From: Alphaproteobacteria bacterium CG_4_10_14_0_8_um_filter_37_21
GTDB taxonomy: Bacteria; Pseudomonadota; Alphaproteobacteria; Paracaedibacterales; UBA11393
NCBI GenBank assembly: GCA_002791835.1
Contig: PFNE01000002.1
Coordinates: 30,456-94,455, forward strand
Length of the DNA: 64,000 nt
Reading direction: 5' to 3'
This document shows positions 1 to 64,000 of this stretch, one piece after another. Both the position numbers and the translations under genes were made by a program. Numbering within the stretch: the stretch's first letter is position 1; each line of letters opens with the position of its first letter. The notes below the pieces were generated by a model. That model was not told the DNA's origin and ran no database searches. It saw nothing but the letters and a program-made list of their open reading frames with translations.

Positions 1-382
1 GTGCGTACAAGGTTTCAAAATCAGCTTTCAACCAAACAGATAAAGCACCTTCTTTAATAACTTCACGTGTTTCCTTATGAACAAACGATGTACCTCCTGT
101 AGCTAATACATGATGTGGTTCTGTAAGTAGGCGTGAAATAACCCGGCATTCACCGCTTTTAAAGGCATCATCACCAAAAAATTTTGCAATGTCATTTAAA
201 GGACAACCAGCAGCTTCTTCAACAGCAATGTCTGAATCATGAAAATCAAGTTCCAAGCGTTTAGCTAGGCGTTTTCCAATACTTGTTTTGCCGCAACCCA
301 TTAATCCGACTAAAACAATTGTTTTAGGTGGCATGAAACTAACAGTAACTGGTTTATGCTGCGTTGAATTTCCTTGAGTCAT
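1..382 (-). CDS. aroK: Shikimate kinase, 3' end cut by window edge
   Basis: Own minus-strand translation; the ORF is missing from the track because it runs off the window. Sequence: MPPKTIVLVGLMGCGKTSIGKRLAKRLELDFHDSDIAVEEAAG...VLATGGTSFV. It has the P-loop GxxGxGKT/S and AroK-like motif order. ATG at 334; an in-frame ATG at 382 would add 16 aa, so the start is uncertain. Confidence 0.8.
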   Translation of the reverse strand, partial: MTQGNSTQHKPVTVSFMPPKTIVLVGLMGCGKTSIGKRLAKRLELDFHDSDIAVEEAAGCPLNDIAKFFGDDAFKSGECRVISRLLTEPHHVLATGGTSFVHKETREVIKEGALSVWLKADFETLYA

Positions 383-645
383 AACGTGTAAGGTTCCTAT
401 AAAATGTTTTTTGTATAACTTTCGTACATGTGTTCAATAACAAATCTAAGAATAACAAATTTTTCCTCTTAATACCAGCATCTGCCCAAGTATTTTTATA
501 CTGCTGGGTAAAAAGAATCCATTAATGCCCATCCTATAGATAAAATTTATGTGATTAATTTAAGGTGTGTGTGTGAAGGTTTATGATAGATTTTACCGAT
601 ATACTCCCCAGTTCCTAAATAACATGACACATAGTTTTTTTATCT

Positions 646-661
646 TGGCACGCTTTATGCA
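646..661 (+). promoter_or_regulatory. Putative sigma-54 (-24/-12) promoter of the flgFGAH operon
   Basis: TGGCACgctttATGCA matches the consensus TGGCAC-N5-TTGCW with GG and GC at canonical spacing and one mismatch. It lies about 37 nt upstream of the flgF ATG. Rod/ring flagellar operons are sigma-54 dependent in Caulobacter-type alphaproteobacteria. Confidence 0.6.
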
Positions 662-697
662 TAAAGAATAACAAGAAGGTCAAAAAATGGTTTATGA

Positions 698-1450
698 ATG
701 CCAGAAATTGTTAAAAACTCTCAATTTTCTGTAAAACGTCTCAGCAGCGTGATTGTTGCTGCACAAGATGTTTTAACACAAAAACTAAATGTGATTGCCA
801 ATGCTCTTTCCAATACAGGAACCACTGGGTTTAAGTGTTCTTTTTTAAGAACTAAAGAAACAGAACATGCAAGCCCTGATGGCACAAAAGTATCTTACCC
901 ACAAGTTGCCGGCACAATGTATGACTTTTCTCAAGGCGGCACCAAAACAACAGGTGAACAAACACATGTTGCCTTAATGGGAAAAGGGTTTTTCAAGGTG
1001 CAGACACAAGCAGGCACAAAATATTCACGAAATGGTGAATTTTCAATAAACGCTAAAAATGAACTTATTGACAGTGTTGGAAATTTGATTTTATCAGATA
1101 AAAATTCACCGATTGTTTTTCCAGAAAATGCTGGGACGATATCAATTGATAATAAAGGTGTTGTCAGTGTGAATGGCGAAAAAGTCGACAAATTGGGCAT
1201 AATAAATTTTAAAAATGAGAAACTTTTAAAAGCTTACGGCAATAGTTTTTTTGACACAGAGCAAGCAGAAACACCCTCAGATGCTCTTGTATCTCAAGGC
1301 GTTTTAGAACTTTCTAATGTTTCATCTATGCAAGAACTTGTGAATATGATGGAAGTTGAACAACGTTTTATGAATTTACAAAAATCATTAGATGAATATG
1401 ACAAAAGTATAAAAAGAACAATCAGTGCCGATAAAGGCACTTCAGCTTAA
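698..1450 (+). CDS. flgF: Flagellar basal-body rod protein FlgF
   Basis: 250 aa. N-terminal rod motif (VIANALSNTGTTGFK) and a C-terminal SNV..ELVNMMEVEQRF motif typical of Flg rod proteins. First gene of an F-G-A-H block. Confidence 0.75.
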   Translation: MPEIVKNSQFSVKRLSSVIVAAQDVLTQKLNVIANALSNTGTTGFKCSFLRTKETEHASPDGTKVSYPQVAGTMYDFSQGGTKTTGEQTHVALMGKGFFKVQTQAGTKYSRNGEFSINAKNELIDSVGNLILSDKNSPIVFPENAGTISIDNKGVVSVNGEKVDKLGIINFKNEKLLKAYGNSFFDTEQAETPSDALVSQGVLELSNVSSMQELVNMMEVEQRFMNLQKSLDEYDKSIKRTISADKGTSA

Positions 1451-1466
1451 TTAAAGGAACCAATTC

Positions 1467-2258
1467 ATGTTAAATAGCGCACTACAGGTTGCCGTTTCAG
1501 GGTTAAAAGCAGCAGAAGGTCGTTTACATACATCGGCATCTAACTTAGCGAACTTAAATTCGGTTGCAGGTAAAAAAACACACCTACTTGTAACGGATCG
1601 ATCTTACAGAAACTTAGTAACACCTGGTTCTAGTACATCAGAATCGGGCACCATTAATCCAACTGGCTATCAACTTGGTACAGGTGTTCAAATTATTGGA
1701 AACTACCAATCATTTTCACAAGGCACACGTATTGATACAGGACGCGCTCTTGATATTTTTATAGATGGCGATGGTTTTTTGCCCATAACTTTACCGAGTG
1801 GGGACACCGCTTATACGCGTGTTGGCAATTTACAAGTCAATAATAACGGAGAACTTGTGATGCCCGGAACAGGTTATATCGTGCAACCAGGTATTACGTT
1901 TCCAGCAGATACGATTGATATAGATATAAGCGCAACGGGTGAAGTATCCGTCACAACAACAGGTGGTACGCAATCATCAATTGGGCAACTACAACTTGCA
2001 ACCTTCTTAAATCCATCGGGACTTAAATATAATGGCAGCGGTATGTATCAAAATTCAGGTGCATCAGGAGAAGCCGTTTTAGCGAATCCAGGCAGTGGAA
2101 AACATGGCGGTTTAATTCAAAAATCACATGAAGGGTCTAATATACAAGCTGTTGATGAAATGGTTGAACTTGTGCAAATTGAAAAAGATTATAATGCGAT
2201 CACGAAAGTACTGAAAACAGGGGAAAAAATGTGGGAGGCTAGCAATGCAATTGTTTAA
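1467..2258 (+). CDS. flgG: Flagellar distal rod protein FlgG
   Basis: 263 aa. N-terminal rod motif (ASNLANLNS), C-terminal GSNIQAVDEMVELVQIEKDYNAITKV motif, and FlgG-like size. Confidence 0.75.
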   Translation: MLNSALQVAVSGLKAAEGRLHTSASNLANLNSVAGKKTHLLVTDRSYRNLVTPGSSTSESGTINPTGYQLGTGVQIIGNYQSFSQGTRIDTGRALDIFIDGDGFLPITLPSGDTAYTRVGNLQVNNNGELVMPGTGYIVQPGITFPADTIDIDISATGEVSVTTTGGTQSSIGQLQLATFLNPSGLKYNGSGMYQNSGASGEAVLANPGSGKHGGLIQKSHEGSNIQAVDEMVELVQIEKDYNAITKVLKTGEKMWEASNAIV

Positions 2259-2961
2259 ATATTTACTTTGTTTGCTTTTATTAGTGCAACCTGTTGTGTC
2301 AAATTTTAAAGAAGAGCAGGGCGCTGACAAAGGCAGTGTACATGCTGAAGTGCTATCGCTTTTAAATGCTGAAATTTCACAAAAAGTTAATGTTACAGAT
2401 TTTGGTATAAAACTAGATAACTGGACATCATCTTGGGAATCTGACAAAGTTCAATGTTTAAAGTTGAAGGATTTGAAAATTAGCCATAATCAAACACGCT
2501 TTGCTGCACAAATTGATGGTTTTAAAACAACAAAAAGGTTGTTTGGAAAAGTTGAATGGTATATAGACGTACCTGTTTTAAACAGAATGCTTCGCCCAGG
2601 TGAAGAAATTCAGGCAGATGATATCATCCTTCAAAAAATTGAATCACATAAAATAAATGCCTTTCATCTAACAGATGCAGGTCAACTTATAGGCATGATT
2701 GGCCGCCACAGTGTTCTAAAACCTGGTGTACTCTTAACAAAAAGCGACGTTCAGGCGCCAATGGTCGTTAAACGGGGTGCTGTTATGCGGGTTACGCTAA
2801 AAAAGGGTTCTTTAACTGTTAGTAACAAAGGTATTGCCTTAAAAGATGCGGCACGTGATGCAACGATTCCAATAGAAATGATGAACAACAATGGTAAAAA
2901 AGATAAAAAGACAGTATATGCTGTCGTATTATCATCAGAAAACGCAGAAATAAGGTTATGA
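2245..2961 (+). CDS. flgA: Flagellar P-ring assembly chaperone FlgA-like
   Basis: 238 aa with a signal peptide (LLCLLLLVQPVVS). The C-terminal region is FlgA/SAF-like (KRGAVMRVTLKKGSLTVSNKGIALKDA). It overlaps the flgG stop and sits between flgG and flgH, as does Caulobacter flaD. Confidence 0.6.
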   Translation: MQLFKYLLCLLLLVQPVVSNFKEEQGADKGSVHAEVLSLLNAEISQKVNVTDFGIKLDNWTSSWESDKVQCLKLKDLKISHNQTRFAAQIDGFKTTKRLFGKVEWYIDVPVLNRMLRPGEEIQADDIILQKIESHKINAFHLTDAGQLIGMIGRHSVLKPGVLLTKSDVQAPMVVKRGAVMRVTLKKGSLTVSNKGIALKDAARDATIPIEMMNNNGKKDKKTVYAVVLSSENAEIRL

Positions 2962-2965
2962 AATT

Positions 2966-3724
2966 ATGAATATTCATAAAATTAAAACACACATCTTATT
3001 GCTAAGCACATGCTGTCTACTAAGTGGATGTATGGCTGAAAAAATGTCAGAAATTGGCGATGGACCAAAGATAAGTCAAATTCAAAATCCAACTATGGCA
3101 CATGGTTATGCACCGGTAAGCATGCCAATGCCAGCACCATCACAGCCTGAACACCATATTAATTCATTATGGCAAATTGGTTCAAAAGCATTTTTTAAAG
3201 ACCAACGTGCAGGCAAAATTGGAGATATTGTAACCGTTGCTGTGCTGATTGATAACAAGGAATCCACAAGCTTTACGCCTTCAATGTCTAAAGAAACAAA
3301 GACTGATGCAAGCCTTGGTAATTTTTTAGGATTACAGAGCCAGGTAAAACGCATTTTACCGCATAAATTTTCTGATAATTTACCAACAAAGTGGCTTGAT
3401 TCAACCTCAAAACCATCGCATTCAGGAAGTGGCAAATATAATCTTGAAGACAAAATGAAATTCAAAATTTCTGCAACCATTATACAAATTATGCCAAACG
3501 GTAATCTGGTCATACAGGGACACACTGAATTTAAGCTTATGAATGAAGTTAGAGAAGTTGAATTACGCGGTATTATTCGTCGTTCAGATATTCAGTCGAA
3601 TAATTCAATTTCAAGTGATAAAATTGCAGAGCTTCGCATTGTTTATGCAGGACGGGGCGATATTACGGATGTTGCCAATAAGCCTTGGGGTGTTCAGGCA
3701 GTTGAAAAAATAATGCCATTTTAA
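2966..3724 (+). CDS. flgH: Flagellar L-ring lipoprotein FlgH
   Basis: 252 aa with lipobox LLSGC. FlgH core motifs present: SLW...FFKDQRAGKIGDIVTV and GNLVIQG...EVREVELRGIIR. Confidence 0.85.
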   Translation: MNIHKIKTHILLLSTCCLLSGCMAEKMSEIGDGPKISQIQNPTMAHGYAPVSMPMPAPSQPEHHINSLWQIGSKAFFKDQRAGKIGDIVTVAVLIDNKESTSFTPSMSKETKTDASLGNFLGLQSQVKRILPHKFSDNLPTKWLDSTSKPSHSGSGKYNLEDKMKFKISATIIQIMPNGNLVIQGHTEFKLMNEVREVELRGIIRRSDIQSNNSISSDKIAELRIVYAGRGDITDVANKPWGVQAVEKIMPF

Positions 3725-3811
3725 AAGTAAAGAATGGTATTATTAACCCCAGGCATAAGATATTCAATGAGGTGAATAATATATATTATGGAAACAGTTG
3801 TGTAAGTTTAA

Positions 3812-5608
3812 TCAAGATAGACTGGAATTTAACTCATCTAACTCTAACCACCTTAGCTCCATAGACTCTTGCTTGTTTTTCATCTCTTCCAGACTAGCTG
3901 TTAATTTTTCAAACTCTTCTGGATTATTTAGATAAAGTTTTGGGTTATGCAGCTGTTCTTCTGTTTTTTGTATATCAGCTTCTAAACGTTTTAAGTCACC
4001 TGGAAAATTATCATAATCGCGCTGATCTTTATATGTTAGCTTATGACGTTTTGGAAGCGGCGTAATTTCCTTTTTTTCAGGCGCCTTTTCAGGCTCTAAT
4101 TTTGACGCCTTACCAATGAGCGTTGTCGCGCCAAATTTAGCTTCATAGTCACTGTAGCCACCAACACATTCTTTAACAGATCCATCTGGATGAATTGCAA
4201 ATACCGCCGTTACAAGCTGATCCATAAAATCACGGTCATGACTAATTAGAATTAAAGTGCCTTCATAGCTACTGAGCATACTAATAAGCAAATCTAAAGT
4301 ATCAGCATCCAGATCGTTTGTAGGCTCGTCTAATATAAGTACATTAGATTTTTGCGCTAATATTTTGGCAAGTTGTAGGCGGTTTTTTTCGCCACCTGAT
4401 AAAATGCTAATTTTTCCACGCGCTTGTTTATCATCAAACATAAATTGCTTTAGGTAACCAACCACGTGCATAGCACGACCTTGAACCTCTACAGAATCTC
4501 CACCTGTTGGACATAGATACTGCCACGGAGAATCATTGGGGTCCATTGCCTCACGCTCTTGCTGGAAATAAGCAATATCAATAGATTTACCTAGACGTAC
4601 ACGACCTATATCAGGCGTTAACTCACCGATCATCATTTTCAGAAGCGTTGACTTTCCTGCCCCATTTGGCCCAATGATACCAATACGATCTTTTTTAAAA
4701 ATACGCGTTGAAAAGGGGCCCAAAGATAGTGCATCTTTATATTTTTTTTCAATAGCAAAAGCTTCTGATACTAATTGACTTCCATACGCTTTTTCAGTAC
4801 TGGCCATTGTCATACTTTTAGGTAGATCTGACAAAAGATTTTTTCTTCGATCTCGCATTTCAATCAAGCGTTCTAATCGACCTTGATTACGTTTTCTACG
4901 GCCTGTAACACCGCGTTGTTTCCAGTGCTCTTCCATTTTTAATTTAGCGCGTACTTTTGTCATTTCTGACTTTTGATTTTGCTCAATCTCTTCTTGCCAC
5001 TGCTCAAAGTGTTTGTATGATCTGTTTGTACGCCTTAAATCACCACGATCAAGCCATACCATACTACGCGTTGTACGCCTTAAAAAATAACGATCATGAC
5101 TGATCATTATTAACGCGCCTTGATAATTATTTAAATAATCCTCTAACCATTGAATAGCTTCTATATCTAAGTGGTTTGTTGGTTCGTCAAGCAACAATAC
5201 ATCAGGGTTACCTGCCAAAGCCCGTGCGAGCAGTACGCGACGTTTTTGCCCACCTGACAACGTTTCAATAGCCCGACTAGCATCAATTTTTAAAGCTTCA
5301 AGCAGCATATCAGCAGCGTATTCTTCACCCGCTGTTTCCATCACAATTTCAAGTATGCTTTTACCCTGAGGCAAGTCCAGGTCTTGCGGTAAGTAATGTA
5401 CGGTTGTATTGGGCTTTTGGTAAAATTCACCAGCATCAAGTTCATAAATACCAGCTAAAACTTTTAAAAGTGTTGATTTCCCCTGCCCGTTTCGCCCAAT
5501 TAAACAGACATGGTCATTCTCTAGTATATTAATTTCCAACCCTTCAAACAAAGGTTTGGCACTAAAACTTAACAGACCATCATGAATGGTAAAAACAGGT
5601 AAGGTCAT
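3812..5608 (-). CDS. ABC-F family ATPase (Uup-like, two ABC domains, C-terminal coiled coil)
   Basis: 598 aa. Two Walker A motifs (GRNGQGKST, GPNGAGKST) and two signature motifs (LSGGQKRR, LSGGEKNR). No transmembrane domain; charged C-terminal tail. Confidence 0.85.
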   Translation of the reverse strand: MTLPVFTIHDGLLSFSAKPLFEGLEINILENDHVCLIGRNGQGKSTLLKVLAGIYELDAGEFYQKPNTTVHYLPQDLDLPQGKSILEIVMETAGEEYAADMLLEALKIDASRAIETLSGGQKRRVLLARALAGNPDVLLLDEPTNHLDIEAIQWLEDYLNNYQGALIMISHDRYFLRRTTRSMVWLDRGDLRRTNRSYKHFEQWQEEIEQNQKSEMTKVRAKLKMEEHWKQRGVTGRRKRNQGRLERLIEMRDRRKNLLSDLPKSMTMASTEKAYGSQLVSEAFAIEKKYKDALSLGPFSTRIFKKDRIGIIGPNGAGKSTLLKMMIGELTPDIGRVRLGKSIDIAYFQQEREAMDPNDSPWQYLCPTGGDSVEVQGRAMHVVGYLKQFMFDDKQARGKISILSGGEKNRLQLAKILAQKSNVLILDEPTNDLDADTLDLLISMLSSYEGTLILISHDRDFMDQLVTAVFAIHPDGSVKECVGGYSDYEAKFGATTLIGKASKLEPEKAPEKKEITPLPKRHKLTYKDQRDYDNFPGDLKRLEADIQKTEEQLHNPKLYLNNPEEFEKLTASLEEMKNKQESMELRWLELDELNSSLS

Positions 5609-5687
5609 AAAACAAACAAATCAACATCATAAAAAATCGTACCTGTTTCTACCACCAAATAGCAAGTTTCTATTTTATATAGAATTT

Positions 5688-6680
5688 CTAAATTAAAGAA
5701 AGGCTTCTTAAAATCCGTTTTAAAAGATCACGACTAGAATTTATCAAAACTTCTTGAACAAGATGAGGGGAGCTTGCGACCCAGCTTGCTGAAAATTCAG
5801 GATGAACACCGGAAAGAACAATATTACCAGCCTCCTGAATAACAACATTTAGACCAGATGCAGTTTCAGCAATCACGGCGGCTTTAGCGTGACCGTCGAA
5901 AGAACACCCCCCATTACAAAACACAGATGATCTTGGCTTACCTGCCTCCTGAATATAGGTTATCGGAAAGGAAACTCCATATTGAGAAAATTGATTTTTT
6001 TCAAACGCCACAAGTGGCCCAGATGCAATTGCTTGTGCTAAGCCAACACCTTCTCTTTCAATACAGATATTTCCTGGCATCGTGAACTTTGAGCTAGAGG
6101 ATAAAAAATATGCCCCCGCCCCAACACCAAGACACTTACCGCCACTAATTGCAAAATTTTTAATTTTTTCTTTCCCTAATGCTGTTAATTTTTCATGAAA
6201 TGGGGTTGCGGCACCACCAGGCATAATAAATAAATCACATCGCGCCACCTGTAGTTCTCCAGCTTGTATATCTGCTGCAGTTACAGGTCGTAAATCAAAA
6301 GTAGCAGAGAGTGCGCCAAATGCACGCTTCCACAGATCAACAGAATTTGGCATAACGCCATCATCATTATATAAGTATACTTTAGTTCGCTGCCTTACAT
6401 CAGCAAGATTAATGACGGGTAAAATATCATCACCCGTTTCGTAGGCATCTTGACGAGAGAGACGCCCAGATAAAAGTTCAGGAGAAAGCCCCTGCTCTTC
6501 TTCGGGTACAAATCTAGTATCATCATCTTTATTTTTATTTTCGCTTATTGATGACCGCTTATTGGCATAGTCAACAGGGCTTATGACAACCCCTAGGTCT
6601 TGGGCACATATACAACCTATCGTTAGAAATGGGGCGAATAAGTGATGTTGTTTTAATGTAAAAAATTTACGCAAACGCAT
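5688..6680 (-). CDS. Putative lipoprotein with a BPL_N / class-I glutamine-amidotransferase-like domain
   Basis: 330 aa. Signal peptide with a lipobox-like LTIGC. The core DLFIMPGGAATPF...ISGGKCLGVGAGAYF resembles the BPL_N pattern PGG...GGxYLGxCAGxY, but the elbow Cys position is Gly. Confidence 0.5.
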   Translation of the reverse strand: MRLRKFFTLKQHHLFAPFLTIGCICAQDLGVVISPVDYANKRSSISENKNKDDDTRFVPEEEQGLSPELLSGRLSRQDAYETGDDILPVINLADVRQRTKVYLYNDDGVMPNSVDLWKRAFGALSATFDLRPVTAADIQAGELQVARCDLFIMPGGAATPFHEKLTALGKEKIKNFAISGGKCLGVGAGAYFLSSSSKFTMPGNICIEREGVGLAQAIASGPLVAFEKNQFSQYGVSFPITYIQEAGKPRSSVFCNGGCSFDGHAKAAVIAETASGLNVVIQEAGNIVLSGVHPEFSASWVASSPHLVQEVLINSSRDLLKRILRSLSLI

Positions 6681-6774
6681 AAAAATAACTCCTTTGAATG
6701 ATAAAAAAACAAGATATTAGTACAAACAATATATTGAATTTATTAATATTTAGTTAACAAGATTTTTTTTCTTT

Positions 6775-7833
6775 CTATGCAGCAACTTCCCGACAAACAA
6801 TATCAACAAAACATGGTTTTTCTAAGGGTTTACCGACTGTTACCCATGAATTATGACCTAAAGAAAATTTTCTATTCAGGCGAAATGGCTTAATATTATA
6901 ACTTTGCACTTTAAACCTGAACTTAATGTTATAGTCTATCCCAACATAAAAAAGCGTTAAATCACGCAATACTTTATAATAAATACCCGTTACAGTATCA
7001 TCATCATTCTTAATTTTTGTTGGCATAAACTGGCTGATTTGTTTCCAGTTCATTGGCCCCATGTCAATGCGAATACCTGCAGATTGGTTCCATACTTTAT
7101 CACCAAGTATGACCTCTGTTCCAAGGGCGTTCATACGCCCTGTACGTTGTCCCAATTTTGTCAGTTCAGAATCTGGTGCACGTTCCCAGGCCCCTTGATA
7201 TTGATGTACCTCAACAGGCATATTAAAATGTGTTGATAACACTTTAACCAAACCATGTGCTGATCTTGGGCGCCGCCATAAAGCATCATGGTAACTTAAA
7301 ATTGTACGATCACTAACATGTACTTTATTACGAAAAGATTCGTTACCCATTCCACAAATACTTAACAAGCATTTTCCAATATGTGTTTGCGTTGGGTCTT
7401 TTTGTGAATATGAAATGAATGTCCGTTTTTTTAAACGATGCCAAATAGAAGCATAACGATGGTTGAATATATCTAGAAAGTCACGAAATCCGTTATCATG
7501 CTGACTGCTGCGCTCCATCAATAATTCTGTATATGGGGTTGGTAAAGGCCCTTGAACACCCGCTATACCCATAAAATTAATCCAAAGAACTGGCTGGGTT
7601 TGATTGGCACCTGGCAATGAAAAACTATGAATTTCAGAACTTGATGGCGACAAAGACACACGTGATTTTATGCATACAGCCTCTTTAGAGGGTGCTATTC
7701 CTTCGCCTAATGGCACGGCATTAGGGGTCATTTGCTGTAATAATTCTACCGCCTGATGAAAATCAAACTGAAAGGTATCTGATTTTAACGTGTCGTTTAT
7801 AGTGAAATTTGTGTTCCTGGCAAGGGCTTCCAT
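6775..7833 (-). CDS. tssG: Type VI secretion baseplate subunit TssG (ImpH/VasB family)
   Basis: 352 aa. The N-terminal F.FDFHQAVELLQ motif and the length fit TssG. It overlaps the tssF 3' end by 37 nt, so the start may be internal. Confidence 0.8.
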   Translation of the reverse strand: MEALARNTNFTINDTLKSDTFQFDFHQAVELLQQMTPNAVPLGEGIAPSKEAVCIKSRVSLSPSSSEIHSFSLPGANQTQPVLWINFMGIAGVQGPLPTPYTELLMERSSQHDNGFRDFLDIFNHRYASIWHRLKKRTFISYSQKDPTQTHIGKCLLSICGMGNESFRNKVHVSDRTILSYHDALWRRPRSAHGLVKVLSTHFNMPVEVHQYQGAWERAPDSELTKLGQRTGRMNALGTEVILGDKVWNQSAGIRIDMGPMNWKQISQFMPTKIKNDDDTVTGIYYKVLRDLTLFYVGIDYNIKFRFKVQSYNIKPFRLNRKFSLGHNSWVTVGKPLEKPCFVDIVCREVAA

Positions 7834-9623
7834 CGCATTATATCCTTTTGACGGTGATCATTTTTTAGTACGACTTCTACGAAAGAATTAATTCCCACGT
7901 GTAAGCCAAAATAGTGGCGCAAAATACAAGCAAGTAAGAACGTTGATCCTCCTGCATTGGTCGCATCATTCATAATTAACGTTACTTCTTGACCGCGAAC
8001 AAAACCACGCCATGCTTCATTATTAACGCGTCTTACAACAGGTTTAACTGAAATGTCTGTAATTGTTTCAATTTCAAAGTGTGACTGTTTTGATCCGCGC
8101 AAATAAAGACGAAGCATTTCGGCAAGCCCTGCAACTGATGCTGGGCCTGAAGTTAAGCCAATATGGTTAACAGAAAGTTGTGAAATTAATTTCCATAAAG
8201 TTTCCCCATCTTCTGGTGAATCTACTTGTGACACAGGTTTGTTTAAACAAACAATTTGTGACACAGGCAAAGCATCTTCTGCCGTTAAGGCGGCATTATA
8301 AGGAAGCTGTTCTGCAAGGTAACGGTTCGTACATAGGGTGTCAGCGTAAATAATTTGCTGGGCTGGTGTTTGCGCTGAAAAATTAATATCGACAAACGAT
8401 AAGTATACGTCACTGCCTGGCAAATCCCTAGCACTTGCGGAAGTACGTTTATGCGTCCAGTATACGGTATCCGGATTCAACATCGTATGATGACTAAAAC
8501 TATAATACGGTGACATTTCAATAGGATCAGCCTCGCCTTCAACTGAGCCTGAAATATTTAAAATAGAATATATTTCCGTCGTTTGATCTAAACGTTGATC
8601 GGGAATCAACCTATACTCTGTTTGTTTTTTATTAAGGCGAAAAGGATCCGTTGATTTTTTAAATAAGTTGACAATTGGCGTTGCCCCCAGTAAAAAATCT
8701 TCTTTTTTTAACTCAATTTCATGGATTGCACCTGGATCATTTATTGGAATATAAAGGTCTAATGTTTCAGATGCTAAATCAACAAGATCAAATGCTTTAA
8801 GTAAATCTTTTATTCTAAAAAAAAGAAATTTTTCGGGAAGATGAAAATATTCCTGAAGCAACTGATAGCTATGAATAGAATGCTCTCCCATGGGAAGAGA
8901 CATTTCATCGGCATCAAAACCAATTGGCTTTAAACTGCCCGCTGGAAGGGCGTGTATATTCTTACCATTGGTGCTAACAAAAGCTTGCTGTTCTGTTCTT
9001 GAAAAAATTAATTGATATAAAAGCAACGCGAGTTTTTTGTCTGCAGCTAAGTGAAAATCCACACTATCCATATGCATGTCTTTAAAATCAACACTGGTAG
9101 ATTTTAACTTTATATGTATAGCCCAATCAGATTGCAAAGGCTGGCCGCAAGCTGATAGTCTATTTGCAGCAACAACAGCAACATGATCAACCTCAATAGG
9201 CCAAAGTGTCACAGGGTAAACAGTTGTAAACGTGCAATCAATCCCCTCCATTGCAGAGGCGTTTAACCTAGTGCCCTTAGGTACTTTAAAGCCTGTTGTT
9301 AAATTTCCACGACTGGGTTCTGCTTGCAAATGTGCAATACCCATTGACGGTACGGGATTGACCAAGTGGGGATATAAAATATTGAGAAGCGCTGACGCTG
9401 TCTGAGGGTGCTGGTCTTCTATTTCTTTTGATATACGGCCACTTAAAAATGCAAAAGATTCAAGTAATCTTTCCACATGTGGATCTGGTGACTCGCTATC
9501 TGAAAGTTCAAGTCTTCTGGCAATTTTTGGATATTGACGCGAAAAATTACGACCTGCATTACGTAAATAATCTAATTCACGATTATAATAATATAAAAGT
9601 TGTTCACGTGATGAATTTGCCAA
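7797..9623 (-). CDS. tssF: Type VI secretion baseplate subunit TssF (ImpG/VasA family)
   Basis: 608 aa. The N-terminus LLYYYNRELDYLRNAGRNFSRQYPKIARRL...PDPHVERLLESFAFLSGRI...LYPHLVNPVPSM is the hallmark TssF signature. Confidence 0.9.
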   Translation of the reverse strand: MANSSREQLLYYYNRELDYLRNAGRNFSRQYPKIARRLELSDSESPDPHVERLLESFAFLSGRISKEIEDQHPQTASALLNILYPHLVNPVPSMGIAHLQAEPSRGNLTTGFKVPKGTRLNASAMEGIDCTFTTVYPVTLWPIEVDHVAVVAANRLSACGQPLQSDWAIHIKLKSTSVDFKDMHMDSVDFHLAADKKLALLLYQLIFSRTEQQAFVSTNGKNIHALPAGSLKPIGFDADEMSLPMGEHSIHSYQLLQEYFHLPEKFLFFRIKDLLKAFDLVDLASETLDLYIPINDPGAIHEIELKKEDFLLGATPIVNLFKKSTDPFRLNKKQTEYRLIPDQRLDQTTEIYSILNISGSVEGEADPIEMSPYYSFSHHTMLNPDTVYWTHKRTSASARDLPGSDVYLSFVDINFSAQTPAQQIIYADTLCTNRYLAEQLPYNAALTAEDALPVSQIVCLNKPVSQVDSPEDGETLWKLISQLSVNHIGLTSGPASVAGLAEMLRLYLRGSKQSHFEIETITDISVKPVVRRVNNEAWRGFVRGQEVTLIMNDATNAGGSTFLLACILRHYFGLHVGINSFVEVVLKNDHRQKDIMRWKPLPGTQISL

Positions 9624-9784
9624 AATTACTCCATAGCTTAAGCTGTAAAAAAAGCCCCATGTAAAATGGTAGCGCAGTTTATGTTTTGTAGCAACGGGGT
9701 GCTGTTGGTTATGTCTTTTAATAAAAATTTAGCTGACAAAACTTAAGTATATATTGTGAAAAAACAAATAAAGGTTAATTTTTT

Positions 9785-9809
9785 AAGGCTTTTCAGCCTT
9801 TTGTTTTTT
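9785..9809 (+). terminator. Orphan rho-independent terminator-like hairpin
   Basis: AAGGCT-tttc-AGCCTT followed by TTGTTTTTT on the plus strand. No annotated plus-strand gene lies upstream (tssF is on the minus strand). Confidence 0.5.
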
Positions 9810-10023
9810 ACAATTTTATGGGCTTAAAGCGGCGAGAGTAGATATCAATCCTATATAGACCAGAAATGGAAGCTATTAAATGTTCAGGTCAAGCACCACC
9901 AAAATCTTTACGACTTTGTATTTGTTGTGTCATTGAATTTTTGATATTTTGCCTAAAAAAATCTATCACGAATTGGTTGACCCTGCTATTCTGTAAACAG
10001 ATTTTTTTTAATTTCATATAAAC

Positions 10024-10947
10024 ATGACAATAACACAAGAACAGTTAGACGATATCAAGCAAGCAAAAGGACAAGAATTTAAAACAAAGCGTCCAACGGT
10101 ACAAGCACTTGAAGACGTATTATATGATGCACATCCAGTTTTAGATCATGGATTTGTTCGTGTTGTAGATTATTTGGGTGATGACAGTGCTATTGTTCAA
10201 GCTGCACGTGTTTCTTACGGTCGTGGTACTAAACAAAAAACACAAGATGCGGGTCTTATAAATTATTTAATGCGTCACCGTCACTCTACCCCATTTGAAA
10301 TGTGTGAAATTAAATTGCATATTAAATTACCTATATTTATTGCGCGTCAATGGATCCGTCATCGTACGGCTAATGTAAATGAATATTCAGCGCGCTATTC
10401 TATTTTAGATAATGAATTTTACATCCCAAAGCACGAACATTTGGCAGCACAGTCTGATGTTAATAATCAAGGGCGTGGTAATTTAATTACAGGTGATGAT
10501 GCAGATAAAGTACTAGATCTTTTAAAGCGTGATGCAGCGCAGTGTTATGATACTTATGAGCATTTGTTAAATGAAGAAAATACAGACCCAGCCCGACAAG
10601 GTTTAGCCCGTGAATTGGCTAGAATGAATTTGCCTGTCAATTTTTACACACAGTGGTATTGGAAGATAGACCTTCATAACTTGCTTCATTTTTTATCGTT
10701 ACGTGCAGATTCTCATGCCCAATACGAAATTGCAGCTTACGCTGAGGTTATGCTAGAAATGGTCAAAAAATGGGTGCCGATCACCTATCAAGCCTTCCTA
10801 GACTACAAAAAAAATAGTGTTCACTTATCTGCTAAAGCCTTTAATGTTTTAAAAAGGCGCTTAAATGGAGAAAAAGTTGAACAAGAAAATTCAGGCTTAA
10901 GCAAGCGCGAGTGGTCAGAAATGATTGATATCATGGAAACTAAATAG
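10024..10947 (+). CDS. thyX: Flavin-dependent thymidylate synthase
   Basis: 307 aa with the ThyX motif RHRHSTPFE and [18 protein letters not shown]. Confidence 0.9.
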
Positions 10948-10955
10948 TTAAATAT

Positions 10956-12005
10956 ATGAAAAAAAACATCTTAATTTTATGTGGTGGCCCCTCCTCAGAG
11001 CATGAAATATCCATTCGCTCTGCTTACAATATATATAAGTACATGGACACATCTTTATTTAACCCCATTCTTGTGGGAATATCACGTACCCGGCAATTTT
11101 ATACAATCACAAAAAAACAACTTGATGAACTGTATGCAAATTTTGGGTTCGTTGAAGATAATATGTACCCATATGCAAAATTAGATGGGCTTCAAATTGA
11201 TGTTTGCTTCCCAGCTTTGCATGGTGCTGGCGGTGAAGATGGTAGCATTCAAGGATACTTAGAATCATTAAACATTCCCTATGTTGGAAACAATGTTACA
11301 GCATCGGCTATTTGTATGGATAAAGATATTACAAAACGGCTACTTGAATCGCATAATTTGCCTGTTGTGCCTTTTATCACAGCCAAACAAGATGATTTGG
11401 TACCTTATAAAATTGTGTCACAAAAGCTTGGTAAGACTTTGTTTTTAAAGTGCGTTAATCAAGGGTCATCCATCGGCACATATAAGATTCTAAATGAACA
11501 GGAATATAATTTATATTTAAAAGAAGCGTTCACTTTTGGGCCTAAAGTATTAATTGAAAAAGCAATAAAAGGGCGCGAAATTGAATGTGCTATCATTGGA
11601 AACAATAAGCTAGAAGCATCTGTTTTAGGGGAAATTATTCCAAAAAGTAACCACGCTTTTTACGATTATAATGCAAAAAAAAATGACCAGGCGCAGCTTA
11701 TTATTAATGCAAAGATTGATCCGATTATCGAAACAACCATAAAAAATTTGGCAAAAAAGGCTTTTAAAGCATTAGATTGTTCTGGGTTAGCGCGTGTTGA
11801 CTTCTTTCTAACAGATCAAAATGAGGTTTTTATCAATGAAATCAATACACTTCCCGGGTTTACAGAATTTAGCCTTTATCCAAAGCTGTTTTTGCATAAC
11901 GGCATAACTTTTACAGAACTTATCACAAAATTGATTCACTTAGCGGCGGAAAAAACCTTGATGCGCGACGTAATATTACCCTTTAATAGTGAGACTATTT
12001 TATAA
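10956..12005 (+). CDS. ddl: D-alanine--D-alanine ligase
   Basis: 349 aa. GGPSSEHEISIRSA N-terminus, ATP-grasp core, and C-terminal ARVDFF...EINTLPGFT. Confidence 0.85.
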   Translation: MKKNILILCGGPSSEHEISIRSAYNIYKYMDTSLFNPILVGISRTRQFYTITKKQLDELYANFGFVEDNMYPYAKLDGLQIDVCFPALHGAGGEDGSIQGYLESLNIPYVGNNVTASAICMDKDITKRLLESHNLPVVPFITAKQDDLVPYKIVSQKLGKTLFLKCVNQGSSIGTYKILNEQEYNLYLKEAFTFGPKVLIEKAIKGREIECAIIGNNKLEASVLGEIIPKSNHAFYDYNAKKNDQAQLIINAKIDPIIETTIKNLAKKAFKALDCSGLARVDFFLTDQNEVFINEINTLPGFTEFSLYPKLFLHNGITFTELITKLIHLAAEKTLMRDVILPFNSETIL

Positions 12006-12101
12006 AAACCTAGCTTTACTCAACTAAAATATGTATGATCAAATATAATCATTTTTTGACTTGGTTGTACGTTGCCACAACATAAAAAGAAGATATTTTA
12101 G

Positions 12102-12590
12102 ATGACACAAGAACACATTAAGACAACAGTGAAAAAGAAAAACCTTAATACTCCAAGGCATTCTGCGCGTGTTGCAGCTGTGCAAGCATTGTACCAGATG
12201 GAACAATCTGGCGCTGAAAGCACACAAGCTGTACAGGATATGATCACAAGTCGCTTTACAACAACAGCAAGCGAGGGCTACGTAGAACCCGATTTAGATC
12301 TGTTTAAACAGCTTGTGATGGAAGCTTCGTTAAATATAGAAAGTTTAGATGCTATTATCATTCCGTATTTAGCTGAAAACTGGAAAATAGAGCGTTTAGC
12401 AAGTGTTATTCGTATGATTTTGCGTCTTGCAATCTTTGAACTTAAGGAATGCCCTCTCATTCCTAAGACAGTTATTATGAATGAATATATTGAAATTACA
12501 CGGGAGTTTTTTCCTGGTGGCAAAGAAACAAACTTTGTTAATAGCGTCTTAGACAAAACAGCCAAGGCATTGCGGGCACAAACAGCATAA
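12102..12590 (+). CDS. nusB: Transcription antitermination factor NusB
   Basis: 162 aa. ARVAAVQALYQME N-terminal motif; NusB size and helical pattern. Confidence 0.8.
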   Translation: MTQEHIKTTVKKKNLNTPRHSARVAAVQALYQMEQSGAESTQAVQDMITSRFTTTASEGYVEPDLDLFKQLVMEASLNIESLDAIIIPYLAENWKIERLASVIRMILRLAIFELKECPLIPKTVIMNEYIEITREFFPGGKETNFVNSVLDKTAKALRAQTA

Positions 12591-12663
12591 CACGACTTTC
12601 TCAAACAAAAATATGTTATGATCATAGCGTTACTGCATAAAACATAATATTAGGATACAGGAT

Positions 12664-13119
12664 ATGAGTACAGATTTTAAAATTAATAAAGAAGCCGTTC
12701 AAGAACTAGCAAGCATCTTAAAAGAAACTGATTTAACAGAAATCGAGTATGAAACAGAACACGCCTATATTCGTGTGAAGCGCCGTATTCAAACAACACA
12801 AAGCATACACACAGAACCGAAAGTACAAACAACAGTATCTCAGCTATCTGTAGCAAGCGATAAAACGATTGATCCTATTCAGCATCCGGGTTCAGTGAAA
12901 TCTCCAATGGTTGGAACAGCTTATATGGCACCAGACCCAGAATCAGAACCATTTGTAAAAGTTGGAGATATAGTTGAAAAAGGTCAAACCCTTATGATTA
13001 TTGAAGCCATGAAAGTAATGAACCCAATTAAAGCACAAAAAGCAGGCCGTGTAATTGAAATTTTAGTATCAGACACTTATCCTGTTGAGTTTAATGAAGT
13101 TTTATTGGTTATTGAATAA
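12664..13119 (+). CDS. accB: Biotin carboxyl carrier protein of acetyl-CoA carboxylase
   Basis: 151 aa with the biotinyl-lysine motif EAMKVMN near the C-terminus. Directly precedes accC. Confidence 0.9.
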   Translation: MSTDFKINKEAVQELASILKETDLTEIEYETEHAYIRVKRRIQTTQSIHTEPKVQTTVSQLSVASDKTIDPIQHPGSVKSPMVGTAYMAPDPESEPFVKVGDIVEKGQTLMIIEAMKVMNPIKAQKAGRVIEILVSDTYPVEFNEVLLVIE

Positions 13120-14468
13120 TGGGCGTTTTATTTAAAAAAGTACTTATTGCAAACCGTGGTGAAATTGCGGTACGTATCATACGCGCTTGCAAAGAATTAG
13201 ATATTCGAACTGTTGCTATTCACTCAACTGCTGATGCGCAGTCTATGCATGTTAAGCTGGCTGATGAGAGCGTTTGTATTGGACCTGCTGCTGTAAAAGA
13301 TAGTTATCTTAAAATGTCAGCCATTATATCTGCAGCAACAGTTACTGGTGCTGAGGCAATACACCCTGGCTTTGGATTTTTATCTGAAAATGCAGATTTT
13401 GCCGCCATGGTTGAAGAACATGGTATGGTGTTTATTGGCCCAACAGCCGATCATATTAATATGATGGGCGACAAAATAACTGCCAAGAAAACGATGAACA
13501 AACTTGGTGTACCAATTGTACCTGGTTCAAAAGAAGGTGTAGAAACCACTGAACAAGCAATAAAGTCAGCAAAAAAAATTGGCTATCCTGTTATTATTAA
13601 AGCCACAAGTGGTGGTGGTGGTAAGGGTATGAAAATTGCTAACAATAGCGATGAAATTACCCATGCCTACAAAATTGCCCGTTCAGAAGCCAAATCTAAC
13701 TTTGGCAATGACCAGGTTTATATTGAACGCTATTTAAAAAAACCACGCCATATTGAAATTCAAATTTTAGCTGACCAACACGGTAATGTTGTTAATCTTG
13801 GAGAACGTGACTGTTCCATACAACGTCGTCACCAAAAAATTTGGGAAGAAGCGCTTTCCCCAGCCCTTACGTCAAAGGAACGTGCGTATCTTGGAAAAAT
13901 TGTGAACAAGGCAATTGGGAAAATGGGATATAGGGGACTAGGTACGTTAGAATTTCTATATGAAAAAGGCGATTTTTTCTTCATGGAAATGAATACCCGT
14001 ATCCAGGTTGAACACCCAATAACAGAAATGGTAACTGGTATTGATCTTGTTAAAGAACAAATTCGCGTTGCAGCAGGCTTTGCCCTACCCTTTACGCAAG
14101 ATGATATTAAATTTACAGGGCACGCCATTGAATGCCGCATTAATGCAGAATGCCCGGAAACTTTTATTCCATCTCCTGGAAAAATTGAGGTTTACCACGC
14201 CCCTGGTGGATATGGTGTTCGTGTTGACAGCCACATGTACCAAGGTTATACCGTGCCACCATATTATGACAGTATGATAGCAAAATTAATTGTTCATGGA
14301 ACCTCACGCGAGGAAGCCATTGCACGCATGAAACGGGCTTTACAAGAATTTGTGATTACAGGCATTAAGACCTCAATTCCACTCCATCTAAAACTGGTTG
14401 ACAATCAACACATTATATTAGGTGATTATGATATTCATTGGCTGGAAAATAATTTATCACATCTGTAG
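13119..14468 (+). CDS. accC: Biotin carboxylase subunit of acetyl-CoA carboxylase
   Basis: 449 aa. KVLIANRGEIAVRIIRAC, GGGGKGM and EMNTRIQVEHPITE motifs. Confidence 0.92.
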   Translation: MGVLFKKVLIANRGEIAVRIIRACKELDIRTVAIHSTADAQSMHVKLADESVCIGPAAVKDSYLKMSAIISAATVTGAEAIHPGFGFLSENADFAAMVEEHGMVFIGPTADHINMMGDKITAKKTMNKLGVPIVPGSKEGVETTEQAIKSAKKIGYPVIIKATSGGGGKGMKIANNSDEITHAYKIARSEAKSNFGNDQVYIERYLKKPRHIEIQILADQHGNVVNLGERDCSIQRRHQKIWEEALSPALTSKERAYLGKIVNKAIGKMGYRGLGTLEFLYEKGDFFFMEMNTRIQVEHPITEMVTGIDLVKEQIRVAAGFALPFTQDDIKFTGHAIECRINAECPETFIPSPGKIEVYHAPGGYGVRVDSHMYQGYTVPPYYDSMIAKLIVHGTSREEAIARMKRALQEFVITGIKTSIPLHLKLVDNQHIILGDYDIHWLENNLSHL

Positions 14469-14512
14469 ATCGTTTTCTTCAAAGCTGTATATCTCCCTAT
14501 ATACATTAAATA

Positions 14513-14553
14513 CAAAAAAAAACCACCATATGAAATATATTACATACGGTGGT
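14513..14553 (-). terminator. Strong rho-independent terminator (minus strand), not attached to an annotated gene
   Basis: In the minus sense this reads ACCACCGTATG-taatatattt-CATATGGTGGT, an 11-bp stem with one G-U pair, followed by a run of 9 T. On the plus-strand RNA that position is an A-C mismatch and no T run follows, so the element is polar to the minus strand. Confidence 0.65.
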
Positions 14554-14823
14554 CTATATCTTCGTAATGGAGCACTTTGTTCGGCAGGGTGTATTGTCGC
14601 CGCCTGCTCTAGCCAAAACTATAAAATTTTCACAACAGATTCAAAATTGTCAAATGCATTTACCAGTTTATTAAATTTGCGATTATTTTGCCTTAAAGCT
14701 TTTAAGTAAACAAACCGCCTTTTATCTAAAAATTGCAAAAAAAAACATCTGACTGTTGGATATCAGCATATTGATTTTCACAGTTAATTTTTCACAACCA
14801 AAAACATTAATTAATAAGGATAC

Positions 14824-14846
14824 AAAAAACAGGAATACCTTTCCTG
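14824..14846 (-). terminator. clpX rho-independent terminator
   Basis: In the minus sense, CAGGAA-aggta-TTCCTG followed by TTTTTT, starting 7 nt after the clpX stop codon. Confidence 0.7.
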
Positions 14847-14853
14847 AAAATCT

Positions 14854-16125
14854 TTATGCACCAGATGCTATTTTCTTTTTCTTTGGTTTAGGTGCCTCTA
14901 TCGTTTCTGGTTTGGCGTTACCTTTCACGACGTCATCATTTACGATCACCTCTGTAATATTTTCATAAGATGGTAAATCATACATTGTATCAAGCAATAT
15001 GCTTTCTAGAATTGCACGCAAACCACGTGCACCTGTTTTGCGCTGTAGGGCTTTTTTTGCAATTTCCAAAAGTGCTTTATCTGTAAAAGTTAATTCTACT
15101 TCTTCCATTTCAAATAACTTACTATATTGCTTTGTAAGGGCATTTTTTGGCTGCGTCAGAATTTGAACCAGTGCATCAGTATCTAGGTCTTCTAATGTTG
15201 CAATAACAGGCAAACGACCAACAAATTCAGGAATCAAGCCAAACTTCAACAAATCTTCAGGTTCTAGATTTTTTAAAATATCGCCTGTGGTTCTTTCTTC
15301 TGTTGTTTTGACATCCGCACCAAAACCAATACCAACACCTCTACCGCGAGCAGCGATCAGCTTGTCTAGTCCGGCAAAGGCACCACTACATATGAATAAG
15401 ATATTTGTCGTGTCAACTTGTAAAAATTCTTGTTGAGGATGCTTGCGACCACCTTGTGGCGGTACAGAGGCAATCGTACCTTCCATAATTTTTAGAAGTG
15501 CCTGCTGCACACCTTCACCAGATACATCACGTGTAATAGAGGGGTTGTCAGATTTTCTTGAAATTTTATCTACTTCATCAATGTAGACAATGCCCCGTTG
15601 TGCTTTTTCTACGTTATAATCCGCAGCTTGTAATAATTTTAAAATGATATTTTCAACATCTTCACCAACATAACCTGCTTCAGTCAAGCTTGTGGCATCT
15701 GCCATTGTAAAGGGAACATCAATAATGCGCGCTAATGTTTGTGCCAAGAGTGTTTTTCCGCATCCCGTTGGACCAACAAGCAAAATATTAGACTTAGAAA
15801 CTTCAACGTCACTGTTTTTATCTTCAAAATCCAAACGTTTGTAATGGTTGTGAACAGCAACAGATAACACGCGCTTTGCATGTTCTTGCCCAATTACATA
15901 ATCGTCTAAAATTGTGGAAATTTCTTTAGGTGTTGGCAAGCCATTTGTTAATGCTAACTTGCTTGAAGTAAGTTCTTCGCGAATAATATCAGTACAAAGA
16001 TCTACGCATTCATCGCAAATAAAGACTGTAGGGCCTGCAATTAATTTTTTCACTTCATGCTGACTTTTGCCACAAAATGAACAGTGTAATACTCCTTTGG
16101 AATCTGAACCGGAGTTTCTTGACAT
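14854..16125 (-). CDS. clpX: ATP-dependent Clp protease ATP-binding subunit ClpX
   Basis: 423 aa. N-terminal zinc finger CSFCGK...CDECVDLC, Walker A GPTGCGKT, and an IGFG loop. Confidence 0.95.
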
Positions 16126-16317
16126 ACGCGCCCCTTAAATTTCTTGTATTTTTTTCTTATACTTTCATGATGACAGGTAAAAGATAAACAAATTATTAAA
16201 ATCTACACCAACAATATAAGATTATAACAAATTTTTGAAAACTAAACCATGCAGAAAATAAAGGGTTTTAGTGTTTTTTGCATTTCATCGACATACTAAA
16301 AAATATTCACTCTAACA

Positions 16318-16854
16318 TTAAAGTTGATCAATAATGGCTGCCATATTTTCATCTTTTTGTCGACTCCCCTTAGATGATCCAAATTCAAAAGAATATGCAT
16401 CTTTCAAACAAGCACCAAAAATACCAGATATTGTTGAAATTATTGCAACAGCCTCACCGGGTAGGCCTTCTTTTGAAAACAAACATAAAGAACACAAACA
16501 AGTACCTAAACCTAAAACAGCGCTCAAAACCATAATATCTGCCCGGCGATTCGTTCTACCCGTTACAGCAAGTAGCTGAGCGTCACGCTTTCTTGCCTCT
16601 TGCCTATCGTGAATTAAAGACAGTTCAACTTCGGTTTCCATAGCACATAATTCTTTTTGAAATGAACATGCTTTATCTGGGTTATCCCTTAAATGAGAAA
16701 TAATTCCCTGAATATCATCCATTCCTGTTAGTTTTTTAGCTATATCTGTCACACGTGATGCAATTGTCTCTGTTCGATCTCCGCCGAACCATTTCCCAAG
16801 CATGGGTGCAAATTCTACTAACCCCAGGGCAGCTAATGATAATGGAAAAGTCAT
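16318..16854 (-). CDS. Putative holin (3-TM, GTA-release-holin-like)
   Basis: 178 aa. An amphipathic N-terminus, a charged central helix, and 2 clear C-terminal TM segments (IMVLSAVLGLGTCLCSLCLF, AVAIISTISGIFGACL). The tail FEFGSSKGSRQKD resembles the FGSSxGSxxK ending I recall for this holin family. It lies directly downstream of the lysin. Confidence 0.5.
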   Translation of the reverse strand: MTFPLSLAALGLVEFAPMLGKWFGGDRTETIASRVTDIAKKLTGMDDIQGIISHLRDNPDKACSFQKELCAMETEVELSLIHDRQEARKRDAQLLAVTGRTNRRADIMVLSAVLGLGTCLCSLCLFSKEGLPGEAVAIISTISGIFGACLKDAYSFEFGSSKGSRQKDENMAAIIDQL

Positions 16855-16863
16855 AGTAAACTC

Positions 16864-17286
16864 CTATAATTTATAAAATATATGATTGCCAATTTGACAA
16901 GTTGGCCGTTTTTTCACCGTCCACGATGGGAATAATTTTCGGTGATGATAATGATTAGCACCATGCGTAACATCTGCAACCGCATCACCACACACTAAAA
17001 ATTGATCCGCAATTTTTAAACACACATCAAAAACACGACATGTAATGTTTGGTGCTAATAAAATAGCCAAATTTGGATCACCCTTATTCCAGCAAGAAAA
17101 TTGCCAACTTTTAAGGCACACTTCCTTAATAGTTCGTCCATACCAGCTTTGTGCTTTGAATCTGTTGATAATTGTATTGGCAACAGCCTTCAAAGAAGCA
17201 TCGCCAAATTTAGCGACTTCCCCCCTGGCCTCTCCGTATAAAGTGCGGGCAAAAACTTCTTTTTCACTTAAGTTATTAATCGTCAT
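16864..17286 (-). CDS. Cell-wall hydrolase, SleB/Hydrolase_2 family (endolysin)
   Basis: Motifs ARTLYGEARGE, QFSCWN, THGANHYH, PSW and IGNHIFY match SleB-type hydrolases. The likely start is the ATG at 17286 (MTINNLSEKE), which overlaps the upstream ORF stop as ATGACGATTAA. The track ORF extends to 17328. Confidence 0.75.
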   Translation of the reverse strand: MTINNLSEKEVFARTLYGEARGEVAKFGDASLKAVANTIINRFKAQSWYGRTIKEVCLKSWQFSCWNKGDPNLAILLAPNITCRVFDVCLKIADQFLVCGDAVADVTHGANHYHHRKLFPSWTVKKRPTCQIGNHIFYKL

Positions 17287-17773
17287 TTTCAATCTCCCGA
17301 CAGTGAATATGAATAAATCCTGTGGCAATATCTTTGATGAAAAAAGATGAATATTTTTTCATGAAATTATTTTTATTATCAACAAAAAAAGAAAACCCTC
17401 CATTCATTAATTCAACTCCTAGTTGTTTTCCACTTTGACTATTGGAAAGCTTTATGACAGGATTTCCATCAATAAAATCAACAGAAAAATTCCGTTGCCC
17501 CACTTGACACGTACTTTTATCCATGCTATAAGTAGCACCGTAACTCCATAGTGATTGTTCCCCAGCTTTTTGTTGGGGCAATCTTTTTTCCCCAACTTTT
17601 ACAATACCTTTCCTTAAAACATCATAGTTCTTCTCTATTAAAATTTCTGGAATAGCACAATTTCTGACCCAATCTTGGGATTTACCTTCCTCAACAATAA
17701 TATGTTCATAAACAATTTTAATTTTAGACATACACCGCGGTAAATTTAAGGCATCTCGCTTATATAAAGGCAA
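17276..17773 (-). CDS. Hypothetical protein (ORFan), translationally coupled to the lysin gene
   Basis: 165-aa track ORF with a TTG start. The first ATG, at 17731, gives MSKIKIVYEH. No recognisable motif. Its frame is open from 17812 and overlaps the upstream 89-aa ORF in the -1 register. Confidence 0.5.
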   Translation of the reverse strand: MPLYKRDALNLPRCMSKIKIVYEHIIVEEGKSQDWVRNCAIPEILIEKNYDVLRKGIVKVGEKRLPQQKAGEQSLWSYGATYSMDKSTCQVGQRNFSVDFIDGNPVIKLSNSQSGKQLGVELMNGGFSFFVDNKNNFMKKYSSFFIKDIATGFIHIHCREIENDD

Positions 17774-18015
17774 TAAAGTGCCCCCCTTGCATCTACCAAC
17801 ACATCTGGATTCTCATAATATGTTGGCTGAACCCGCGCTTGTATAATAATAATTGGTGGCAAGTCAGAATCATTGTCCGCCATATTAAAATCAAAATCAT
17901 CAGGTGGCCTTAAAGCGTAAGATACATTGTCATCAATATCGCCAGCATCACTTTCAAAAATTTGACCTGCAGATTCCTTTAAAAAAACTTTATTTAATCG
18001 ATTGCGCCAATACAT
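17746..18015 (-). CDS. Hypothetical acidic protein (ORFan)
   Basis: 89 aa with an Asp-rich centre (DAGDIDDN...PPDDFDFNMADNDSD). It begins about 25 nt after a terminator-like hairpin. Its 3' end overlaps the next ORF across a G6 run. Confidence 0.45.
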   Translation of the reverse strand: MYWRNRLNKVFLKESAGQIFESDAGDIDDNVSYALRPPDDFDFNMADNDSDLPPIIIIQARVQPTYYENPDVLVDARGALYCLYISEMP

Positions 18016-18042
18016 GAGTATTTCCTTTCAAAAAATTGATAT

Positions 18043-18071
18043 AAAAAAACCGTTCCAAATTCATGAAGCGG
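18043..18071 (-). terminator. Rho-independent terminator-like hairpin inside the phage-derived locus
   Basis: In the minus sense, CCG(C)TTC-atgaatttg-GAACGG followed by TTTTTTT. It lies about 200 nt downstream of the 372-aa ORF and just upstream of the 89-aa ORF. Confidence 0.5.
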
Positions 18072-18275
18072 ATTTGTTGTGACCAGTGGACTAAATTATT
18101 TAAATACCTCTAACTGTTTATATTAATTGCAGCATCTTCAATATCCTTTAATCCCATCCATACTTTTCCTTTTAAACTTGTGATCGTTATACAGACAAAA
18201 TATTATGCTGTTTATGTATTGAATAATTTGTTAAAAAAATGTTATACGCAGTCTGCTAAGGAAGATAAAAACAAA

Positions 18276-19394
18276 TCAATTCTTAACAATTTCATAATTA
18301 CGGGAAAAAATTTGCTTATTTGTGAGGTCATGTAAGTCTAAATATATTTCAGTTAAATTTTCTTTCAACACATTAACTAAATCTGTTTTAGACGCAAACT
18401 CTCTATTTTGCATGCTTTTTCCTTGTTGGCAGGCAGCATTTCTAACTGAAACACATTTTATTAAATGTTCAGGCTCTATGTGGGTTGTATTCGGTACACC
18501 TGGATCCTGTTTTTCTTCTTTGTTTTTTGCAACCCCCTGAACACTATGTTGCAAACTATTTCTAATATTTTCCAAATTTACAGTCTCTTTTGAAAAATTT
18601 ATCCATAAAGTTGTTTTCGCATGTTCACAATCACAAAAACTTTTCAACCTAGATATTCTACCCTTAATAACCTCTGTTGTACTTTTTGTAAAAGTAACAG
18701 TATCGCCAATTGTATATTTAAGGCTACAAACAAATGGAACGTCCACTTTTAATAGATACGCCTGTCTAGACTGAAACCCCGCATAAATACTTTGCTCTAC
18801 AGCCTGCTGTATGGCTAAATACCCAGTTTTAGTATCAAGAAATGTATCACTTCCGTCAAAAATCACATCTTTTTTAACTTTAAAATCAAATACTTTACAT
18901 GCTTCAGTGCTGTCGGCCTGGAGTAGTGGAACATAATGATCACTTTGCCAACGTAAAAGTATCTCTATTTTTTCTTTCCGCTTATAGGCGCACGACCACT
19001 GAACCCAAAAATGCCCTTTATACTCTTGAACAGGTAAAAAAAATTTTCTGCCCTGAATATTTACAGGAATAGTGTCATTTTTTGTTGTTGAACACCGCAC
19101 CAATTTAGAAGACAAAACCGTATACCCTGTTTTGCGTGCCATTTTTTTGCCCAGTGTTTGCCCAATACTTGGAAAAGAAGCCTTTAATGCATCGCCCGTC
19201 AGACTCAATACACGCCTGTCAGGAAATGCATTTTTAATATAAGGAAATAAATTAATAGCCCCCTGTCCCTTTTGTACCCACATGGCACGTACCACAATTT
19301 TTATTCTATGTAACGGCGCGCGTATTTGCTCAATTGCTGCAGTGTCCATTAAAACGTAGGGTGTTATATCCTTACCCACATCATGGGGCAGCAT
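18276..19394 (-). CDS. Hypothetical protein (372-aa ORFan in phage-derived locus)
   Basis: Long intact ORF 31 nt downstream of the 110-aa ORF. The sequence looks beta-rich. No P-loop, no coiled-coil tape-measure character and no portal motifs are recognisable. Confidence 0.55.
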   Translation of the reverse strand: MLPHDVGKDITPYVLMDTAAIEQIRAPLHRIKIVVRAMWVQKGQGAINLFPYIKNAFPDRRVLSLTGDALKASFPSIGQTLGKKMARKTGYTVLSSKLVRCSTTKNDTIPVNIQGRKFFLPVQEYKGHFWVQWSCAYKRKEKIEILLRWQSDHYVPLLQADSTEACKVFDFKVKKDVIFDGSDTFLDTKTGYLAIQQAVEQSIYAGFQSRQAYLLKVDVPFVCSLKYTIGDTVTFTKSTTEVIKGRISRLKSFCDCEHAKTTLWINFSKETVNLENIRNSLQHSVQGVAKNKEEKQDPGVPNTTHIEPEHLIKCVSVRNAACQQGKSMQNREFASKTDLVNVLKENLTEIYLDLHDLTNKQIFSRNYEIVKN

Positions 19395-19425
19395 AGATAT
19401 ATTTTTACAGTCATGAGAGATAGGG

Positions 19426-19758
19426 TCAACAAAAGGTAACTGCCATTTTTTTTAATTCTATATATTCTAACAACGATTGTTCATGCAGAACCCCGTATTG
19501 TTTATTTAACGCACGCCCAATATACATAAGCTTCATGCAACCAGGCTCTACGTATTCAACGCCACCTAAAAGATGACCTTTAAAAAATACAGTGTTATTA
19601 CAAAGCAGTGTTATAGAACTGGATGTCAGATTTTTCGTTTCACACAACAGCTCAATTTGTGTAAATTCTCCCTCTTGTGTTTTTAGTGTCAGTTTTAATA
19701 TTTTCACTTCCTCTGCAGCGCTCTCCCCCGTTTGTTCAAGTAAGCCTCGTAAATTCAT
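19426..19758 (-). CDS. Hypothetical protein (110-aa ORFan)
   Basis: Intact ORF, first gene of the 110/372-aa pair, transcribed divergently from eamA. No recognisable motif. Confidence 0.45.
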   Translation of the reverse strand: MNLRGLLEQTGESAAEEVKILKLTLKTQEGEFTQIELLCETKNLTSSSITLLCNNTVFFKGHLLGGVEYVEPGCMKLMYIGRALNKQYGVLHEQSLLEYIELKKMAVTFC

Positions 19759-19847
19759 AATTTTCTCGCTTTCATATCCTGGATTTGGTACTATCTAGTG
19801 ATTATATAAGTATTGACAATAAAACGAATCAAGCTGGGTATACATAA

Positions 19848-20801
19848 ATGACAGATACAACAACGACACAACAAGATTCTGTACTGCTGGATAGAATGTA
19901 TACGTTTCTACAAAAAAATCCTTTGTTTAAGTGGTTTTTTAAACCTGGTTATTTACAAGGCGTATTTTGGGCGAACATGATATCCGTTGTTGCCATATCA
20001 AATGATGTTGCTATGCGCTTTCTTGGTGAACGTTTAGATGTTATTGAAATTTCATTTTTTAGGTTTTTCTTTTCAATGATCGTGTTGTTACCCTTTATGC
20101 TTGGCCAAGGCAAAGCACTTTTTCAAACAAAAGTACCTGGTATGCACGCAGCACGTGGTATTGTTGGTGCTGTTGCCATTGCCTTATGCTGCTGGTCTGT
20201 GAATGTTATGCCACTTGCACAAAGCACCAGTCTTATGTTCATGCAACCGCTATTTTTCCTACCTTTAGCTTTTTTCTTTTTAAAAGAACACGTATCAAAA
20301 GAACGCTGGATTGCAACGCTCGTAGGTTTTGCAGGACTTTTGTTTATTATACGCCCTGGAACAAGTGAATTTCATGTTTATAGCTTCATTCCATTAAGTG
20401 CAGCATTTCTGTTTGCAACACTTGATGTTTTAGCAAAAAAAATGGTTGCCAATGAAAAAACGCTAACGCTTTTATTTTATTTTGGCTTCGTAACAAGCTT
20501 AATATCACTACCCTTTGTATTTTCAGTATGGCAAATGCCAACACAATCAGAATTTTGTTATTTAATACTACTTGGTATTGGTGGAAACTTAATACAGGTA
20601 TGCTTGTTCTTAGCTTTTTCAGCCACAGAAGCATCTGCTCTAGCGCCTTTTAGATATGGCGAATTTATTGTTGCAGGATTATTTGGTTACTTATTTTTCT
20701 CTCAAGTACCAACAACGACACTACTGATTGGGTCAAGTATTATTATTGCATCAGCTTTTTATCTATCTCATAAAGAAATTCAAATGGCAAAACAGAAGTA
20801 G
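19848..20801 (+). CDS. EamA/DMT-family transporter
   Basis: 317 aa with about 10 predicted TM helices and the two-EamA-repeat architecture typical of drug/metabolite transporters. Confidence 0.75.
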   Translation: MTDTTTTQQDSVLLDRMYTFLQKNPLFKWFFKPGYLQGVFWANMISVVAISNDVAMRFLGERLDVIEISFFRFFFSMIVLLPFMLGQGKALFQTKVPGMHAARGIVGAVAIALCCWSVNVMPLAQSTSLMFMQPLFFLPLAFFFLKEHVSKERWIATLVGFAGLLFIIRPGTSEFHVYSFIPLSAAFLFATLDVLAKKMVANEKTLTLLFYFGFVTSLISLPFVFSVWQMPTQSEFCYLILLGIGGNLIQVCLFLAFSATEASALAPFRYGEFIVAGLFGYLFFSQVPTTTLLIGSSIIIASAFYLSHKEIQMAKQK

Positions 20802-20945
20802 TCACCCTCCTATACTTTAAAGTGCATCTCCAACAGTGGCTGCATATTTAATGACCAGCTAAAAAAATCTTAATATATTTAAGAACCTAAAAAGCTGATA
20901 TTAAGTTACCTGTTTTTTAAAATATAGCTCAATACTGTTCATGCC

Positions 20946-21455
20946 TTAAATTTCATTTAAATGAAGGGTCCACTCATTTTCCATGGACCATTCTTTTGTT
21001 TTTAATGAAAAATCAGTTATACGCATGTCTAAATAAGGGCGATACGTTACAAAAAAATCCCGATCACGACTTAGTCGTATAGATTTATCAATTGTTATTT
21101 TCCTGCCCAATTGTGAGAAAGGCAGATTATTTTGATCACTATCTATAACGGCAACAGATCCAGATACATCCTGTCTACTTATTGTATGAATACCGTTTTC
21201 TATCTTCTCCCAAAGGCGTTGAATACAACCAACTCGCACCACAGATCCTGGGCTGAAATTATCAACCGCTAAAACACTTTTATCTTTTGCCTCAATTATT
21301 GTTTTGTATTTTAACGCCTTTGGCCCAAGATGCAGCAGCTCACCATTTACTGTACGTGCCATTTGTCCTAATTGAATTGGTTTTAAAGTCTGTACGCAAC
21401 CACGTGCAGAAAAAGGAGGCAACCCCCCTGTGCTAAATGTTAAAACTGTTTCCAC
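20946..21455 (-). CDS. Hypothetical protein at the tail-tube position of the head-neck module
   Basis: 169 aa. GTG start preceded by a strong SD (GAGGGGG). It follows the DUF3168-like gene in the same orientation. I see no similarity to TP901-1/lambda-V type tube proteins. Confidence 0.5.
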   Translation of the reverse strand: METVLTFSTGGLPPFSARGCVQTLKPIQLGQMARTVNGELLHLGPKALKYKTIIEAKDKSVLAVDNFSPGSVVRVGCIQRLWEKIENGIHTISRQDVSGSVAVIDSDQNNLPFSQLGRKITIDKSIRLSRDRDFFVTYRPYLDMRITDFSLKTKEWSMENEWTLHLNEI

Positions 21456-21465
21456 TAAATCCCCC

Positions 21466-21579
21466 TCAATACCAAAAAGGTAAAGGCGCTATTAATAGCG
21501 TTTCCCTCTGTGTTAAATATTGATCAAAAAAAAGGGCTAGATCATCTGGATCTAACCCTTGTATTATATTATTTTTCAT
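21466..21579 (-). CDS. Possible 37-aa micro-ORF
   Basis: Own translation: MKNNIIQGLDPDDLALFFDQYLTQRETLLIAPLPFWY. Its TGA stop overlaps the SD of the 169-aa ORF, which suggests coupling. It is below the ORF-track size cutoff. Confidence 0.3.
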   Translation of the reverse strand: MKNNIIQGLDPDDLALFFDQYLTQRETLLIAPLPFWY

Positions 21580-21661
21580 AATTTACCTATTTAATCGAAG
21601 TGCCAAGTAACTTACCCTGACAAATATCCTCTTTTACGCTTCGCCATGGGTTCTTCTCCCT

Positions 21662-22066
21662 TTATCCACGAACAAGAACTTCATAATAGTCTTCAACCAA
21701 ACGTGGTGTATTTTGTTTAGGTAAATCTATCACACTATTTGACAAGCGAATTGTTGCACGCATACCGTCTTTTACAATAATTGTTTTACCATCCATTAAT
21801 TTCTTAATATCATCAGCAGTATTAAGATTTTTATTATTGGTAGGGGTGTTACTAATAACGGATGTTTTTATTTTTAATCGTGCATGCCCACAATCAGTCC
21901 CTAATTTTAAGGAAGTCCAAATTTCTTCTAGCTCTAATAAAACTGCAGGTGGTTCAGTTTCAGGTGGGTATGCAAGATGAATTTTTTCTTTTAAGCCGTG
22001 CCTAATAATACTTTCATCTTCTGTTAATAAAGTCCTTATTGCGGACAAGACGCCGTAATCAGCCAT
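21662..22066 (-). CDS. DUF3168-like protein (tail-terminator / g8 position)
   Basis: Likely start is the ATG at 22066 (MADYGVLSAIRTLL...) with a GGAGA SD 7 nt upstream. The track start at 22126 would overlap the adaptor gene. At about 134 aa, its size, position and N-terminal pattern fit DUF3168/gpU-position proteins. Confidence 0.45.
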   Translation of the reverse strand: MADYGVLSAIRTLLTEDESIIRHGLKEKIHLAYPPETEPPAVLLELEEIWTSLKLGTDCGHARLKIKTSVISNTPTNNKNLNTADDIKKLMDGKTIIVKDGMRATIRLSNSVIDLPKQNTPRLVEDYYEVLVRG

Positions 22067-22085
22067 TGTGTATCTCCATAGTGAC

Positions 22086-22451
22086 CTAACATTCAAACCC
22101 CAGGGTTTCGACCCATTTTCCATCAAACGATGGGGTGAATGGGGCGGCTAGTTTTATCAATTTACTATTAAACCTTAGCCCGAATAGAGTTGCTTGTAAA
22201 GCATCTCTGTTATAATAATTTCGCATAGCTATTTTGTACCACTTCTTGGGGAACGATTTGTCTAGTAAATTCCACTCATCCAAGCTCGCAGATTGTGCAA
22301 TTTTTCGCCCCATCATATTTACAGGCTTTATCCTTGCCCAATATGAATTTCCAGGTATTTTCTTTTCTGAAAATTCACCATTTTTATCCTCTTTTATTTT
22401 CCTAAAAATCAACTGAATTCGTGTGCGCATTTCGCCAATTTTATCGCTCAT
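22086..22451 (-). CDS. Phage head-tail adaptor / head-closure protein (SPP1 gp16 / Phage_H_T_join-like)
   Basis: 121 aa. The pattern MRTRIQL...YWARIKPVN...WYKIAMRNYY matches the LR.RI...WA.I.P...Y.I.IRY signature. ATGA overlap with the connector gene. Confidence 0.6.
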   Translation of the reverse strand: MSDKIGEMRTRIQLIFRKIKEDKNGEFSEKKIPGNSYWARIKPVNMMGRKIAQSASLDEWNLLDKSFPKKWYKIAMRNYYNRDALQATLFGLRFNSKLIKLAAPFTPSFDGKWVETLGFEC

Positions 22452-22999
22452 AAAATATCCTTTACGCGGTAAGGCTCGAGTAAATCGTTATAAAAATTTG
22501 ATTTTTTTATGGGTTCTCCGCCCCTATTTTCATATAATTCAGCAACAATTTGTAAAAGTGCATGCTTAATGGGTGCTGGAATATGTTTTGGATATATACC
22601 AAAACCAGCCTGATAAACAACTTCAACAAGTTGATCAGATGTTACTAACGTTAAAAGTGGACTATTATCCGTATCTACCAACTGGTAGCGTCGCACTGCG
22701 TAACGTGCAGATCCACTTCTTATATTTGTTACAGAATGTACGTGCAAAATATTTGGTCTGGGTAATTTTATTTCTGAAAAACCACCTTTTACGGCTTTAG
22801 GCTCACTTGTAAAAGAAAGTTTTTGTGTTAATAATGCCCTATTTAAATAACGTTCTATATATTCCGTTGCCGTTTCAATCAAATGCAACAAATATTGATC
22901 TTCCTCAGCGTGCTCTAATCGTAAATGCACCTTAACATCTTCCAATGTCACAGGATAAATTTCTGCTTTTTCAAGAATTTTTAACATGAATAACTCCAT
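22448..22999 (-). CDS. Phage gp6-like head-tail connector protein
   Basis: 183 aa. The N-terminus VTLEDVKVHLRLEHAEEDQYLLHLIETATEYIERYLNRALLTQ is the classic gp6-like (Phage_connect_1) motif. Confidence 0.7.
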   Translation of the reverse strand: MELFMLKILEKAEIYPVTLEDVKVHLRLEHAEEDQYLLHLIETATEYIERYLNRALLTQKLSFTSEPKAVKGGFSEIKLPRPNILHVHSVTNIRSGSARYAVRRYQLVDTDNSPLLTLVTSDQLVEVVYQAGFGIYPKHIPAPIKHALLQIVAELYENRGGEPIKKSNFYNDLLEPYRVKDIL

Positions 23000-23050
23000 A
23001 GTGATTTTTATAGCCCTGTAAGTAAATACAGGGCGAAATAATTTTGTTAA

Positions 23051-24142
23051 TTATTCTGAAAATTGAAGAACTTTAATTGCATTACAATCAACCACAGCGC
23101 CACCAACACGCTTTGTTGCATAGAATTCAACAAACGGTTTTGCACTATAGGGGTCGCGAAGTAAACTCACTTCACGGCGGTCAACAATTTGGTACCCCAG
23201 CTTAAAGTTTCCAAATAGTATTGGCGTTGATACCTCGCCAGATCGCACTTGATCCAGGGCATCGTTTAATACGACTGGAAAGCCTAACAATGTGTGTGAC
23301 ATACCATCACTTAATGATGGTTGTAGCAAATAACGGCGCGATTCGTCTTTTAATCCGCGAAGCATAGATAATGCTGATCGTGACATCATCCAACAAGCAC
23401 CCGGTAAAAAGTCACATCTCAGTGCATCAACAACTGCCAATAAGGCATCTGCATTTTTAATAGATCCATTGACTCCAGTTTTAATCATTTGCAAATGATC
23501 ATCTGATACTTCTTCAGATAAGGGGTAAGCAAGAATCCCTTTTGGCTTCTTCTCACCGTCACCTTTAATAAATGCCCTATTTTCTGTCATACTCATGGAT
23601 TCAGAAATTTTACAGCCAATCCATTCTTCTAAATTTACACTTGAATCGTCCAAAATTTTTTGGCTAGCGCGTGGCTTTGCATATAATTCATGAGTATGGA
23701 TCTGAATTTTTTTAAGCTCCGGCAAGTCTGTCTCTTGTCGGTCATCCATCTCAGCTGCCCAACCAACGTTAGCCTCTCCCTTATCCACCAATAATTCATA
23801 GGAATCAGAAGATACTTCTGTAACACTTGCTATCGAACGTAGAGAACTTCCCAATTTTAATTGGCTATGAATATTTTCAACCACAAAATTTGGTACCGTA
23901 TATTCGCCGCCATTGTTTTGTGTTGATAACGCCTTTTGCCCCACCCCTTTTGTTAAAAAAGATCTAAAATCGGCACTTTTTTCCTGTGTTTCAAAACTAT
24001 CTGCGGCACAAGGCATTGTAATGGCTGATCTTGTTGCATACAGTTGGTTCATTTTTCGCTCACTTTCTTGTGTAAATTGTGTAAATGTATTTTCTAAATT
24101 CTTTACAGAATTTTCCATATTTATTAATGTTGTTTCTTCCAT
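23051..24142 (-). CDS. Phage major capsid protein, HK97 family
   Basis: 363 aa. N-terminal coiled-coil delta-like region, then GGEYTVPNFV, LRSIASV, WAAEMDD, ELYAKPRASQKILDDS, TENRAFIKGDGEKKPKGIL and a C-terminal GGAVV. Directly follows the prohead protease. Confidence 0.85.
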   Translation of the reverse strand: MEETTLINMENSVKNLENTFTQFTQESERKMNQLYATRSAITMPCAADSFETQEKSADFRSFLTKGVGQKALSTQNNGGEYTVPNFVVENIHSQLKLGSSLRSIASVTEVSSDSYELLVDKGEANVGWAAEMDDRQETDLPELKKIQIHTHELYAKPRASQKILDDSSVNLEEWIGCKISESMSMTENRAFIKGDGEKKPKGILAYPLSEEVSDDHLQMIKTGVNGSIKNADALLAVVDALRCDFLPGACWMMSRSALSMLRGLKDESRRYLLQPSLSDGMSHTLLGFPVVLNDALDQVRSGEVSTPILFGNFKLGYQIVDRREVSLLRDPYSAKPFVEFYATKRVGGAVVDCNAIKVLQFSE

Positions 24143-24150
24143 AAATTCTC

Positions 24151-24696
24151 CTAATATAAAATTGTTGATGTTGCAACGGTTCTTGCCAAATGCTCCAAAG
24201 TATCTTGTAAATTTTGCAGTCGTTTTTTAATATTGATTAAACTTTTAACGCTCACGACTTTCGCTTTTTCATTAGCAGCAAAAGTTACCAACGAAATTTC
24301 TAACAAGTCTACTTCTGTTAAAAACTTAACCTTTTTACTATCATCAAAATAGCTATTAATAGGGTTATAGCCAATCGAAAGGCCTTCAATAACGCCTGCC
24401 TTTAAAAAAGCATAAGCTTCTTGTGCTTGTGGTACTTCCATTAATAAGCGGCCCTTCACATACAAGCCGTAAGCATCTTCCCTTGCTTCTTCCCATACAC
24501 CAATGGGTTTGTTTTGGTTGTGCTGCCAAAGCATCTTAAGCCCCTGAACAGGCCTTGAAGTTAGACTATTGGCAAAAGCACCTTTTTTAACACTATCTCC
24601 ATGATGATCCAAAAAATTAAAGACACTAGCATACCCCTCAAAAGTTCCATCTTCAGATAGATTTTTAATGCATAGTTTATGTGTTTTCGTTTGCAT
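24151..24696 (-). CDS. HK97-family phage prohead protease
   Basis: 181 aa. FEGYASVFNFLDHHGDSVKKGAF...MLWQHNQNKPIGVWEEAREDAYGLYVKGRL matches the prohead protease family pattern. SD AGGGAGG upstream. Confidence 0.85.
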   Translation of the reverse strand: MQTKTHKLCIKNLSEDGTFEGYASVFNFLDHHGDSVKKGAFANSLTSRPVQGLKMLWQHNQNKPIGVWEEAREDAYGLYVKGRLLMEVPQAQEAYAFLKAGVIEGLSIGYNPINSYFDDSKKVKFLTEVDLLEISLVTFAANEKAKVVSVKSLINIKKRLQNLQDTLEHLARTVATSTILY

Positions 24697-24716
24697 AAAC
24701 GCCTCCCTTTAGATAT

Positions 24717-24752
24717 AAAAAAACCCCTTTGGAACATATATCCCAAGGGGTT
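24717..24752 (-). terminator. Strong rho-independent terminator of the OMP gene, abutting the prohead-protease RBS
   Basis: Hairpin AACCCCTTTGG-aacatatat-CCCAAGGGGTT with 10 of 11 bp paired. A run of 7 T follows on the minus strand, and a T-rich tract on the plus strand makes bidirectional function possible. The T run ends about 7 nt before the protease SD. Confidence 0.75.
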
Positions 24753-24864
24753 TATTTTATTATTAAGGCTCCAGAAATATTAACGTTTAACCGCCAACAT
24801 TTCTGTCACTATAATCAAGGTAAATCTTATTCATGCAAAAAGCAAAGATTCATCTCCCAAAAAA

Positions 24865-25620
24865 TTAGAAGAAGTATGAAACACGTGCGATCACAGATTG
24901 TGATGTATTGCGTACTTTATCTGCATAAGCGTCTAAACCAAATGTTGATTCCCCACCACGCATGTATTCAGCACCAACAGACCAGCGACCCATTTTATAC
25001 ATACATCCAAGACCAGGCGTAAAACTGAAGCTCACGTCACTAAAGTTTTTAGTTTTTCCTGTCCTTTTTGACACAATCTTATGCTTTACATATGATTCGC
25101 GAAAGCCCAACATTAAAAATGGTGTGAAATTACCGTATGCATAACCCAGTTTAGCAAAAGCCAGCGCTGAGACTGGACGAGTTTGTGTATATTCAGCAGC
25201 AAAAGGAAAAGTTTGTGTGTTTCCAGCCTGGTCTATAACAACTTCTTGAGTCAAAGTAGTATCTACTTTTTTTCCACCAAAACCGGCAAAGATATCAAGG
25301 CCCAATCCCCAGACAACACGATTAGAAAGCGTCCAATAGTGTGTAATTCCTAAGCCTAAGCGTTTGTAATTATTCTTATATTTATGATCCAAACCTTCAG
25401 TTTCGTGTGTCAGTTTTGAATCCATCATCATCAAACCACCAGCTAAGGAAACGGCCCAACCTTGTGGTCCAGGTGCTATGGTTTTTGGTGCTGGTGCTGC
25501 AACTGCATCACAATAAATTTCAGATTTTTTTTCTTCTTTTTTCTTCGTTTCTACAGCGTATGATGACGTTGCAGATAAAACTGCAGCAAGTGCCAATACT
25601 GATGATGTATATTTTTTCAT
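24865..25620 (-). CDS. Outer-membrane beta-barrel protein (Omp25/OmpA-TM-like)
   Basis: 251 aa. Signal peptide ending SSYA, alternating amphipathic strands, and a C-terminal ...ARVSYFF with terminal Phe. Confidence 0.7.
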   Translation of the reverse strand: MKKYTSSVLALAAVLSATSSYAVETKKKEEKKSEIYCDAVAAPAPKTIAPGPQGWAVSLAGGLMMMDSKLTHETEGLDHKYKNNYKRLGLGITHYWTLSNRVVWGLGLDIFAGFGGKKVDTTLTQEVVIDQAGNTQTFPFAAEYTQTRPVSALAFAKLGYAYGNFTPFLMLGFRESYVKHKIVSKRTGKTKNFSDVSFSFTPGLGCMYKMGRWSVGAEYMRGGESTFGLDAYADKVRNTSQSVIARVSYFF

Positions 25621-25839
25621 AAAATATTTAACCTTTCATAGTAATTCATATAGCGTTAAAACATTTAACAGCTAATTCAAGATTAGAAAATAAACTATTA
25701 AAAGCCAATGGTAAACCCCCCCCTTATAAATTAAACAATTTATTATTTATATTCACGCAGGGTAAATACGCATAAAATTATCAATTTTAAAAAAACACTA
25801 TAGACATAACAAATTCAAAAGTGCTATAAATATGATATT

Positions 25840-25915
25840 GCCCAGATAGCTCAGTTGGTAGAGCAAGGGACTGAAAATCCCTGTGTCGCTGGTTCGATTC
25901 CTGCTCTGGGCACCA
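25840..25915 (+). tRNA. tRNA-Phe (GAA)
   Basis: GCCCAGATAGCTCAGTTGGTAGAGC...CTGAAAA...GGTTCGATTCC...TCTGGGCACCA. The cloverleaf was folded by hand: acceptor GCCCAGA/TCTGGGC, anticodon GAA, encoded CCA. Confidence 0.92.
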
Positions 25916-26046
25916 TTTTTTCTTCAAATACATTTACTATATTATTATTTATTTAAGTAATTGTGTATTTACTTCTTTTCCCAAAAAGAAGTTTTCGCTA
26001 TACTAGACTTAATCTGTATATATTTGCACACCCTAAGGAATTTAAA

Positions 26047-27525
26047 ATGGCACCTAGCTCACAAAAAGATAATCTACCGAACAACACATTTAATACAAAC
26101 GAAAATGGACCAAGAATATCGGTTGTCGGTGTTGGTGGAGCAGGTGGAAACGCAATCAACAATATGATTCGTGCCAAACTAGAAGGCGTTGATTTTTTTG
26201 CAGCCAATACAGATTCACAAGCATTAGATAACTCGCTTGTTCCCGCTGAAAAAAGATTAACCTTAGGTATGAATATTACGCAAGGTCTTGGTGCAGGGTC
26301 AAAAGCTGAAGTTGGCAGAGCGTCTGCTGAAGAATCTATAGATGAAATGATTGCATACCTTCAAGGTAGCAATATGGTATTTATCACAGCCGGTATGGGT
26401 GGTGGTACGGGAACAGGTGCAGCACCTGTTATCGCCAGGGCCAGCCGTGAAAGCGGAATTTTAACAGTTGGTGTTGTATCTAAACCTTTCCATTTTGAAG
26501 GTTCGCATCGTATGCGTACTGCTGAAAAAGGCATTGAAGAATTACAAAAACATGTTGATACACTTATTATTATTCCAAACCAAAACTTATTTAGAATTGC
26601 AAATGAAAAAACAACTTTTGCTGATGCATTTAAGATGGCAGATGATGTTTTGTATTCAGGTGTTCGCGGCGTTACTGATCTTATGATCATGCCTGGCTTA
26701 ATCAACCTTGATTTCGCCGATATTCGCTCTGTTATGGGTGAAATGGGTAAAGCCATGATGGGAACAGGCGAAGCTGAGGGTGATCGTCGTGCATTAGACG
26801 CAGCTGAAGCCGCAATATCTAACCCACTTCTTGATGACGTCTCTATGAAAGGTGCGCGTGGCGTACTGATTAATATCACAGGTGGTTATGATATGACTTT
26901 ATATGAAGTTGACGAAGCAGCAAACCGCATTCGTGATGATATCGATTCAGATGCTAACATTATTTTTGGATCAACATTTGACGAAAAATTAAATGGCCGT
27001 ATGCGCGTTTCTGTTGTTGCAACAGGCATTGGCGCTGTAACACAAACAATTTCTGTACCGCAAAATGCCCCTTTACAACAAAACGTTACGCAAACAGACT
27101 CTTTTACGCCACAAGCACCATCATTTAATCACTTTACAACACAGACACCACAGCATAGTGATAGCCAGTTTTCAGACCCTGTAGCCCCAGGACTGAATAT
27201 GTCAGATGAAAATAAGGAACAGGAAACACGCAATCCTGAAAAAAAATTTCAAGAACAGGAAGAAATCACCCTTAAAACAGAGGAATCTGTGCAAAAGGAA
27301 CAGACAACAGAATCCCCTATTTTTAATGCTTTGAAATCAGAAGAATACTCTAGCACAAAAGAAAGAAAACCTTCTCTCTTTGAACGCTTTACAGGTGCGC
27401 GAAATAAACCAGCGACTCAAAATCAAGGTGATAGTACACAGCCAGATACATCAGAAAGTTCAGAGGCTGACGAAAATGCTGATTATTTAGATATTCCATC
27501 CTTTTTAAGGCGCAATAACTCTTAA
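26047..27525 (+). CDS. ftsZ: Cell division protein FtsZ
   Basis: [13 protein letters not shown] and [13 protein letters not shown] motifs, a long Q/T/S/E-rich linker, and the conserved C-terminal peptide [11 protein letters not shown]. The start is taken at MAPSSQK; the track start at 25963 adds an implausible 28 aa. Confidence 0.92.
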
Positions 27526-27590
27526 GTATTTCTTAAGAGTTACTATTTTATATTAAAAATAGTAACTCATTTTTTATTATAGGCCCGCAT

Positions 27591-27917
27591 ATGACAAACT
27601 TGTTTTTCGTCTTAAAATCATGGTTTACAAGAGAATTTGTTGGACAAGATGCGTTTGGCAACAAATACTACAGACATAAACATGATGCTAGAAAAAGATG
27701 GGTACATTACAAGGGCTATAATGACGCCACAAAAATACCACCACATTGGCATAGCTGGATACACCATAGCGCCCCGATTCCTCTAAGTGAAAATTTAGCG
27801 CCGCATTATACAAAAATGAGTTACCCAAATCTAACAGGTACTGGTTTTAAGCATATCCCAAAAAATACGACTTCGGCTTCAAAAAAACAAGCTGGATATA
27901 CAGCTTGGAAACCATAA
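27591..27917 (+). CDS. NDUFA12-like (NADH:ubiquinone oxidoreductase subunit 17.2 kDa family) protein
   Basis: 108 aa. GQDAFGNKYYR...RWVHYKG...IPPHWHSWIHH matches the NDUFA12 family pattern found in alphaproteobacteria. Confidence 0.75.
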   Translation: MTNLFFVLKSWFTREFVGQDAFGNKYYRHKHDARKRWVHYKGYNDATKIPPHWHSWIHHSAPIPLSENLAPHYTKMSYPNLTGTGFKHIPKNTTSASKKQAGYTAWKP

Positions 27918-27921
27918 ACAA

Positions 27922-29178
27922 ATGACAAAACAGCAAACACCTTCTAAACGCGTAATTTATACGACGTGGTTTATTTTATCACTGTTTTTTGCGTACCAAT
28001 ACTTTATACGCATAGGCCCAAGCATTATGATAAGCGAATTGCGAACAGCCTTTAATTTAAGTGCTGTTCAGTTTGCTTTAATTCCAGCAATTTTTGCCTA
28101 TGTATATGGCATGATCCAGATTCCAGTTGGCTTATTTCTTGATCACTTTGGCCTAAAAAATACAGCCGTTTTTTCAATATTTTCTTGCTCACTTGGAACA
28201 GCACTATTTTATAGCTCCAACAGTATTGAACTTGTTTATTTTTCGCGCATTTTAATTGGCGCTGGCGCTGCAGCATCCCTTCTTTCAGCACTAAAACTCA
28301 TTGGTGACTATGTACCCCGTCGCTACCAAGGAACCCTTATGGGCTTAACACTTGCAATTGGAACAGTTGGCGCTTTACTAGCAGGAAAGCCCCAAACTTA
28401 CTTAATGCAACAAATAGGATGGCGTGAAGCTGGGTTTTTAAGTTCAATTGCTGGTTTTGTTTTATTATTTGCAGCTATTTTTTTCATTCCTGCAACGGAA
28501 AAAAGAAAACAGACAGAAAGTTATAAGAATACAAAAAACTCAATAATTGCATCTTTAAAGCTTGTTCTTAAATCACGGCCTATCTTGGTGTACTCTTTGC
28601 TTACGTTTGGTATTTACGGGCCCTTTTCAGCAATTTCAGATACATGGGGTGTTGCCCTCCTTATGGAAAAATATAGCATGACGCGTAGCGCTGCCGCTGA
28701 ATCTGTCGCCTATACTTTTTTAGGATTGTGCATAGGAAGTTTCATTGTGCCCGCATTCTTTGAACACATAAAGCGGGAAAAGCTCGGCATACAGCTTTGT
28801 ATTGTGTTAATGGGAACCTGCATTGCAATTTTGATATATTCGACAACACTGTCATATTTTACGATTGACACTTTATTTTTTTTCCTTGGCTTTTTTTCAG
28901 GTTCGGAAATACTGTGTTTTTCTGCTATTTCAAAAGCAGCTCAAGACACTACGCGCGGACTTTCACTGGGTTTTACAAATACACTAAACATGACTGGAAG
29001 TGCCCTATTAATGCATTTAATAGGGATGCTCCTAGATTACTTTTGGTCTGGTGGTGTTTCTGAAATTGGGCTTAGAATTTACACCTCATCTGCTTACTTG
29101 TTTTCACTGTCCCTGCTTCCTATTGTTTATGGGCTGGCCTTTCTCCTTTCTTTAACGTTAATAAAATTAAAGGACTAA
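27922..29178 (+). CDS. MFS transporter
   Basis: 418 aa with about 12 TM helices and an MFS-like loop 2-3 region (GLFLDHFGLK). Confidence 0.7.
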   Translation: MTKQQTPSKRVIYTTWFILSLFFAYQYFIRIGPSIMISELRTAFNLSAVQFALIPAIFAYVYGMIQIPVGLFLDHFGLKNTAVFSIFSCSLGTALFYSSNSIELVYFSRILIGAGAAASLLSALKLIGDYVPRRYQGTLMGLTLAIGTVGALLAGKPQTYLMQQIGWREAGFLSSIAGFVLLFAAIFFIPATEKRKQTESYKNTKNSIIASLKLVLKSRPILVYSLLTFGIYGPFSAISDTWGVALLMEKYSMTRSAAAESVAYTFLGLCIGSFIVPAFFEHIKREKLGIQLCIVLMGTCIAILIYSTTLSYFTIDTLFFFLGFFSGSEILCFSAISKAAQDTTRGLSLGFTNTLNMTGSALLMHLIGMLLDYFWSGGVSEIGLRIYTSSAYLFSLSLLPIVYGLAFLLSLTLIKLKD

Positions 29179-29181
29179 AAA

Positions 29182-30579
29182 ATGATCAAAAATGGCGTTA
29201 CGCGAACAAGACTTGAAAAAGATTCTTTAGGCAACGTGCAGGTACCGACTGGTGCTTTTTGGGGTGCACAAACACAAAGATCCTTAAATAATTTTGCAAT
29301 TGGCACTGAAACAATGCCACAGGCCTTTCTTTACGCTTTTGCTCTTTTAAAAAAAATGGCAGCACAAGCAAATCATGAACTTGGAAAAATTGATGCGGAT
29401 GTCTCAAACGCCATACAAGATGTTTGTACAGATATAATTAATGGAGAGCTTAGCAATCAATTTCCTTTAAAAATCTGGCAGACCGGTTCTGGTACGCAAA
29501 CAAATATGAATTTAAATGAAGTTATAGCGCACTGTGCCAACAAAAAATTAAATGGTTTTTTTCGAAAAAAAAAACACGTTCACCCTAATGATCATGTAAA
29601 CTACGGCCAATCATCAAATGACTGTTTTCCAACAGCTATGAATATAGCAGCCGTTCTTGAAGTTCAACAAAACCTATTACCCTCTTTGCGTGAATTTTAT
29701 AATGCTTTAAAAAACAAAGAATTACAGTTTCAAAAAGATATCAAAATTGGTCGCACGCATTTACAAGACGCAACACCCATTACGTTGGGACAAGAATTCT
29801 CTGCCTATGCAGAGCAGATCAAACTTGGAATGGAACGAATAGAAGCCGTGTTACCCAGGCTATATAAGCTAGCACAAGGCGCTACTGCCGTTGGAACGGG
29901 CCTTAATTGTGAAGCAGGCTTCCCTGAACTTTTTGCAAAAAAAATAGCAGAAGCAACTCTCTACCCCTTTATCACAGCACCCAATAAATTTGAAGCCATT
30001 GCAACGCATGATTCTTTAGTGGAATTATCTGGCGCTTTAAACGTTCTTGCATGCAGCTTTATGAAAATTGCAAATGATTTAAGGTTTTTAGCGTCAGGCC
30101 CACGCTGTGGATACGGTGAAATTAATTTCCCAGAAAATGAACCTGGTTCATCTATTATGCCAGGAAAAGTAAACCCTACCCAGGCAGAAGCGATCACAAT
30201 GGTTGCAGCCCAAGTTATGGGGAACCACACAACAGTAACAGTTGCAGGTGCAAGTGGGCATTTTGAGCTCAACACTTTTAAACCTGTCATCATCTATAAT
30301 ATTTTACAATCTATTACACTATTATCCGATAGTGCGAATTGCTTTGTGAAAAACTGCCTCAACGGTATCACGGTTAATCAAGAGATTTTAAAAGATAATT
30401 TAGACAAGTGCCTTATGCTTGTAACAGCATTAAACCCTGTCATTGGTTATGATAATGCTGCAAAAGTTGCAAAACATGCACATGAAAACAAAATATCTTT
30501 AAAGCAAGCAATACGCGATTTAGAAATGCTAACAGAAGAAGAATTTGACAAACACATAGATCCGGCGAAAATGATCTAG
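29182..30579 (+). CDS. fumC: Class II fumarate hydratase
   Basis: 465 aa. Signature [13 protein letters not shown] plus the [12 protein letters not shown] and SSNDCFPTA motifs. Confidence 0.93.
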
Positions 30580-30758
30580 TAGATTAGTTAAATTAATCAT
30601 GTATTATGAAGCTAAATAAATAATTCTTGCTCGGCTTTTTTTGGCAGGGAGTATTGGGCATAATTTTAATAATTTTTCATTTTCAAGACGCTATTCATTA
30701 AGAATATTTTAATGAATACCTATGTATTATATAAATATAGATTTTTTCTATAGTTTTT

Positions 30759-32054
30759 ATGTATAAACAAAATATTTTACTCTCTCTAATTTTTGTACTT
30801 TGTGTCAACTTCTTAAATGGTGAAATTCTAACGCCCCGCAAAAAAGATAAAGCGTTAAAGCAACCAACACAAACAATAAAGCATCAAGATCCGCTGAACA
30901 AAAGTTCATCAAAATGTATAAATCCTCAATATCCTAAACATAAAAAATTTGGAAAAGATTTTGTAAGCCCACTTCCACTTGAAAAAATTCAAATTGATTC
31001 CCAATCCTGGAAACAACAACATAATTCTGATTGTGTTTTTACAAATGACAATATTCAAGATCAGTTCCAAAGTGATATAGGAATATGGCTCAATACTCTT
31101 TTCAATAGAACGAATACTGTTGGGGGGAAAAAATTAAGTAACAAGGAACAGTATATTCTTATCAAAAAACAAGAGTTTTTAAGAAGATGGTTTTTGTTGA
31201 TGGCCTATGCCCCTATTCATTATGTAAGAAGTGATAACGCATCATCTGAAAATTCAAATTCATTAAGCTTTCAAAGACCTGTGCATTTTCCATTTCCTTT
31301 AGCGTCATCCATAAGTCATGGGCAACGCATACTCATGACTCTGACGAATAAATCAGGAACCAGCAAACTAAATAAATTAATGTACAATCTTCTTCTTTCT
31401 GGTGCGGTAGATCAGAAACCCGTTATAGACGAATTCAGAAGTTTTGCAAGTCATGGTGTTTCAAAAGCTCCAAATAACAAGTTGATAGAAGAAAAATTAC
31501 TAACAGGTTTTTTAGGGGCAATTCGGGGTAATCATCATATGATAAATATACCCGTTGGTGGCGTTGGGAACAAAAATGAATTAAATTATTTTATTGGCCC
31601 TGAGGGAGAAAGTTATACGAAAGACGATGACAAAAGAGTTGATAACTTTCAACTTGGACATGTATTTATTGCAGAACACAGTTTTTCTGATAATATTTCA
31701 TCATTACTTATGGGTGTTGAAAGCACGGCACCATATAAAACTTCACCCTTTTCAGAGGGCGAAAAGACGCATACCATAATTAGTGGTTATGAAGATGAAT
31801 CTAAAACGAGAGCCGTTCTTGGCGGACAAAAATGGTCTAAACTTCTAGGGGACTTAGCCCCTGCTAAATATGGTGGAATGCTCATTAATATTGAAGATAG
31901 TCAACTAGAAGAACTTAAAGCATTGTTTGATATTATTCTTTCCTGGGATGAGAAAAAGCAATTTGTTTTTTTTCTTAAACTTATATCCATGAACGCATCA
32001 GAAGCTAATAATTTTTTATTTACTCATAAAGAACTTTCTTCAATATTTTTATAA
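30759..32054 (+). CDS. Hypothetical secreted protein (ORFan)
   Basis: 431 aa with an N-terminal signal-like segment (ILLSLIFVLCVNFLNG). No recognisable catalytic motif. Flanked by long AT-rich non-coding DNA on both sides. Confidence 0.6.
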   Translation: MYKQNILLSLIFVLCVNFLNGEILTPRKKDKALKQPTQTIKHQDPLNKSSSKCINPQYPKHKKFGKDFVSPLPLEKIQIDSQSWKQQHNSDCVFTNDNIQDQFQSDIGIWLNTLFNRTNTVGGKKLSNKEQYILIKKQEFLRRWFLLMAYAPIHYVRSDNASSENSNSLSFQRPVHFPFPLASSISHGQRILMTLTNKSGTSKLNKLMYNLLLSGAVDQKPVIDEFRSFASHGVSKAPNNKLIEEKLLTGFLGAIRGNHHMINIPVGGVGNKNELNYFIGPEGESYTKDDDKRVDNFQLGHVFIAEHSFSDNISSLLMGVESTAPYKTSPFSEGEKTHTIISGYEDESKTRAVLGGQKWSKLLGDLAPAKYGGMLINIEDSQLEELKALFDIILSWDEKKQFVFFLKLISMNASEANNFLFTHKELSSIFL

Positions 32055-32329
32055 TAACTTAGCTGGTTTCGGGTTAACCATATACACTAAACTGTCAGCT
32101 ATTCAAGAGATAGCGTGGGGTTTTAGAATAATTTTCTTGATTTGGGTATCCTTCTAATTTTTTTATTACGCCTGTGCCAAGAAAGATTATCATTAAACTT
32201 GTGTACTTTTAAGATACACGGGCGAGTACATGACGACACCCAAACTACTTTATATAAATGATTTTTTTCTTCGTAAGTAGCTGCTTTCTTTTAAGAAGAT
32301 CTGTAGCTTTATATCAGCTATAGTCCAAT

Positions 32330-32354
32330 AAAAAAACCCTCTAAAGAGAGGGTT
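32330..32354 (-). terminator. Rho-independent terminator of the BI-1/YccA gene
   Basis: In the minus sense, AACCCTCT-cttt-AGAGGGTT followed by a T run, about 27 nt after the stop codon. Confidence 0.7.
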
Positions 32355-32380
32355 TCACTTTAAACTCAGTCTTTAGGAGC

Positions 32381-33094
32381 TTAACGACGGTTACCAAATA
32401 ACTGAAGAAGAGCTAGGAATATGTTGATAAAATCAATATATAGCTGTATCGCGCCATATATAGCTATTTTACCAAGGTTTTCTTTTGACTCACTTGGGTT
32501 GTAGTATGATTTAATCGTTTGTGTGTCATACGCCGTTAAACCCGTAAAAATAAGTACTGAAAACATTGAAAGCACATATTGCATGGTGCCACTTTGCATA
32601 AACATGTTAACTACAGAGGCAATGATTAAGCCAATTACACCCATATACAAGAAAGATCCCATAGATGTTAAATCTCTCTGCGTGGTATAACCATAAATGC
32701 TCATCGCACCAAACATAGACGCTGTAATGAAAAATGTTTTTGCAATGCTACCCAGTTCATAAACCATAAAAATTGAACTTAGTGATAGGCCCATAAGGCC
32801 CGCAAAAATCCAAAAAAGTGCTTGTACTTTAGCGAAACTTAATTTTTGTAATTTAGCGCCAATTACCATCACAAGTATGAGTGGTGCAAACATAACAATA
32901 TAAGCTTGCGGGCCACTGAAAATAGCCTGCATTAGGCCTGGCTGTCCTGCGACAAGATAGGATACTAATCCCGTAAAACCCAGTCCCATTGCCATATAGT
33001 TATAAACACTAATCATGTAGGTGCGAAGCCCCACGTCCATCGACGCAGTGCGTGCTGATGAGTGTGAAATTGGGTCGTTAAAATTATTAGACAT
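32381..33094 (-). CDS. Bax inhibitor-1/YccA family membrane protein
   Basis: 237 aa with 7 TM helices. N-terminal GLRTYMISVYNYMAMGL and C-terminal ALLQLFGNRR are typical of the family. Confidence 0.8.
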   Translation of the reverse strand: MSNNFNDPISHSSARTASMDVGLRTYMISVYNYMAMGLGFTGLVSYLVAGQPGLMQAIFSGPQAYIVMFAPLILVMVIGAKLQKLSFAKVQALFWIFAGLMGLSLSSIFMVYELGSIAKTFFITASMFGAMSIYGYTTQRDLTSMGSFLYMGVIGLIIASVVNMFMQSGTMQYVLSMFSVLIFTGLTAYDTQTIKSYYNPSESKENLGKIAIYGAIQLYIDFINIFLALLQLFGNRR

Positions 33095-33188
33095 ATTAGA
33101 TACTCCTGAAACTATTATCTATACATAATATATCACATATTTTTTATTTACATAATTAATTTTATCTAATCCAGTAATAATATTTACA

Positions 33189-33251
33189 GTGGGGAAAAGA
33201 CGATCTTCAAGAACCCTACTTCGCTGTTTGGTCTTTCTTGAAGGGCCCCAC
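33189..33251. repeat. Composite inverted repeat / stem-loop in the divergent BI-1 - nuoG intergenic region
   Basis: The outer arms GTGGGG (33189-33194) and CCCCAC (33246-33251) pair. The inner arms CTTCAAGAA (33205-33213) and TTCTTGAAG (33235-33243) pair around a 21-nt loop. No T run follows on either strand, so it is not a terminator. Confidence 0.5.
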
Positions 33252-33458
33252 GTCATCATATAACAAATCTGTGTATTTATATAATTTTTCTCGAAAACTT
33301 ATATGACAATCGTTTTAGAATCGTCAATGTGATAAAAAAACAGCTAAAAAATGAAAAAATATCTTTTAAATAAATATCCTCAAAATTTTCTCTCCTCTTA
33401 ACCTTCATGTATAAATCAGGTACCATAAGGTATATTTGTATTTTAAAACAACATAGCT

Positions 33459-35513
33459 ATGGCCAAACTAACCATTAATGACAAAGAAATAGAAATTGAT
33501 AATAACGCCACTGTTATGGATGCTTGTAAAAAAGCAGGAATAGAAGTCCCACATTTTTGTCACCATCCCAAACTTTCAATCGCTGGCAATTGCCGTATGT
33601 GTTTGGTTGAAATTCAGCGATATCCAAAACCGATCGCTAGTTGCGCGCAACCTGTTGCCGAAGGAATGGTCGTTACAACCAATTCCCCAATGGTTGAAAA
33701 TGCAAGAAAAGGGGTATTGGAATTATTATTATTAAATCATCCGTTGGATTGCCCTGTATGTGACCAGGGCGGTGAATGTGATTTGCAAGACCTAACGATG
33801 AAACACGGCCCAGGCACAAGCCAGAATATATTTCCACGGCGCCTTGTTAGTGAAAAGAATATGGGGCCTCTTGTTGGAACTGTTATGACGCGTTGTATTC
33901 ATTGCACAAAATGCGTACGCTTTATGAACGAAGTCGCTGGTTCCCCTGAAATAGGTGCTTTTTCTCGTGGTGAGGATATGGAAATTTCCACTTATTTAGA
34001 AATGAATTTAGACTCTGAATTATCAGGAAACATTATTGATTTATGCCCTGTCGGTGCACTAACGTCCCTACCCTTTAAATTCCAAGCGCGATCATGGGAA
34101 ATGGAGCATATCAATAGTATCGACATCAGCGACGCAGTTGGATCAAATACACGCCTAGATGTTCGGGGTGTAAATGTCATGCGAGTTCTACCAAGATCAA
34201 ACGATGCAATTAACGAAGATTGGATTTCAGATAAAGCGCGCTTTTCTTATGATGGGTTAAAAACACAACGATTAGACAAGCCGTTTATAAAAGAAAATAA
34301 TACGTTTCAAGAAGCTTCTTGGGATGAAGCATTAGAATGTATTCAAGAAAAAATTTCATCCGTAAAAGGAACAGAGGTTGCCGCTTTATCTGGTGATTTA
34401 GTTGACTGTGAATCAACACTTTTATTTAAAGAACTTATGAATGGTATAGGATCACCCCACACAGACTGTCGCTTAAACAATACCCCTTTTACGTCATCGC
34501 ATCGAAAAAGTTATTTATTTAACACAACCATTGCAGGTATTGAAGCAGCAGACTGCATATTACTAATTGGCACAAATCCGCGCACTGAAGCTCCGCTTAT
34601 TAATGCCCGTATATATAAACGCTATTTAAAAGGTGGTTTAACAGTTGCACGTATTGGCATAGACGAAAAATTAAATTACCCTATCCAGCAACTAAGCAAT
34701 AACGCCCACCTATTGCAAGATATTGTAAATGGTAAGCATGAATTTTCAAAAACATGGAAAACCGCTAAAAAACCAATGCTGATTATTGGGGAATCTGCCC
34801 TTAACAGACGGGACAGCCTAACAATTATGCATACAGCACAACAGCTTTGCAAACAAATTAATGCCCATAGTGAAGATTGGAATGGCTATAATATTCTTCA
34901 TGCACACGCCTCAGCTGTTGGTTCTTTAGATGTTGGCTTCATTCCAGGTGACGGGGGATTGAATGCAACACAAATATTAGATGCAACTCAAAAAAATAAA
35001 ATTAAAGTTGTTTTTCTACATGGTGTTGACTGTTTTGATCGACAAAATTTTGGGGAAAATATTTTTATTATCTATATTGGTCACCATGGTGACCGTGGTG
35101 CACATGCAGCAGATATTATTTTACCAAGTACTGCATACAATGAAAAAACAGCACTTTATGTGAATACTGAAGGTCGCGTTCAACAAGTGAATCAGGCGAC
35201 CCCACCAGTAGGTTTAGCCAAAACAGATTGGAAAATTATGAAGCTAATAGCAGATAAACTTGGTGTTACCCTACCCTATAATAACCGTCAAGATATCCTA
35301 AGAAAATTATATAAGGTTAATGCTGCCTTTAAACAAATCGGGCGACTGACAAAAAACGCATTACAAGAAATTGAACTTTTAACACCTGAAACATTCAGTA
35401 ACAAACCGTTTGAGCCCCTTATTAAAAATTTTTATATGACAGATGTTATTAGTAGAAATTCTGCCATCATGGCAGAATGTACAAATGCTAAAAAGGATCG
35501 TAAATCAGCATGA
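33459..35513 (+). CDS. nuoG: NADH-quinone oxidoreductase subunit G
   Basis: 684 aa. N-terminal 2Fe-2S and 4Fe-4S cysteine clusters ([46 protein letters not shown]). Confidence 0.92.
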
Positions 35514-36541
35514 ATATGATCACTTTACAAGAACTATACCCATTACTTTTAAGTTACACTGAAACATGCTTTTGGATTGTTGTCAAAATCTTAACACTGG
35601 TTATACCCCTAATTATTGGTGTTGCCTATCTAACATTTTTTGAACGTAAAGTAATCGCTTATATGCAACTACGCGTTGGCCCCAATATGGTTGGCCCCTT
35701 TGGATTATTGCAACCTTTTGCAGATGGCATAAAACTGCTACACAAAGAAATTATTATCCCCCTTGCTGCCAATAAATTTTTATTTATATTAGCCCCCATT
35801 TTAACATTTAGCCTTAGCCTTATGGCGTGGGCTGTCATTCCCATGGGACCAGATTTTGTTATAGCAAATTTAAACGTGGGTGTTTTATATATATTTGCCT
35901 TATCATCCCTGGGCGTATATGGCATTATCATTGCCGGTTGGGCTAGCCAATCAAAATATGCATTTTTAGGTGCTATAAGGTCTGCCTCACAAATGATTTC
36001 TTATGAATTAGCTATTGGAACAATTTTAGCTTCTGTTTTATTGTGTTCAGGAAGCCTTAATTTATCTGATATTATTATCTCACAAAAAAATCATTGGTAT
36101 ATTTTCCCGTTGTTTCCGATATGGGTTATATTTTTTATTTCCTGCTTAGCAGAAACAAACAGATCACCTTTTGATTTACCCGAAGCTGAAGCAGAACTTG
36201 TTGCAGGTTACAACGTTGAATATTCATCCATGACATTTGCCCTGTTCTTTTTAGGCGAATACGCCAACATGATTTTACTAAGCGCCCTTAATGCAATTTT
36301 ATTCTTCGGTGGTTGGTTACCCCCCTTAGATATTCCTCTATTTAATATAGTGCCTGGTTTTATATGGATGATTTTAAAAATATCATTTTTCTTGTTTATA
36401 TTTTTATGGGTCAGAGCCTCATTACCACGTTATCGGTATGACCAACTAATGCGCCTGGGATGGAAAGTGTTTCTGCCCTTTACGCTTGTTTTTTTTGTAC
36501 TGCAAGCATCCGTCATGATGTACTTTGACTTACTGCCTTAA
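35510..36541 (+). CDS. nuoH: NADH-quinone oxidoreductase subunit H
   Basis: 343 aa polytopic protein. [15 protein letters not shown] and [25 protein letters not shown] motifs. Overlaps the nuoG stop. Confidence 0.92.
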
Positions 36542-36612
36542 ACATCCTTAATTATTTTCTAATTGTCGTAAAAATATACAGCAATACTTAAAAAGTATGA
36601 AAGGAGAAGCTT

Positions 36613-37749
36613 TTACCTGGAATGATTATAGATTTTCGCCTCTATTTTTTGTATCATGTTTTCTAAGCCGTAGTTTTCTGTCAAAAATGCATGCGTATTT
36701 TCTGTTAAATCTCTCCTTTCTTTAATAGAAAAACTCAGCGCCCTTTTTAGTTGTTCTGCCAGGTCATCTGTACTATCTGGTCGTGCAAGAAATGCATACC
36801 GACCATCATTTGATAGTTCAATAGCCCCGCCATGGTTAATACTAACGACCACTGCTTCCATTGATAAGGCTTCTGCTATCACACGCCCAAAAGATTCAGG
36901 CACTTGTGTTGGAATAATAACAATATCACTAAGCGCATAAAATAGTTCAAGGTGATCTGAGGCATCCAAAAATAAGCATGTCATATTATAGGTTGAAATT
37001 TTATCCTTCAATGCCGCAACATATGCTGGTTTGTCTTGAATATTACCAATCATAATAGTGGTTATATTATTTTTTACATCTTTAGATAATTTTTGAAATG
37101 CTTCTATATAGTCAAGGTGACCTTTTATTTTGGTAAAGCGCCCGGGTAACAGTATTACTTTATGATAAAATGGAATTTTTAGATCTTCTCGTTTTGCCAA
37201 AACTTGTTGAAACGCTATTTTTTGTTTATGGAACCTAATGGTATCTATACCTTCAAAAATATTTACTATTTTATTTTTCGTATAAGTAGGATAGGTTTTT
37301 TCCAAATGCTGGTGAATAAATTCAGATACAGCAACAACATAGTCGCCCCGCATCATAGAGCTGTTATAAAATTTTTTAAACCAGTTTTGCGCTTTATGTG
37401 CGCCATGAAAAGTTGTAGCAAAAGGAGTAGATGTTATTTTACTGGCTAGATAACAGCTCCATGCCGGAGCGCGGGAATGTGCATGCATACGATCAATACC
37501 GTTTTTTTTGCATATTCGACGAAGCACTAAAGCATTTTTCAGCATAGCAATGGGTGATTTGTTATTTAAAGGCACGCTAAAATGCTTAACATTAGAAGGC
37601 AGCCTATCAAGCAAAGCACCACCGGATGATGCGACATAAAAGATGTGATCTGTATGTTTTTTAGCAAGAGACGCTAAAACATCCAACATATAACTTTCAA
37701 CACCACCCGTTCCAAAAGCAGGCAGAACCTCTAACACTTTTTTCATCAA
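36613..37749 (-). CDS. Glycosyltransferase family 4 (GT1-domain) protein
   Basis: 378 aa. N-terminal GGVESY pattern and a C-terminal E..G.V..EA motif (PESFGRVIAEALSMEAVVV). Confidence 0.7.
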   Translation of the reverse strand: MMKKVLEVLPAFGTGGVESYMLDVLASLAKKHTDHIFYVASSGGALLDRLPSNVKHFSVPLNNKSPIAMLKNALVLRRICKKNGIDRMHAHSRAPAWSCYLASKITSTPFATTFHGAHKAQNWFKKFYNSSMMRGDYVVAVSEFIHQHLEKTYPTYTKNKIVNIFEGIDTIRFHKQKIAFQQVLAKREDLKIPFYHKVILLPGRFTKIKGHLDYIEAFQKLSKDVKNNITTIMIGNIQDKPAYVAALKDKISTYNMTCLFLDASDHLELFYALSDIVIIPTQVPESFGRVIAEALSMEAVVVSINHGGAIELSNDGRYAFLARPDSTDDLAEQLKRALSFSIKERRDLTENTHAFLTENYGLENMIQKIEAKIYNHSR

Positions 37750-37751
37750 TT

Positions 37752-38744
37752 TTATGCCACCCCAAGACGCAAGAAATCATGAATATGTAAAAGACCAATT
37801 GGTTTTTTATTTTCAACAACAAAAAGTGCTGTAATTATATGCGTTTCCATAATATTTAAGGCTTCTGCCATTAAAAGACTTTTTTCTATGGTTTTAGGTT
37901 TTTTAGTCATGACTGTACTTGCCTTGTGTGCTAAAAGGTCACTTCCCATATGCCGTCTTAAGTCGCCATCTGTCACAATGCCAATCAGATTTTTCTGGTT
38001 ATCTAAAACGCCAACACAGCCAAAACCGCCTGAAGTCATTGCAAGTAAGCATTCACTCATTAATGTGTCTTCATGAACAAGCGGCAAATTTGTTTTGTGC
38101 ATTTTTTCATCAACTTTTAACAGTTGGGCACCCAATTTGCCGCCAGGGTGAAACTTTTTAAAGTTCTTATTGGTAAATCCACGCCACGTTAAAAGTGTAA
38201 CAGCTAAGGCATCACATAGTGCTACCATAAGTGTGGTAGATGTTGTTGGTGCAAGCCCCATAGGACAGGCTTCTGGAACTTCTGGTAACGCTATACCAAC
38301 AGTAGACAACTTATCTAATGTTGACCCCTTTTTGCTAGAGATGCCAATAAATGGAATATGATAACGTGCTGCATAGTGCATAATATCATTCAGCTCTTTA
38401 GTTTCTCCAGAATTGGACAGTAATAATAAGGTGTCATCTTCTGTTACCATACCCAGGTCACCATGACTTGCCTCACCTGGATGGATGAATAAAGATGGCT
38501 GCCCGGTGGAGGCTAACGTTGCTGCAATTTTACGGGCGATTAAACCACTTTTCCCCATGCCGCTCACAATAACACGCCCTTTTGTGTTAAGCATTAAATT
38601 TGCAGCATCCTCTATTGGTTTCTTTAAAGGGCCATGCAAAGCTTTTTCTAAAATTTTAAGCCCATCAAGCTCTATTAATAGAACTTGAGAACACAATTCA
38701 AGGGCGCTTTGTTTTTTGTCATTGCATGTTTTTAAATTAGTCAT
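37752..38744 (-). CDS. kdsD: Arabinose-5-phosphate isomerase (KdsD/KpsF family; SIS + 2 CBS)
   Basis: 330 aa. SIS motif GMGKSGLIARKIAATLASTG followed by a C-terminal CBS pair. Confidence 0.85.
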   Translation of the reverse strand: MTNLKTCNDKKQSALELCSQVLLIELDGLKILEKALHGPLKKPIEDAANLMLNTKGRVIVSGMGKSGLIARKIAATLASTGQPSLFIHPGEASHGDLGMVTEDDTLLLLSNSGETKELNDIMHYAARYHIPFIGISSKKGSTLDKLSTVGIALPEVPEACPMGLAPTTSTTLMVALCDALAVTLLTWRGFTNKNFKKFHPGGKLGAQLLKVDEKMHKTNLPLVHEDTLMSECLLAMTSGGFGCVGVLDNQKNLIGIVTDGDLRRHMGSDLLAHKASTVMTKKPKTIEKSLLMAEALNIMETHIITALFVVENKKPIGLLHIHDFLRLGVA

Positions 38745-38746
38745 TA

Positions 38747-39382
38747 TTACGTACTCTTGTGAGAAAAAATATCAAATTGTTCACCAGCCAGGTGGTCAAT
38801 CTTTACCCGTGTGGGTAGAAAATCGAAACATGCCTGTACTGTTGCAACGCGATTTTCACGTTCTAGCATAAGCTGAAGTGCATTTTTTATTTTATGCAAA
38901 TATAAAACGTCTTTTGCTGCATAAAGCTGTTGAAGCTCTGTTAGATTTTCTGATCCCCAATCTGAAGTTTGTTCTTCTTTTGAGAGTTCAACTCCCAAAA
39001 AATCTTTACATAAATCTTTTAAACTATGCTTCCCTGTATAGGTCCTGCATAAACGTGATGCAATTTTTGTACAAAAAATATTGTCAACTTCAATATTAAA
39101 CGTATACATCAAAATAGACACATCAAAACGGGCATAATGAAAAATTTTTGTAATGTGCTTGTTTATCAGCAGTTTTACTAAATTTGGTGCCTGATGATTT
39201 TTCGTATTGGGAATTTGAATTAAATGCACAGGGTCGCTATCCTTGCCACTAAATAATTGCACAACACAAAGTCGGTCACGTGCATGAACAAGCCCCATAG
39301 CTTCTGTGTCAATCGCAACACTGCCCGTAAAAGAAACATCATCAGGCAAATCCCCTTGGTGAATCAGAATATTATTTTGCAT
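38747..39382 (-). CDS. 3'-5' exonuclease, short ribonuclease D-like
   Basis: 211 aa. DEDD-type motifs AIDTEAMGL...LCVVQL, FHYARFDV and YAAKDVLYL. Confidence 0.7.
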   Translation of the reverse strand: MQNNILIHQGDLPDDVSFTGSVAIDTEAMGLVHARDRLCVVQLFSGKDSDPVHLIQIPNTKNHQAPNLVKLLINKHITKIFHYARFDVSILMYTFNIEVDNIFCTKIASRLCRTYTGKHSLKDLCKDFLGVELSKEEQTSDWGSENLTELQQLYAAKDVLYLHKIKNALQLMLERENRVATVQACFDFLPTRVKIDHLAGEQFDIFSHKST

Positions 39383-39601
39383 TTTTCAATCATGAATTGT
39401 GAAATTATATCAATTGTACCTTATGTGCCTCAAATTCTAAAACTTAATTTCTTAAAATGGCGTTTTATATATCTCTGGTTGCAAGTGTCTTACAACAAAT
39501 AAGAAAAAATATTTTTATATACCGAGTTGGTGATTTTTCTTGCAGATGTGGCAGAACATAACATATAATAAGTTGTATTCATAAGTTAAGAAAGATTATT
39601 C

Positions 39602-39829
39602 ATGAAAAAAGACATTCACCCACAGTATCATACAATTACAGTTGTTATGACTGATGGCACAAAATTTGAAACACGCTCTACTTGGGGTAAAGAAGGCGAC
39701 GAGATGAAATTAGACATCGACTCAAAATCACACCCTGCATGGACTGGTGGCGGGCACAAAATGTTAGATACTGGCGGACAAGTGTCTAAATTTAACAAGC
39801 GTTATGGTGATTTTAGTTTCGCTAAATAA
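39602..39829 (+). CDS. rpmE: 50S ribosomal protein L31
   Basis: 75 aa. [10 protein letters not shown]...HPAWTG...KFNKRYG. Confidence 0.9.
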
Positions 39830-39853
39830 CTCCCTTAAAAGTGGTCCAGCCCT

Positions 39854-42013
39854 ATGACGGAGCCTTCACAAAATAGTTCAGCACTTATTATACCTGAATA
39901 TTTAGATCGTTTGAATGCCCCGCAACGGGAAGCTGTTGAACAAACAGAAGGACCACTTCTTGTTTTAGCCGGTGCTGGAACAGGTAAAACGCGTGTTTTA
40001 ACATCGCGTGTTGTTCATATTTTAAACTTAGGCCTTGCACGACCTTTTGAAATTCTAGCCGTGACGTTCACCAATAAAGCTGCGCTAGAGATGAAAGAAC
40101 GTATTCACTTAGCACTGGGACAAAGCTTAGAAGGCGGCCTTTGGCTTGGTACGTTTCATTCTCTTGGCTTAAAAATACTCCGTCGCTACGCTGAAGACGT
40201 TGATTTAAATCAACAATTTTCCATTCTTGATCCTGACGATCAAATTCGTCTTTTAAAACAGCTGTTAAAACTAAATCATATTGACGAGAAAAAAACACCT
40301 GCCAAGATGGTGTCCATCATTATATCACGATGGAAAGATCGCGCTATTCGCTGGGATCAAGTGCCCGTGTCAGAACAAGGTGTGATCAGTAATATTTATG
40401 AGCAATACCAAAAACGTCTTCACCTTTTAAATGCTGTTGACTTTGGAGATCTTCTTTTACATTGCTTAACCTTATTTCAAAAACACCCAAGTGTTCTTGA
40501 ACAATATCAACGTCAGTTTCGCTATATTCATGTGGATGAATACCAAGATACAAACATTGCACAGTATATGTGGGTGCGCCTTTTGTCAGGGCACCATAAA
40601 AATCTTTGCTGTGTTGGTGATGATGATCAATCCATTTACGGTTGGCGTGGCGCAGAAGTTGGTAATATTTTAAAATTTGAAAAAGATTTTCCCAATACCC
40701 ATGTCGTAAAGCTTGAACAAAACTACAGATCAACATCACATATTATTCAAACAGCTGCTAAATTAATTTCGCACAACAAAGAACGCTTATCTAAAACATT
40801 ATGGACAGAACAAAATGATGGCGAAAAAGTTATCATTCGCGCTACCTGGGACAGCGATGATGAGGCCCGTTTTATTTGTACAGAAATTGAAGACTTAACG
40901 CGAAAAGGCGTAAAGCTACAGGATACTGCCATATTAGTACGTGCAGGGTTTCAAACACGTAGCTTTGAAGAACGGTTTTTACGCATGGGCATTCCCTACA
41001 AAGTAATAGGCGGATTTAGGTTTTATGAACGTCAAGAAATTCGTGATGCTATTGCCTACATACGATTAATTGTACAACCTGATGACGGGATGGCTTTTGA
41101 ACGTATTATTAATCTGCCCAAGCGCGGCATTGGTGGCGCTACCATTCAAAAAATACATGAAGTTTCACGATTTGAAAATATTTCAGTACCCAAAGCAGCT
41201 TTTCTGTACGCACAAAATAGTGCAAAAGGCCAAGTTAAACTAAATATACTAAACTTTTTTAGCAATATTGCACGCTGGCGTAACTTACTTGAAAATAACA
41301 CGCCCCATATTGATGTCATCAAATTAATGCTAGATGAATCTGGGTATGCAGCCATGTGGGCAAACGATCAGTCAACAGAGGCACCCGGGCGTTTAGAAAA
41401 CTTAAAGGAGCTTGTCTCCGCTATTGAAGAGTTTGATTATCTGCAAGGCTTTTTAGAGCACGTTAGTTTGGTTATGGAAAACAATCAAAAAAAACAAGAA
41501 GATCAAGTTACAATCATGAGTTTGCATGCTGCAAAAGGTTTAGAATATGACTACGTCTATCTATCGGGTTGGGAAGAAAAACTGTTTCCCCATGCAAAAT
41601 CCTTAGATGAAAATGGGCAAGAAGGACTTGAGGAAGAACGTAGACTTGGATATGTAGGTATATCCCGTGCAAAAAAACGTGCCGTTATAACGCATACCAA
41701 ACAACGCAAAATGTATTCAGGGTGGAACAAATGCAACCCTTCACGCTTTTTAAAAGAACTTCCATTAAAAAATATAACAATATATAGTGCTAATGGCGTG
41801 GAACAAAAAGACAGACCAAACACAGATGAGGATTCAATACAAATTGCATCATCTTATGTTGCAATCGGAAATGACTTTGATCTAGGCGATCGTGTCTATC
41901 ACCAAAATTTTGGTTACGGCAGCATAACAGACAAAGATGGTGAATACGTTGTCGTTCAGTTTGATACCGGTTCAATAAAACAAATCATATCAAGCTTTGT
42001 AGAGCATGCTTAA
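39854..42013 (+). CDS. uvrD: UvrD/Rep/PcrA-family DNA helicase II
   Basis: 719 aa. LNAPQREAV, AGAGTGKTRVL, VDEYQDTN, QNYRST and VGISRAKK motifs. Confidence 0.9.
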   Translation: MTEPSQNSSALIIPEYLDRLNAPQREAVEQTEGPLLVLAGAGTGKTRVLTSRVVHILNLGLARPFEILAVTFTNKAALEMKERIHLALGQSLEGGLWLGTFHSLGLKILRRYAEDVDLNQQFSILDPDDQIRLLKQLLKLNHIDEKKTPAKMVSIIISRWKDRAIRWDQVPVSEQGVISNIYEQYQKRLHLLNAVDFGDLLLHCLTLFQKHPSVLEQYQRQFRYIHVDEYQDTNIAQYMWVRLLSGHHKNLCCVGDDDQSIYGWRGAEVGNILKFEKDFPNTHVVKLEQNYRSTSHIIQTAAKLISHNKERLSKTLWTEQNDGEKVIIRATWDSDDEARFICTEIEDLTRKGVKLQDTAILVRAGFQTRSFEERFLRMGIPYKVIGGFRFYERQEIRDAIAYIRLIVQPDDGMAFERIINLPKRGIGGATIQKIHEVSRFENISVPKAAFLYAQNSAKGQVKLNILNFFSNIARWRNLLENNTPHIDVIKLMLDESGYAAMWANDQSTEAPGRLENLKELVSAIEEFDYLQGFLEHVSLVMENNQKKQEDQVTIMSLHAAKGLEYDYVYLSGWEEKLFPHAKSLDENGQEGLEEERRLGYVGISRAKKRAVITHTKQRKMYSGWNKCNPSRFLKELPLKNITIYSANGVEQKDRPNTDEDSIQIASSYVAIGNDFDLGDRVYHQNFGYGSITDKDGEYVVVQFDTGSIKQIISSFVEHA

Positions 42014-42037
42014 CGCTTTGTGCAATTTTTATTGACG

Positions 42038-42232
42038 CTAATAAAACCAAAAGCCCATACTGCGCAATGCCCACACTATGGCGATAATTGACAAAACCAT
42101 ACCAGAAAACCACAACACTTCTTGCGTTAGCGTATACCCAATAAATTTTGACCATATATTTTGCTTTTTAGGCAACCTATTTTCAGTTTTTAATATTAAA
42201 TATGATAACCAACCAGAATTATCTTTCATCAT
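42038..42232 (-). CDS. Small hypothetical membrane protein
   Basis: 64 aa with one clear TM segment (VLWFSGMVLSIIAIVWAL). No other support. Confidence 0.3.
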   Translation of the reverse strand: MMKDNSGWLSYLILKTENRLPKKQNIWSKFIGYTLTQEVLWFSGMVLSIIAIVWALRSMGFWFY

Positions 42233-42357
42233 CTACACCTTGTAACACCATATTTTTTAGGATATCAAAAAAGGAAGTTCTTAGCACCCCTTTGGGTTGG
42301 TTTGAAATGGCTCTATAGCTTAGGGCCATTTTTACAATACGCCGTGTCCAAAACAGA

Positions 42358-43668
42358 CTAGTTGTCTTGATCTAGCTGTCTTAACAAACTTTCTGCACGT
42401 GCACGAATTGATGCTTTTGTGGCTTGTTTTGCCTTTAAAGCGTGTGATTTTGCCATTTTATAATCTTGCATTAAAAAGGCAGCCTCTGCCAAACAACCTG
42501 AAGCATCTGCAGTCTTACCCATTTTTCCATATGCAATGCCTAAAAGGCGCCATCCAAAAACTTGCGATGGGTCTTTATCTAGGTGCGGCGTCAACAACGT
42601 AACAACCTGTGTCAGATCACCTTTTGCTTCAATCAAAGCGTGACTCATCATAACATCTAGCCCTAAACTATTTTTTTTACGGTTCTGTTTAGCACGTTTA
42701 AAACTATCAAGTGCTTGTTTATGTTTACCAGATTCAAATTCAAACTGCCCTTTAAGTTCTAAGAAGTAAGTATCATTTGGTGAATCTTTTAATAATAAGT
42801 CTAATTCACGCTTTAGATTATCCATTTTACGTACACGATAGTAGGCAATGGCCCGTCCATAACGTGCTTCATCTGAATTTTGCCCGGCGTAATCGCGCAA
42901 TGTTTTGTTTGGCTCTTGCGTAAAGCCAGCAATTTTACCACGCATCCTTGAAAAACGTTTTGCATATTCTAAGGGTACACGATAATTATTTTTATGTTCT
43001 TTAAGATAGGCTTGAATTTTACCAATTCTAGAAGGAGTCAAAGGGTGCGTTAACAAATAAGGATCCAGGCCTCGAATATTATATTTTTGGTCAATCGTTT
43101 TTAAAAAGGTCATCAACCCATCGGCAGGCCATTTTAACACCTCTAAAATGCTTAAAGCGCCGGCATCTGCTGTATCTTCTTGTGATCTGCTATATTTTAA
43201 TACACCGCGTTCCATCATACCCAAACCGCCCATGGCACCTGCTGCAAAGATCTCTCCGTTACCCGTCGCAAGGGCTGCTACACCAGACAGGGCAATTGCT
43301 AATATGCCAGGGATAGAGGCATTGCCCGCATAAAAATCACGTAGCGCTGAATGCGCTCCTTTAATATGTGCTGTTTCATGAGCTAGAACACCAATAAATT
43401 CCTCAATATTTTTACAATTTAAAATAAATCCTGTGAAAATAATGAGTGTGCCTTGAACAGTTGCAGCCGCATTAATATCCTTATTGACTAAAAAATGAAC
43501 AGTTGGTGTATGGCTTACTTTTGCAGCTTTGAATAAATCATTAACAACTAAGAGGGTCGTTTCTTCAATTTCATCATCCTGCAAAAAACTGCCCTCTTTT
43601 AAGTAAACATCACCATGTACAACAGTACAGAAAAAAAATAGGGAAAAAAATTTATATAAAGAATGCAT
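42358..43668 (-). CDS. M48-family metalloprotease with C-terminal TPR region (BepA-like)
   Basis: 436 aa. Signal peptide, HExxH motif (AHETAHIKGAH), and TPR-like repeats in the C-terminal half. Confidence 0.75.
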   Translation of the reverse strand: MHSLYKFFSLFFFCTVVHGDVYLKEGSFLQDDEIEETTLLVVNDLFKAAKVSHTPTVHFLVNKDINAAATVQGTLIIFTGFILNCKNIEEFIGVLAHETAHIKGAHSALRDFYAGNASIPGILAIALSGVAALATGNGEIFAAGAMGGLGMMERGVLKYSRSQEDTADAGALSILEVLKWPADGLMTFLKTIDQKYNIRGLDPYLLTHPLTPSRIGKIQAYLKEHKNNYRVPLEYAKRFSRMRGKIAGFTQEPNKTLRDYAGQNSDEARYGRAIAYYRVRKMDNLKRELDLLLKDSPNDTYFLELKGQFEFESGKHKQALDSFKRAKQNRKKNSLGLDVMMSHALIEAKGDLTQVVTLLTPHLDKDPSQVFGWRLLGIAYGKMGKTADASGCLAEAAFLMQDYKMAKSHALKAKQATKASIRARAESLLRQLDQDN

Positions 43669-43745
43669 TTTGTGCTTAATAAACAGATATACTATTATTA
43701 GTATGAGGACAAAGAAGTACCTAAATCAAGTATAGGAATAAAAAA

Positions 43746-44450
43746 ATGGATAAAAAATATATTATTGCGAACTGGAAGATGAATGGCGATAGGCATCTTA
43801 TTCAACAATATCATGATTTTTTCTCTCAACACACTCTCAATCATCATGTGGTTATTTGTCCACCCTTTTCTTTTTTAGAACAAATCAAACACCAGAACTA
43901 TCATGTCGGTGCCCAAGACTGCCATTTTGAAAAATCCGGCGCTTATACAGGCAGCATTAGTCCGACTATTTTAAAAGGTCTCGGTACCAAATACGTTATT
44001 TTGGGTCATTGTGAACGCCGCTCCCAATACAGTGAAACCAATGAACTTGTATACAAAAAAGCAGCTGCTGCGCTTGACGCAGACATAATCCCCATTTTTT
44101 GTATTGGTGAAACTTTACAAGCGAAAGAAAATGGACAAACCGCAGCATTTATAGAAAAGCAACTGCAAGAATCCATACCCAAAACACAAAAAAAAATGAT
44201 TATTGCTTATGAACCGGTTTGGGCCATTGGAACAGGAAAGGTGCCAACACCTGAATACATTCAAAACGTACACGCATTAATATATAAATTATACCCAAAA
44301 CACCCTATATTATATGGGGGATCCGTCAACAAACAAAACTGTCAGGCTATCCTAAATATTGAAAATGTAAATGGTGTACTTGTTGGTGGCGCTAGCCTTG
44401 ATATATCTTTTTTTGAAACTTTAATGCACATGCCAAAAAATAATGAATAA
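43746..44450 (+). CDS. tpiA: Triosephosphate isomerase
   Basis: 234 aa. IANWKMNG, GHCERR and AYEPVWAIGTG motifs. Confidence 0.92.
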   Translation: MDKKYIIANWKMNGDRHLIQQYHDFFSQHTLNHHVVICPPFSFLEQIKHQNYHVGAQDCHFEKSGAYTGSISPTILKGLGTKYVILGHCERRSQYSETNELVYKKAAAALDADIIPIFCIGETLQAKENGQTAAFIEKQLQESIPKTQKKMIIAYEPVWAIGTGKVPTPEYIQNVHALIYKLYPKHPILYGGSVNKQNCQAILNIENVNGVLVGGASLDISFFETLMHMPKNNE

Positions 44451-44907
44451 TTTATCTGAGATAAAACGAATAGCAACAATCCTTAAAAAAAGTGTCCTTT
44501 ATTTTCTTTTAAGCATCCTCGTCAATATGCTATCAAAAGGGTTGCTCTCTCCCCTATTATTTATCATTTTGCTTTACAGAACGCCTCTGAATACTGAAAT
44601 GCCATGGTATGTCAGTATTTTGATTGGGGTGTGTTATGACAGTATGTTTTTTATGCCTATCGGGTTTCACCCCGTATTACTTCTTTGCTTGCAGGCAAGT
44701 ATAAACTACGGGCAAAAGTACACATTTGAACGCTCTCAATTAAGATATTGGGGTGGTTTTGGCATTTTATGCCTTATCGGCTTTTTGGCAGAAACATTTG
44801 GACGCTTTCTAATTGGCCATGAATCATACCTTAATGCATACACTTGTATCAATTATATTCTTTTATGGTCAGTGTATCCTATTTTTCAGACTATGAGGAA
44901 AACATAA
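44443..44907 (+). CDS. Hypothetical integral membrane protein (weak MreD-like pattern)
   Basis: 154 aa with 4-5 TM segments. Overlaps the tpiA stop by 8 nt. The central ...ILIGVCYDSMFFMPIGFH... is only loosely MreD-like. Confidence 0.4.
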   Translation: MNNLSEIKRIATILKKSVLYFLLSILVNMLSKGLLSPLLFIILLYRTPLNTEMPWYVSILIGVCYDSMFFMPIGFHPVLLLCLQASINYGQKYTFERSQLRYWGGFGILCLIGFLAETFGRFLIGHESYLNAYTCINYILLWSVYPIFQTMRKT

Positions 44908-45044
44908 AACAATAGGTTGCGATTGTGTAAGAATAAATAAAATATTTATCAAATAGGGAAACCGTTAGGTTGCCAACAATTTACAAGGCACATTCTCGAA
45001 AAACCAAACATCGTGTCTAGTTTTCAATATGCTTATCTCCATAT

Positions 45045-45079
45045 AAAAAAAAGAGAGCTATAAGCTCTCTTTTTTTTTT
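45045..45079. terminator. Bidirectional rho-independent terminator (tig / convergent membrane-protein gene)
   Basis: An A run, then AGAGAGCT-ata-AGCTCTCT, then a run of 9 T. It sits between two convergent genes. Confidence 0.8.
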
Positions 45080-45095
45080 AACTTAAGTTTAGTTT

Positions 45096-46403
45096 TTACG
45101 CTTCAGGTAAAATAGCATCAATTTTTTCCTGTAAAGTTTCAACGGAAACTTTTTCTTCTTTCGCATCAACCTTTTCTAATAAGAAGTCTACAACAACATC
45201 TTCCAAAGCTTCGGAGCGAATGACGTCCATAAACCGTTCGTTTTTAATAAGTTTTTTATAGTTGTCTTCAGGTGCGCCCTGCATTTGGAACAAATACGGT
45301 TTTATTTTTTCTAGCAGGTCATGTTCTGAAGGTGATAGCTTGTTTTCTTTTGCAATATGTCCAATTAAAAGGCCTAAACGCACACGACGAACAGCTAATT
45401 TTTCTACTTCTTTAGCGTCTTCTTTATCTGCTTCGCCAGCGTCTTTCATTTGATCTTGAATATTTTTCTTTTCAGCATCTAAAATTGTAGATGGAAGATC
45501 AAAGTCATAAGTAGTGCTTAACGTATCAAAAAGGTTACGCTTCATGTGCAGGCGTGTGTCACGGTCCATTTCACTTTGCAATGCTTTTTTTATTCTTTCT
45601 AAAAGCTCTTCTTTCGTTTTAACGCCCATGCTTTCAAAGAACTTATCATCGGGTATGAATTTACCTTTTTCTTCAACTTTTTCAATTGAAAAATTACAAA
45701 TCGCTTCTTTTCCTTGTAATGCGGATAGTGCAAAATTGTCAGCTAAAGTTTCTTTAACTTCCCCAGATTCACCAACTTTTTTACCAACTAAAGCTTTAGC
45801 TGTTGCAATATAATAAGATTCCTCATTATTTGCACGTAAATACATTGTTCTATCAGTTACTTCTTTAACAGGCTTGCCATCATGACTTAAAGACAGTTTA
45901 ACAGTTACAATATCGTCTTTTTTAATCGCTCTTTTTACTTCTGTATAAGGTGCGTGACGCTCTAGTAAATGCTCAAAATTTTTATCGATATCCTTCTGCT
46001 CTGGCTCTGACACAAATTTTTCCAGTTTTATTTTTGAAAAATCACCAAGCGTAATTTCTGGCATGTTTTCAAAAATAAGGTCTACTTGAAAATCTTTAGA
46101 TTTTTCATCTTTATTTTCAACAACTTTTAGCTGTGGGGCACTGGCAGGCGACAAATTGTTTTCTTTTACAATTTTTTGACTTGCAGAGTTTAAATTATCG
46201 TCCAAAGCTTGTTTAGATGCAGCTGCACCAAATTCTTGCTTTAAAAGATTCATAGGAACTTTACCAGGACGAAAACCCGGTTTTTTATATGTTTTCGCGT
46301 GGGTGGTTAAAATTTTATCTTTTTCTTCTTCGATAAATTTTTCCGTAAAGGTGACACGAAACACATTTTGTAAACCTTCAGCTGATACTTTTTCAATTTT
46401 CAT
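45096..46403 (-). CDS. tig: Trigger factor
   Basis: Start taken at MKIEKVSAEGLQNVFRVTF. The track start at 46481 would run through tRNA-Leu. N-terminal ribosome-binding region with GFRPGKVP, then the FKBP and C-terminal arms. Confidence 0.9.
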   Translation of the reverse strand: MKIEKVSAEGLQNVFRVTFTEKFIEEEKDKILTTHAKTYKKPGFRPGKVPMNLLKQEFGAAASKQALDDNLNSASQKIVKENNLSPASAPQLKVVENKDEKSKDFQVDLIFENMPEITLGDFSKIKLEKFVSEPEQKDIDKNFEHLLERHAPYTEVKRAIKKDDIVTVKLSLSHDGKPVKEVTDRTMYLRANNEESYYIATAKALVGKKVGESGEVKETLADNFALSALQGKEAICNFSIEKVEEKGKFIPDDKFFESMGVKTKEELLERIKKALQSEMDRDTRLHMKRNLFDTLSTTYDFDLPSTILDAEKKNIQDQMKDAGEADKEDAKEVEKLAVRRVRLGLLIGHIAKENKLSPSEHDLLEKIKPYLFQMQGAPEDNYKKLIKNERFMDVIRSEALEDVVVDFLLEKVDAKEEKVSVETLQEKIDAILPEA

Positions 46404-46439
46404 GTAATTATCCGTTGGAGTCATATTTAAAAAAAACAG

Positions 46440-46524
46440 TGGTGCGGGTGGAGGGACTTGAACCCCCACACCTTGCGGCACAAGAACCTAAATCTTGCGT
46501 GTCTACCAGTTTCACCACACCCGC
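46440..46524 (-). tRNA. tRNA-Leu (UAG)
   Basis: In the minus sense, GCGGGTGTGGTGAAACTGGTAGACAC...CAAGATTTAGGTTCTTG...long variable arm...GGTTCAAGTCCCTCCACCCGCACCA. Anticodon loop TTTAGGT. Confidence 0.9.
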
Positions 46525-46599
46525 ATTGTTTACGTAAAGTAAACATACATAAATTTAACATAATTAAGGTATTTAATGCTAGAACTTTTTTTATATTTT

Positions 46600-47082
46600 T
46601 TACTTTTTATTTACAATTTCACAACCGAGACGTTCCAGCGCCTGTTGTAAGGCCTGATTGTTAATTTCATGAATTCTCTCTGTAATATTTGCGGGTAATT
46701 TATGTTCTTTAGGCTGGTTTATGCGCTTATTTTTTTGTTGTTTCATAGCAATAGGCGATTGATTCAACGTAATAGCACTAACCAACCTTTTACCATAAAA
46801 TGCTGCTATTTTTTCAATAATAAGGCCACTTTGAAAACCAACCATCAGGGCTGCAGCTGGGTTTACTTGCAAGGTTAACGTTGCACCAGCGCCCTGTCCT
46901 TTTGGAAAAATAAGACGCAAAGGCATTGTGTTATTAGAAATTGTATCGCCAACAATTTTTGGCCAATCAAGCATAAGGGTTGCAAAATAATACCCCCCCT
47001 TCTTAAGGTGGGGTTTTGCAACAATATCGATTAAAGTCGATAGCGTCCGTGGCTTCCCAAAATAGGGACGCTTATTGGTCAT
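46600..47082 (-). CDS. DUF721 / DciA-like protein
   Basis: 160 aa. The W..IVG......T.P pattern is present (DWPKIVGDTISNNTMPLRL) and the size is typical. Overlaps the serS stop. Confidence 0.6.
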   Translation of the reverse strand: MTNKRPYFGKPRTLSTLIDIVAKPHLKKGGYYFATLMLDWPKIVGDTISNNTMPLRLIFPKGQGAGATLTLQVNPAAALMVGFQSGLIIEKIAAFYGKRLVSAITLNQSPIAMKQQKNKRINQPKEHKLPANITERIHEINNQALQQALERLGCEIVNKK

Positions 47083-48353
47083 CGCTTTTGAATAACCTTT
47101 TGATTATTCATATAAGGCTGTAAAACATCTGGCACATTAATAGAGCCGTCTTCATTTTGATAATTTTCCAAAACGGCAACCATCGTTCTACCTACAGGTA
47201 ACCCTGATCCGTTTAAGGTATGAACAAACTGTAATTTTTTCTCGCCCTCTTTTTTATACCGCGCACGCATACGGCGGGCTTGAAAATCACCGCAAATAGA
47301 GCAACTGGAAATTTCTCTATATGTTTTTTGTGACGGTAACCATACTTCAAGGTCATACGTTTTACGGGACTGAAACCCCATATCCCCCGTGCAAAGAAGC
47401 ATAACTTTATACGGCAAATCTAATTTTTGAAGCAACGTCTCTGCAACATTCGTCATACGTTCTAATTCTGCTTCAGAATCTTTTGGTGTGGTAATGCTCA
47501 CCATTTCAACTTTATTAAATTGGTGCTGACGAATCATACCACGGGTATCGCGACCAGCAGAACCTGCCTCTTTCCTAAAACATGGCGTATAAGCTGTATA
47601 GCGTAAAGGTAGGTCTGTTTCTTTTAAAGTTTTATCATGTACAAGGTTTGTTAAGCTGACTTCTGCGGAAGGTATCAACCAACGCCCATCCGTTGTTTGA
47701 AACTGGTCATCATGAAATTTTGGCAGTTGTGCCGTTCCGTATAACGCCTTATCATTCATAATCACGGGTGTTGAAACTTCTGTATATCCAAAATCTTGCG
47801 TATTATTATCTAACATAAAGGCTGCTAAGGCGCGTTCTAAGCGCGCAAGATCGTCTTTCAAATAGACAAATCTGGGGCCTGAAACAAGGGATGCCTGTTC
47901 AAAATCCATCATATCAAGTTTTTCACCCAAATCATAATGTGCTTGTGGCTTAAAGTCAAAATGACGCGGTGTGCCAACTGTTCTGAGACAAACATTGTCT
48001 TCTTCACTACTGCCCACAGGAACATCATCCAAGGGAACATTTGGTTTTTCAGAAAGTAACCTCACAAGATGTTCGTGGTGATGTTTAGCTTCCTCATCTA
48101 ACAAGTGCAATCTATCTTTAATTTCGTCACTTCTTTTAGAAAAGCCAGTTGTGTCTTCATTGTTGTTTTTAGCCATACCAAATTTTTTAGCAATTTGATG
48201 ACGCTCTGCTTGTAATTCTTGAAGATCAGTCAACACTTTACGATGAATAGAATCGATCGCTAAGGCTTCTTTTGTAAAAGGCTTTTCTCCACGTTTTTTT
48301 TGACTTTTATCAAAAACCTCTGGATTTGTTCTTAAAGTATTTAAATCAAACAT
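47079..48353 (-). CDS. serS: Seryl-tRNA synthetase
   Basis: 424 aa. N-terminal coiled-coil arm and class II motifs (FRKEAGSAGRDTRGMIRQHQF, TLNGSGLPVGRT). Confidence 0.93.
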   Translation of the reverse strand: MFDLNTLRTNPEVFDKSQKKRGEKPFTKEALAIDSIHRKVLTDLQELQAERHQIAKKFGMAKNNNEDTTGFSKRSDEIKDRLHLLDEEAKHHHEHLVRLLSEKPNVPLDDVPVGSSEEDNVCLRTVGTPRHFDFKPQAHYDLGEKLDMMDFEQASLVSGPRFVYLKDDLARLERALAAFMLDNNTQDFGYTEVSTPVIMNDKALYGTAQLPKFHDDQFQTTDGRWLIPSAEVSLTNLVHDKTLKETDLPLRYTAYTPCFRKEAGSAGRDTRGMIRQHQFNKVEMVSITTPKDSEAELERMTNVAETLLQKLDLPYKVMLLCTGDMGFQSRKTYDLEVWLPSQKTYREISSCSICGDFQARRMRARYKKEGEKKLQFVHTLNGSGLPVGRTMVAVLENYQNEDGSINVPDVLQPYMNNQKVIQKR

Positions 48354-48591
48354 TAGATAGCACGATCACTTTCAGTATAAATTTACCTTTATTATATAAT
48401 ATTTAATTCTTTAATGATAGATTCTATGAATTTACATTTAAATAAAACGGTTATTAATATGCCTATAAATAAATTTATTTAAAAAATAATTATAGTAAAG
48501 TATTGATTAATTATTCATATGCACTTATATTGTTTTTATTAGCTATAATTACTAGCTGATTATTATTAATTTAAATAAAAGGTAAATAGAC

Positions 48592-48888
48592 GTGAATATA
48601 ACACAAAAAATGGCAATCATTTTAGGGCTAACAGCACATTGTGCAATGGCAGCGGCACCTGCTAATCGTTTTACAACACCAAACAGGCCAACTCGCCTGC
48701 TCGAATCACCGCTAATTCTAGGCAAACATCATCATGATCCCGCACAGAACTCAACGCCTAGAAGTGGGTATCATACACCTGTCAGATTAAAGCTATTTTT
48801 AAATTCTGATAATTTGGCTGAGCATGACCCAGTTGCTAGAAATCTATTTCCTGAATTCAGTTCAGAAGATGAAAAAGACACTAAATAA
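48592..48888 (+). CDS. Small secreted hypothetical protein
   Basis: 98 aa from a GTG start; the first ATG gives MAIILGLTAHCAMAAAP. Signal peptide, then a Pro/His/Arg-rich and acidic tail. It has its own downstream terminator. Confidence 0.45.
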   Translation: MNITQKMAIILGLTAHCAMAAAPANRFTTPNRPTRLLESPLILGKHHHDPAQNSTPRSGYHTPVRLKLFLNSDNLAEHDPVARNLFPEFSSEDEKDTK

Positions 48889-48920
48889 TAATTGCCACAT
48901 CAGCATTTAACAATAAAAGT

Positions 48921-48947
48921 CCGCTCAAATTTTAAGCGGCCTTTTTT
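48921..48947 (+). terminator. Terminator hairpin after the 98-aa ORF (possibly shared with convergent holC)
   Basis: CCGCT-caaatttta-AGCGG followed by CCTTTTTT. Confidence 0.5.
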
Positions 48948-48952
48948 ATTCG

Positions 48953-49387
48953 TTAAAGTTTTTGCCAACTACCATCTATTTTTTGCTGCCATGAAATAGC
49001 TTGGGGAATTTTTTTTTTCAATGAATTAAATTGATCAGCTATATTTTCTTCATTTTTATCATAAAAGTAAATCATTCTGTCAAAAATTATATCAGTAACT
49101 TCAGCTGGCTTTAAAGAAATTAAAACTTTAGGCTGATTGACTGTATCAAGTGTTAAAGATAGCCAAATAGGGTTTTCTGCATGGGTTTCTTTTGGATCTT
49201 TTTCAGTGCCATGTGGTAAAAATGCTAAAGATGCAAAAGTCCACAATGTTGAATTAAGGGCATCTAAACGTTCTTGCGTATCACACAATATATGGCAGTT
49301 CAGGTTTGCATCATAAATTTTTTGAACAAGCTTAGGCAGTGTTTTTTCAACAGATGTATTTATAAGTTCATAAAAAGAAATACTCAT
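48953..49387 (-). CDS. holC: DNA polymerase III chi subunit
   Basis: 144 aa. SFYEL...CHILC...RLDALNSTLWTF...FLPHG is the chi-subunit pattern. Confidence 0.75.
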   Translation of the reverse strand: MSISFYELINTSVEKTLPKLVQKIYDANLNCHILCDTQERLDALNSTLWTFASLAFLPHGTEKDPKETHAENPIWLSLTLDTVNQPKVLISLKPAEVTDIIFDRMIYFYDKNEENIADQFNSLKKKIPQAISWQQKIDGSWQKL

Positions 49388-49603
49388 TTATTGATCATCA
49401 TCTTTTTTAAGTGGTTTTTGATCTGCCTTATCTTGCATAAAGGCCTCATAGTCAATAGACATGCGCACTGAATGGATTATTTCTTGAGCTTTACCAACCC
49501 ATTTTCCAATTGTTTTAAGTAAAATTAAAAGATCCTTTGGCCCCAAAAATATAAGGGCCACCAATATAATAATAAAAAATTCAGACCAAAGCGCATCAAT
49601 CAT
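49388..49603 (-). CDS. Twin-arginine translocase TatA/TatB-family protein (TatB-like)
   Basis: 71 aa. N-terminal TM segment followed by an amphipathic helix: FFIIILVALIFLGPKDLLILLKTIGKWVGKAQ. Confidence 0.65.
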   Translation of the reverse strand: MIDALWSEFFIIILVALIFLGPKDLLILLKTIGKWVGKAQEIIHSVRMSIDYEAFMQDKADQKPLKKDDDQ

Positions 49604-49614
49604 CTATGTATTCC

Positions 49615-52038
49615 TTAATGAATAGCTTCTGGCATACACTTTAACAGCATTTGTTTGCGCAAAAAATCAGCTTTTTCTTCTTCATCTTCATTCCACTGAA
49701 TGGCTTTAGGCTCTCTAACTAAGGCAATTTTTAACACTTCATCTACTGATTTAACAGGAAATATTTTAAGACCATCTTTAATATTTTGCGGTATATTTTC
49801 TAAATCTTTTTCATTTTCTAGTGGTATAATAATGGTTTTAATATTACCGCGATGTGCTGCAAGTAGTTTTTCTTTCAGGCCACCTATTGGCAAAACATGG
49901 CCGCGTAAGGTTACCTCACCCGTCATCGCAATATCTTTATGAACAGGAATGCCCGTTAATGTTGAAACTAAAGCCGTTGTAATGGTAATACCGGCAGATG
50001 GGCCGTCTTTTGGTATGGCCCCTTCCGGAACATGAATATGAAGATCGCGCTTTTCAAATAGAGATGGCTTTATACCAAGACTTACAGCGCGTGATCGTAC
50101 ATAACTAACTGCCGCTTGCACAGATTCTTGCATCACATCACCAAGTTTACCTGTAATTTGAATTTTACCTTTACCTGGGACCATGAGCGTTTCAATTGAT
50201 AGTAAATCACCACCAACCTCTGTCCACGCAAGACCCGTTGTTGCACCAATTTGATCCACTTCTTCAACAACACGAAATTTAAATTTTTTAATACCCAAAT
50301 ACTCTTTAATATTGTCTTGGTTGACAATAATTTGTTTTAATTTTTTATCCACCGAAAGTGCGCGCACAACTTTGCGTGCAATTTTTGAAATTTCACGTTC
50401 CAAACTGCGAACACCTGCCTCACGTGTATAGTAACGAACAGTTGCCTCCAAAGCACTCGCCTCAATAGAAAGCTCTTTAACTTTTAAGCCATGTTGTTTC
50501 AGCTGTTTTGGTACGAGATAATTTTTAGCAATTTCAATTTTTTCATCTTCTGTATATCCTGAAAGACGAATAATTTCCATCCTATCTAGCAACGGTTTGG
50601 GCATATTTAACGTATTCGCGGTTGTGACGAACATGACATCAGATAAATCGTAATCAACTTCCATGTAATTATCACTAAATGCATTGTTTTGCTCAGGATC
50701 TAAAACTTCTAACAAAGCAGATGATGGATCACCGCGCCAATCTGAGGATATTTTATCAATTTCATCCAGCAAAAATAGCGGGTTTGATGTTTTTGCTTTT
50801 TTCATCCCCTGAATAATTTTACCAGGCATAGACCCAATATATGTTCTTCTGTGACCGCGGATTTCCGATTCATCACGAACGCCACCAAGTGCCATTCGTA
50901 CGTAATTACGTCCTGTTGCCTGTGCAATAGATTTAGCAAGGGAAGTCTTACCAACACCTGGTGGGCCCACTAAACATAAAATTTGGCTTTTAATTTTACC
51001 AACACGTGCTTGCACTGCTAAGTATTCTAAAATACGTTCTTTAACTTTATCTAAGCCATAGTGGTCTTTATCTAAAGATTTCTCTGCTAAAACTAAATCT
51101 TTTTTAACAGCAGAACGCTTTTTCCAAGGTAAACATAGCAACCATTCAAGGTAATTACGCACAACCGAAGCTTCAGCAGAAGTTGGGCTCATTGTTTTTA
51201 GCTTTTTAAGCTCACTATAGGCTTTTTCTTCCGCTTCTTTAGATAACTTTGTCTTTTTAATATTTGCTTCAAGTTCAAGCATTTCATCTCGTGGGTCGCC
51301 ATCAGCACCAAGTTCTTTATGAATTGCTTTGAGTTGTTCGTTTAAATAGTACTCACGCTGCGATTTTTCCATTTGGTTTTTCACGCGGCCACGAATTTTC
51401 TTTTCAACATTTAAAACGTTTAGCTCATCTGCAATAACAGTCATCAAATCTGTATAGCGGCTTTCAAGATCTAAATTTTCTAATAACAATTGTTTTTTTT
51501 GAATTTCAACAGGCAAATATGACGCTATTGTATCAACTAATTTTGTCAGATTATCTATCTGATGAAGGGTTAAAATAACATCCAAAGGAATTTTTTTATT
51601 CAACTTAATAAACTGTTCAAATTTTTCTATTAAAAGATTTGACTTTTTCTCACGCTGTTCTTTCGTAAGCTCTTCAACATTTTGTGTTTTTTGTAATGAA
51701 GCATCACCAAACAATATATCGTCTTGTTCTATCACATTATTCACTATAACGCGTGACTCACCCTCAACCAAAACCTTAATCGTACCATCAGGAAGCTTTA
51801 ACATTTGCATAATTTTTCCAAGGGTACCAACTTTATGAAGGTCTTCTTGTTTAGGATCATCTGCATTTATTGTCTTTTGTGTCAGTAAAATAATATGGTC
51901 ATACTTCCCGCTCATCACCATATCAAGCGCTGCAATTGACTTATCACGCCCAACAAACAATGGAACAACCATTTTGGGAAAAATAACAATATCGCGCAAA
52001 GGCAATACAGGTAAAGAAGTTGTTTTTTTTGTCATCAC
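49615..52038 (-). CDS. lon: ATP-dependent Lon protease
   Basis: 807 aa. LON N-domain, Walker [10 protein letters not shown], and catalytic PKDGPSAG with the downstream Lys. Confidence 0.95.
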
Positions 52039-52302
52039 ACTACCGTACGTAAATTGTTTTTTTAAATATCTTAGCTATAGTATACTCGGATCTTTCACAA
52101 AGAAATAGGCTGTTTCTATGAAAAAAGCCCCCTTAAAAATCTATAACCTAACCTGCTTTTAGATTATCAAAATTTTATTAACATATCATAAATTTTTTAC
52201 AACAAGGCATTTATCAAGACAATAAACAGATAACAGTATATAATGTTTAACATATTATGGTAAGATGAGTCCAAATTAGATTTTTGATACCTATAATGCA
52301 CA

Positions 52303-54057
52303 ATGCCCAATAAAAACACATCCACTGTATTTACTTATATTAAAGGCTATATAGAACCTTTTAAACTTAAAGTTGCCTTAGCTATTATATCTGTTTTCAT
52401 GTCCGCAAACGCCGTATTAAGTGGTGGATATTCACTACACTTATTTGTTAACGAAGGCATGCAACAGCATTCATTTTACGAAATACCCCTTATTTGGATG
52501 TCTTTATCTATTTTATTTTTAGCGTTAGCAAGTTTTGGTCGTTCTTATTATGCATCTTGGATTGCTATTCGTGTCTCTCATGTTTTGCGCCAAAAGTTGT
52601 TTGAAAAAATGCTGCATTTAGACGTCAATTTTTTCGAAAGTGCCAACACAAGTGATCTTGTAAAAAAGCTAACGGAGAACCTCTCTATGCTAGAGCACTA
52701 CCTTGGCAAAGATGTGTCTGTATTATTGCGCAATATTTTATTATTCTGTGGTAGCACAACCATGATGATTTTAAGCACCCCTTGGCTTTTGGCCCAAACC
52801 CTTTTGGTTGTGTGTGTCTTTATTTTTCCACTTATTATACTTGCGCGTTACATAAAAAAAATAACCACAAAATCTCAAGAAAAAAAAGTAGCGTTAACGC
52901 ATATATTGGATGAAGTGATTCACGGTATCAAAACTGTGCAAGCGTTTACAAAAGAAAATTTCTTCATAACTTCTTTTCAAAAGCACAACACGCAATCTTT
53001 TAATGCTGCTGAAAAATACATATTTTCAAAGTCAATTTTTGCGTTTATTATCATTATTTTAACCGCCTGTTTTATTGCCATTATTGCTTATTTTGGCCTA
53101 CAAAAAATTAACGCAAATGAACTATCTCATGGTCAACTAGTCAGTTTTATTTATTTTTCAATCGTTTTGGCAGCATCTTTAGGCTCGTTCCCTGAACTTG
53201 TATCCAAAACAAAAGCTATTAACAGTGTTCTTGTCGCATTAAAAGAGTTAGAAGAACAAACCTCTGCCCTGGCCCACCCAGAAAATATAAAAAACCTGCC
53301 CATCAAAAGCCGTGGAATTGTTGCAATCCACAATGTGTCATTTTCTTACCCTACACATAGCAATCATAAAGTTTTAGAAAACATAACTTTATCTTTAGCA
53401 CCTGGTGAAAAATTAGCAATCGTTGGTCCATCAGGCGCTGGAAAAACAACCCTGTTTTCAATATTGCTCCGTTTTTACGACCCGCAAGCGGGTACAATTC
53501 ATTTTGAAGGTGTTGATTTAAAAGATCTTTCATTGACTGAACTTAGAAAATCAATTGCCATTGTGCCACAAGAACCTGATTTATTTTTTATGTCAATTTA
53601 TGAAAATATAGCATATGGAAATCCCGATGCATCTGAAAGTGTTATTGAAGAAGCAATAGAAATGCTCAAGTTAAATGATGTGTTTAATAAATTACCGCAT
53701 GGAAGAAACACGCTTGTTGGCAATAAGGGTGCACGGCTTTCAACAGGGCAAAAACAACGCATAAGCATGGCACGTGCTTTAATAAAGCAACCTCGTTTAT
53801 TATTATTGGATGAAGCGACAAGCAATTTAGATGCATTATCTGAAAAAGTCATTCAAAATGCCTTAAAACAGATCATGGCGCGGTGTTCATCTATTACCAT
53901 TGCACACAGGCTTAATACAATTCTATCTAGTGATGCAATCGCTGTAATGGAAAATGGGGCGATACGCGCCATTGGCACACATGCCGATTTGGTTGTAAAA
54001 GATGATTTATACAGAAAACTGGTATCTTTACAATTTAAAAATCAAAAATATGGATAA
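52303..54057 (+). CDS. ABC exporter, fused permease/ATPase (ABCB type)
   Basis: 584 aa. A 6-TM N-terminal domain, Walker A GPSGAGKTT, signature LSTGQKQR, and Walker B LLLLDEATS. Confidence 0.85.
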   Translation: MPNKNTSTVFTYIKGYIEPFKLKVALAIISVFMSANAVLSGGYSLHLFVNEGMQQHSFYEIPLIWMSLSILFLALASFGRSYYASWIAIRVSHVLRQKLFEKMLHLDVNFFESANTSDLVKKLTENLSMLEHYLGKDVSVLLRNILLFCGSTTMMILSTPWLLAQTLLVVCVFIFPLIILARYIKKITTKSQEKKVALTHILDEVIHGIKTVQAFTKENFFITSFQKHNTQSFNAAEKYIFSKSIFAFIIIILTACFIAIIAYFGLQKINANELSHGQLVSFIYFSIVLAASLGSFPELVSKTKAINSVLVALKELEEQTSALAHPENIKNLPIKSRGIVAIHNVSFSYPTHSNHKVLENITLSLAPGEKLAIVGPSGAGKTTLFSILLRFYDPQAGTIHFEGVDLKDLSLTELRKSIAIVPQEPDLFFMSIYENIAYGNPDASESVIEEAIEMLKLNDVFNKLPHGRNTLVGNKGARLSTGQKQRISMARALIKQPRLLLLDEATSNLDALSEKVIQNALKQIMARCSSITIAHRLNTILSSDAIAVMENGAIRAIGTHADLVVKDDLYRKLVSLQFKNQKYG

Positions 54058-54202
54058 TGATTTAACCTAAGCTGCATAAAAAGCAAAGACAGGACTTTCC
54101 TTTAAGAAAGATGACTTGTCAGCATAAAAGAAACGCTTGCACCCCATACCCATAAAATTTAAGATAAAATTAATCTTTTTATCTCATAGCGGAGTTCACA
54201 CG

Positions 54203-54868
54203 ATGAATCATCAAAAAACAAAAATAACAGCCCTTTTAGCATGTGGCTTACTATCAACTTCAATAGCGCAAGCAAAAGAACCCTTTACTGGTTTTTTTCT
54301 TTGCTTAAAGGCAGGTGGAGACTTGCTAACAGGAAAGAATAAATACCAAACACCTGCAGGTGAAAACGAATCAACACTTAGGAAAATGGGTATGTCATAC
54401 GGCCTTGGTGCCGGTTACATGAAACTAACCTCATCCAAACTATTATTGGGGGGCGAAGTATATTATGAAGGCCGTTCACTTAAAGCAAAACAAAAAATGT
54501 CGACAACGATATTTGAGGGTGATTTAAATGTAAGTCATAAAAATTCTATGGGCCTATCTGGTATGGTCGGTATGGCAGCAAACCCAAAAATTATTGCCTA
54601 CGGAAAATTGTCATTAGAATCAAACTTATTTGAGCTTAATTTTAAAAATCTAGCCCGTGGTGCAGAAGATAAAAAAATCACAAAACGTTCTTTTGGCATG
54701 TTACCCGGTGCCGGCATGCTTTATAAGCTAAATGATTCTATTCTTTTAGGCCTTGAATATTCTTTAGCAGTTTTAAAAGAAATTAAAACAAACCCAGGTT
54801 CGTCAATAACCAGCATATATAGCCCTTCTGAAAACAGAGTCTCTGCAAACGTGCGCTGGATATTTTAA
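54203..54868 (+). CDS. Outer-membrane beta-barrel protein
   Basis: Start taken at MNHQKTKITALLACGLLSTSIAQA (GGAG SD upstream). Amphipathic strands and a C-terminal ...NVRWIF with terminal Phe. Confidence 0.65.
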   Translation: MNHQKTKITALLACGLLSTSIAQAKEPFTGFFLCLKAGGDLLTGKNKYQTPAGENESTLRKMGMSYGLGAGYMKLTSSKLLLGGEVYYEGRSLKAKQKMSTTIFEGDLNVSHKNSMGLSGMVGMAANPKIIAYGKLSLESNLFELNFKNLARGAEDKKITKRSFGMLPGAGMLYKLNDSILLGLEYSLAVLKEIKTNPGSSITSIYSPSENRVSANVRWIF

Positions 54869-54902
54869 CAAAAAAAAGTGCTAAAATAAGGGGTATGCAA
54901 AA

Positions 54903-55889
54903 ATGAGTGATACTAAACGGATAATGTCGTCTTTTATTTTAAAAATATTACTCCTTGTTTTTACCGTCATTACCCTTATTTTATGCATTTTGTACAGCCC
55001 GATCGGCATACTAACTGCCACTTACGATAGCGAACCTCAATCTTTTATTATTAAAAAGGGAGACTCTCTTCAAAAAATAGCGGTTAATCTAACACAGAAA
55101 AATTTAATAGCGCACCCCATTAGTGCATATATTGCAACCATCGCTTTAGGTAAGCGGGGTAAATTACAGGCAGGTGAGTTTGTTTTTAAGGGTAAAAACA
55201 CCCCCATAGATATTATTAATACACTCTCTTCAAATGCCTACGCCTATCGATTTATTACAGTGACAGAAGGTATGTCTGTAAAGCAAATAGTTCAACTGCT
55301 GAAAGATACGAAATATTTAGAGGGTGAGATAATGACCATTCCAAAGGAAGGGTTAATTCTACCAGAAACTTACGCCTATACTTTTGGTGAAAACAGACAG
55401 ATTGTTTTAAATAGAATGATTCTAGAAATGGAAAAACTACTAAAACAAGTAGATATAGAAATTTTTAACAATCCATATATTACAAGCCACCAAGATCTTT
55501 TAACCCTTGCATCTTTGGTAGAGAAGGAAACAGGCGTTGCTGGTGAACGTGCAGAAATTGCAGGCGTGTATCTGAACCGTTTGAAAGTGAATATGCCCCT
55601 TCAGTGCGACCCAACTGTTATTTACGGTATCACACAAGGTGAAAAATTACAGCGCCAATTAACACGCATTGATTTACAACAGCATACACCCTACAACACT
55701 TACACAAACAAAGGTCTTCCACCTGGGCCCATTGCTTGTCCTGGAAAAAATTCAATTTTAGCCGTTTTATCGCCTGCCCGTACGCAAAATTTATTTTTTG
55801 TTGCAAATGGAACGGGCGGTCACTCCTTTTCTAAAGACCTTAAAGGCCATAACCAAAATGTTGCTGCGTGGCGTAAAATTCAAAAATAA
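54903..55889 (+). CDS. mltG: Endolytic murein transglycosylase MltG (YceG-like)
   Basis: 328 aa. N-terminal TM anchor and YceG motifs (LASLVEKET, VYLNRL...PLQCDPTVIY, NTY...GLPPGPI). Confidence 0.85.
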   Translation: MSDTKRIMSSFILKILLLVFTVITLILCILYSPIGILTATYDSEPQSFIIKKGDSLQKIAVNLTQKNLIAHPISAYIATIALGKRGKLQAGEFVFKGKNTPIDIINTLSSNAYAYRFITVTEGMSVKQIVQLLKDTKYLEGEIMTIPKEGLILPETYAYTFGENRQIVLNRMILEMEKLLKQVDIEIFNNPYITSHQDLLTLASLVEKETGVAGERAEIAGVYLNRLKVNMPLQCDPTVIYGITQGEKLQRQLTRIDLQQHTPYNTYTNKGLPPGPIACPGKNSILAVLSPARTQNLFFVANGTGGHSFSKDLKGHNQNVAAWRKIQK

Positions 55890-55971
55890 ATACGATTTGT
55901 GCACATTTTTATAAGAAACAATCAGCAAAATATATAAAAATACATATCTGTGCATTTTGGTCGTCCAACGC

Positions 55972-57183
55972 CTATTCCACTTTTCCAATAGCTAGTATAA
56001 ATGGGCCTTTTGTAGTTTTTGGTGACGATACGACCGTAATCCATTTTGGTATATCACCCAAAACCCACTTAAATATAACTGATTTTTCATTATGCAGGGC
56101 CTCTCTTGGTTCAAAGGCAATGAACTTAATGTCTCGTTTTTTAATAATATGTTTTATATCATCCAATTTCTCTGTTTCAAAAAACTTACGGGAATCTGCA
56201 ATGCCGTAATTGTGTGTATAATAGCCACCCACCCCTTTATGTTTTGTAAACAATACAATATAAGGGCCATAATTTTCGGAGGTCATAATAGCAACAGATT
56301 TTTTTTCAAAATCAAACTTATAGCGCTGAATATATGTATGGAGAGAAATCTCTTGCCCTTTAGAAGCATCAATAAATTGACAGCGTTTTATTGCGTTTTC
56401 TTTGCAAAAATCAAGCGTTTCTTCTCCCTTTTTTTCATCCTTTTTTTTCAGATCTTCGACATCGGTGTTTTGATTATTATCAGCATCATTATCCTGAGAT
56501 ATTACACCATATTGTGCATAATCATCCATGGAAAAATAATAAGGTATATCAAGCCAAAGAAATGCACCCATTGCAAATATTGCGGAACTCAATTGCGATA
56601 AAAACAATTCTTTTTTATGCTTTATATAGTTTAAAATTCGTTCATAAGCATGGTGCGTCACGATACTGTGAAACCATTTGTATAATGGGTAAAGCATAAT
56701 GAGCACAGATGGAATATAGTAATAAATATAACGCCATTTCAAAAGGTATAACACCAAAAAAACTCCACAATTAATGGCTGTAAAAAAATAAAATTTGTTT
56801 TTATTATTCTTTAGCCCCCAATACACAATATTGATAAAAAATATAATGTGTATAATCATATTTTTGGGGGTTGAATTTCGAAACTCACCAACAGATTCTA
56901 GAATTTTTTGTGCTTCAGGTGTATGCGCATGATCATAAGCGGCCAAAGGTCCATGATAAAATCCTGGGAAGAAGTACTGCATAATACCTAAAGTAATAAG
57001 GGTACAGCCTGTTAAAAAACCAAGTCTAAACAAAGGCGTTTTCAACCCCACAATTGTGGTCATAAAACTCATTACTGTAGCGCATACAATAAGCACGCCA
57101 TGAACAATGGATAGTCTGTCATGCTTAACGGTAAAATATTTTAGCAAAGGATGTTCCACCAAAATAAAAAGTAGTGTCGACAA
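55972..57183 (-). CDS. Hypothetical polytopic membrane protein with C-terminal soluble domain
   Basis: 403 aa. About 7 TM helices followed by a domain of about 170 aa. TTG start, so the N-terminus is uncertain. It lies 47 nt downstream of the UDP-glucuronate decarboxylase gene on the same strand. Confidence 0.55.
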   Translation of the reverse strand: MSTLLFILVEHPLLKYFTVKHDRLSIVHGVLIVCATVMSFMTTIVGLKTPLFRLGFLTGCTLITLGIMQYFFPGFYHGPLAAYDHAHTPEAQKILESVGEFRNSTPKNMIIHIIFFINIVYWGLKNNKNKFYFFTAINCGVFLVLYLLKWRYIYYYIPSVLIMLYPLYKWFHSIVTHHAYERILNYIKHKKELFLSQLSSAIFAMGAFLWLDIPYYFSMDDYAQYGVISQDNDADNNQNTDVEDLKKKDEKKGEETLDFCKENAIKRCQFIDASKGQEISLHTYIQRYKFDFEKKSVAIMTSENYGPYIVLFTKHKGVGGYYTHNYGIADSRKFFETEKLDDIKHIIKKRDIKFIAFEPREALHNEKSVIFKWVLGDIPKWITVVSSPKTTKGPFILAIGKVE

Positions 57184-57230
57184 ACATATAGCAGACGCTA
57201 CAGTTTGAAAAACGGCATTTTTTTTATTGA

Positions 57231-58154
57231 TTAAGACCCGTAATGAATTGTTTTAAGCAGTCCCTCTTGTAAGGGTATGCGGGGGCTCCATCCCAAAAGG
57301 CGCTCTGCTTGGGTGATATCTGGGCGACGTCTTTTTGGGTCGTCCACAGGCAAGTCTTTATAAACAATTTGATTGCTAGGGTTTGTTAATTGTATAACAT
57401 GCTCTGCAAGTTCACGAATTGTAAATTCAATGGGATTTCCTAAATTAATAGGACCAGTAATGTCATCATCAGCTTCCATCAAAGCAATTAAACCTTTTAC
57501 CAAGTCATCCACATAACAAAAACTGCGGGTTTGATGTCCCTCACCATATATAGTTATATCTTCACCCCTTAACGCCTGGACAATAAAATTACTGACAACA
57601 CGGCCATCATTACAGTTCATGTTAGGGCCATACGTATTAAAAATACGGGCAATTTTAATCTTCACGTTATGCTGACGGTGAAAATCAAAAAACAAAGTCT
57701 CTGCGCAGCGTTTACCCTCGTCATAACAACTACGGGGACCAATCGGGTTAACACTTCCGTGATAACTCTCTTTTTGGGGATGTTCTTGCGGGTCGCCATA
57801 AACCTCGCTTGTTGAGGCTTGGAGCACTTTGGCCTTTGTCCTGTTTGCTAAATCTAATATATTAATAGAACCATGAACATTTGTCTTGGTCGTTTGAACT
57901 GGGTCAAATTGATAATGAATCGGGGACGCTGGACAAGCAAGATTATAAATTTCATCAATTTCTAAAGACAAAGGAACCGTCACATCATGACGAATAACTT
58001 CAAAATGCGGATTATCTATAAGGCTTCTAATGTTATTTTTACAACCCGTATAAAAATTATCAACACAAATAACATCATACTTTTTTCTAAGCAGTGCCGC
58101 ACATAAATGTGAACCAATAAAACCAGCACCGCCGGTAACTAAAATAGTTTTCAT
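57231..58154 (-). CDS. UDP-glucuronate decarboxylase (UXS/ArnA-C-like SDR)
   Basis: Start taken at [32 protein letters not shown], and YDEGKR catalytic Y..K are typical of UXS. Confidence 0.8.
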
Positions 58155-58333
58155 TTGCCATAAATTTTTGATTCTTTTTACCAGTATGACAACATAAAGA
58201 TTAATCAACCCTTAAAATTAAAGCATACAATCATCTTCTTTATAGATAATGAACTTTTTTAAACTATCTATCTGCTCGCTAAAGGTTAACATATTTGTTA
58301 TTGTATCAAGAAAACCCAATAAACAAATTCAAA

Positions 58334-59257
58334 ATGAAGTATAAAAATATAACCCTTATTTTCGTGAAAATAATTATAACCACTGGTATTTTCTTCCTTC
58401 TAAAAGAAAAGGTTCAGCTATCTGAACTTTTGCCTACCCTCGAAAAAGTATCTATCTCAGGTATTATCACGGCATCTTCTATACTTATACTCAGTACTAT
58501 CTTAACTGGATTAAGATGGTATTATGTTTTAAGATTTTGCCGCATTCAGACATCCCTAAAAAATGCAATATTTCAAATTTATAAAGGATTTTCTGTTTCA
58601 CAAATAATGCCCAGTAATATTGGTGGCGACATATACCGCATACTGGCCATTCGTAAAAACGTAGAAAAATATAGGGATGCAACAGCGTTGGTTATGCTAG
58701 ATCGTATCCTTGGCATGTTATCTATGCTTTTATGCAGTATGATGATGACGCCTTTTTTTATAAACATTGTAACAAAAGCCTCTATTAGAAAATTCATATT
58801 TTTGTTAGTTTTAACTGTGGTAATATTAATTTTGTGTTTATATTTTCTTAATCGATTTATAACAAAGAAAATCCCCATACTGCATCAGTTAATGCATTAC
58901 GGCGCGCATCTTTTTAACACAAAAAATTTTCCTAAACTTATTTTTACAACATTATCCATCACTGTGTTATATGTATTTTCTGTTGCTATTTTAGCTAAAG
59001 ATATCGGTATCATGATTGATTTTAAAATTTTTCTATTCGTAATCCCGCTTATTACGATTCTTTCAGTCATGCCAATTTCTTTTGCTGGCTGGGGCGTGCG
59101 GGAAGGATTAATGGTTTTGTTTCTAGGATTTTTTGGTGTTTCAAGTGAACAATCACTTATTTTATCCATCCTGTTTGGTGTTATCAACCTAATTGCAGCC
59201 ATACCGGGTGCACTTATGTTTTTAACGTCAGCTAATTTATCCAGACAGACAACATAA
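58334..59257 (+). CDS. UPF0104 / flippase-like (lysylphosphatidylglycerol-synthase TM region) membrane protein
   Basis: About 307 aa from the first ATG; the track uses a TTG at 58295. About 8 TM helices, a conserved RWYY..R region, and a GW/GVREG motif near the C-terminus (FAGWGVREG). Confidence 0.55.
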   Translation: MKYKNITLIFVKIIITTGIFFLLKEKVQLSELLPTLEKVSISGIITASSILILSTILTGLRWYYVLRFCRIQTSLKNAIFQIYKGFSVSQIMPSNIGGDIYRILAIRKNVEKYRDATALVMLDRILGMLSMLLCSMMMTPFFINIVTKASIRKFIFLLVLTVVILILCLYFLNRFITKKIPILHQLMHYGAHLFNTKNFPKLIFTTLSITVLYVFSVAILAKDIGIMIDFKIFLFVIPLITILSVMPISFAGWGVREGLMVLFLGFFGVSSEQSLILSILFGVINLIAAIPGALMFLTSANLSRQTT

Positions 59258-59295
59258 TTTATGCTAAAATGGCAAGGTATAAGTTATATTAAAAA

Positions 59296-61062
59296 ATGTA
59301 TAGGTATTTGTTCATGCCCCTCCCAAAAACCTCAAACATGATTATATTAAAAAGATTGTTCAATGAACATATCTTAAAGTATAAAAGTCGTTTACGTTAT
59401 GCTTGTATTTGCATGATTATCGCGGCATTATCAAATGCTGCCCTCCCCTTTTTAATTAAAGGTGTTTTTGATGATGTTTTTACAAAAGGTGATATCACAC
59501 AGCTTATCATATTTTGCAGCACTGTTTTATTTGCTTTTATATGTAAGGGTCTATCATCTTACGGCGAATCAGTTCTCATGACTTGGGTCGGTCAAAAGGT
59601 GATATCTGATGTACAAAACCGCTTATTTAAGCACCTCATGAAATTGGATTTACTTTTTTTCCATAATACAACAACAGGTGAACTTTTATCACGCTTTACA
59701 AACGATGTTAATTTAATGCGTAACGCTTTTGCAAACACGACACTAAGTTTAGGAAAAGATAGCATTACACTGATAGTCCTAATAGGAATTATGTTTTACC
59801 GGGACCCAACACTTGCTGCCATTTCTTTTTTTGTTTTTCCTGCAGCCATACTGCCCATTATTAAAATTGGCCGTCGTATGAAAAAAGTAACTTTTAATAC
59901 GCAAGAAATAACAGCAGAACTTACAAATCAACTAACACAAACATTTCAAGGCATGCGTGTTATTAAGTCTTACAATACTGAAGCCATAGAATCTGATCGT
60001 GCAGAAGTCACAATTTCTAATATTTTTAGCCTTATCTATAAGGCAACACGTATTCGTTGTGCGGCCCATCCTATTATAGAAACTATAGGGGGCGTTGCAA
60101 TCATCACAGTCATCGGTTACGGTGGATGGCAAGTTGCCCATAATGACCGGACAACTGGTGATTTTATATCCTTTATCTTAGCGCTTATTCTTGCCTATGA
60201 ACCTTTAAAACGCTTAAGTAATTTAAATGCCAACCTGCAAGAAGGGCTATCTGCATCCTCAAGAGTTTTTGATGTATTAGATGTAGCGCCGCATATTACC
60301 TCACCAAGCGATCCTAAAGAACCCGTTGGAGATAAACACACTATAACATTTGATCAGACCACTTTTGTGTATGAAGGTGGCAAAGTAGCCCTTGATGACC
60401 TGAACTTTACAATTAAATCAGGGCAAACCGTTGCATTTGTTGGACCAAGTGGCGCAGGAAAGTCTAGCCTTATCAATTTATTACCACGCTTTTATGATGT
60501 AACCAAAGGCCATATTTTATATAACGATATTCCTTTAAATGCGTATGACTTAAACCTGCTACGCAAGCAAATGGGGCTTGTATCACAAGAAATAACCCTA
60601 TTTGACATGAGTATTTACCAAAATATTGCCTACGGTGTTGAAAATGCAACAATGGAAGACGTTATTAAAGCTGCACAAAAAGCAGCTGCAGATGACTTTA
60701 TTACAGAGATGCCTGATGGATACCAAACGATGATTGGTGAAAATGGCGTACGTTTATCCGGCGGGCAACGTCAACGCATTGCTATTGCCCGTGCCATGCT
60801 TAAAAATGCCCCCATATTATTACTGGACGAGGCCACATCTGCCCTTGATACAGAGTCAGAAAAAAAAGTTCAAGCAGCGCTTGATATATTAATGGAGGGG
60901 CGCACCACCCTAATGGTTGCCCACAGATTATCAACCGTCATTAATGCTGATGTTATTTACGTTTTGGACAAAGGCAAAATAGTTGAAAGCGGTGATCACC
61001 AAACACTTATTAACCATAAAGGTGTTTACGCAAATCTATGGGCACAACAAAGTCGTCAATAA
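59296..61062 (+). CDS. msbA: Lipid A/ABCB-type exporter, MsbA-like
   Basis: 588 aa. A 6-TM domain, Walker A GPSGAGKSS, signature LSGGQRQR, and ILLLDEATSALD. The start may be the internal ATG at 59338. Confidence 0.7.
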   Translation: MYRYLFMPLPKTSNMIILKRLFNEHILKYKSRLRYACICMIIAALSNAALPFLIKGVFDDVFTKGDITQLIIFCSTVLFAFICKGLSSYGESVLMTWVGQKVISDVQNRLFKHLMKLDLLFFHNTTTGELLSRFTNDVNLMRNAFANTTLSLGKDSITLIVLIGIMFYRDPTLAAISFFVFPAAILPIIKIGRRMKKVTFNTQEITAELTNQLTQTFQGMRVIKSYNTEAIESDRAEVTISNIFSLIYKATRIRCAAHPIIETIGGVAIITVIGYGGWQVAHNDRTTGDFISFILALILAYEPLKRLSNLNANLQEGLSASSRVFDVLDVAPHITSPSDPKEPVGDKHTITFDQTTFVYEGGKVALDDLNFTIKSGQTVAFVGPSGAGKSSLINLLPRFYDVTKGHILYNDIPLNAYDLNLLRKQMGLVSQEITLFDMSIYQNIAYGVENATMEDVIKAAQKAAADDFITEMPDGYQTMIGENGVRLSGGQRQRIAIARAMLKNAPILLLDEATSALDTESEKKVQAALDILMEGRTTLMVAHRLSTVINADVIYVLDKGKIVESGDHQTLINHKGVYANLWAQQSRQ

Positions 61063-61230
61063 TCAAAAAAAACTTTATCAACCAAAATATAATTCTTTGC
61101 AGCTGATCATGAAAATACATTTCAAACGTATTTTAGCTATTTAAAGCACGCAGATAAATTATTTAAAATTTATCTAAGATCCACAATATGCTAAACTATA
61201 AATAACACTATTTTAGCTAAAGGATATTTT

Positions 61231-62718
61231 ATGGAAATTATTTTTTCACCCACCCCAGAAGAAAAAGGTGTATTGGTTCTTCCGGTATGTTCTAAAAAAA
61301 CATTACCCACATCTTCTGCAATGTATGATACGCAGACCTACGGGCACCTTTCAAAAGCCATGGATGCTGCAAATTTTTCTGGCAAAACTGATGAAGTGCT
61401 ACGGCTATACGCGCCTGCAGGCACGAACTACAGCCAAATTGTATTGGTTGGTATTGGCGATACATCAACGCTTACACTTCAAAAGTTTGAAGAAATCGGC
61501 GGCACTATATTTAAAACAGTACAAAAAGAAACAAGCATCGTTGTTGATTTTTCAGATATTCAAAAAATTAAAAACTTAAAATCTTTTGAATGGAGCGCCC
61601 ATTTAGCGGCTGGACTAGAGCTGAGAAGCTTTAAGTTTTTAAAATATAAAACAAAGAATACACAACATTTAGAATCAAAACTTAAAAATGTCACATTCAA
61701 AATCGCTGAAGATTCCCTAGCACAAGCAATTTTCAGTCAACTTAAAGCTGTGACTGAGGGCGTGTTTTTAACCCGTACACTTGTATCTGAACCGCCAAAT
61801 GTAATTTATCCAGAAAGCATGGGGGATATTGCAAAAACACTATCCAAAATTGGCCTTAAAGTAGAAGTTTATAGCAAGAAAGATGTAGAACGTTTAGGGA
61901 TGGGCGGGCTTGTTGCAGTTGGTCAAGGAAGCGCTAAAGAACCCAAACTAATTGTTATACAATGGATGAACGGCCCAAAAGACCAAAAACCAGTAGCACT
62001 TGTTGGAAAAGGTGTCACGTTTGATACGGGTGGTATATCAATCAAACCAGCTGCAAACATGGAACATATGAAATATGACATGGGTGGATCTGGCGTAGTT
62101 ATTGGCCTTATGAAAACGCTTGCACTTAGAAAAGCAAAAGTTAATGTTGTGGGTGTTATGGCCATGGCAGAAAACATGCCATCAGGAACAGCTTATAAAC
62201 CAGCAGACATTTTAACAACAATGTCAGGCCAAACCATTGAAGTACAAAATACAGACGCTGAAGGTCGATTAATTTTAGCAGATGCATTATGGTATGCTCA
62301 AGATCGTTTTAAGCCACAAGTGATGGTCGATCTTGCTACATTAACAGGGGCCGTTGGTGTGGCTTTGGGTGATCAGCATGCAGGTTTAATGTCTAATAAC
62401 CACGAACTTGCTGCAAAATTATTAAAAGCAGGTGATGATGTAAACGAACCGATGTGGCGCCTACCCTTAACAGAAAACTATGATAAGTGCATGGATTCTG
62501 ACGTTGCTGATATGAAAAATATCAGTGCAGGCGCAGGCGCAGGAACCATTACAGCAGGGCAATTTTTGCAACGTTTTGTGAACGACACACCCTGGGCACA
62601 CATTGATATCGCCTTCATGGCATGGGACAAAAAAGGCAATAAGCCATTATGTGAAAAAGGTGCTACCGGTTATGGCGTGCGCTTACTGAACAAATATATA
62701 AAAGATTCTTTCGAATAA
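61231..62718 (+). CDS. pepA: Leucyl aminopeptidase (M17)
   Basis: 495 aa. VGKGVTFDTGGISIKP and NTDAEGRLILADAL signatures. Confidence 0.93.
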   Translation: MEIIFSPTPEEKGVLVLPVCSKKTLPTSSAMYDTQTYGHLSKAMDAANFSGKTDEVLRLYAPAGTNYSQIVLVGIGDTSTLTLQKFEEIGGTIFKTVQKETSIVVDFSDIQKIKNLKSFEWSAHLAAGLELRSFKFLKYKTKNTQHLESKLKNVTFKIAEDSLAQAIFSQLKAVTEGVFLTRTLVSEPPNVIYPESMGDIAKTLSKIGLKVEVYSKKDVERLGMGGLVAVGQGSAKEPKLIVIQWMNGPKDQKPVALVGKGVTFDTGGISIKPAANMEHMKYDMGGSGVVIGLMKTLALRKAKVNVVGVMAMAENMPSGTAYKPADILTTMSGQTIEVQNTDAEGRLILADALWYAQDRFKPQVMVDLATLTGAVGVALGDQHAGLMSNNHELAAKLLKAGDDVNEPMWRLPLTENYDKCMDSDVADMKNISAGAGAGTITAGQFLQRFVNDTPWAHIDIAFMAWDKKGNKPLCEKGATGYGVRLLNKYIKDSFE

Positions 62719-62807
62719 GGTCTTTTAAAAACAGGATGAGTAGGTGTGTTTTGGTGCCTACTCTCTTGCTTTTTTCCCCAAAAAGATTTAAATTATTTAA
62801 GTATTGA

Positions 62808-62898
62808 GGAGAGGTGGCCGAGTGGTTGAAGGCGCACGATTGGAATTCGTGTATACGGTACCCCCGTATCGAGGGTTCGAATCCCTTTCTCTCCTCCA
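62808..62898 (+). tRNA. tRNA-Ser (GGA)
   Basis: GGAGAGGTGGCCGAGTGGTTGAAGGC...CACGATTGGAATCGTG...long variable arm...GAGGGTTCGAATCCCTTTCTCTCCTCCA. Anticodon loop TTGGAAT. Confidence 0.9.
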
Positions 62899-63339
62899 TT
62901 TTTACTGAAATCTTTTACCAGCACTGCGCTGTTAGTGAAGGCCCCCGTAAAGTTAGAAAACACTATTTATAAAACCGGTCTGCCACCAATAAGTGTCATA
63001 AACTTCAGTTAGATTTTGGATAAATAGGCAAAATAAGATCATACACTTGACATACTTACACCGTCATTAAACAACAGATAGTATGACGCATATTAAGTGT
63101 ATTATTGGTGTTTGAACATGACAATTGCTTTGCACCGTTTTAAAAAGGGCTGCTCATTATAAAAATCAACGAACTTTTTGGTATATATATCAAAAACCCC
63201 TTGCAATAATTTCCTCAGCTGGGGAACACGGTAAGAAAATTTTTAAAGAAGTGGTCTCTGACAAAGTGACAGTAATCTAGCTTAAAAGTCTTGAAAATAA
63301 AAAAATTTATAATTGTGATACGACTCTTGCCAAGAAAAT

Positions 63340-63708
63340 TTGAGGGTTCTATATCTTGGTCATGATGGAAGTATTGTTGTTGATGATACTATTTTTTCAA
63401 ATCTTTCGGCTATTAAAGGCCTCAATACCCTGTTTTTTAAGAACTCACCTTGCTCCCTTATCCTAAAGTTTCCGCCAGACGTAACAAGCATTGGGGATGA
63501 TTTTCTTAGTAGTTGCAGTGGGTTAACAGAACTTGATTTATCACCGCTCTTAAAAATTATATCCATTGGGGCCTATTTTCTTGCTGATTGTGCACATTTA
63601 ACAACAGTTAAAGTAGCACGCGCACAATTATTGTTAAAAGAAAACACAGAGAGTGTAAGGGAAATAAAATGGAGACTTCCTAAACATATTCAAATCATAG
63701 AAGCGTAA
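63340..63708 (+). pseudogene. Short BspA-type leucine-rich-repeat (LRR_5-like) ORF, probably a gene fragment
   Basis: 122 aa with a TTG start. Two to three repeats of the pattern ..S.VTSIGDDFLSSCSGLTELDL.....IISIGAYFLADCAHLTTV. It is much shorter than typical BspA-like proteins and lies just after tRNA-Ser. Confidence 0.45.
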
Positions 63709-63761
63709 ACTTGGGTGATTGGTAGTTGCAGGTGTAATTTGAGATGATCCTTTAAGACTGT

Positions 63762-64000
63762 CTAAACTAAACTACGGCTTCTGATTCTAGCTTCAATATC
63801 ACCCCTGAAATGCCGAACAAGACCTTGAATTGGCCATGCTGCAGCGTCACCTAGGGCGCAAATTGTATGGCCTTCTATTTTTTTTGATACCTCTAATAAA
63901 TGATCTATGTCATCCTCGGATGCTTCACCCAACACAAGACGTTCCATCATACGCCACATCCAGCCAGTACCTTCCCGGCATGGAGAGCATTGACCACAAC
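63762..64000 (-). CDS. nuoF: NADH-quinone oxidoreductase subunit F, C-terminal part (5' end outside window)
   Basis: The C-terminal sequence ...[30 protein letters not shown] is the conserved NuoF 4Fe-4S/C-terminal motif. The ORF stays open to the window edge. Confidence 0.85.

What the first reader, a model, noticed from the sequence alone, without database searches (positions are those of the whole stretch)
6775..9623. Orphan T6SS baseplate pair tssF-tssG without any other T6SS core gene nearby
TssF (hallmark N-terminus) and TssG are unambiguous and overlap by 37 nt. The usual upstream partner tssE is absent: 9624-10023 is non-coding and thyX follows on the other strand. No tssB/C, hcp, vgrG, tssK/L/M/A or clpV occurs anywhere in this 64-kb window. 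TssF and TssG form the baseplate wedge together with TssE and TssK and are homologues of phage gp6/gp7-type wedge proteins. An isolated, apparently intact pair therefore means one of three things: a T6SS scattered across the chromosome, a remnant, or a wedge module used by some other contractile or phage-derived apparatus. A phage-derived locus lies only 7 kb away, but I see no direct link.
Basis: partly seen in the sequence, partly recalled or inferred. Interest (0 to 1): 0.55.

Follow-up and report, generated by a model that had tools for sequence, protein, structure and literature searches.

The report
Scattered T6SS baseplate gene pair
These two intact genes encode the baseplate part of a type VI secretion system whose genes normally lie in several separate places on the chromosome in this group of protist-dwelling bacteria (Holosporales), so the 'orphan' pair is an expected arrangement that has already been published.

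Summary
Window 7797-9623(-) is a full-length TssF and 6775-7833(-) a full-length TssG. They overlap by 37 nt, and no other T6SS core gene lies in the 64-kb window.

The pair is not an orphan in any biological sense. The contig comes from an uncultured Holosporales-like alphaproteobacterium. In 10 relatives with TssF 42-91% identical, tssF-tssG is the only T6SS module within about 10 kb, each time among different housekeeping genes. An eleventh, a Finniella MAG, has vgrG 7 kb upstream.

Midha et al. [quoted passage not shown]

I confirmed parts of this directly. In the closest named genome, vgrG lies 142 kb from tssFG on the same contig. Holosporales tssB-tssC modules sit in loci without tssF/G.

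Against a 91%-identical orthologue, dN/dS is 0.04 for tssF and 0.08 for tssG. The neighbouring ABC-F housekeeping gene gives 0.04, so the pair is not decaying.

The nearby phage-like locus is an HK97-type head module of the gene-transfer-agent kind. It has no sheath or baseplate genes, so it is unrelated.

Verdict: an ordinary new member of a known dispersed T6SS, of low interest.

The parts
7797..9623 (-). tssF, T6SS baseplate wedge subunit, 608 aa, TTG start
   Evidence: Full-length match to PF05947 (E 5e-181) and TIGR03359 (580 bits). Matches solved TssF 6GIY_A over residues 10-599 (E 2.7e-46). dN/dS is 0.041 against the 91%-identical orthologue in L194.
6775..7833 (-). tssG, T6SS baseplate wedge subunit, 352 aa
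   Evidence: Matches PF06996 (E 2.4e-70) and TIGR03347 (227 bits). Matches solved TssG 6GIY_C (E 1.6e-14). dN/dS is 0.081 against L194.
7797..7833 (-). 37-nt overlap of the tssF 3' end with the tssG 5' end; translational coupling is inferred
   Evidence: Coordinates. The same 37-nt overlap occurs in L002-L005 and L194 and in 41 of 67 tssF loci from many phyla.
9629..9632 (-). GGAG Shine-Dalgarno, 5 nt upstream of the TTG start of tssF
   Evidence: Read directly from the sequence.
9624..10023 (.). Divergent intergenic region between tssF and thyX; presumed to hold the tssFG promoter, which was not located
   Evidence: No ORF here. The sigma-70 consensus scan of 5500-10100 gave no more sites than shuffled sequence (12 found, 14.1 expected), so the promoter is inferred, not shown.
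5688..6680 (-). 330-aa BPL_N / class-I glutamine-amidotransferase-like gene with a hydrophobic N-terminus, 94 nt downstream of tssG on the same strand; possibly co-transcribed, link to the T6SS unproven
   Evidence: Matches PF09825 (E 2.1e-20). It follows tssG in the close relative L194 but not in L002-L005. It evolves fast: 47% aa identity and dN/dS 0.37.

Best explanation
tssF-tssG here is the baseplate-wedge operon of a functional T6SS of the proteobacterial i-type whose genes are dispersed over the chromosome. This is the norm in Holosporales, obligate intracellular alphaproteobacteria of protists. TssF and TssG are made from one transcript, and the conserved 37-nt overlap suggests they are translationally coupled. 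Together with TssE and TssK, encoded elsewhere, they would form the wedges that polymerise around the VgrG hub into the baseplate. The baseplate docks on the TssJLM membrane complex and starts assembly of the Hcp tube and TssBC sheath. Shown here: the identity and integrity of both genes, purifying selection on them, conservation of the isolated-pair layout in relatives, and the presence of vgrG and tssB-tssC modules at other loci in related genomes. Inferred: that this particular genome carries the remaining modules, how the parts assemble, and the target, presumed to be the eukaryotic host or competing bacteria.
For: 1. Both genes are full-length family members that pass curated equivalog cut-offs and match the solved wedge subunits.
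2. The closest homologues are Holosporales: 'Holosporales bacterium' at 65%, and Ca. Paracaedibacter symbiosus, Ca. Odyssella thessalonicensis and Ca. Finniella inopinata at 47-50%.
3. In L002, L003, L004, L005, L010, L011, L012, L050 and L194 the pair is the only T6SS module within about 10 kb, each time among different housekeeping genes. By contrast, among the 80 tssF loci drawn from many phyla, tssE is present in 69, hcp in 67, tssC in 66 and tssB in 61.
4. Midha et al. [quoted passage not shown] Bodocaedibacter vickermanii (PMC8163844). The 2025 review finds the T6SS conserved in almost all Holosporineae genomes except Holospora (PMC11909080).
5. In the closest named genome (GCA_977971875.1), vgrG (record 161597-163810) lies 142 kb from tssFG (record 16707-19525) on one contig and is itself isolated among housekeeping genes.
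6. A tssB-tssC module with no tssF/G nearby was recovered on a contig (L099) whose flanking genes are 52% identical to window and L002 genes. The best hits of its TssC are named Holosporales, Finniella and Paracaedibacter.
7. dN/dS is 0.041 for tssF and 0.081 for tssG against L194, compared with 0.043 for the neighbouring ABC-F gene.
8. The GC content of the pair (0.37-0.385) equals that of the window, so there is no sign of recent transfer.
Against: The rest of this genome could not be examined. Only about 30 kb of its 121.8-kb contig beyond the window was seen, and no tssB, C, K, L, M, A, E or vgrG from this very organism was recovered. The Holosporales T6SS is called 'non-standard' because some core components are apparently missing, and the ORF after tssC in L099 has no Pfam Hcp hit. 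No experiment has shown the system firing in any Holosporales member.
Confidence: 0.88

Rival explanations
1. The pair is an evolutionary remnant: the other T6SS genes have been lost from this reduced genome and tssF-tssG is decaying or idle.
For: No other T6SS gene was seen in about 94 kb of this contig. Holospora species have lost the T6SS altogether (PMC11909080), so loss does happen in the group.
Against: Both ORFs are intact and full-length. dN/dS of 0.04 and 0.08 is as low as for a housekeeping neighbour, despite synonymous divergence (dS) of about 0.8-1.2. The same intact pair persists across the order at 42-91% identity. All columns that are invariant across 25 homologues are, by construction, kept in the window protein, which is the first row of the alignment.
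Confidence: 0.04
2. The wedge pair has been recruited by a different contractile or phage-derived machine, such as an extracellular contractile injection system, a tailocin, or the neighbouring phage-like particle.
For: TssF and TssG are homologues of phage wedge proteins (general knowledge). A phage-derived locus lies 7 kb away, and its small ORFs downstream of the connector gene have no annotation.
Against: The neighbouring locus encodes an HK97 prohead protease, a major capsid protein and a head-tail connector (TIGR01543, TIGR01554, TIGR02215). This matches the reduced gene-transfer-agent head modules reported in Holosporaceae endosymbionts (PMC9254644), which derive from non-contractile tails. 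No sheath, tube, gp25 or baseplate-J family is in the window. In relatives the pair lies in unrelated contexts without phage genes. The proteins score as T6SS equivalogs, not as phage or eCIS baseplate proteins.
Confidence: 0.03
3. The pair is a redundant second copy beside a complete, clustered T6SS elsewhere that has its own tssF/tssG.
For: Many bacteria carry several T6SS clusters (general knowledge), and the rest of this genome was not seen.
Against: In Holosporales the published layout has the isolated [tssG-tssF] as the system's own copy. The strong purifying selection is not that of a redundant copy. None of the Holosporales-like tssB-tssC loci recovered (L099, L137, L156, L159, L166) has tssE/F/G next to it.
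Confidence: 0.05

Closest known systems
Dispersed T6SS of Holosporales endosymbionts (Ca. Bodocaedibacter vickermanii, Paracaedibacteraceae, Caedimonadaceae; Midha et al. 2021, PMC8163844)
   Same: The isolated [tssG-tssF] operon sits among housekeeping genes, with other modules elsewhere. The window is the same protein lineage, 47-65% identical to named Holosporales TssF. The 37-nt overlap is the same.
   Different: The window organism is an undescribed lineage; its nearest named genome is only 65% identical in TssF. Its other modules were not seen. The flanking genes (thyX and a BPL_N-like gene) differ from those in every relative except the 91%-identical one.
Canonical clustered T6SS-i loci, for example L023 with tssB-tssC-..-tssE-tssF-tssG-clpV-vgrG-MORN-DUF4280, and the E. 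coli Sci-1 system whose TssKFGE wedge is solved (6GIY, 6N38)
   Same: The TssF and TssG families are the same, with full-length profile matches and the same overlap, so the presumed role in the baseplate wedge is the same.
   Different: In 69 of 80 such loci tssE is present in the locus (directly upstream of tssF in the loci inspected), and sheath, tube and ClpV genes are adjacent. Here none is within at least 10 kb upstream or 54 kb downstream.
Phage T4-type baseplate wedge proteins (gp6/gp7 with gp25/gp53) and eCIS/Afp baseplates
   Same: Distant structural homology of TssF/TssG to wedge proteins (established knowledge, not tested here).
   Different: The window proteins pass the T6SS equivalog models. 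No sheath, tube or gp25 partner, and no phage contractile-tail gene, is nearby.

Membership tests
TssF (PF05947 / TIGR03359) | Full-length match above the curated cut-off | tested here: met
   PF05947 gives 603.8 bits (cut-off 25) over residues 7-605 of 608. TIGR03359 gives 579.9 bits (cut-off 260.3)..
TssF (PF05947 / TIGR03359) | Homology to an experimentally solved TssF of a baseplate wedge | tested here: met
   6GIY_A / 6N38 TssF, E 2.7e-46, query residues 10-599.
TssG (PF06996 / TIGR03347) | Full-length match above the curated cut-off, with the gene directly downstream of tssF and overlapping it | tested here: met
   PF06996 gives 237.6 bits. TIGR03347 gives 227.1 bits (cut-off 143.3).. 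6GIY_C TssG matches at E 1.6e-14.
Complete T6SS-i (13 core components) | tssA, B, C, hcp, E, J, K, L, M, clpV and vgrG present in the same genome | not testable with these tools
   Only this contig of the metagenome assembly is reachable, and no such gene lies in the roughly 94 kb seen. In relatives, vgrG lies 142 kb away on the same contig and tssB-tssC lie at separate loci.
Holosporales dispersed T6SS layout | [tssG-tssF] stands alone, flanked by housekeeping genes | tested here: met
   True of the window and of L002-L005, L010-L012, L050 and L194. Published in PMC8163844.
Holosporales dispersed T6SS layout | The organism belongs to Holosporales | tested here: inconclusive
   Inferred only from the best TssF hits and from 52% identity between flanking genes and a Holosporales-type tssBC contig. 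No rRNA or marker-gene phylogeny was done.
Pseudogene / decaying remnant | Frameshifts, premature stops or relaxed selection | tested here: not met
   The ORFs are intact. dN/dS is 0.041 and 0.081, against 0.043 for neighbouring ABC-F.
Extracellular contractile injection system / contractile phage tail | Sheath, tube, gp25-like and baseplate-J genes next to the wedge genes | tested here: not met
   No such Pfam family occurs among the called genes of the window. The HMMs for TssB, TssC, Hcp and TssE found nothing.
Francisella-type (T6SS-ii) TssF/IglH | Match to NF041246 above its cut-off | tested here: not met
   25 bits against a cut-off of 75.

The most novel reading that the evidence does not exclude
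In this undescribed lineage the TssF-TssG wedge is kept under strong selection although the remaining T6SS core set is incomplete. The Holosporales system is reported to lack recognisable Hcp, TssJ and possibly other parts. The pair would then work in a reduced or re-wired contractile apparatus that differs mechanistically from the canonical T6SS. The fast-evolving, apparently secreted BPL_N-like gene downstream could be a lineage-specific accessory or effector.
Probability: 0.05. Interest if true: 0.6.

Novelty: new member of a known kind. Interest (0 to 1): 0.12.

Why it matters
It matters little beyond annotation. A lone tssFG pair in a low-GC alphaproteobacterial contig should be read as one module of the dispersed Holosporales T6SS, not as an orphan or a relic. 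The wider open question is what this conserved but 'non-standard' T6SS does inside protist hosts and which effectors it delivers. This locus does not bring that question closer to an answer. It only adds another lineage in which the baseplate genes are under housekeeping-level constraint.

Tried and rejected
1. I tried to find the other T6SS modules of this same organism and could not. Context look-ups work only by exact protein and reach about 10 kb either side; they showed window -9.3 kb to +58 kb of this contig, and a near-identical relative for the right end. One look-up failed because the called start codon differs from mine.

It returned mostly Acidobacteria and Proteobacteria and only a few Holosporales. 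I used those loci as a reference set of canonical clusters instead.

3. A TssC alignment scanned against viral contigs found nothing.

4. My first TssC alignment contained a wrong-frame ORF, L029, at 18% identity. I rebuilt it without that sequence.

5. A TssC search with a non-Holosporales query would have been swamped by closer relatives of the query. Instead I scanned metagenome contigs with an AT-biased two-motif DNA pattern. I then picked Holosporales-like loci by their isolated layout and by flank similarity. This worked.

6. The sigma-70 promoter scan of the tssF-thyX spacer gave no signal above shuffled sequence.

7. PHROGs and NCBIfam gave no annotation for the small ORFs downstream of the head-tail connector gene, so tail functions there remain unknown.

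8. I considered an upstream start for tssF, as called in L194 (620 aa). I rejected it for the window, because the equivalent ATG is out of frame there and the TTG has a good GGAG site.

Full report
**Observation**

Window 7797-9623(-) encodes a 608-aa protein and 6775-7833(-) a 352-aa protein. They overlap by 37 nt.

- The first protein matches Pfam T6SS_TssF over its whole length (E 5e-181) and the NCBIfam equivalog TIGR03359 (580 bits, cut-off 260).
- The second matches T6SS_TssG (E 2.4e-70) and TIGR03347 (227 bits, cut-off 143).
- Both match the solved TssF and TssG chains of the E. coli wedge complex, 6GIY/6GJ1/6N38.
- The Francisella-type TssF model is not met (25 bits against a cut-off of 75).
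- tssF starts at a TTG preceded by GGAG at a 5-nt spacing. An upstream ATG used in a relative's gene call is out of frame in the window.
- Upstream, 9624-10023 is non-coding and thyX runs divergently. Downstream come a BPL_N-like gene and an ABC-F gene.

**Is the pair alone in the window?**

Yes, on four lines of evidence.

- The window is part of ENA contig ERZ27293407:k141_481033, 121,829 bp. The Pfam hits precomputed for its called genes, from 9.3 kb left of the window to window position 58,353, list no T6SS family other than TssF and TssG. The remaining genes at the right end are LPG synthase, an ABC exporter, leucyl aminopeptidase and a small LRR protein.
- I fetched 80 tssF loci from a species-representative genome collection and compared every window ORF of 50 aa or more with all their ORFs. 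Only TssF (hits in 80 loci) and TssG (78 loci) recur.
- I clustered the ORFs of those loci and labelled the clusters with Pfam:

| Family | Loci of 80 |
|---|---|
| TssE | 69 |
| Hcp | 67 |
| TssC | 66 |
| TssB | 61 |
| VgrG | 54 |
| ClpV | 50 |
| TssA | 38 |
| TssL | 18 |
| TssM | 18 |

- Profile HMMs built from these clusters, searched against window ORFs of 40 aa or more, hit only TssF and TssG. The one exception is a weak AAA+ match of ClpX to ClpV. Holosporales-derived TssB, TssC, VgrG and a possible Hcp gene product also find nothing.

**Whose genome is it?**

The closest TssF homologues are an unnamed Logan contig at 91% and a set of MAG proteins at 65-74%. These include 'Holosporales bacterium' GCA_977971875.1. 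Next come Ca. Paracaedibacter symbiosus, Ca. Finniella inopinata and Ca. Odyssella thessalonicensis at 47-50%. Hits outside this group are 33-42% identical. The window's GC content (0.33-0.40) is uniform across the pair. I infer an uncultured Holosporales-like alphaproteobacterium. This rests on best hits only, not on a marker-gene phylogeny.

**The same arrangement in relatives**

- In L002 (Holosporales bacterium), L003 (a JGI MAG), L004 (Ca. Paracaedibacter symbiosus) and L005 (Ca. Odyssella thessalonicensis), tssF-tssG stands alone with the same 37-nt overlap. The surrounding housekeeping genes are entirely different each time.
- The same holds for the low-GC loci L010, L011, L012 and L050 and for the 91% relative L194. 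L194 shares only the downstream BPL_N-like and ABC-F genes with the window.
- A Finniella MAG (L013) has vgrG plus a MORN/YwqK-like gene 7 kb upstream.
- In the 80 loci from other phyla the pair is normally embedded in tssB-tssC-hcp-tssE-tssF-tssG-clpV-vgrG.
- The 37-nt overlap is not special to this lineage. It is the commonest spacing, seen in 41 of 67 loci; another 18 have 46 nt.

**Published knowledge**

Midha et al. 2021 state that in Bodocaedibacteraceae, Paracaedibacteraceae and Caedimonadaceae the T6SS core genes lie at four or more loci. [quoted passage not shown] They also report that these genes are transcribed in Ca. Bodocaedibacter vickermanii (PMC8163844). The 2025 review of the group calls the T6SS conserved in almost all genomes except Holospora. 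It considers it the likeliest host-interaction device, and 'non-standard' because some components are not recognisable (PMC11909080).

**Direct checks of the dispersal**

- A VgrG search seeded from the Finniella MAG returned HEEMFOPI_00148. This protein is on the same 306-kb contig as the TssF HEEMFOPI_00022.
- Its coordinates put vgrG (161,597-163,810) 142 kb from tssFG (16,707-19,525), again among housekeeping genes.
- To reach a Holosporales sheath gene I scanned metagenome contigs with an AT-biased pattern for two invariant TssC motifs and annotated the hits with my HMMs.
- Several low-GC contigs carry tssB-tssC with no tssE/F/G nearby. L099 has flanking genes 52% identical to window 38750-39385 and to a gene of L002. 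L137, L156, L159 and L166 have the sheath gene next to a priA that is 41-44% identical to that of L002.
- The best database hits of the L099 TssC are named Holosporales bacterium, Ca. Finniella inopinata and Ca. Paracaedibacter sp.. L099 reads tssB-tssC-145-aa ORF-plsY, which fits the published [tssB-tssC-hcp] module with a divergent Hcp.

**Remnant or working genes?**

All values below are against the 91% orthologue in L194.

| Gene | dN | dS | dN/dS |
|---|---|---|---|
| tssF | 0.050 | 1.24 | 0.041 |
| tssG | 0.066 | 0.82 | 0.081 |
| ABC-F (neighbour) | | | 0.043 |
| BPL_N-like (neighbour) | | | 0.37 |

Against the 65% relatives the ratios are 0.16-0.22, with synonymous sites saturated. The pair is therefore under constraint at housekeeping level.

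**The phage-like neighbour**

- Window 22448-24696(-) encodes an HK97 prohead protease, a major capsid protein and a head-tail connector.
- Unannotated small ORFs follow, then a Hydrolase_2/endolysin-like gene at 16864-17328.
- This matches the reduced gene-transfer-agent head modules described for Holosporaceae endosymbionts (PMC9254644).
- These descend from non-contractile tails, and no sheath, tube or baseplate family is present. There is no basis for linking TssF/TssG to this locus.

**Conclusion**

It is a known, conserved feature of the order, so the pair is an ordinary new member of a known system.

The main gap is that the other modules of this very genome were not seen. A full-genome T6SS inventory would settle that.

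Noticed in passing
window 30759-32054 (+): A 431-aa protein with a Pfam Ntox11 polymorphic-toxin domain (E 8.4e-7; 29.1 bits, cut-off 25). It is a candidate secreted toxin or effector in an endosymbiont that carries T6SS genes.
   Followed up: no
window 16318-25620 (-): A reduced HK97-type head module: prohead protease at 24151-24696, major capsid at 23051-24142 and head-tail connector at 22448-22999. Unannotated small ORFs follow, plus a Hydrolase_2/endolysin-like gene at 16864-17328 and a phrog_1544 protein at 16318-16854. It resembles the GTA remnants reported in Holosporaceae. An EamA transporter gene on the other strand (19848-20801) interrupts it.
   Followed up: partly
window 698-3724 (+) versus L194 8057-8330: The flagellar basal-body genes flgF, flgG, flgA and flgH are present here. 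They are missing from the syntenic position, between ABC-F and the shikimate-kinase-like gene, in the relative with 91%-identical TssF. This could be recent loss or relocation of flagellar genes.
   Followed up: no
window 5688-6680 (-): A BPL_N / glutamine-amidotransferase-like protein with a hydrophobic, signal-like N-terminus lies directly after tssG. It holds that position only in the closest relative and evolves fast: 47% aa identity and dN/dS 0.37, against 0.04 for tssF.
   Followed up: partly
L156:1568-3700 (+); also L137, L159, L166; proteins P0251, P0253, P0280: A single ORF of about 645-711 aa carries VipA (TssB), VipB and VipB_2 (TssC), that is, a fused small-plus-large sheath subunit. 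It lies next to priA in Holosporales-like low-GC contigs. I do not know whether such fusions have been described.
   Followed up: partly
L003 8154-9866 (-): A 570-aa protein with eukaryote-type FAST_1 and RESC6 domains lies immediately upstream of tssF in a related MAG. It could be a host-derived or host-mimicking protein.
   Followed up: no
L099 6783-7220 (-): The 145-aa ORF that follows tssC, where hcp is expected, has no Pfam hit. Its only homologue among the fetched loci is in the closely related L122. This fits the reports that Hcp is divergent or 'missing' in Holosporales.
   Followed up: partly
window 63340-63708 (+): A small 122-aa protein with BspA-type leucine-rich repeats (LRR_5, E 1.2e-5, just below the cut-off). 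Proteins of this kind are typical of host-associated bacteria.
   Followed up: no
window 9785-9800: A GC-rich hairpin (AAGGCTTTTCAGCCTT) followed by a T-run on the + strand sits in the tssF-thyX spacer. No upstream + strand gene is there for it to terminate, and its function is unknown.
   Followed up: no

Follow-up and report, generated by a model that had tools for sequence, protein, structure and literature searches.

A phage-like structural and lysis gene cluster, probably of the RcGTA lineage, and its separated portal gene in an alphaproteobacterial genome

The locus between positions 16318 and 24696 of the 64-kb stretch of DNA analysed here (the window) raises a question: what is a set of phage head, neck and lysis genes when neither a portal nor a terminase gene lies beside it? 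We find here, in a split arrangement, the reduced GTA-type cluster that George et al. (2022, Genome Biol Evol, PMC9254644) described. The pattern is less novel than the initial annotation of this DNA assumed, since the main text of that paper already describes how Holosporaceae and Rickettsiales retain the head and portal genes of GTAs while their tails go undetected. For Holosporaceae the same text reports a terminase encoded elsewhere as a singlet, purifying selection and transcripts, and no particles by TEM in the endosymbionts; the earlier work that it cites includes Lang & Beatty 2007, Shakya et al. 2017 and Christensen & Serbus 2020. The locus very likely comprises the main set of structural and lysis genes for a domesticated phage-like particle of the RcGTA lineage, a set inherited across the Holosporales. 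In the window's lineage the portal gene very likely departed from the cluster and survives elsewhere on the chromosome as an intact singlet.

Table 1. Features of the cluster, in window positions; dN/dS is from the comparison with the related locus L002, at dS 0.7-2.2, which is partly saturated
Feature	Position	Strand	Basis	dN/dS
Leader upstream of protease gene	24717-24864	-	motif, hairpin and intrinsic-terminator-like hairpin	
HK97-family prohead serine protease (RcGTA g4 equivalent)	24151-24696	-	PF04586 E 1e-31; TIGR01543 E 4e-37; phrog_80 E 2e-51	0.10
HK97-fold major capsid protein (g5 equivalent)	23051-24142	-	PF05065 E 1e-71; TIGR01554 E 5e-87	0.08
gp6-like head-tail adaptor/connector (g6 equivalent)	22448-22999	-	PF05135 E 7e-14; TIGR02215 E 2e-17	0.05
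Probable head-completion/stopper protein, 121 aa (g7 equivalent)	22086-22451	-	Phage_HCP E 7e-4, below Pfam cut-off	0.09
Probable tail terminator/tail-completion protein, 134 aa (g8/DUF3168-like)	21662-22066	-	L004 orthologue	0.03
Conserved 37-aa micro-ORF ending ...APLPFWY	21466-21579	-	peptide conserved in L002, L004	
Tail-tube-fold protein, 169 aa (candidate tube, g9 equivalent)	20946-21455	-	AF2 model and Foldseek	0.16
EamA-family transporter, passenger within cluster	19848-20801	+	PF00892 E 2e-26	0.06
Probable baseplate hub/tail-tip protein, split gene	18276-19758	-	N-terminal fold matches	0.21-0.24
Cluster protein, 246 aa in relatives, split here	17276-18015	-	tblastn with L002 protein	0.27-0.33
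SleB-type cell-wall hydrolase (Hydrolase_2), endolysin of terminal pair	16864-17286	-	PF07486 E 1e-16	0.09
178-aa membrane protein (p178), holin-like lysin partner, beside clpX	16318-16854	-	phrog_1544 E 4e-17, full length	0.04

The protease, capsid and gp6-like adaptor genes proposed initially are borne out by their Pfam and TIGR matches, and the adaptor also matches the adaptor families phrog_442 and phrog_40. The best PDB match of the capsid is the RcGTA capsid Rcc01687 (6tb9, 6tba; E 1e-54), and its closest named homologues are found in Holosporales MAGs. The stopper-like gene begins within the adaptor stop (ATGA). Its positional counterparts in L008 and L009 carry PF05521, in agreement with the head-tail adaptor first proposed there. 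The 134-aa protein has no profile match of its own; its L004 orthologue (65% identical) matches PF11367, formerly DUF3168, with E 0.018, in agreement with the DUF3168-like assignment. As in RcGTA of Rhodobacter capsulatus (g1-g15; 6tb9, 6tba, 6tsu), the order is protease, capsid, adaptor, stopper, terminator and tube, the chromosomal place is fixed, and genes for replication, integration or a repressor are lacking.

The content of this block (Peptidase_S78, Phage_capsid, gp6-like connector, head completion protein) and its tight, overlapping packing are also those of an HK97-like siphophage head-neck module. Unlike an HK97-like prophage, however, the locus contains no integrase, repressor or replication gene and no att-like repeat, and no terminase lies beside the portal. 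Its GC equals that of the host with no compositional break, it is conserved over a deep phylogenetic range, and its dN/dS is at the level of housekeeping genes. The proposal of a domesticated GTA-like system rather than a fresh prophage is supported.

Do the genes downstream of the neck belong to the same unit? The view that the ORFs without assignment, like the EamA gene, are foreign to the module is not supported: all belong, as conserved members, to a 10-11 kb cluster present in dozens of Holosporales genomes. The ancestral order is portal, protease, capsid, adaptor, stopper, terminator, micro-ORF and tube-fold protein, followed by antisense EamA, hub-like protein, an unknown protein, a fibre-like protein, endolysin and holin-like protein. 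The synteny comparison that had been suggested finds the block in this order, portal first, in Ca. Paracaedibacter symbiosus (L034), Ca. Odyssella thessalonicensis (L043), Finniella, Caedimonas (L026), Nucleicultricaceae (L042) and dozens of MAGs, and the order is kept among lineages whose capsids are merely 35-50% identical. In 59 of 70 loci an antisense EamA gene immediately succeeds the tube-fold gene, and in none is it on the same strand; after EamA comes the hub-like gene in 53 of 53, and the lysin and p178 pair closes the cluster in at least 28. Relative to the main text of PMC9254644, this adds that the previously unknown downstream genes constitute a conserved set (tube-fold, antisense EamA, hub-like, fibre-like, lysin and holin-like) and that the lysis genes belong to the cluster.

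Probable tail genes are likewise present, where the initial annotation recognised no tube, chaperone, tape-measure or hub gene. The 169-aa family is Holosporales-wide and without a Pfam model, and its 68 homologues of 157-174 aa carry no annotation. The AF2 model of the window's protein is confident (pLDDT 87.6), and nearly all of its fold matches are of the phage tail-tube type; Foldseek ranks tail tube, stopper, distal-tail and baseplate-tube proteins highest in PDB and BFVD, at E as low as 1.6e-4 but a TM of only 0.3-0.5. These weak structural matches make it a candidate tail tube protein. The gene after EamA is unbroken in the relatives L002 and L003 (494 aa) and L008 and L009 (616-633 aa), and its family has 98 representatives, with CBM_5_12 in 16 of 71. 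While its model is of low confidence (pLDDT 38.7), the best-folded N-terminal part weakly matches the hubs of diffocin (8v3w_H, E 2e-4) and Mu gp44 (probability 0.99), which points to a probable baseplate hub or tail-tip protein. The 246-aa protein matches nothing in Pfam or PHROG, and no sequence similarity to RcGTA g11-g15 is detected among the cluster proteins. The micro-ORF contains a 12-pair hairpin followed by T8 (21526-21560), and ORFs of 40-43 aa occupy its position in L008 and L009.

The EamA gene and, at the far end, the SleB-type lysin and the membrane protein abutting clpX are all where they had been placed. The lysin matches the endolysin families phrog_938 and phrog_15649. Its neighbour p178 has one clear hydrophobic helix and one or two weaker ones, and does not match the Pfam holin families, PF11351 (GTA_holin_3TM) included. 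Matches to p178 occur in 187 phage records, and in both of the two whose genomic context was examined (Polaromonas phage Tiera and one Vibrio phage) the homologue directly follows a peptidoglycan hydrolase. By analogy with these phage lysis cassettes, p178 would be a holin-like partner of the lysin; the hydrolase is of the Hydrolase_2 type in the window versus a "secretion activator" protein or an amidase in the phages, and the holin activity of phrog_1544 is itself putative. In L008 a non-orthologous set, Phage_lysozyme with a TM protein, takes the position of the pair. The lysis genes of RcGTA are located elsewhere than its structural cluster, unlike the endolysin and holin-like genes of the window.

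We turn to the condition of the genes. The suggested dN/dS comparison gives 0.03-0.10 for the head-neck genes (at the partly saturated dS noted in Table 1), as strong a purifying selection as on clpX (0.04) or fumC (0.07), with ftsZ at 0.12; the terminator-like gene is the most conserved of the block (96% identity to L002). The tail-side genes evolve faster (0.16-0.33), and there the claim that all ORFs are open fails for two genes. In the hub-like gene, a +1 frameshift within an A8 run (19443-19455) separates halves of 110 aa (19426-19758) and 372 aa (18276-19394). The 246-aa gene is interrupted at a G run (17778-17790), where a frameshift leaves 17746-18015 (89 aa) and 17276-17773 (about 151-165 aa), and the L002 protein matches the window by tblastn in two frames. 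Because both breaks lie at homopolymer runs, the distal tail of this strain could be non-functional, subject to phase variation, or restored by slippage. In L092, the closest relative with DNA, there are further lesions in the capsid, stopper and hub genes, due to either decay or sequencing error; error is a possibility because all are 1-bp homopolymer deletions on a single-run Logan contig.

Such lesions, together with the detached portal, the terminase and tape measure that were not found, and the particles that George et al. (main text, PMC9254644) did not observe, are what one would expect of a decaying remnant, an ancient prophage or GTA leftover that makes no product and is slowly disappearing. 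We regard this as improbable. The head-neck genes, the lysin and p178 are constrained equally to housekeeping genes, the detached portal is intact and under selection, the gene order has outlasted the divergence of the capsids, and the window's frameshifts are confined to its two fastest-evolving genes.

Where, then, is the portal? As the initial annotation stated, no portal or terminase gene lies beside the block; there is none in the window or within 10 kb past either end (84 kb). The wider search that it suggested succeeded for the portal and failed to locate a terminase. The portal gene is an intact 400-aa singlet among cellular genes on another contig of the same assembly (k141_186789, ENA assembly ERZ27293407, GC 0.362), with dN/dS 0.057 at dS 0.59. 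At NCBI it is PIZ34197.1 of Alphaproteobacteria bacterium CG_4_10_14_0_8_um_filter_37_21; window proteins are there as PIZ34302 and PIZ34313, and the 372-aa hub-like fragment has an identical counterpart in the NCBI MAG. The portal's MAG appears to be the window's own genome, an attribution based on the MAG name, which is truncated for the window's own proteins, on the nearness of the accession numbers, on GC content and on the common leader rather than on a closed genome. A large terminase is neither in nor near the cluster or the portal locus, and no terminase (large or small), tape measure or chaperone is found in about 100 kb of the genome or beside about 160 portals.

The half of a split system suggested initially is thus supported, and the other suggestion, a portal-less capsid shell, is not. 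A compartment of the encapsulin kind, equipped with its own means of release, would fit the lack of a portal at the locus and within 84 kb, but the portal on the second contig is intact and selected and shares its upstream leader with the protease gene, the conserved prohead protease and three neck proteins would have no role without it, and canonical relatives encode it directly upstream; we consider such a shell very improbable.

The split RcGTA-type cluster that we favour resembles the reduced GTAs of Holosporaceae and Rickettsiales as presented in the main text of PMC9254644: the RcGTA-type head and neck are kept, the head genes are under purifying selection, the terminase is away from the cluster, and integrase and prophage genes are missing. 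As in some Holosporaceae there, stopper and terminator genes are present and unknown genes lie downstream of the adaptor; the portal, inside the main cluster in the published Holosporaceae examples, is here a singlet elsewhere. From RcGTA the window's system differs in several ways: TerS/TerL are not adjacent, chaperones, tape measure and g12-g15 homologues are undetected by sequence, an antisense transporter is embedded, the portal is relocated, and the particle is a predicted one.

A third addition to the published main text (PMC9254644) is a leader common to both separated loci. The portal and protease genes share about 170 nt of upstream sequence, in which a motif is followed by a terminator-like hairpin. 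In the window the motif TTTTTTGGGAGATGAATCTTTGC (24842-24864) occurs once, with 0.06 occurrences expected; downstream of it are a hairpin (24772-24805), an intrinsic-terminator-like hairpin with U7 (24717-24753) and the protease RBS and ATG (24694-24710). This motif and layout recur upstream of the relocated portal in L175, L176 and L148 and upstream of the protease in L002, L003, L004 and L005; the motif is absent upstream of the portals in about 150 canonical clusters. We infer a regulatory role for the leader, and the succession of motif and built-in terminator in each copy suggests control of the antitermination type or by attenuation.

How might the system work? The two loci would be co-activated through their homologous leaders, and capsid and protease would assemble an HK97-type prohead on the portal. 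Adaptor, stopper and terminator would seal the portal and join it to a short tube and hub, no tape-measure gene being present, and the Hydrolase_2 and membrane-protein pair would lyse the producer cell and set the particles free. These might carry random host DNA, as RcGTA does, or a different cargo.

The last option leads to a further reading, in which capsid and neck were retained as a functional particle for a role other than DNA transfer, such as delivery or storage of protein or other cargo during life within a eukaryotic host, with tail and packaging reduced or lost. The idea is raised for endosymbiont GTAs by George et al. (PMC9254644, main text). Neither locus holds a terminase or a tape measure, the tail-side genes are both the less constrained and the ones that break, and an EamA exporter gene is conserved within the cluster. 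We still find this reading unlikely, if less so than decay: singlet terminases exist in Holosporaceae genomes according to the same text, the lysis pair inside the cluster fits lytic release as in RcGTA, and conservation is strongest in the genes that DNA packaging and tail joining require (portal, adaptor, stopper and terminator).

We begin with the five tightly packed minus-strand ORFs at the head of the phage-derived locus. On their Pfam and TIGRFAM profiles (see the table) three of them are unambiguous, an HK97-family prohead protease, an HK97-fold major capsid protein and a gp6-like head-tail adaptor, and they lie where the initial annotation had placed them; the same is true of its plus-strand EamA gene, Hydrolase_2 lysin, 178-aa membrane protein (p178) and clpX. 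When compared with the PDB, the capsid has as its top match Rcc01687, the capsid of the Rhodobacter capsulatus gene transfer agent (RcGTA; E 1.2e-54, residues 11-362, about the full length), and it is a homolog of g5 among the RcGTA structural genes g1-g15. The assignments of the 121-aa and 134-aa ORFs as stopper (g7) and terminator (g8) are weak when taken alone, and are backed by position and by the orthologs in L008 and L009, two distant related loci. The order g4-g8 is therewith present: protease, capsid, adaptor, stopper, terminator. An OMP-like gene and tRNA-Phe are located 5' of the protease.

Features of the window and of related loci (L-numbers), with coordinates, profile matches and dN/dS of window genes against the related locus L002. 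The dN/dS values (Nei-Gojobori) are approximate because dS, at 0.7-2.2, is partly saturated for some of them.
Feature	Locus	Position	Strand	Match or remark	dN/dS
Head-neck block, five ORFs	window	24696-21662	minus		
Prohead protease, HK97 family	window		minus	PF04586 E 1e-31; TIGR01543 E 4e-37	0.10
Major capsid protein, HK97 fold	window		minus	PF05065 E 1e-71; TIGR01554 E 5e-87	0.08
gp6-like head-tail adaptor	window		minus	PF05135 E 7e-14; TIGR02215 E 2e-17	0.05
121-aa ORF, stopper-like (g7)	window		minus	Phage_HCP E 7e-4, sub-threshold; PF05521 on same-position genes of L008, L009	0.09
134-aa ORF, terminator-like (g8)	window		minus	no match of its own; 65%-identical L004 ortholog to PF11367 (former DUF3168) E 0.018	0.03
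Micro-ORF, 37 aa	window	21466-21579	minus	ends APLPFWY	
12-pair hairpin + T8	window	21526-21560		inside micro-ORF coding sequence	
Candidate tube-fold gene, 169 aa	window	20946-21455	minus		0.16
EamA gene	window	19848-20801	plus		0.06
Hub-like gene, 494 aa in relatives	window	18276-19758	minus		0.21-0.24
Break in hub-like gene	window	19443-19455		+1 base in A8 run	
246-aa gene	window	17276-18015	minus		0.27-0.33
Break in 246-aa gene	window	17778-17790		extra bases in G run	
Hydrolase_2 lysin	window	16864-17286	minus		0.09
p178	window	16318-16854	minus	phrog_1544 over full length, E 4e-17	0.04
clpX (housekeeping)	window				0.04
fumC (housekeeping)	window				0.07
ftsZ (housekeeping)	window				0.12
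15-19-nt repeat, three copies	window	17540-17559; 22070-22084; 22990-23009			
Flagellar and type VI secretion genes	window	698-3724; 6775-9623			
431-aa protein	window	30759-32054	plus	Ntox11 E 8e-7	
IS66-family element	L175	16965-17312		near portal	
IS66-family element	L002	311-2357		near cluster	
Fibre-like protein	L009	14362-14937			
Fibre-like protein	L008	14507-14896			
Insertion between protease and capsid	L008	1934-6340			
Capsid, stopper, hub-like genes	L092	321-1411; 2007-2371; 4586-6066		1-bp homopolymer deletions	

A repeat of 15-19 nt occurs three times in the window, reading TAACTCCATAGTGAT on the plus strand and ...CACTATGGAGTTA on the gene strand. One copy overlaps the adaptor start codon, another is just 5' of where the 134-aa gene starts, and the third is within the 246-aa gene; the repeat may be due to chance or may reflect a common translation-initiation context.

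About 170 related loci were collected from other genomes and metagenomes, and the cluster proteins were mapped on them by tblastn. Among capsids with a named source, the closest belong to Holosporales MAGs, and one gene order recurs in dozens of genomes, among them Ca. Paracaedibacter symbiosus, Ca. Odyssella thessalonicensis, Finniella, Caedimonas and Nucleicultricaceae MAGs. The first half of this order is portal, protease, capsid, adaptor, stopper, terminator-like gene, a micro-ORF (35-43 aa) and the tube-fold gene; the second half is an antisense EamA gene, a 500-630-aa protein, a 220-310-aa protein, a small fibre-like protein, Hydrolase_2 and the 178-aa protein. In 59 of 70 loci the EamA gene comes directly after the tube-fold gene and is antisense to it (on the same strand in none), the large protein comes after EamA in all 53 of 53, and lysin and p178 close the cluster in at least 28. 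By pairwise blastp the large protein (494, 616 and 633 aa), the lysin and p178 are orthologous to those of L009, with capsids just 41% identical. The window locus is thus this conserved cluster without the portal and the fibre-like gene, and the EamA gene and the ORFs left unassigned, which had been taken as extraneous, turn out to be fixed parts of it. In the window, as in L008 and L009, the EamA gene sits between the tube-fold and hub-like genes, inside a phage-derived operon, and its dN/dS indicates strong purifying selection.

Several variations on this order were observed. The fibre-like protein is found in most canonical clusters between the 250-300-aa protein and the lysin (L009, L008 and about 40 other loci), has weak tail-fibre PHROG matches (E 1e-4) and a faint CBM_5_12 signal, and is absent from the window's clade. 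In L016, L017 and L024 (Ca. Caedibacter acanthamoebae and Caedibacter MAGs) portal and protease adjoin with no capsid within 10 kb, so that the cluster is split at a point other than the window's; the same pair without a capsid in 10 kb is seen in L114, L117 and L119. L046 and L068 are rearranged, and L084 and L086 are lone portals. Insertions of 3-6 kb separate protease and capsid in L008 (same contig as L029), L032, L045 and L106, that of L008 carrying three ORFs of about 200 aa that are paralogs of one another (57% and about 26% identity) and are assigned to no family. The micro-ORF of the window is kept in L002 and L004, and ORFs of 40-43 aa occupy its position in L008 and L009; it has no Pfam or PHROG assignment. 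The hairpin inside its coding sequence resembles an intrinsic terminator, placed between the neck genes on one side and the tube-fold gene on the other.

We turn our attention to the tail. The family of the 169-aa ORF comprises 68 proteins of 157-174 aa, all unannotated, and its sequence profile finds no match in the PDB. The structural model of the ORF, built on a 45-sequence alignment, is confident (pLDDT 87.6), and the Foldseek matches in PDB and BFVD are almost all tube proteins, stoppers, distal tail proteins and baseplate tube initiators, with E down to 1.6e-4 yet TM-scores of just 0.3-0.5; a chain of the RcGTA virion is among the weak matches (E 0.55). According to the model, this ORF is a candidate tube-fold protein, its identity as g9 unproven, and the earlier statement that no tube gene is recognisable needs to be revised to this extent. 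The large protein after EamA comes from a family of 98 representatives at 50% clustering, for which CBM_5_12 (in 16 of 71 members) is the sole Pfam domain and the 71-member profile finds nothing in the PDB by sequence. The only alignment obtainable for the 494-aa protein has 9 sequences, and the resulting model is poor (pLDDT 38.7; about 70 for the first 85 residues). Its fold matches are mostly baseplate hubs, including diffocin (8v3w_H, E 2e-4), Mu gp44 (probability 0.99 over 88 columns), monocin tip proteins, MuSo2 and contractile-injection-system hubs, and this weak evidence suggests a hub or tail-tip protein. The 246-aa protein has no Pfam or PHROG assignment, and for the tail-side genes no sequence match to an RcGTA tail family or a PDB chain was found. 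There is no candidate for a tape-measure or chaperone gene in the cluster, so any tail would have to be short or otherwise built.

The ORFs of the locus had been described as open; two of the genes are in fact frameshifted at homopolymer runs. The 110-aa and 372-aa ORFs are the halves of the hub-like gene, broken in an A8 run where relatives have A7 or shorter, and the 89-aa and 151-165-aa ORFs are the halves of the 246-aa gene, broken in a G run. The 372-aa fragment is identical in the NCBI annotation of the MAG, so the break is not a one-off assembly error. The broken genes are the fastest-evolving genes, and frameshifts confined to distal-tail genes could report functions that are dispensable. 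In L092, the closest relative with DNA (Logan, single run SRR14574973), 1-bp homopolymer deletions reflecting decay or platform error are found in the capsid, stopper and hub-like genes, and the terminator-like, tube-fold, EamA and p178 genes are intact.

Could the locus be a prophage, intact or recently decayed? The window contains no integrase, repressor or replication genes and no att-like direct repeats beyond short chance ones, the GC content (0.35-0.38) is uniform with the flanks, and the same gene order is kept across Holosporales. We reject a prophage on these grounds: the composition is host-like and the cluster is a conserved chromosomal one under purifying selection.

The end of the cluster carries the lysis pair. 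The family that p178 matches, phrog_1544, has no function assigned in PHROG; homologs occur in 187 phage records, and in both phages whose context was read the homolog lies directly 3' of a peptidoglycan hydrolase, annotated "secretion activator protein" in Polaromonas phage Tiera and amidase in a Vibrio phage. L008 carries a Phage_lysozyme gene at the lysin position, with two small TM proteins encoded before it. That lysins of different types occupy one position, and that one membrane partner occurs next to lysins of different types, both speak for a genuine lysis cassette under selection as a component of the cluster. An assignment of p178 to Pfam GTA_holin_3TM (PF11351) was rejected, as hmmscan up to E 10 gave no holin family; from its TM segments and the lysin adjacency in the two inspected phages, it may still act as a holin.

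The portal has moved. As had been claimed for the locus itself, neither tblastn with a Holosporales portal as query nor Pfam profiles run on the large ORFs left over found a portal or terminase in the 64-kb window, and there is none in the 10 kb beyond each end. No portal is located 5' of the protease in the window's clade (the window, L002/L003 and L092) or in the next one (L004/L005, capsid 50% identical). A GTDB portal scan skipped the window's lineage because the first search motif of its portal is NEHY, not NDWY; a metagenome scan caught the lone portal L148 (GC 0.37), which led to the portal of the MAG. By exact-sequence look-up, the 90% cluster of the L148 portal includes PIZ34197.1, phage portal protein of CG_4_10_14_0_8_um_filter_37_21, encoded on contig k141_186789 (56 kb, GC 0.362) of ENA assembly ERZ27293407, to which the window contig k141_481033 (window at bases 30501-94500) also belongs. 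The window proteins in NCBI (PIZ34302 and PIZ34313, locus tags COY39_) come from a Crystal Geyser MAG whose name, given there in truncated form, reads Alphaproteobacteria bacterium CG_4_10_14_0_8_um_filter_3... Judging from MAG name, adjacent accession numbers, GC and a shared leader, both contigs appear to be one genome, which is not closed.

The relocated portal (g3), which canonical relatives carry directly 5' of the protease, is intact (400 aa, PF04860), and comparison with L148 (94% identical) gives dN 0.034, dS 0.594 and dN/dS 0.057. Its neighbors are cellular genes alone, with no match to a phage family and no Pfam or PHROG assignment. With an intact portal on the second contig, the system is split and not portal-less. 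The alternative of an encapsulin nanocompartment is rejected, given that protease, adaptor, stopper and terminator are present and the portal is elsewhere in the genome. A large terminase was found neither in the window, its 20 kb of extensions and the 18-kb portal locus (about 100 kb in all) nor next to about 160 portals. The ORF families recurring beside about 80 portals proved cellular (MFS transporters, DEAD-box helicase, aminotransferases), so no terminase adjoins these portals. IS66-family elements (TnpB_IS66, DDE_Tnp_IS66) lie near the portal in L175, a relocated-portal locus, and near the cluster in L002, and are a possible agent of the rearrangements.

The two loci share a leader. The 170 nt 5' of the protease and of the relocated portal can be aligned; both open with TTTTTTGGGAGA(A/T)GA(A/T)T..CTT (motif TTTTTGGGAGAWRAWTYYTT) and continue with hairpins; 25-55 nt ahead of the start codon there follows a hairpin that resembles an intrinsic terminator and has a U7-8 tail. 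The motif is present as a single copy in the 64-kb window, where 0.06 copies are expected, and as a single copy in the 18-kb portal locus. It is also found 5' of the protease in L002 and L003 (as a variant in L004 and L005) and 5' of the portal in L148 and in L176, a further relocated-portal locus, and is virtually absent 5' of about 150 canonical portals. Since the upstream gene at the portal locus is divergent, the hairpin there does not serve a preceding gene as its terminator. From these alignments we infer that the portal and protease loci would be co-regulated via the leader, possibly through read-through of its terminator. A search of the portal locus against Rfam found nothing, 7-mer enrichment gave no motif common to all lineages, and there is no full CtrA box (TTAA-N7-TTAA) 5' of the three promoter regions. 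A general attenuator before portals was also considered, with terminator-like hairpins 5' of 24% of all portals versus 3% of random windows; this rate is what intergenic DNA would give, and no general attenuator is claimed.

The main text of George et al. 2022 (PMC9254644) describes, for Holosporaceae and Rickettsiales endosymbionts, GTA genes for capsid and portal with tails undetectable, stopper and terminator genes in one Holosporaceae clade, and a terminase encoded away from the cluster, with singlet terminases in Holosporaceae. The same text gives dN/dS values under 1, those of Holosporaceae being the lowest, reports transcripts but no particles by TEM, suggests that the genes of unknown function 3' of the adaptor might be divergent tail genes, and raises the question why obligate or host-associated alphaproteobacteria with shrinking genomes keep phage-capsid genes under strong selection. 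The window locus is a member of this class. What that main text does not contain is the conserved downstream half with its antisense EamA and lysis pair, the portal relocation in the window's clade, and the leader common to both loci. These additions extend the known picture, are not a new kind of system, and leave the basic picture of the literature unchanged.

The gene set past the adaptor (candidate tube, candidate hub, lysis pair) argues for whole released particles, not bare shells. Combining all of this, we put forward a tentative reading that, taken as a whole, we consider more doubtful than probable: the Holosporales would keep a complete but unconventional GTA-type machine, a 10-11 kb cluster with genes for head, neck and a stub tail lacking a tape measure (tube-fold ring, hub and fibre), its own lysis pair and a fixed antisense EamA, which in the window's clade would be split over at least two loci held in one regulon by homologous 170-nt leaders, each pairing a unique motif with a built-in terminator after it. 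If true, the leader regulation would be an antitermination-type late control as in lambdoid phages, on a domesticated element. The natural split, with an intact portal and a head block behind the same leader, offers a testable regulatory element and a motif with which the remaining parts, e.g., the terminase, can be searched for.

Two side observations concern other genes of the window. It has genes for the flagellar rod and rings (FlgF/G-like, FlgA, FlgH) and for type VI secretion (TssG, TssF), so the organism is no highly reduced endosymbiont. A 431-aa protein, whose single match is the toxin domain Ntox11, is encoded between fumC and a Bax1-I gene.

Follow-up and report, generated by a model that had tools for sequence, protein, structure and literature searches.

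The gene transfer agent of Rhodobacter capsulatus, RcGTA, has the baseplate genes g12 (distal tail) and g13 (hub) (Bardy et al. 2020, as cited in PMC9254644). GTA clusters in the Holosporaceae have been described as consisting of head genes only, with no distal tail or hub detected, although genes of unknown function downstream of the adaptor may be tail genes that have diverged beyond detection, and related symbionts show transcripts but no particles (George et al. 2022, PMC9254644). It has therefore been asked whether these GTA-like clusters of Holosporaceae and Rickettsiales are truly tailless, or whether their tail genes are too divergent to recognise (George et al. 2022), which matters for judging whether the particles remain capable of DNA delivery or were repurposed.

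Here, we report the analysis of a locus of the type described as reduced GTA clusters in Holosporaceae. We consider it likely that positions 18276-19758 (minus strand) are one gene, which encodes the central tail hub, with a gp27/Mu gp44/gpD/Tal-like fold, and belongs to an HK97-type particle locus of phage origin that is fixed in the chromosome.

Results

A Conserved Chromosomal Locus with Head and Neck Genes

The window, by which we mean the whole 64-kb stretch of DNA that was analyzed, belongs to an AT-rich genome (36% GC). An Rfam scan of it returned three tRNAs only, and genes for TssF and TssG lie at 6775-9623. The locus of interest is chromosomal, phage-derived (gene-transfer-agent-like) and carried by a Holosporales-type bacterium. 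Its genes are arranged as follows; related loci and assemblies compared with the window are labeled L001-L035.

24151-24696, minus strand: prohead protease (family scans)
23051-24142, minus strand: HK97 capsid (family scans)
22448-22999, minus strand: adaptor (family scans)
22086-22451, minus strand: head closure, or stopper (family scans)
21662-22066, minus strand: 134-aa protein, candidate tail terminator (an orthologue's weak Pfam Tail_completion_gp17 match, E 0.15)
21466-21579, minus strand: conserved 37-aa ORF between the 134-aa and 169-aa genes
20946-21455, minus strand: 169-aa protein, candidate distal-tail (Dit-position) partner of the hub (homology to pre-hub ORFs)
19848-20801, plus strand: EamA-family transporter gene between the 169-aa and hub genes (Pfam EamA)
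18276-19758, minus strand: predicted tail-hub gene, single and frameshifted, ~493 codons after removal of one A (orthologues, corrected ORF, orthologue model)
17276-18015, minus strand: gene following the hub (246 aa in L001), split into 89-aa and 165-aa ORFs by a frameshift (tblastn with the L001 protein, two frames)
16864-17286, minus strand: SleB-type cell-wall hydrolase, 140 aa (Pfam Hydrolase_2, E 1e-16; PHROG endolysin)
16318-16854, minus strand: 178-aa membrane protein, holin-like (phrog_1544, E 4e-17)

This gene order is widely shared (L001-L005, L009, L011, L015, L020, L022-L034). The EamA gene has the same position and orientation in L001-L005, L009, L011, L019, L020, L022-L026, L029 and L032, and the 178-aa protein is retained as the last one of the locus in L001, L009, L015 and L020. 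The related loci are chromosomal: their contigs reach 341 kb, and housekeeping genes, ftsZ and clpX among them, flank the loci. Genes for a tube, chaperones and a tape measure are not present in the locus, and neither portal, terminase, tube nor tape-measure genes are found within the 64-kb window. In relatives L010, L011 and L022-L035, the portal gene adjoins the protease gene; in the window lineage, its place is taken by a gene for an outer-membrane β-barrel. Orphan portals between housekeeping genes were seen in other low-GC contigs, but could not be linked to this genome.

Two ORFs Are One Gene Broken in a Poly-A Run

The initial annotation had read 18276-19758 as a unit of two intact genes of 110 and 372 aa, with its own upstream intergenic region, located between a capsid and a lysis module. 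Its placement is confirmed, with HK97 head genes on one side and the hydrolase and the 178-aa membrane protein on the other, and the intergenic region is real (19759-19847), being the divergent gap to the EamA gene. The coordinates and strand of both ORFs are likewise borne out, but the two-gene unit is not: the supposed orphan pair is a single gene whose frame is interrupted where a poly-A run has gained one A. Its parts are as follows.

19426-19758, minus strand: 5' fragment (110-aa ORF), the first β-barrel domain of the predicted hub (alignment to orthologue residues 1-103)
18276-19451, minus strand: 3' fragment; the 372-aa ORF occupies 18276-19394, its frame being already open from 19451 (frame reading)
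19446-19453: A8 homopolymer (T8 on the plus strand), frameshift site with one A too many (comparison with orthologues)

In related Holosporales MAGs, both ORFs are covered by one protein of 493-494 aa. Since these orthologues are 56-70% identical to the window ORFs, the ORFs at 18276-19758 are real coding sequence. The codons between the two ORFs (19395-19451), which encode KKWQLPFVDPISHDCKNIS, agree with the orthologues, so that 19 conserved codons precede the ATG of the 372-aa ORF in the same frame, and this ATG, at 19394, is a conserved internal Met in the orthologues (ISMLP). The 110-aa ORF reaches its stop 9 codons past the A-run, and the new frame opens inside the A8 run, i.e., a slippery homopolymer is present at the frame junction. 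Computed deletion of one A yields an uninterrupted ORF of 493 codons. Because the orthologues span both ORFs, the inter-ORF codons are conserved and a one-A deletion restores the reading frame, there is one gene here and not two. The annotation of two "hypothetical proteins" of 110 and 372 aa (the NCBI entry for the latter is COY39_00275) should be merged into one frameshifted tail-hub gene.

The A-run is in frame in the orthologues, as A6 in L001-L005 and A7 in L009, and the break is not conserved, all other lineages being in frame at this site (A6, A7, AGA AAA or other codons). The A8 run is identical in three assemblies (L006, L007 and L008), and no intact allele close to the window copy was returned by a search of a 5.8-billion-protein collection.

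The Next Gene Is Frameshifted as Well

The gene that follows the hub is broken at a G6 run.

17781-17786, minus strand: G6 run (C6 on the plus strand), frameshift site of the post-hub gene

Relatives have a version of 245-246 aa, which is intact in L015, while the split at the G-run is present in at least seven assemblies from different samples and pipelines. The A8 run being the same in three assemblies and this neighboring break recurring in at least seven, the frameshift in the hub gene is real. For the 246-aa protein, relatives were detected in Holosporales but none in the phage contigs. Between the hub gene and this gene, which is always next to it in relatives, lies the hairpin that had been proposed as a downstream terminator (18043-18071). 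It consists of an imperfect 3+4-bp stem followed by U7, and its minimum free energy of -7.1 kcal/mol is unremarkable against shuffled sequences (z = 0.14). A terminator scan made no call at this site, and we rejected it as a terminator on these two grounds.

A Hub Fold Predicted for a Family Absent from Pfam and PHROGs

Scans of both window ORFs against Pfam, PHROG and NCBIfam gave no family match, in line with the initial annotation, which had seen no recognizable motif and had correctly set aside a terminase, portal or tape measure protein. Extending the scans to full-length orthologues and ten distant family members did not help: they turned up just a weak CBM_5_12 match, in a phage-like member, and a weak match to a PHROG without assigned function. 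Curated hub families (Phage_GPD, Prophage_tail/Tal, Phage_BR0599 and VgrG models) had no sequence match among the ORFs, the orthologues and the ten distant members, and PDB sequence searches with three family profiles produced chance-level matches only. "ORFan," as the gene pair had been called, is nevertheless an overstatement since an exhaustive profile search recovered a family of 157 cluster representatives in metagenomes. A word-indexed protein search with a broad profile added just one further protein, and a profile search of genome contigs with a narrower alignment gave two loci only.

The 40-sequence alignment from the exhaustive search was used to produce an AlphaFold (AF2) model of a 61%-identical orthologue, rather than of the window protein itself. 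This model has a pLDDT of 86.3 and a pTM of 0.75, whereas a shallow alignment of nine sequences gave a pLDDT of just 38. It displays a multidomain hub fold with two tube-like β-barrel domains, and the region corresponding to the 110-aa ORF contains β-strands at residues 3-80. When compared with the PDB using Foldseek, the model gave 45 matches at E <= 0.001, mostly hub, Tal and VgrG proteins, with a probability of 1.00 for 39 of them and 0.89-0.99 for the other six. These include 7aef_q, Mu gp44 (1wru), 3cdd, 3gs9, T4 gp27 (1k28_D), the Tal proteins of NF5 (9m7n) and 80alpha (6v8i_AE), and hubs of contractile injection systems (CIS). Matches in BFVD include proteins named "Mu-like prophage tail protein gpP," "Phage protein D" and "43 kDa tail protein." Target-normalized TM-scores lie in a moderate range (0.35-0.52), and the global RMSD is large, as expected for a multidomain monomer. 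The fold comparison proposed in the initial annotation thus returns hub proteins for the orthologue, and the predicted fold supports identification of the window gene product as a central tail hub of the gp27/Mu gp44 type.

Phage Relatives of the Gene Lie in Tail Modules

Two siphovirus contigs, L012 and L013, carry a member of the family (hhalign probability 99.9-100%). In both, an ORF of 1174-1197 aa is followed by one of 174-198 aa and then by the hub-family member; in L013, the long ORF has matches among tape-measure PHROGs, with a major tail protein encoded upstream. In the window and the orthologous loci, it is the 169-aa gene that precedes the hub, with EamA in between and no tape measure gene. 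In L010, the ORF that immediately precedes the hub is a homologue of the 169-aa protein (E 3e-23); in L012 and L013, the ORF flanked by the tape measure gene and the hub aligns with that protein weakly, though end to end. The earlier guess, from position, of a tail-tip, hub or receptor-binding component in a much reduced tail therefore agrees with both the predicted gp27/Mu gp44-type fold and the gene position in phage relatives. As to co-occurrence, also raised at that stage, capsid and hydrolase genes accompany the hub gene in relatives.

The Hub Evolves Fast under Purifying Selection

Across this conserved chromosomal locus with its HK97-type head and neck genes, dN/dS is 0.06-0.25. The hub is the fastest-evolving protein, with 55-61% identity compared to 85-97% for head and neck proteins (96-97% across lineages for the 134-aa protein), and some hubs from lineages with conserved architecture share just ~20-25% identity. 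The hub family is nonetheless under purifying selection, with dN/dS of 0.18-0.25 vs. 0.06-0.08 for the capsid, both of which are rough because dS is near saturation. Pairs that include the window copy have a dN/dS of 0.18-0.21, vs. 0.19-0.25 among intact orthologues, values that for the same reason cannot date the frameshift.

Discussion

By analogy with solved hubs, the protein would trimerize, and the two tube-like β-barrel domains of each subunit would form a pseudohexameric ring. That ring would dock under a ring of the 169-aa Dit-position protein, closing the distal end of the tail. Since the locus lacks tube, chaperone and tape-measure genes, the tail would amount to a short stub made up of adaptor, stopper, terminator, Dit and hub, with the 246-aa protein and the SleB-type hydrolase coming next in the locus. 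In this population, the poly-A tract of the hub gene is expanded by one nucleotide to A8, and the next gene has an indel in its G-run. The hub as encoded has its 110-aa first domain split from the rest, and full-length protein could be made only through slippage of RNA polymerase or the ribosome on A8. The two adjacent frameshifts suggest that the hub gene may be nonfunctional here. Most likely, they are recent, fixed mutations that mark an incipient loss of the distal tail, the present functional state being what we infer from them.

Alternatively, the A8 run might be a functional slippage site. Transcriptional slippage that loses one A or gains two, or +1 ribosomal frameshifting, would then yield the complete hub from some transcripts or in some cells, and the G-run could act alike, amounting to a phase-variable or low-level switch for tail completion. 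Such a switch would fit the location of the breaks, exactly in A8 and in G6, in two genes that, a single indel in each aside, are conserved and open throughout, and the dN/dS of window-copy pairs, which is not above that of intact orthologues. However, programmed frameshifts are conserved and this one is not shared with other lineages, eight A is at the short end for efficient slippage, and A/T runs of at least 8 are so common here (43 in 64 kb) that a chance run in the hub gene is unremarkable. We regard slippage as unlikely. It is very unlikely, on the other hand, that the gene is intact in the organism and the frameshift a sequencing or assembly error. The sequence does come from a metagenome-assembled genome, and some platforms tend to make errors in homopolymers, but three separate assemblies agree on A8, the G-run frameshift recurs across samples and pipelines in at least seven, and the protein search yielded no intact close allele.

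Even harder to credit is a genuine two-gene unit, in which proteins of 110 and 372 aa, a split hub or unrelated cargo, are translated separately. Although gene callers do annotate two ORFs, and the 110-aa piece is a compact first β-barrel domain, the gene is single in every intact relative and the split is limited to one population. Moreover, the 372-aa ORF starts at a Met that orthologues conserve inside their protein; it has no evident Shine-Dalgarno sequence upstream, and 19 conserved codons precede it in its own frame. Least probable of all, to our mind, is a VgrG-like or CIS hub that works with the nearby TssF and TssG instead of the capsid locus. Its appeal is that VgrG and CIS hubs are among the Foldseek matches and that tssF and tssG lie in the same window. 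Relatives, however, keep the hub with capsid and hydrolase genes in neighborhoods from which TssF/G are absent, and the phage relatives sit in siphovirus tail modules. In addition, the model has neither a gp5-like OB-fold nor a long C-terminal β-helix, Phage_GPD and VgrG Pfam models do not match, and no sheath or Hcp gene is nearby. We rejected the link to a type VI secretion system on synteny.

Returning to a frameshifted tail hub as the preferred reading, the protein would be a divergent newcomer to the known hub superfamily. A hub fold for the largest unknown gene and a Dit position for the 169-aa gene would mean that distal-tail genes persist under purifying selection in many lineages, and the family profile, built on its 157 cluster representatives, can be used for finding further ones. 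Two homopolymer frameshifts in this population would represent either tail decay in progress or slippage-dependent expression. A broader proposal, which we put forward as possible though doubtful, is that Holosporales-type "head-only" GTA clusters encode an unrecognized minimal tail (adaptor, stopper, terminator, Dit-like ring and divergent gp27-like hub, with no tube or tape measure), with EamA embedded and the 246-aa protein, SleB-type hydrolase and membrane protein behind, and that in some populations, this one included, the tail is switched off, or gated by slippage, through homopolymer tracts in its two most distal genes.

Comparison with Known Systems

The predicted fold resembles, over nearly its whole length, that of gp27, Mu gp44 and P2 gpD hubs, of the N-terminal domains of siphophage Tal proteins (80alpha, NF5, Bxb1 and T5 pb3) and of VgrG (Foldseek E 1e-7 to 4e-4). 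As with gp27/gpD/Tal hubs, phage members of the family sit after a tape measure gene and Dit. In contrast to these hubs, the window family shows no detectable sequence similarity to them or to their Pfam/PHROG families and has an extra C-terminal α/β region of ~100 aa, and the window locus lacks a tape measure or tube gene, its hub gene being frameshifted.

The frameshift itself recalls frameshifted genes of AT-rich endosymbionts, which poly-A slippage reportedly rescues. Like these, the hub gene belongs to an AT-rich genome and is conserved and intact but for one extra nucleotide in a poly-A tract; the tract here, however, is just 8 A.

RcGTA g13 is about 290 aa long, shorter than the 494-aa window hub. 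As with g12 and g13 of RcGTA, the genes for protease, capsid, adaptor, stopper and terminator are followed by those for a small Dit-position protein and a hub, the locus being chromosomal and inherited vertically, and a cell-wall hydrolase comes next, the RcGTA analogue being the g14 peptidase. The window locus differs from RcGTA in having no g9-g11 (tube, chaperones and tape measure) and no g15 megatron, in its hydrolase, which is SleB-type and not NlpC/P60, and in the inserted EamA gene; scans of the locus for GTA-specific families (DUF2460, DUF2163, Phage_BR0599 and TIGR GTA models) gave no match.

The reduced clusters of Holosporaceae and Rickettsiales (PMC9254644) come from the same taxon group and share the syntenic chromosomal HK97 protease, capsid and adaptor, with stopper and terminator, as well as purifying selection that is stronger on head than on tail genes. 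The window lineage departs from them in that the portal is not beside the protease, an outer-membrane β-barrel gene being there instead, and in that its unknown genes downstream of the adaptor can be assigned, by predicted fold and by synteny with phages.

A single hub gene broken at a homopolymer

The initial annotation had read the region between the capsid and lysis genes as a two-gene unit without recognisable motif. Its positions hold, and neither ORF matched in Pfam, PHROGs or NCBIfam, but the unit is not two genes. The ORFs concerned, and those of the next gene, are as follows.

19426-19758, reverse strand, 110-aa ORF, with which the N-termini of 493-494 aa orthologues align
18276-19394, reverse strand, 372-aa ORF, whose ATG is the conserved internal Met of ISMLP in orthologues
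17276-18015, reverse strand, gene after the hub gene, a single 245-246 aa protein in relatives and here ORFs of 89 aa and 165 aa

A search of 5.8 billion proteins recovered a sequence identical to the 372-aa product, listed as hypothetical in the "Alphaproteobacteria bacterium CG_4_10_14_0_8_um_filter" MAG, and four proteins of 493-494 aa with 56-61% identity and ~120 further residues at the N-terminus, one of which is named as from a Holosporales MAG. An intact allele closely similar to the window copy was not among the proteins that this collection returned. The 110-aa and 372-aa ORFs lie in different frames, the switch occurring at GAATTAAAAAAAATGG, in an A8 run (19446-19453), and the second frame is open already from 19451. 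The 19 codons preceding the annotated ATG of the 372-aa ORF, KKWQLPFVDPISHDCKNIS, match KKWELPxVDPVSHxxKxIS of the orthologues, and deletion of one A yields an uninterrupted ORF of 493 codons. Orthologues are in frame at this site with A6 (AAT/TAT AAA AAA TGG) or A7 (TTA AAA AAA TGG), and the related locus L015 reads AGA AAA TGG. This shows that 18276-19758 is a single gene, hereafter the hub gene, with a fixed +1-nt homopolymer frameshift.

We reject a true two-gene unit because the gene is undivided in relatives, the annotated ATG codes for an internal Met, and what looked like a spacer is conserved coding sequence. The terminator of its own that had been proposed downstream of the pair is not supported either: the hairpin at 18043-18071 is no more stable than its shuffled counterparts (z = 0.14) and was not called in a terminator scan. 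Runs of at least eight A/T are frequent in this window of 36% GC (43 in 64 kb) and G/C runs of at least six are rare (9 in 64 kb). We judge an assembly error unlikely, as the frameshifts turn up repeatedly in different assemblies and samples: the A8 run is the same in three separate assemblies, and the split of the following 246-aa gene, whose two ORFs lie in two frames joined at a G6 run (C6 on the forward strand, 17781-17786) and which is caused by an indel in that run, is found in at least seven assemblies, which come from different samples. Two neighbouring distal-tail genes have therefore each suffered a single homopolymer hit, and the head genes are all intact. Slippage at the A8 run could yield full-length hub protein as a minor product, but the slippage site is not conserved, and we regard this as improbable.

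The closest relative, with ~70% hub identity, is a Logan SRR14574973 contig (L009). Its capsid (163+181), head-closure (40+81), hub (83+404), 246-aa (146+114) and hydrolase (123+50) genes are all split, and its hub frameshift, a lost G, lies elsewhere than the A-run site of the window. These splits reflect either advanced pseudogenisation of the whole locus there or a noisy assembly.

The hub gene lies in a conserved, tube-less locus

Upstream of the hub gene, a series of head and neck genes lies on the same strand, together with a 169-aa gene.

25840-25915, forward strand, tRNA-Phe bordering the phage-derived locus, with the OMP gene and ftsZ on either side
24865-25620, reverse strand, outer-membrane beta-barrel-like (OMP) gene, 251 aa, directly upstream of the prohead protease
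24151-24696, reverse strand, HK97 prohead protease
23051-24142, reverse strand, major capsid protein
22448-22999, reverse strand, gp6-type adaptor
22086-22451, reverse strand, head-closure protein
21662-22066, reverse strand, 134-aa gene, putative tail terminator
21466-21579, reverse strand, conserved 37-aa ORF (MKNNIIQGLDPDDLALFFDQYLTQRETLLIAPLPFWY) between the 134-aa and 169-aa genes
19848-20801, forward (opposite) strand, EamA transporter gene between the 169-aa and hub genes

Downstream lie the 89-aa and 165-aa ORFs, a SleB-type cell-wall hydrolase, a 178-aa membrane protein (phrog_1544) and clpX. Seven Holosporales-type loci (L001-L005, L009 and L015) share this arrangement, in the order ftsZ, outer-membrane beta-barrel gene, protease, capsid, adaptor, stopper, 134-aa gene, 35-37 aa ORF, 170-aa gene, EamA on the opposite strand, hub, 246-aa gene, hydrolase, 178-aa gene and clpX. 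The same core with opposite-strand EamA occurs in L011 and in L020, whose hub is only ~25% identical, and the core recurs in eight metagenome loci, on contigs of up to 311 kb, with a portal directly before the protease. Since gene order is kept in distant lineages, the locus has the marks of an old element, domesticated and inherited vertically, rather than of an active prophage. Tube, chaperone, tape-measure, portal and terminase genes are found nowhere in the 64-kb window, the remainder of which is housekeeping genes. The tRNA-Phe gene may mark an ancient integration site.

The 37-aa ORF, also present in L001-L004, L009 and L020, contains the strongest terminator-like hairpin of the region (21532-21560, a 12-bp stem then a T-run). 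EamA, a transporter of cellular type with a stable place inside a phage-derived structural module, holds the same position in L011, L019, L020, L022-L026, L029 and L032, where hubs are down to ~25% identical. The slot upstream of the protease, taken by the OMP-like gene in the window, holds a portal in L011, L022-L035 and possibly L020. Two metagenome contigs of 36% GC (L100 and L069) carry solitary portal genes with no adjoining protease or capsid, among housekeeping genes (lipB and dnaN; recA), which shows that GTA-like head genes are dispersed in other low-GC genomes.

Amino-acid identity between the window and the related locus L001
134-aa protein, 96%
ClpX, 93%
EamA, 90%
178-aa protein, 88%
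Capsid, 85%
169-aa protein, 75%
Hub, 55-56%

Conservation is thus higher in EamA than in the capsid. The 134-aa putative tail terminator, at 96-97% between lineages (ClpX 93% and capsid 85% there), is unusually strongly conserved for a phage-derived neck protein. By the Nei-Gojobori method, which is rough here with dS ~1, dN/dS is 0.18-0.25 for all hub pairs, including the repaired window copy, and 0.06-0.08 for the capsid. The hub family is under purifying selection yet fast-evolving, as expected of a distal tail protein, and the window frameshift is probably too recent for a signal in dN/dS.

The predicted fold is that of a tail hub

The orthologue alignment, used as an HMM in an exhaustive search of 1.84 billion cluster representatives, returned 157 family members at E <= 0.001, mostly of 470-640 aa, with motifs spanning the full length (EGE, AEWxQ...G..NL, INTLTP, WPxxGQxLGxSGY, WxYxQKRxE, SFFxTxxG, PTxIxxxLxDLR) and no meaningful Pfam or PHROGs match. 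With a 40-sequence alignment, AlphaFold produced a confident model of P0003, an orthologue 61% identical to the window hub (pLDDT 86.3, pTM 0.75); nine sequences gave a pLDDT of 38 only and no usable model. Foldseek against the PDB returned 45 matches at E <= 0.001 (probability 1.00 for 39, 0.89-0.99 for the other six), mostly central hubs of tails and contractile injection systems (CIS). They include the AlgoCIS, Anabaena CIS and PVC hubs, Mu gp44, the MuSo2 43-kDa tail protein, T4 gp27, VgrG, Listeria gp18, and Tal or hub proteins of siphophages NF5, 80alpha, Bxb1, Douge and T5. Predicted viral structures in BFVD agree ("Mu-like prophage tail protein gpP", "Phage protein D", "43 kDa tail protein"). 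Profile searches of the PDB gave nothing for the family, and kinship to known hubs is therefore visible at the fold level only. The model supports the view that the protein is a sequence-divergent tail hub.

Phage relatives point the same way. A scan of IMG/VR with a sub-alignment yielded four loci. In two siphovirus contigs, L012 and L013, members of 650-658 aa (hhalign probability 99.9-100%, full length) follow an ORF of 1174-1197 aa and one of 174-198 aa; the long ORF of L013 matches tape-measure PHROGs and has a major tail protein with an Ig-like domain upstream. The slot after the tape measure and a small ORF is canonical for the Tal/hub protein. The initial guess of a reduced-tail hub is supported by both the predicted fold and the position of phage relatives. 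Since the small ORFs align end-to-end with the window 169-aa protein, which the 172-aa ORF directly upstream of the L010 hub also matches (E 3e-23), the 169-aa and hub genes probably form a conserved Dit-position-plus-hub pair, here with EamA between them. These analyses show that the hub gene has a hub fold, a conserved Dit-like partner and a conserved locus context.

L010 (IMG/VR UViG_3300042387_002748, 59% GC) is ordered portal, adaptor-like 211 aa, Dit-like 172 aa, 653-aa hub, protease, capsid; Dit and hub directly follow the adaptor, likewise without a tube or tape-measure gene. Phage hub members (L012 9887-11863, L013 9953-11905 and the protein P0047) carry a ~100-aa insertion with a CBM5/12-like carbohydrate-binding motif, absent from Holosporales hub proteins. 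In L020, a 124-aa ORF is similar to the phage fibre-like proteins (L012 479 aa, L013 409 aa) over their N-terminal anchor only.

Proposed architecture and known systems

By analogy with gp27-type hubs, the hub protein would trimerise, its two tube-like barrels forming a pseudo-hexameric ring that caps the tail beneath the Dit ring. The tail would be a stub built straight on the neck, because there is no tube or tape measure, and the 246-aa protein and SleB-type hydrolase could serve as the tip and in cell-wall penetration or lysis. As encoded here, only the 110-aa first domain and possibly a 3' fragment could be produced. Most likely, the two most distal tail genes were recently inactivated in the window population, a reading in line with the published pattern, in which the tail is lost and the head kept.

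About 9 kb away from the locus, a gene pair encodes TssF (608 aa) and TssG (352 aa) (6775-9623, reverse strand); the window has no further T6SS core genes. In relatives the pair shows no synteny with the capsid locus, and a T6SS/CIS role with it is rejected because the hub there is syntenic with capsid genes and because the protein lacks a spike module. Flagellar basal-body genes (698-3724, forward strand; FlgF/G-like, FlgA, FlgH) are present, and the Holosporales-like source organism may therefore be motile.

Our model-based hub assignment may give the "missing tail" question of Holosporaceae GTA-like clusters a concrete answer, and it brings to light a conserved gene architecture that lacks a tube and has EamA embedded in it, although the hub copy in the window is broken. 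In the reduced GTA clusters of Holosporaceae, George et al. 2022 (PMC9254644) detected head genes, sometimes with a stopper and terminator, and suggested that unknown genes following the adaptor may be tail genes too divergent to be detected; the window locus corresponds to these clusters.
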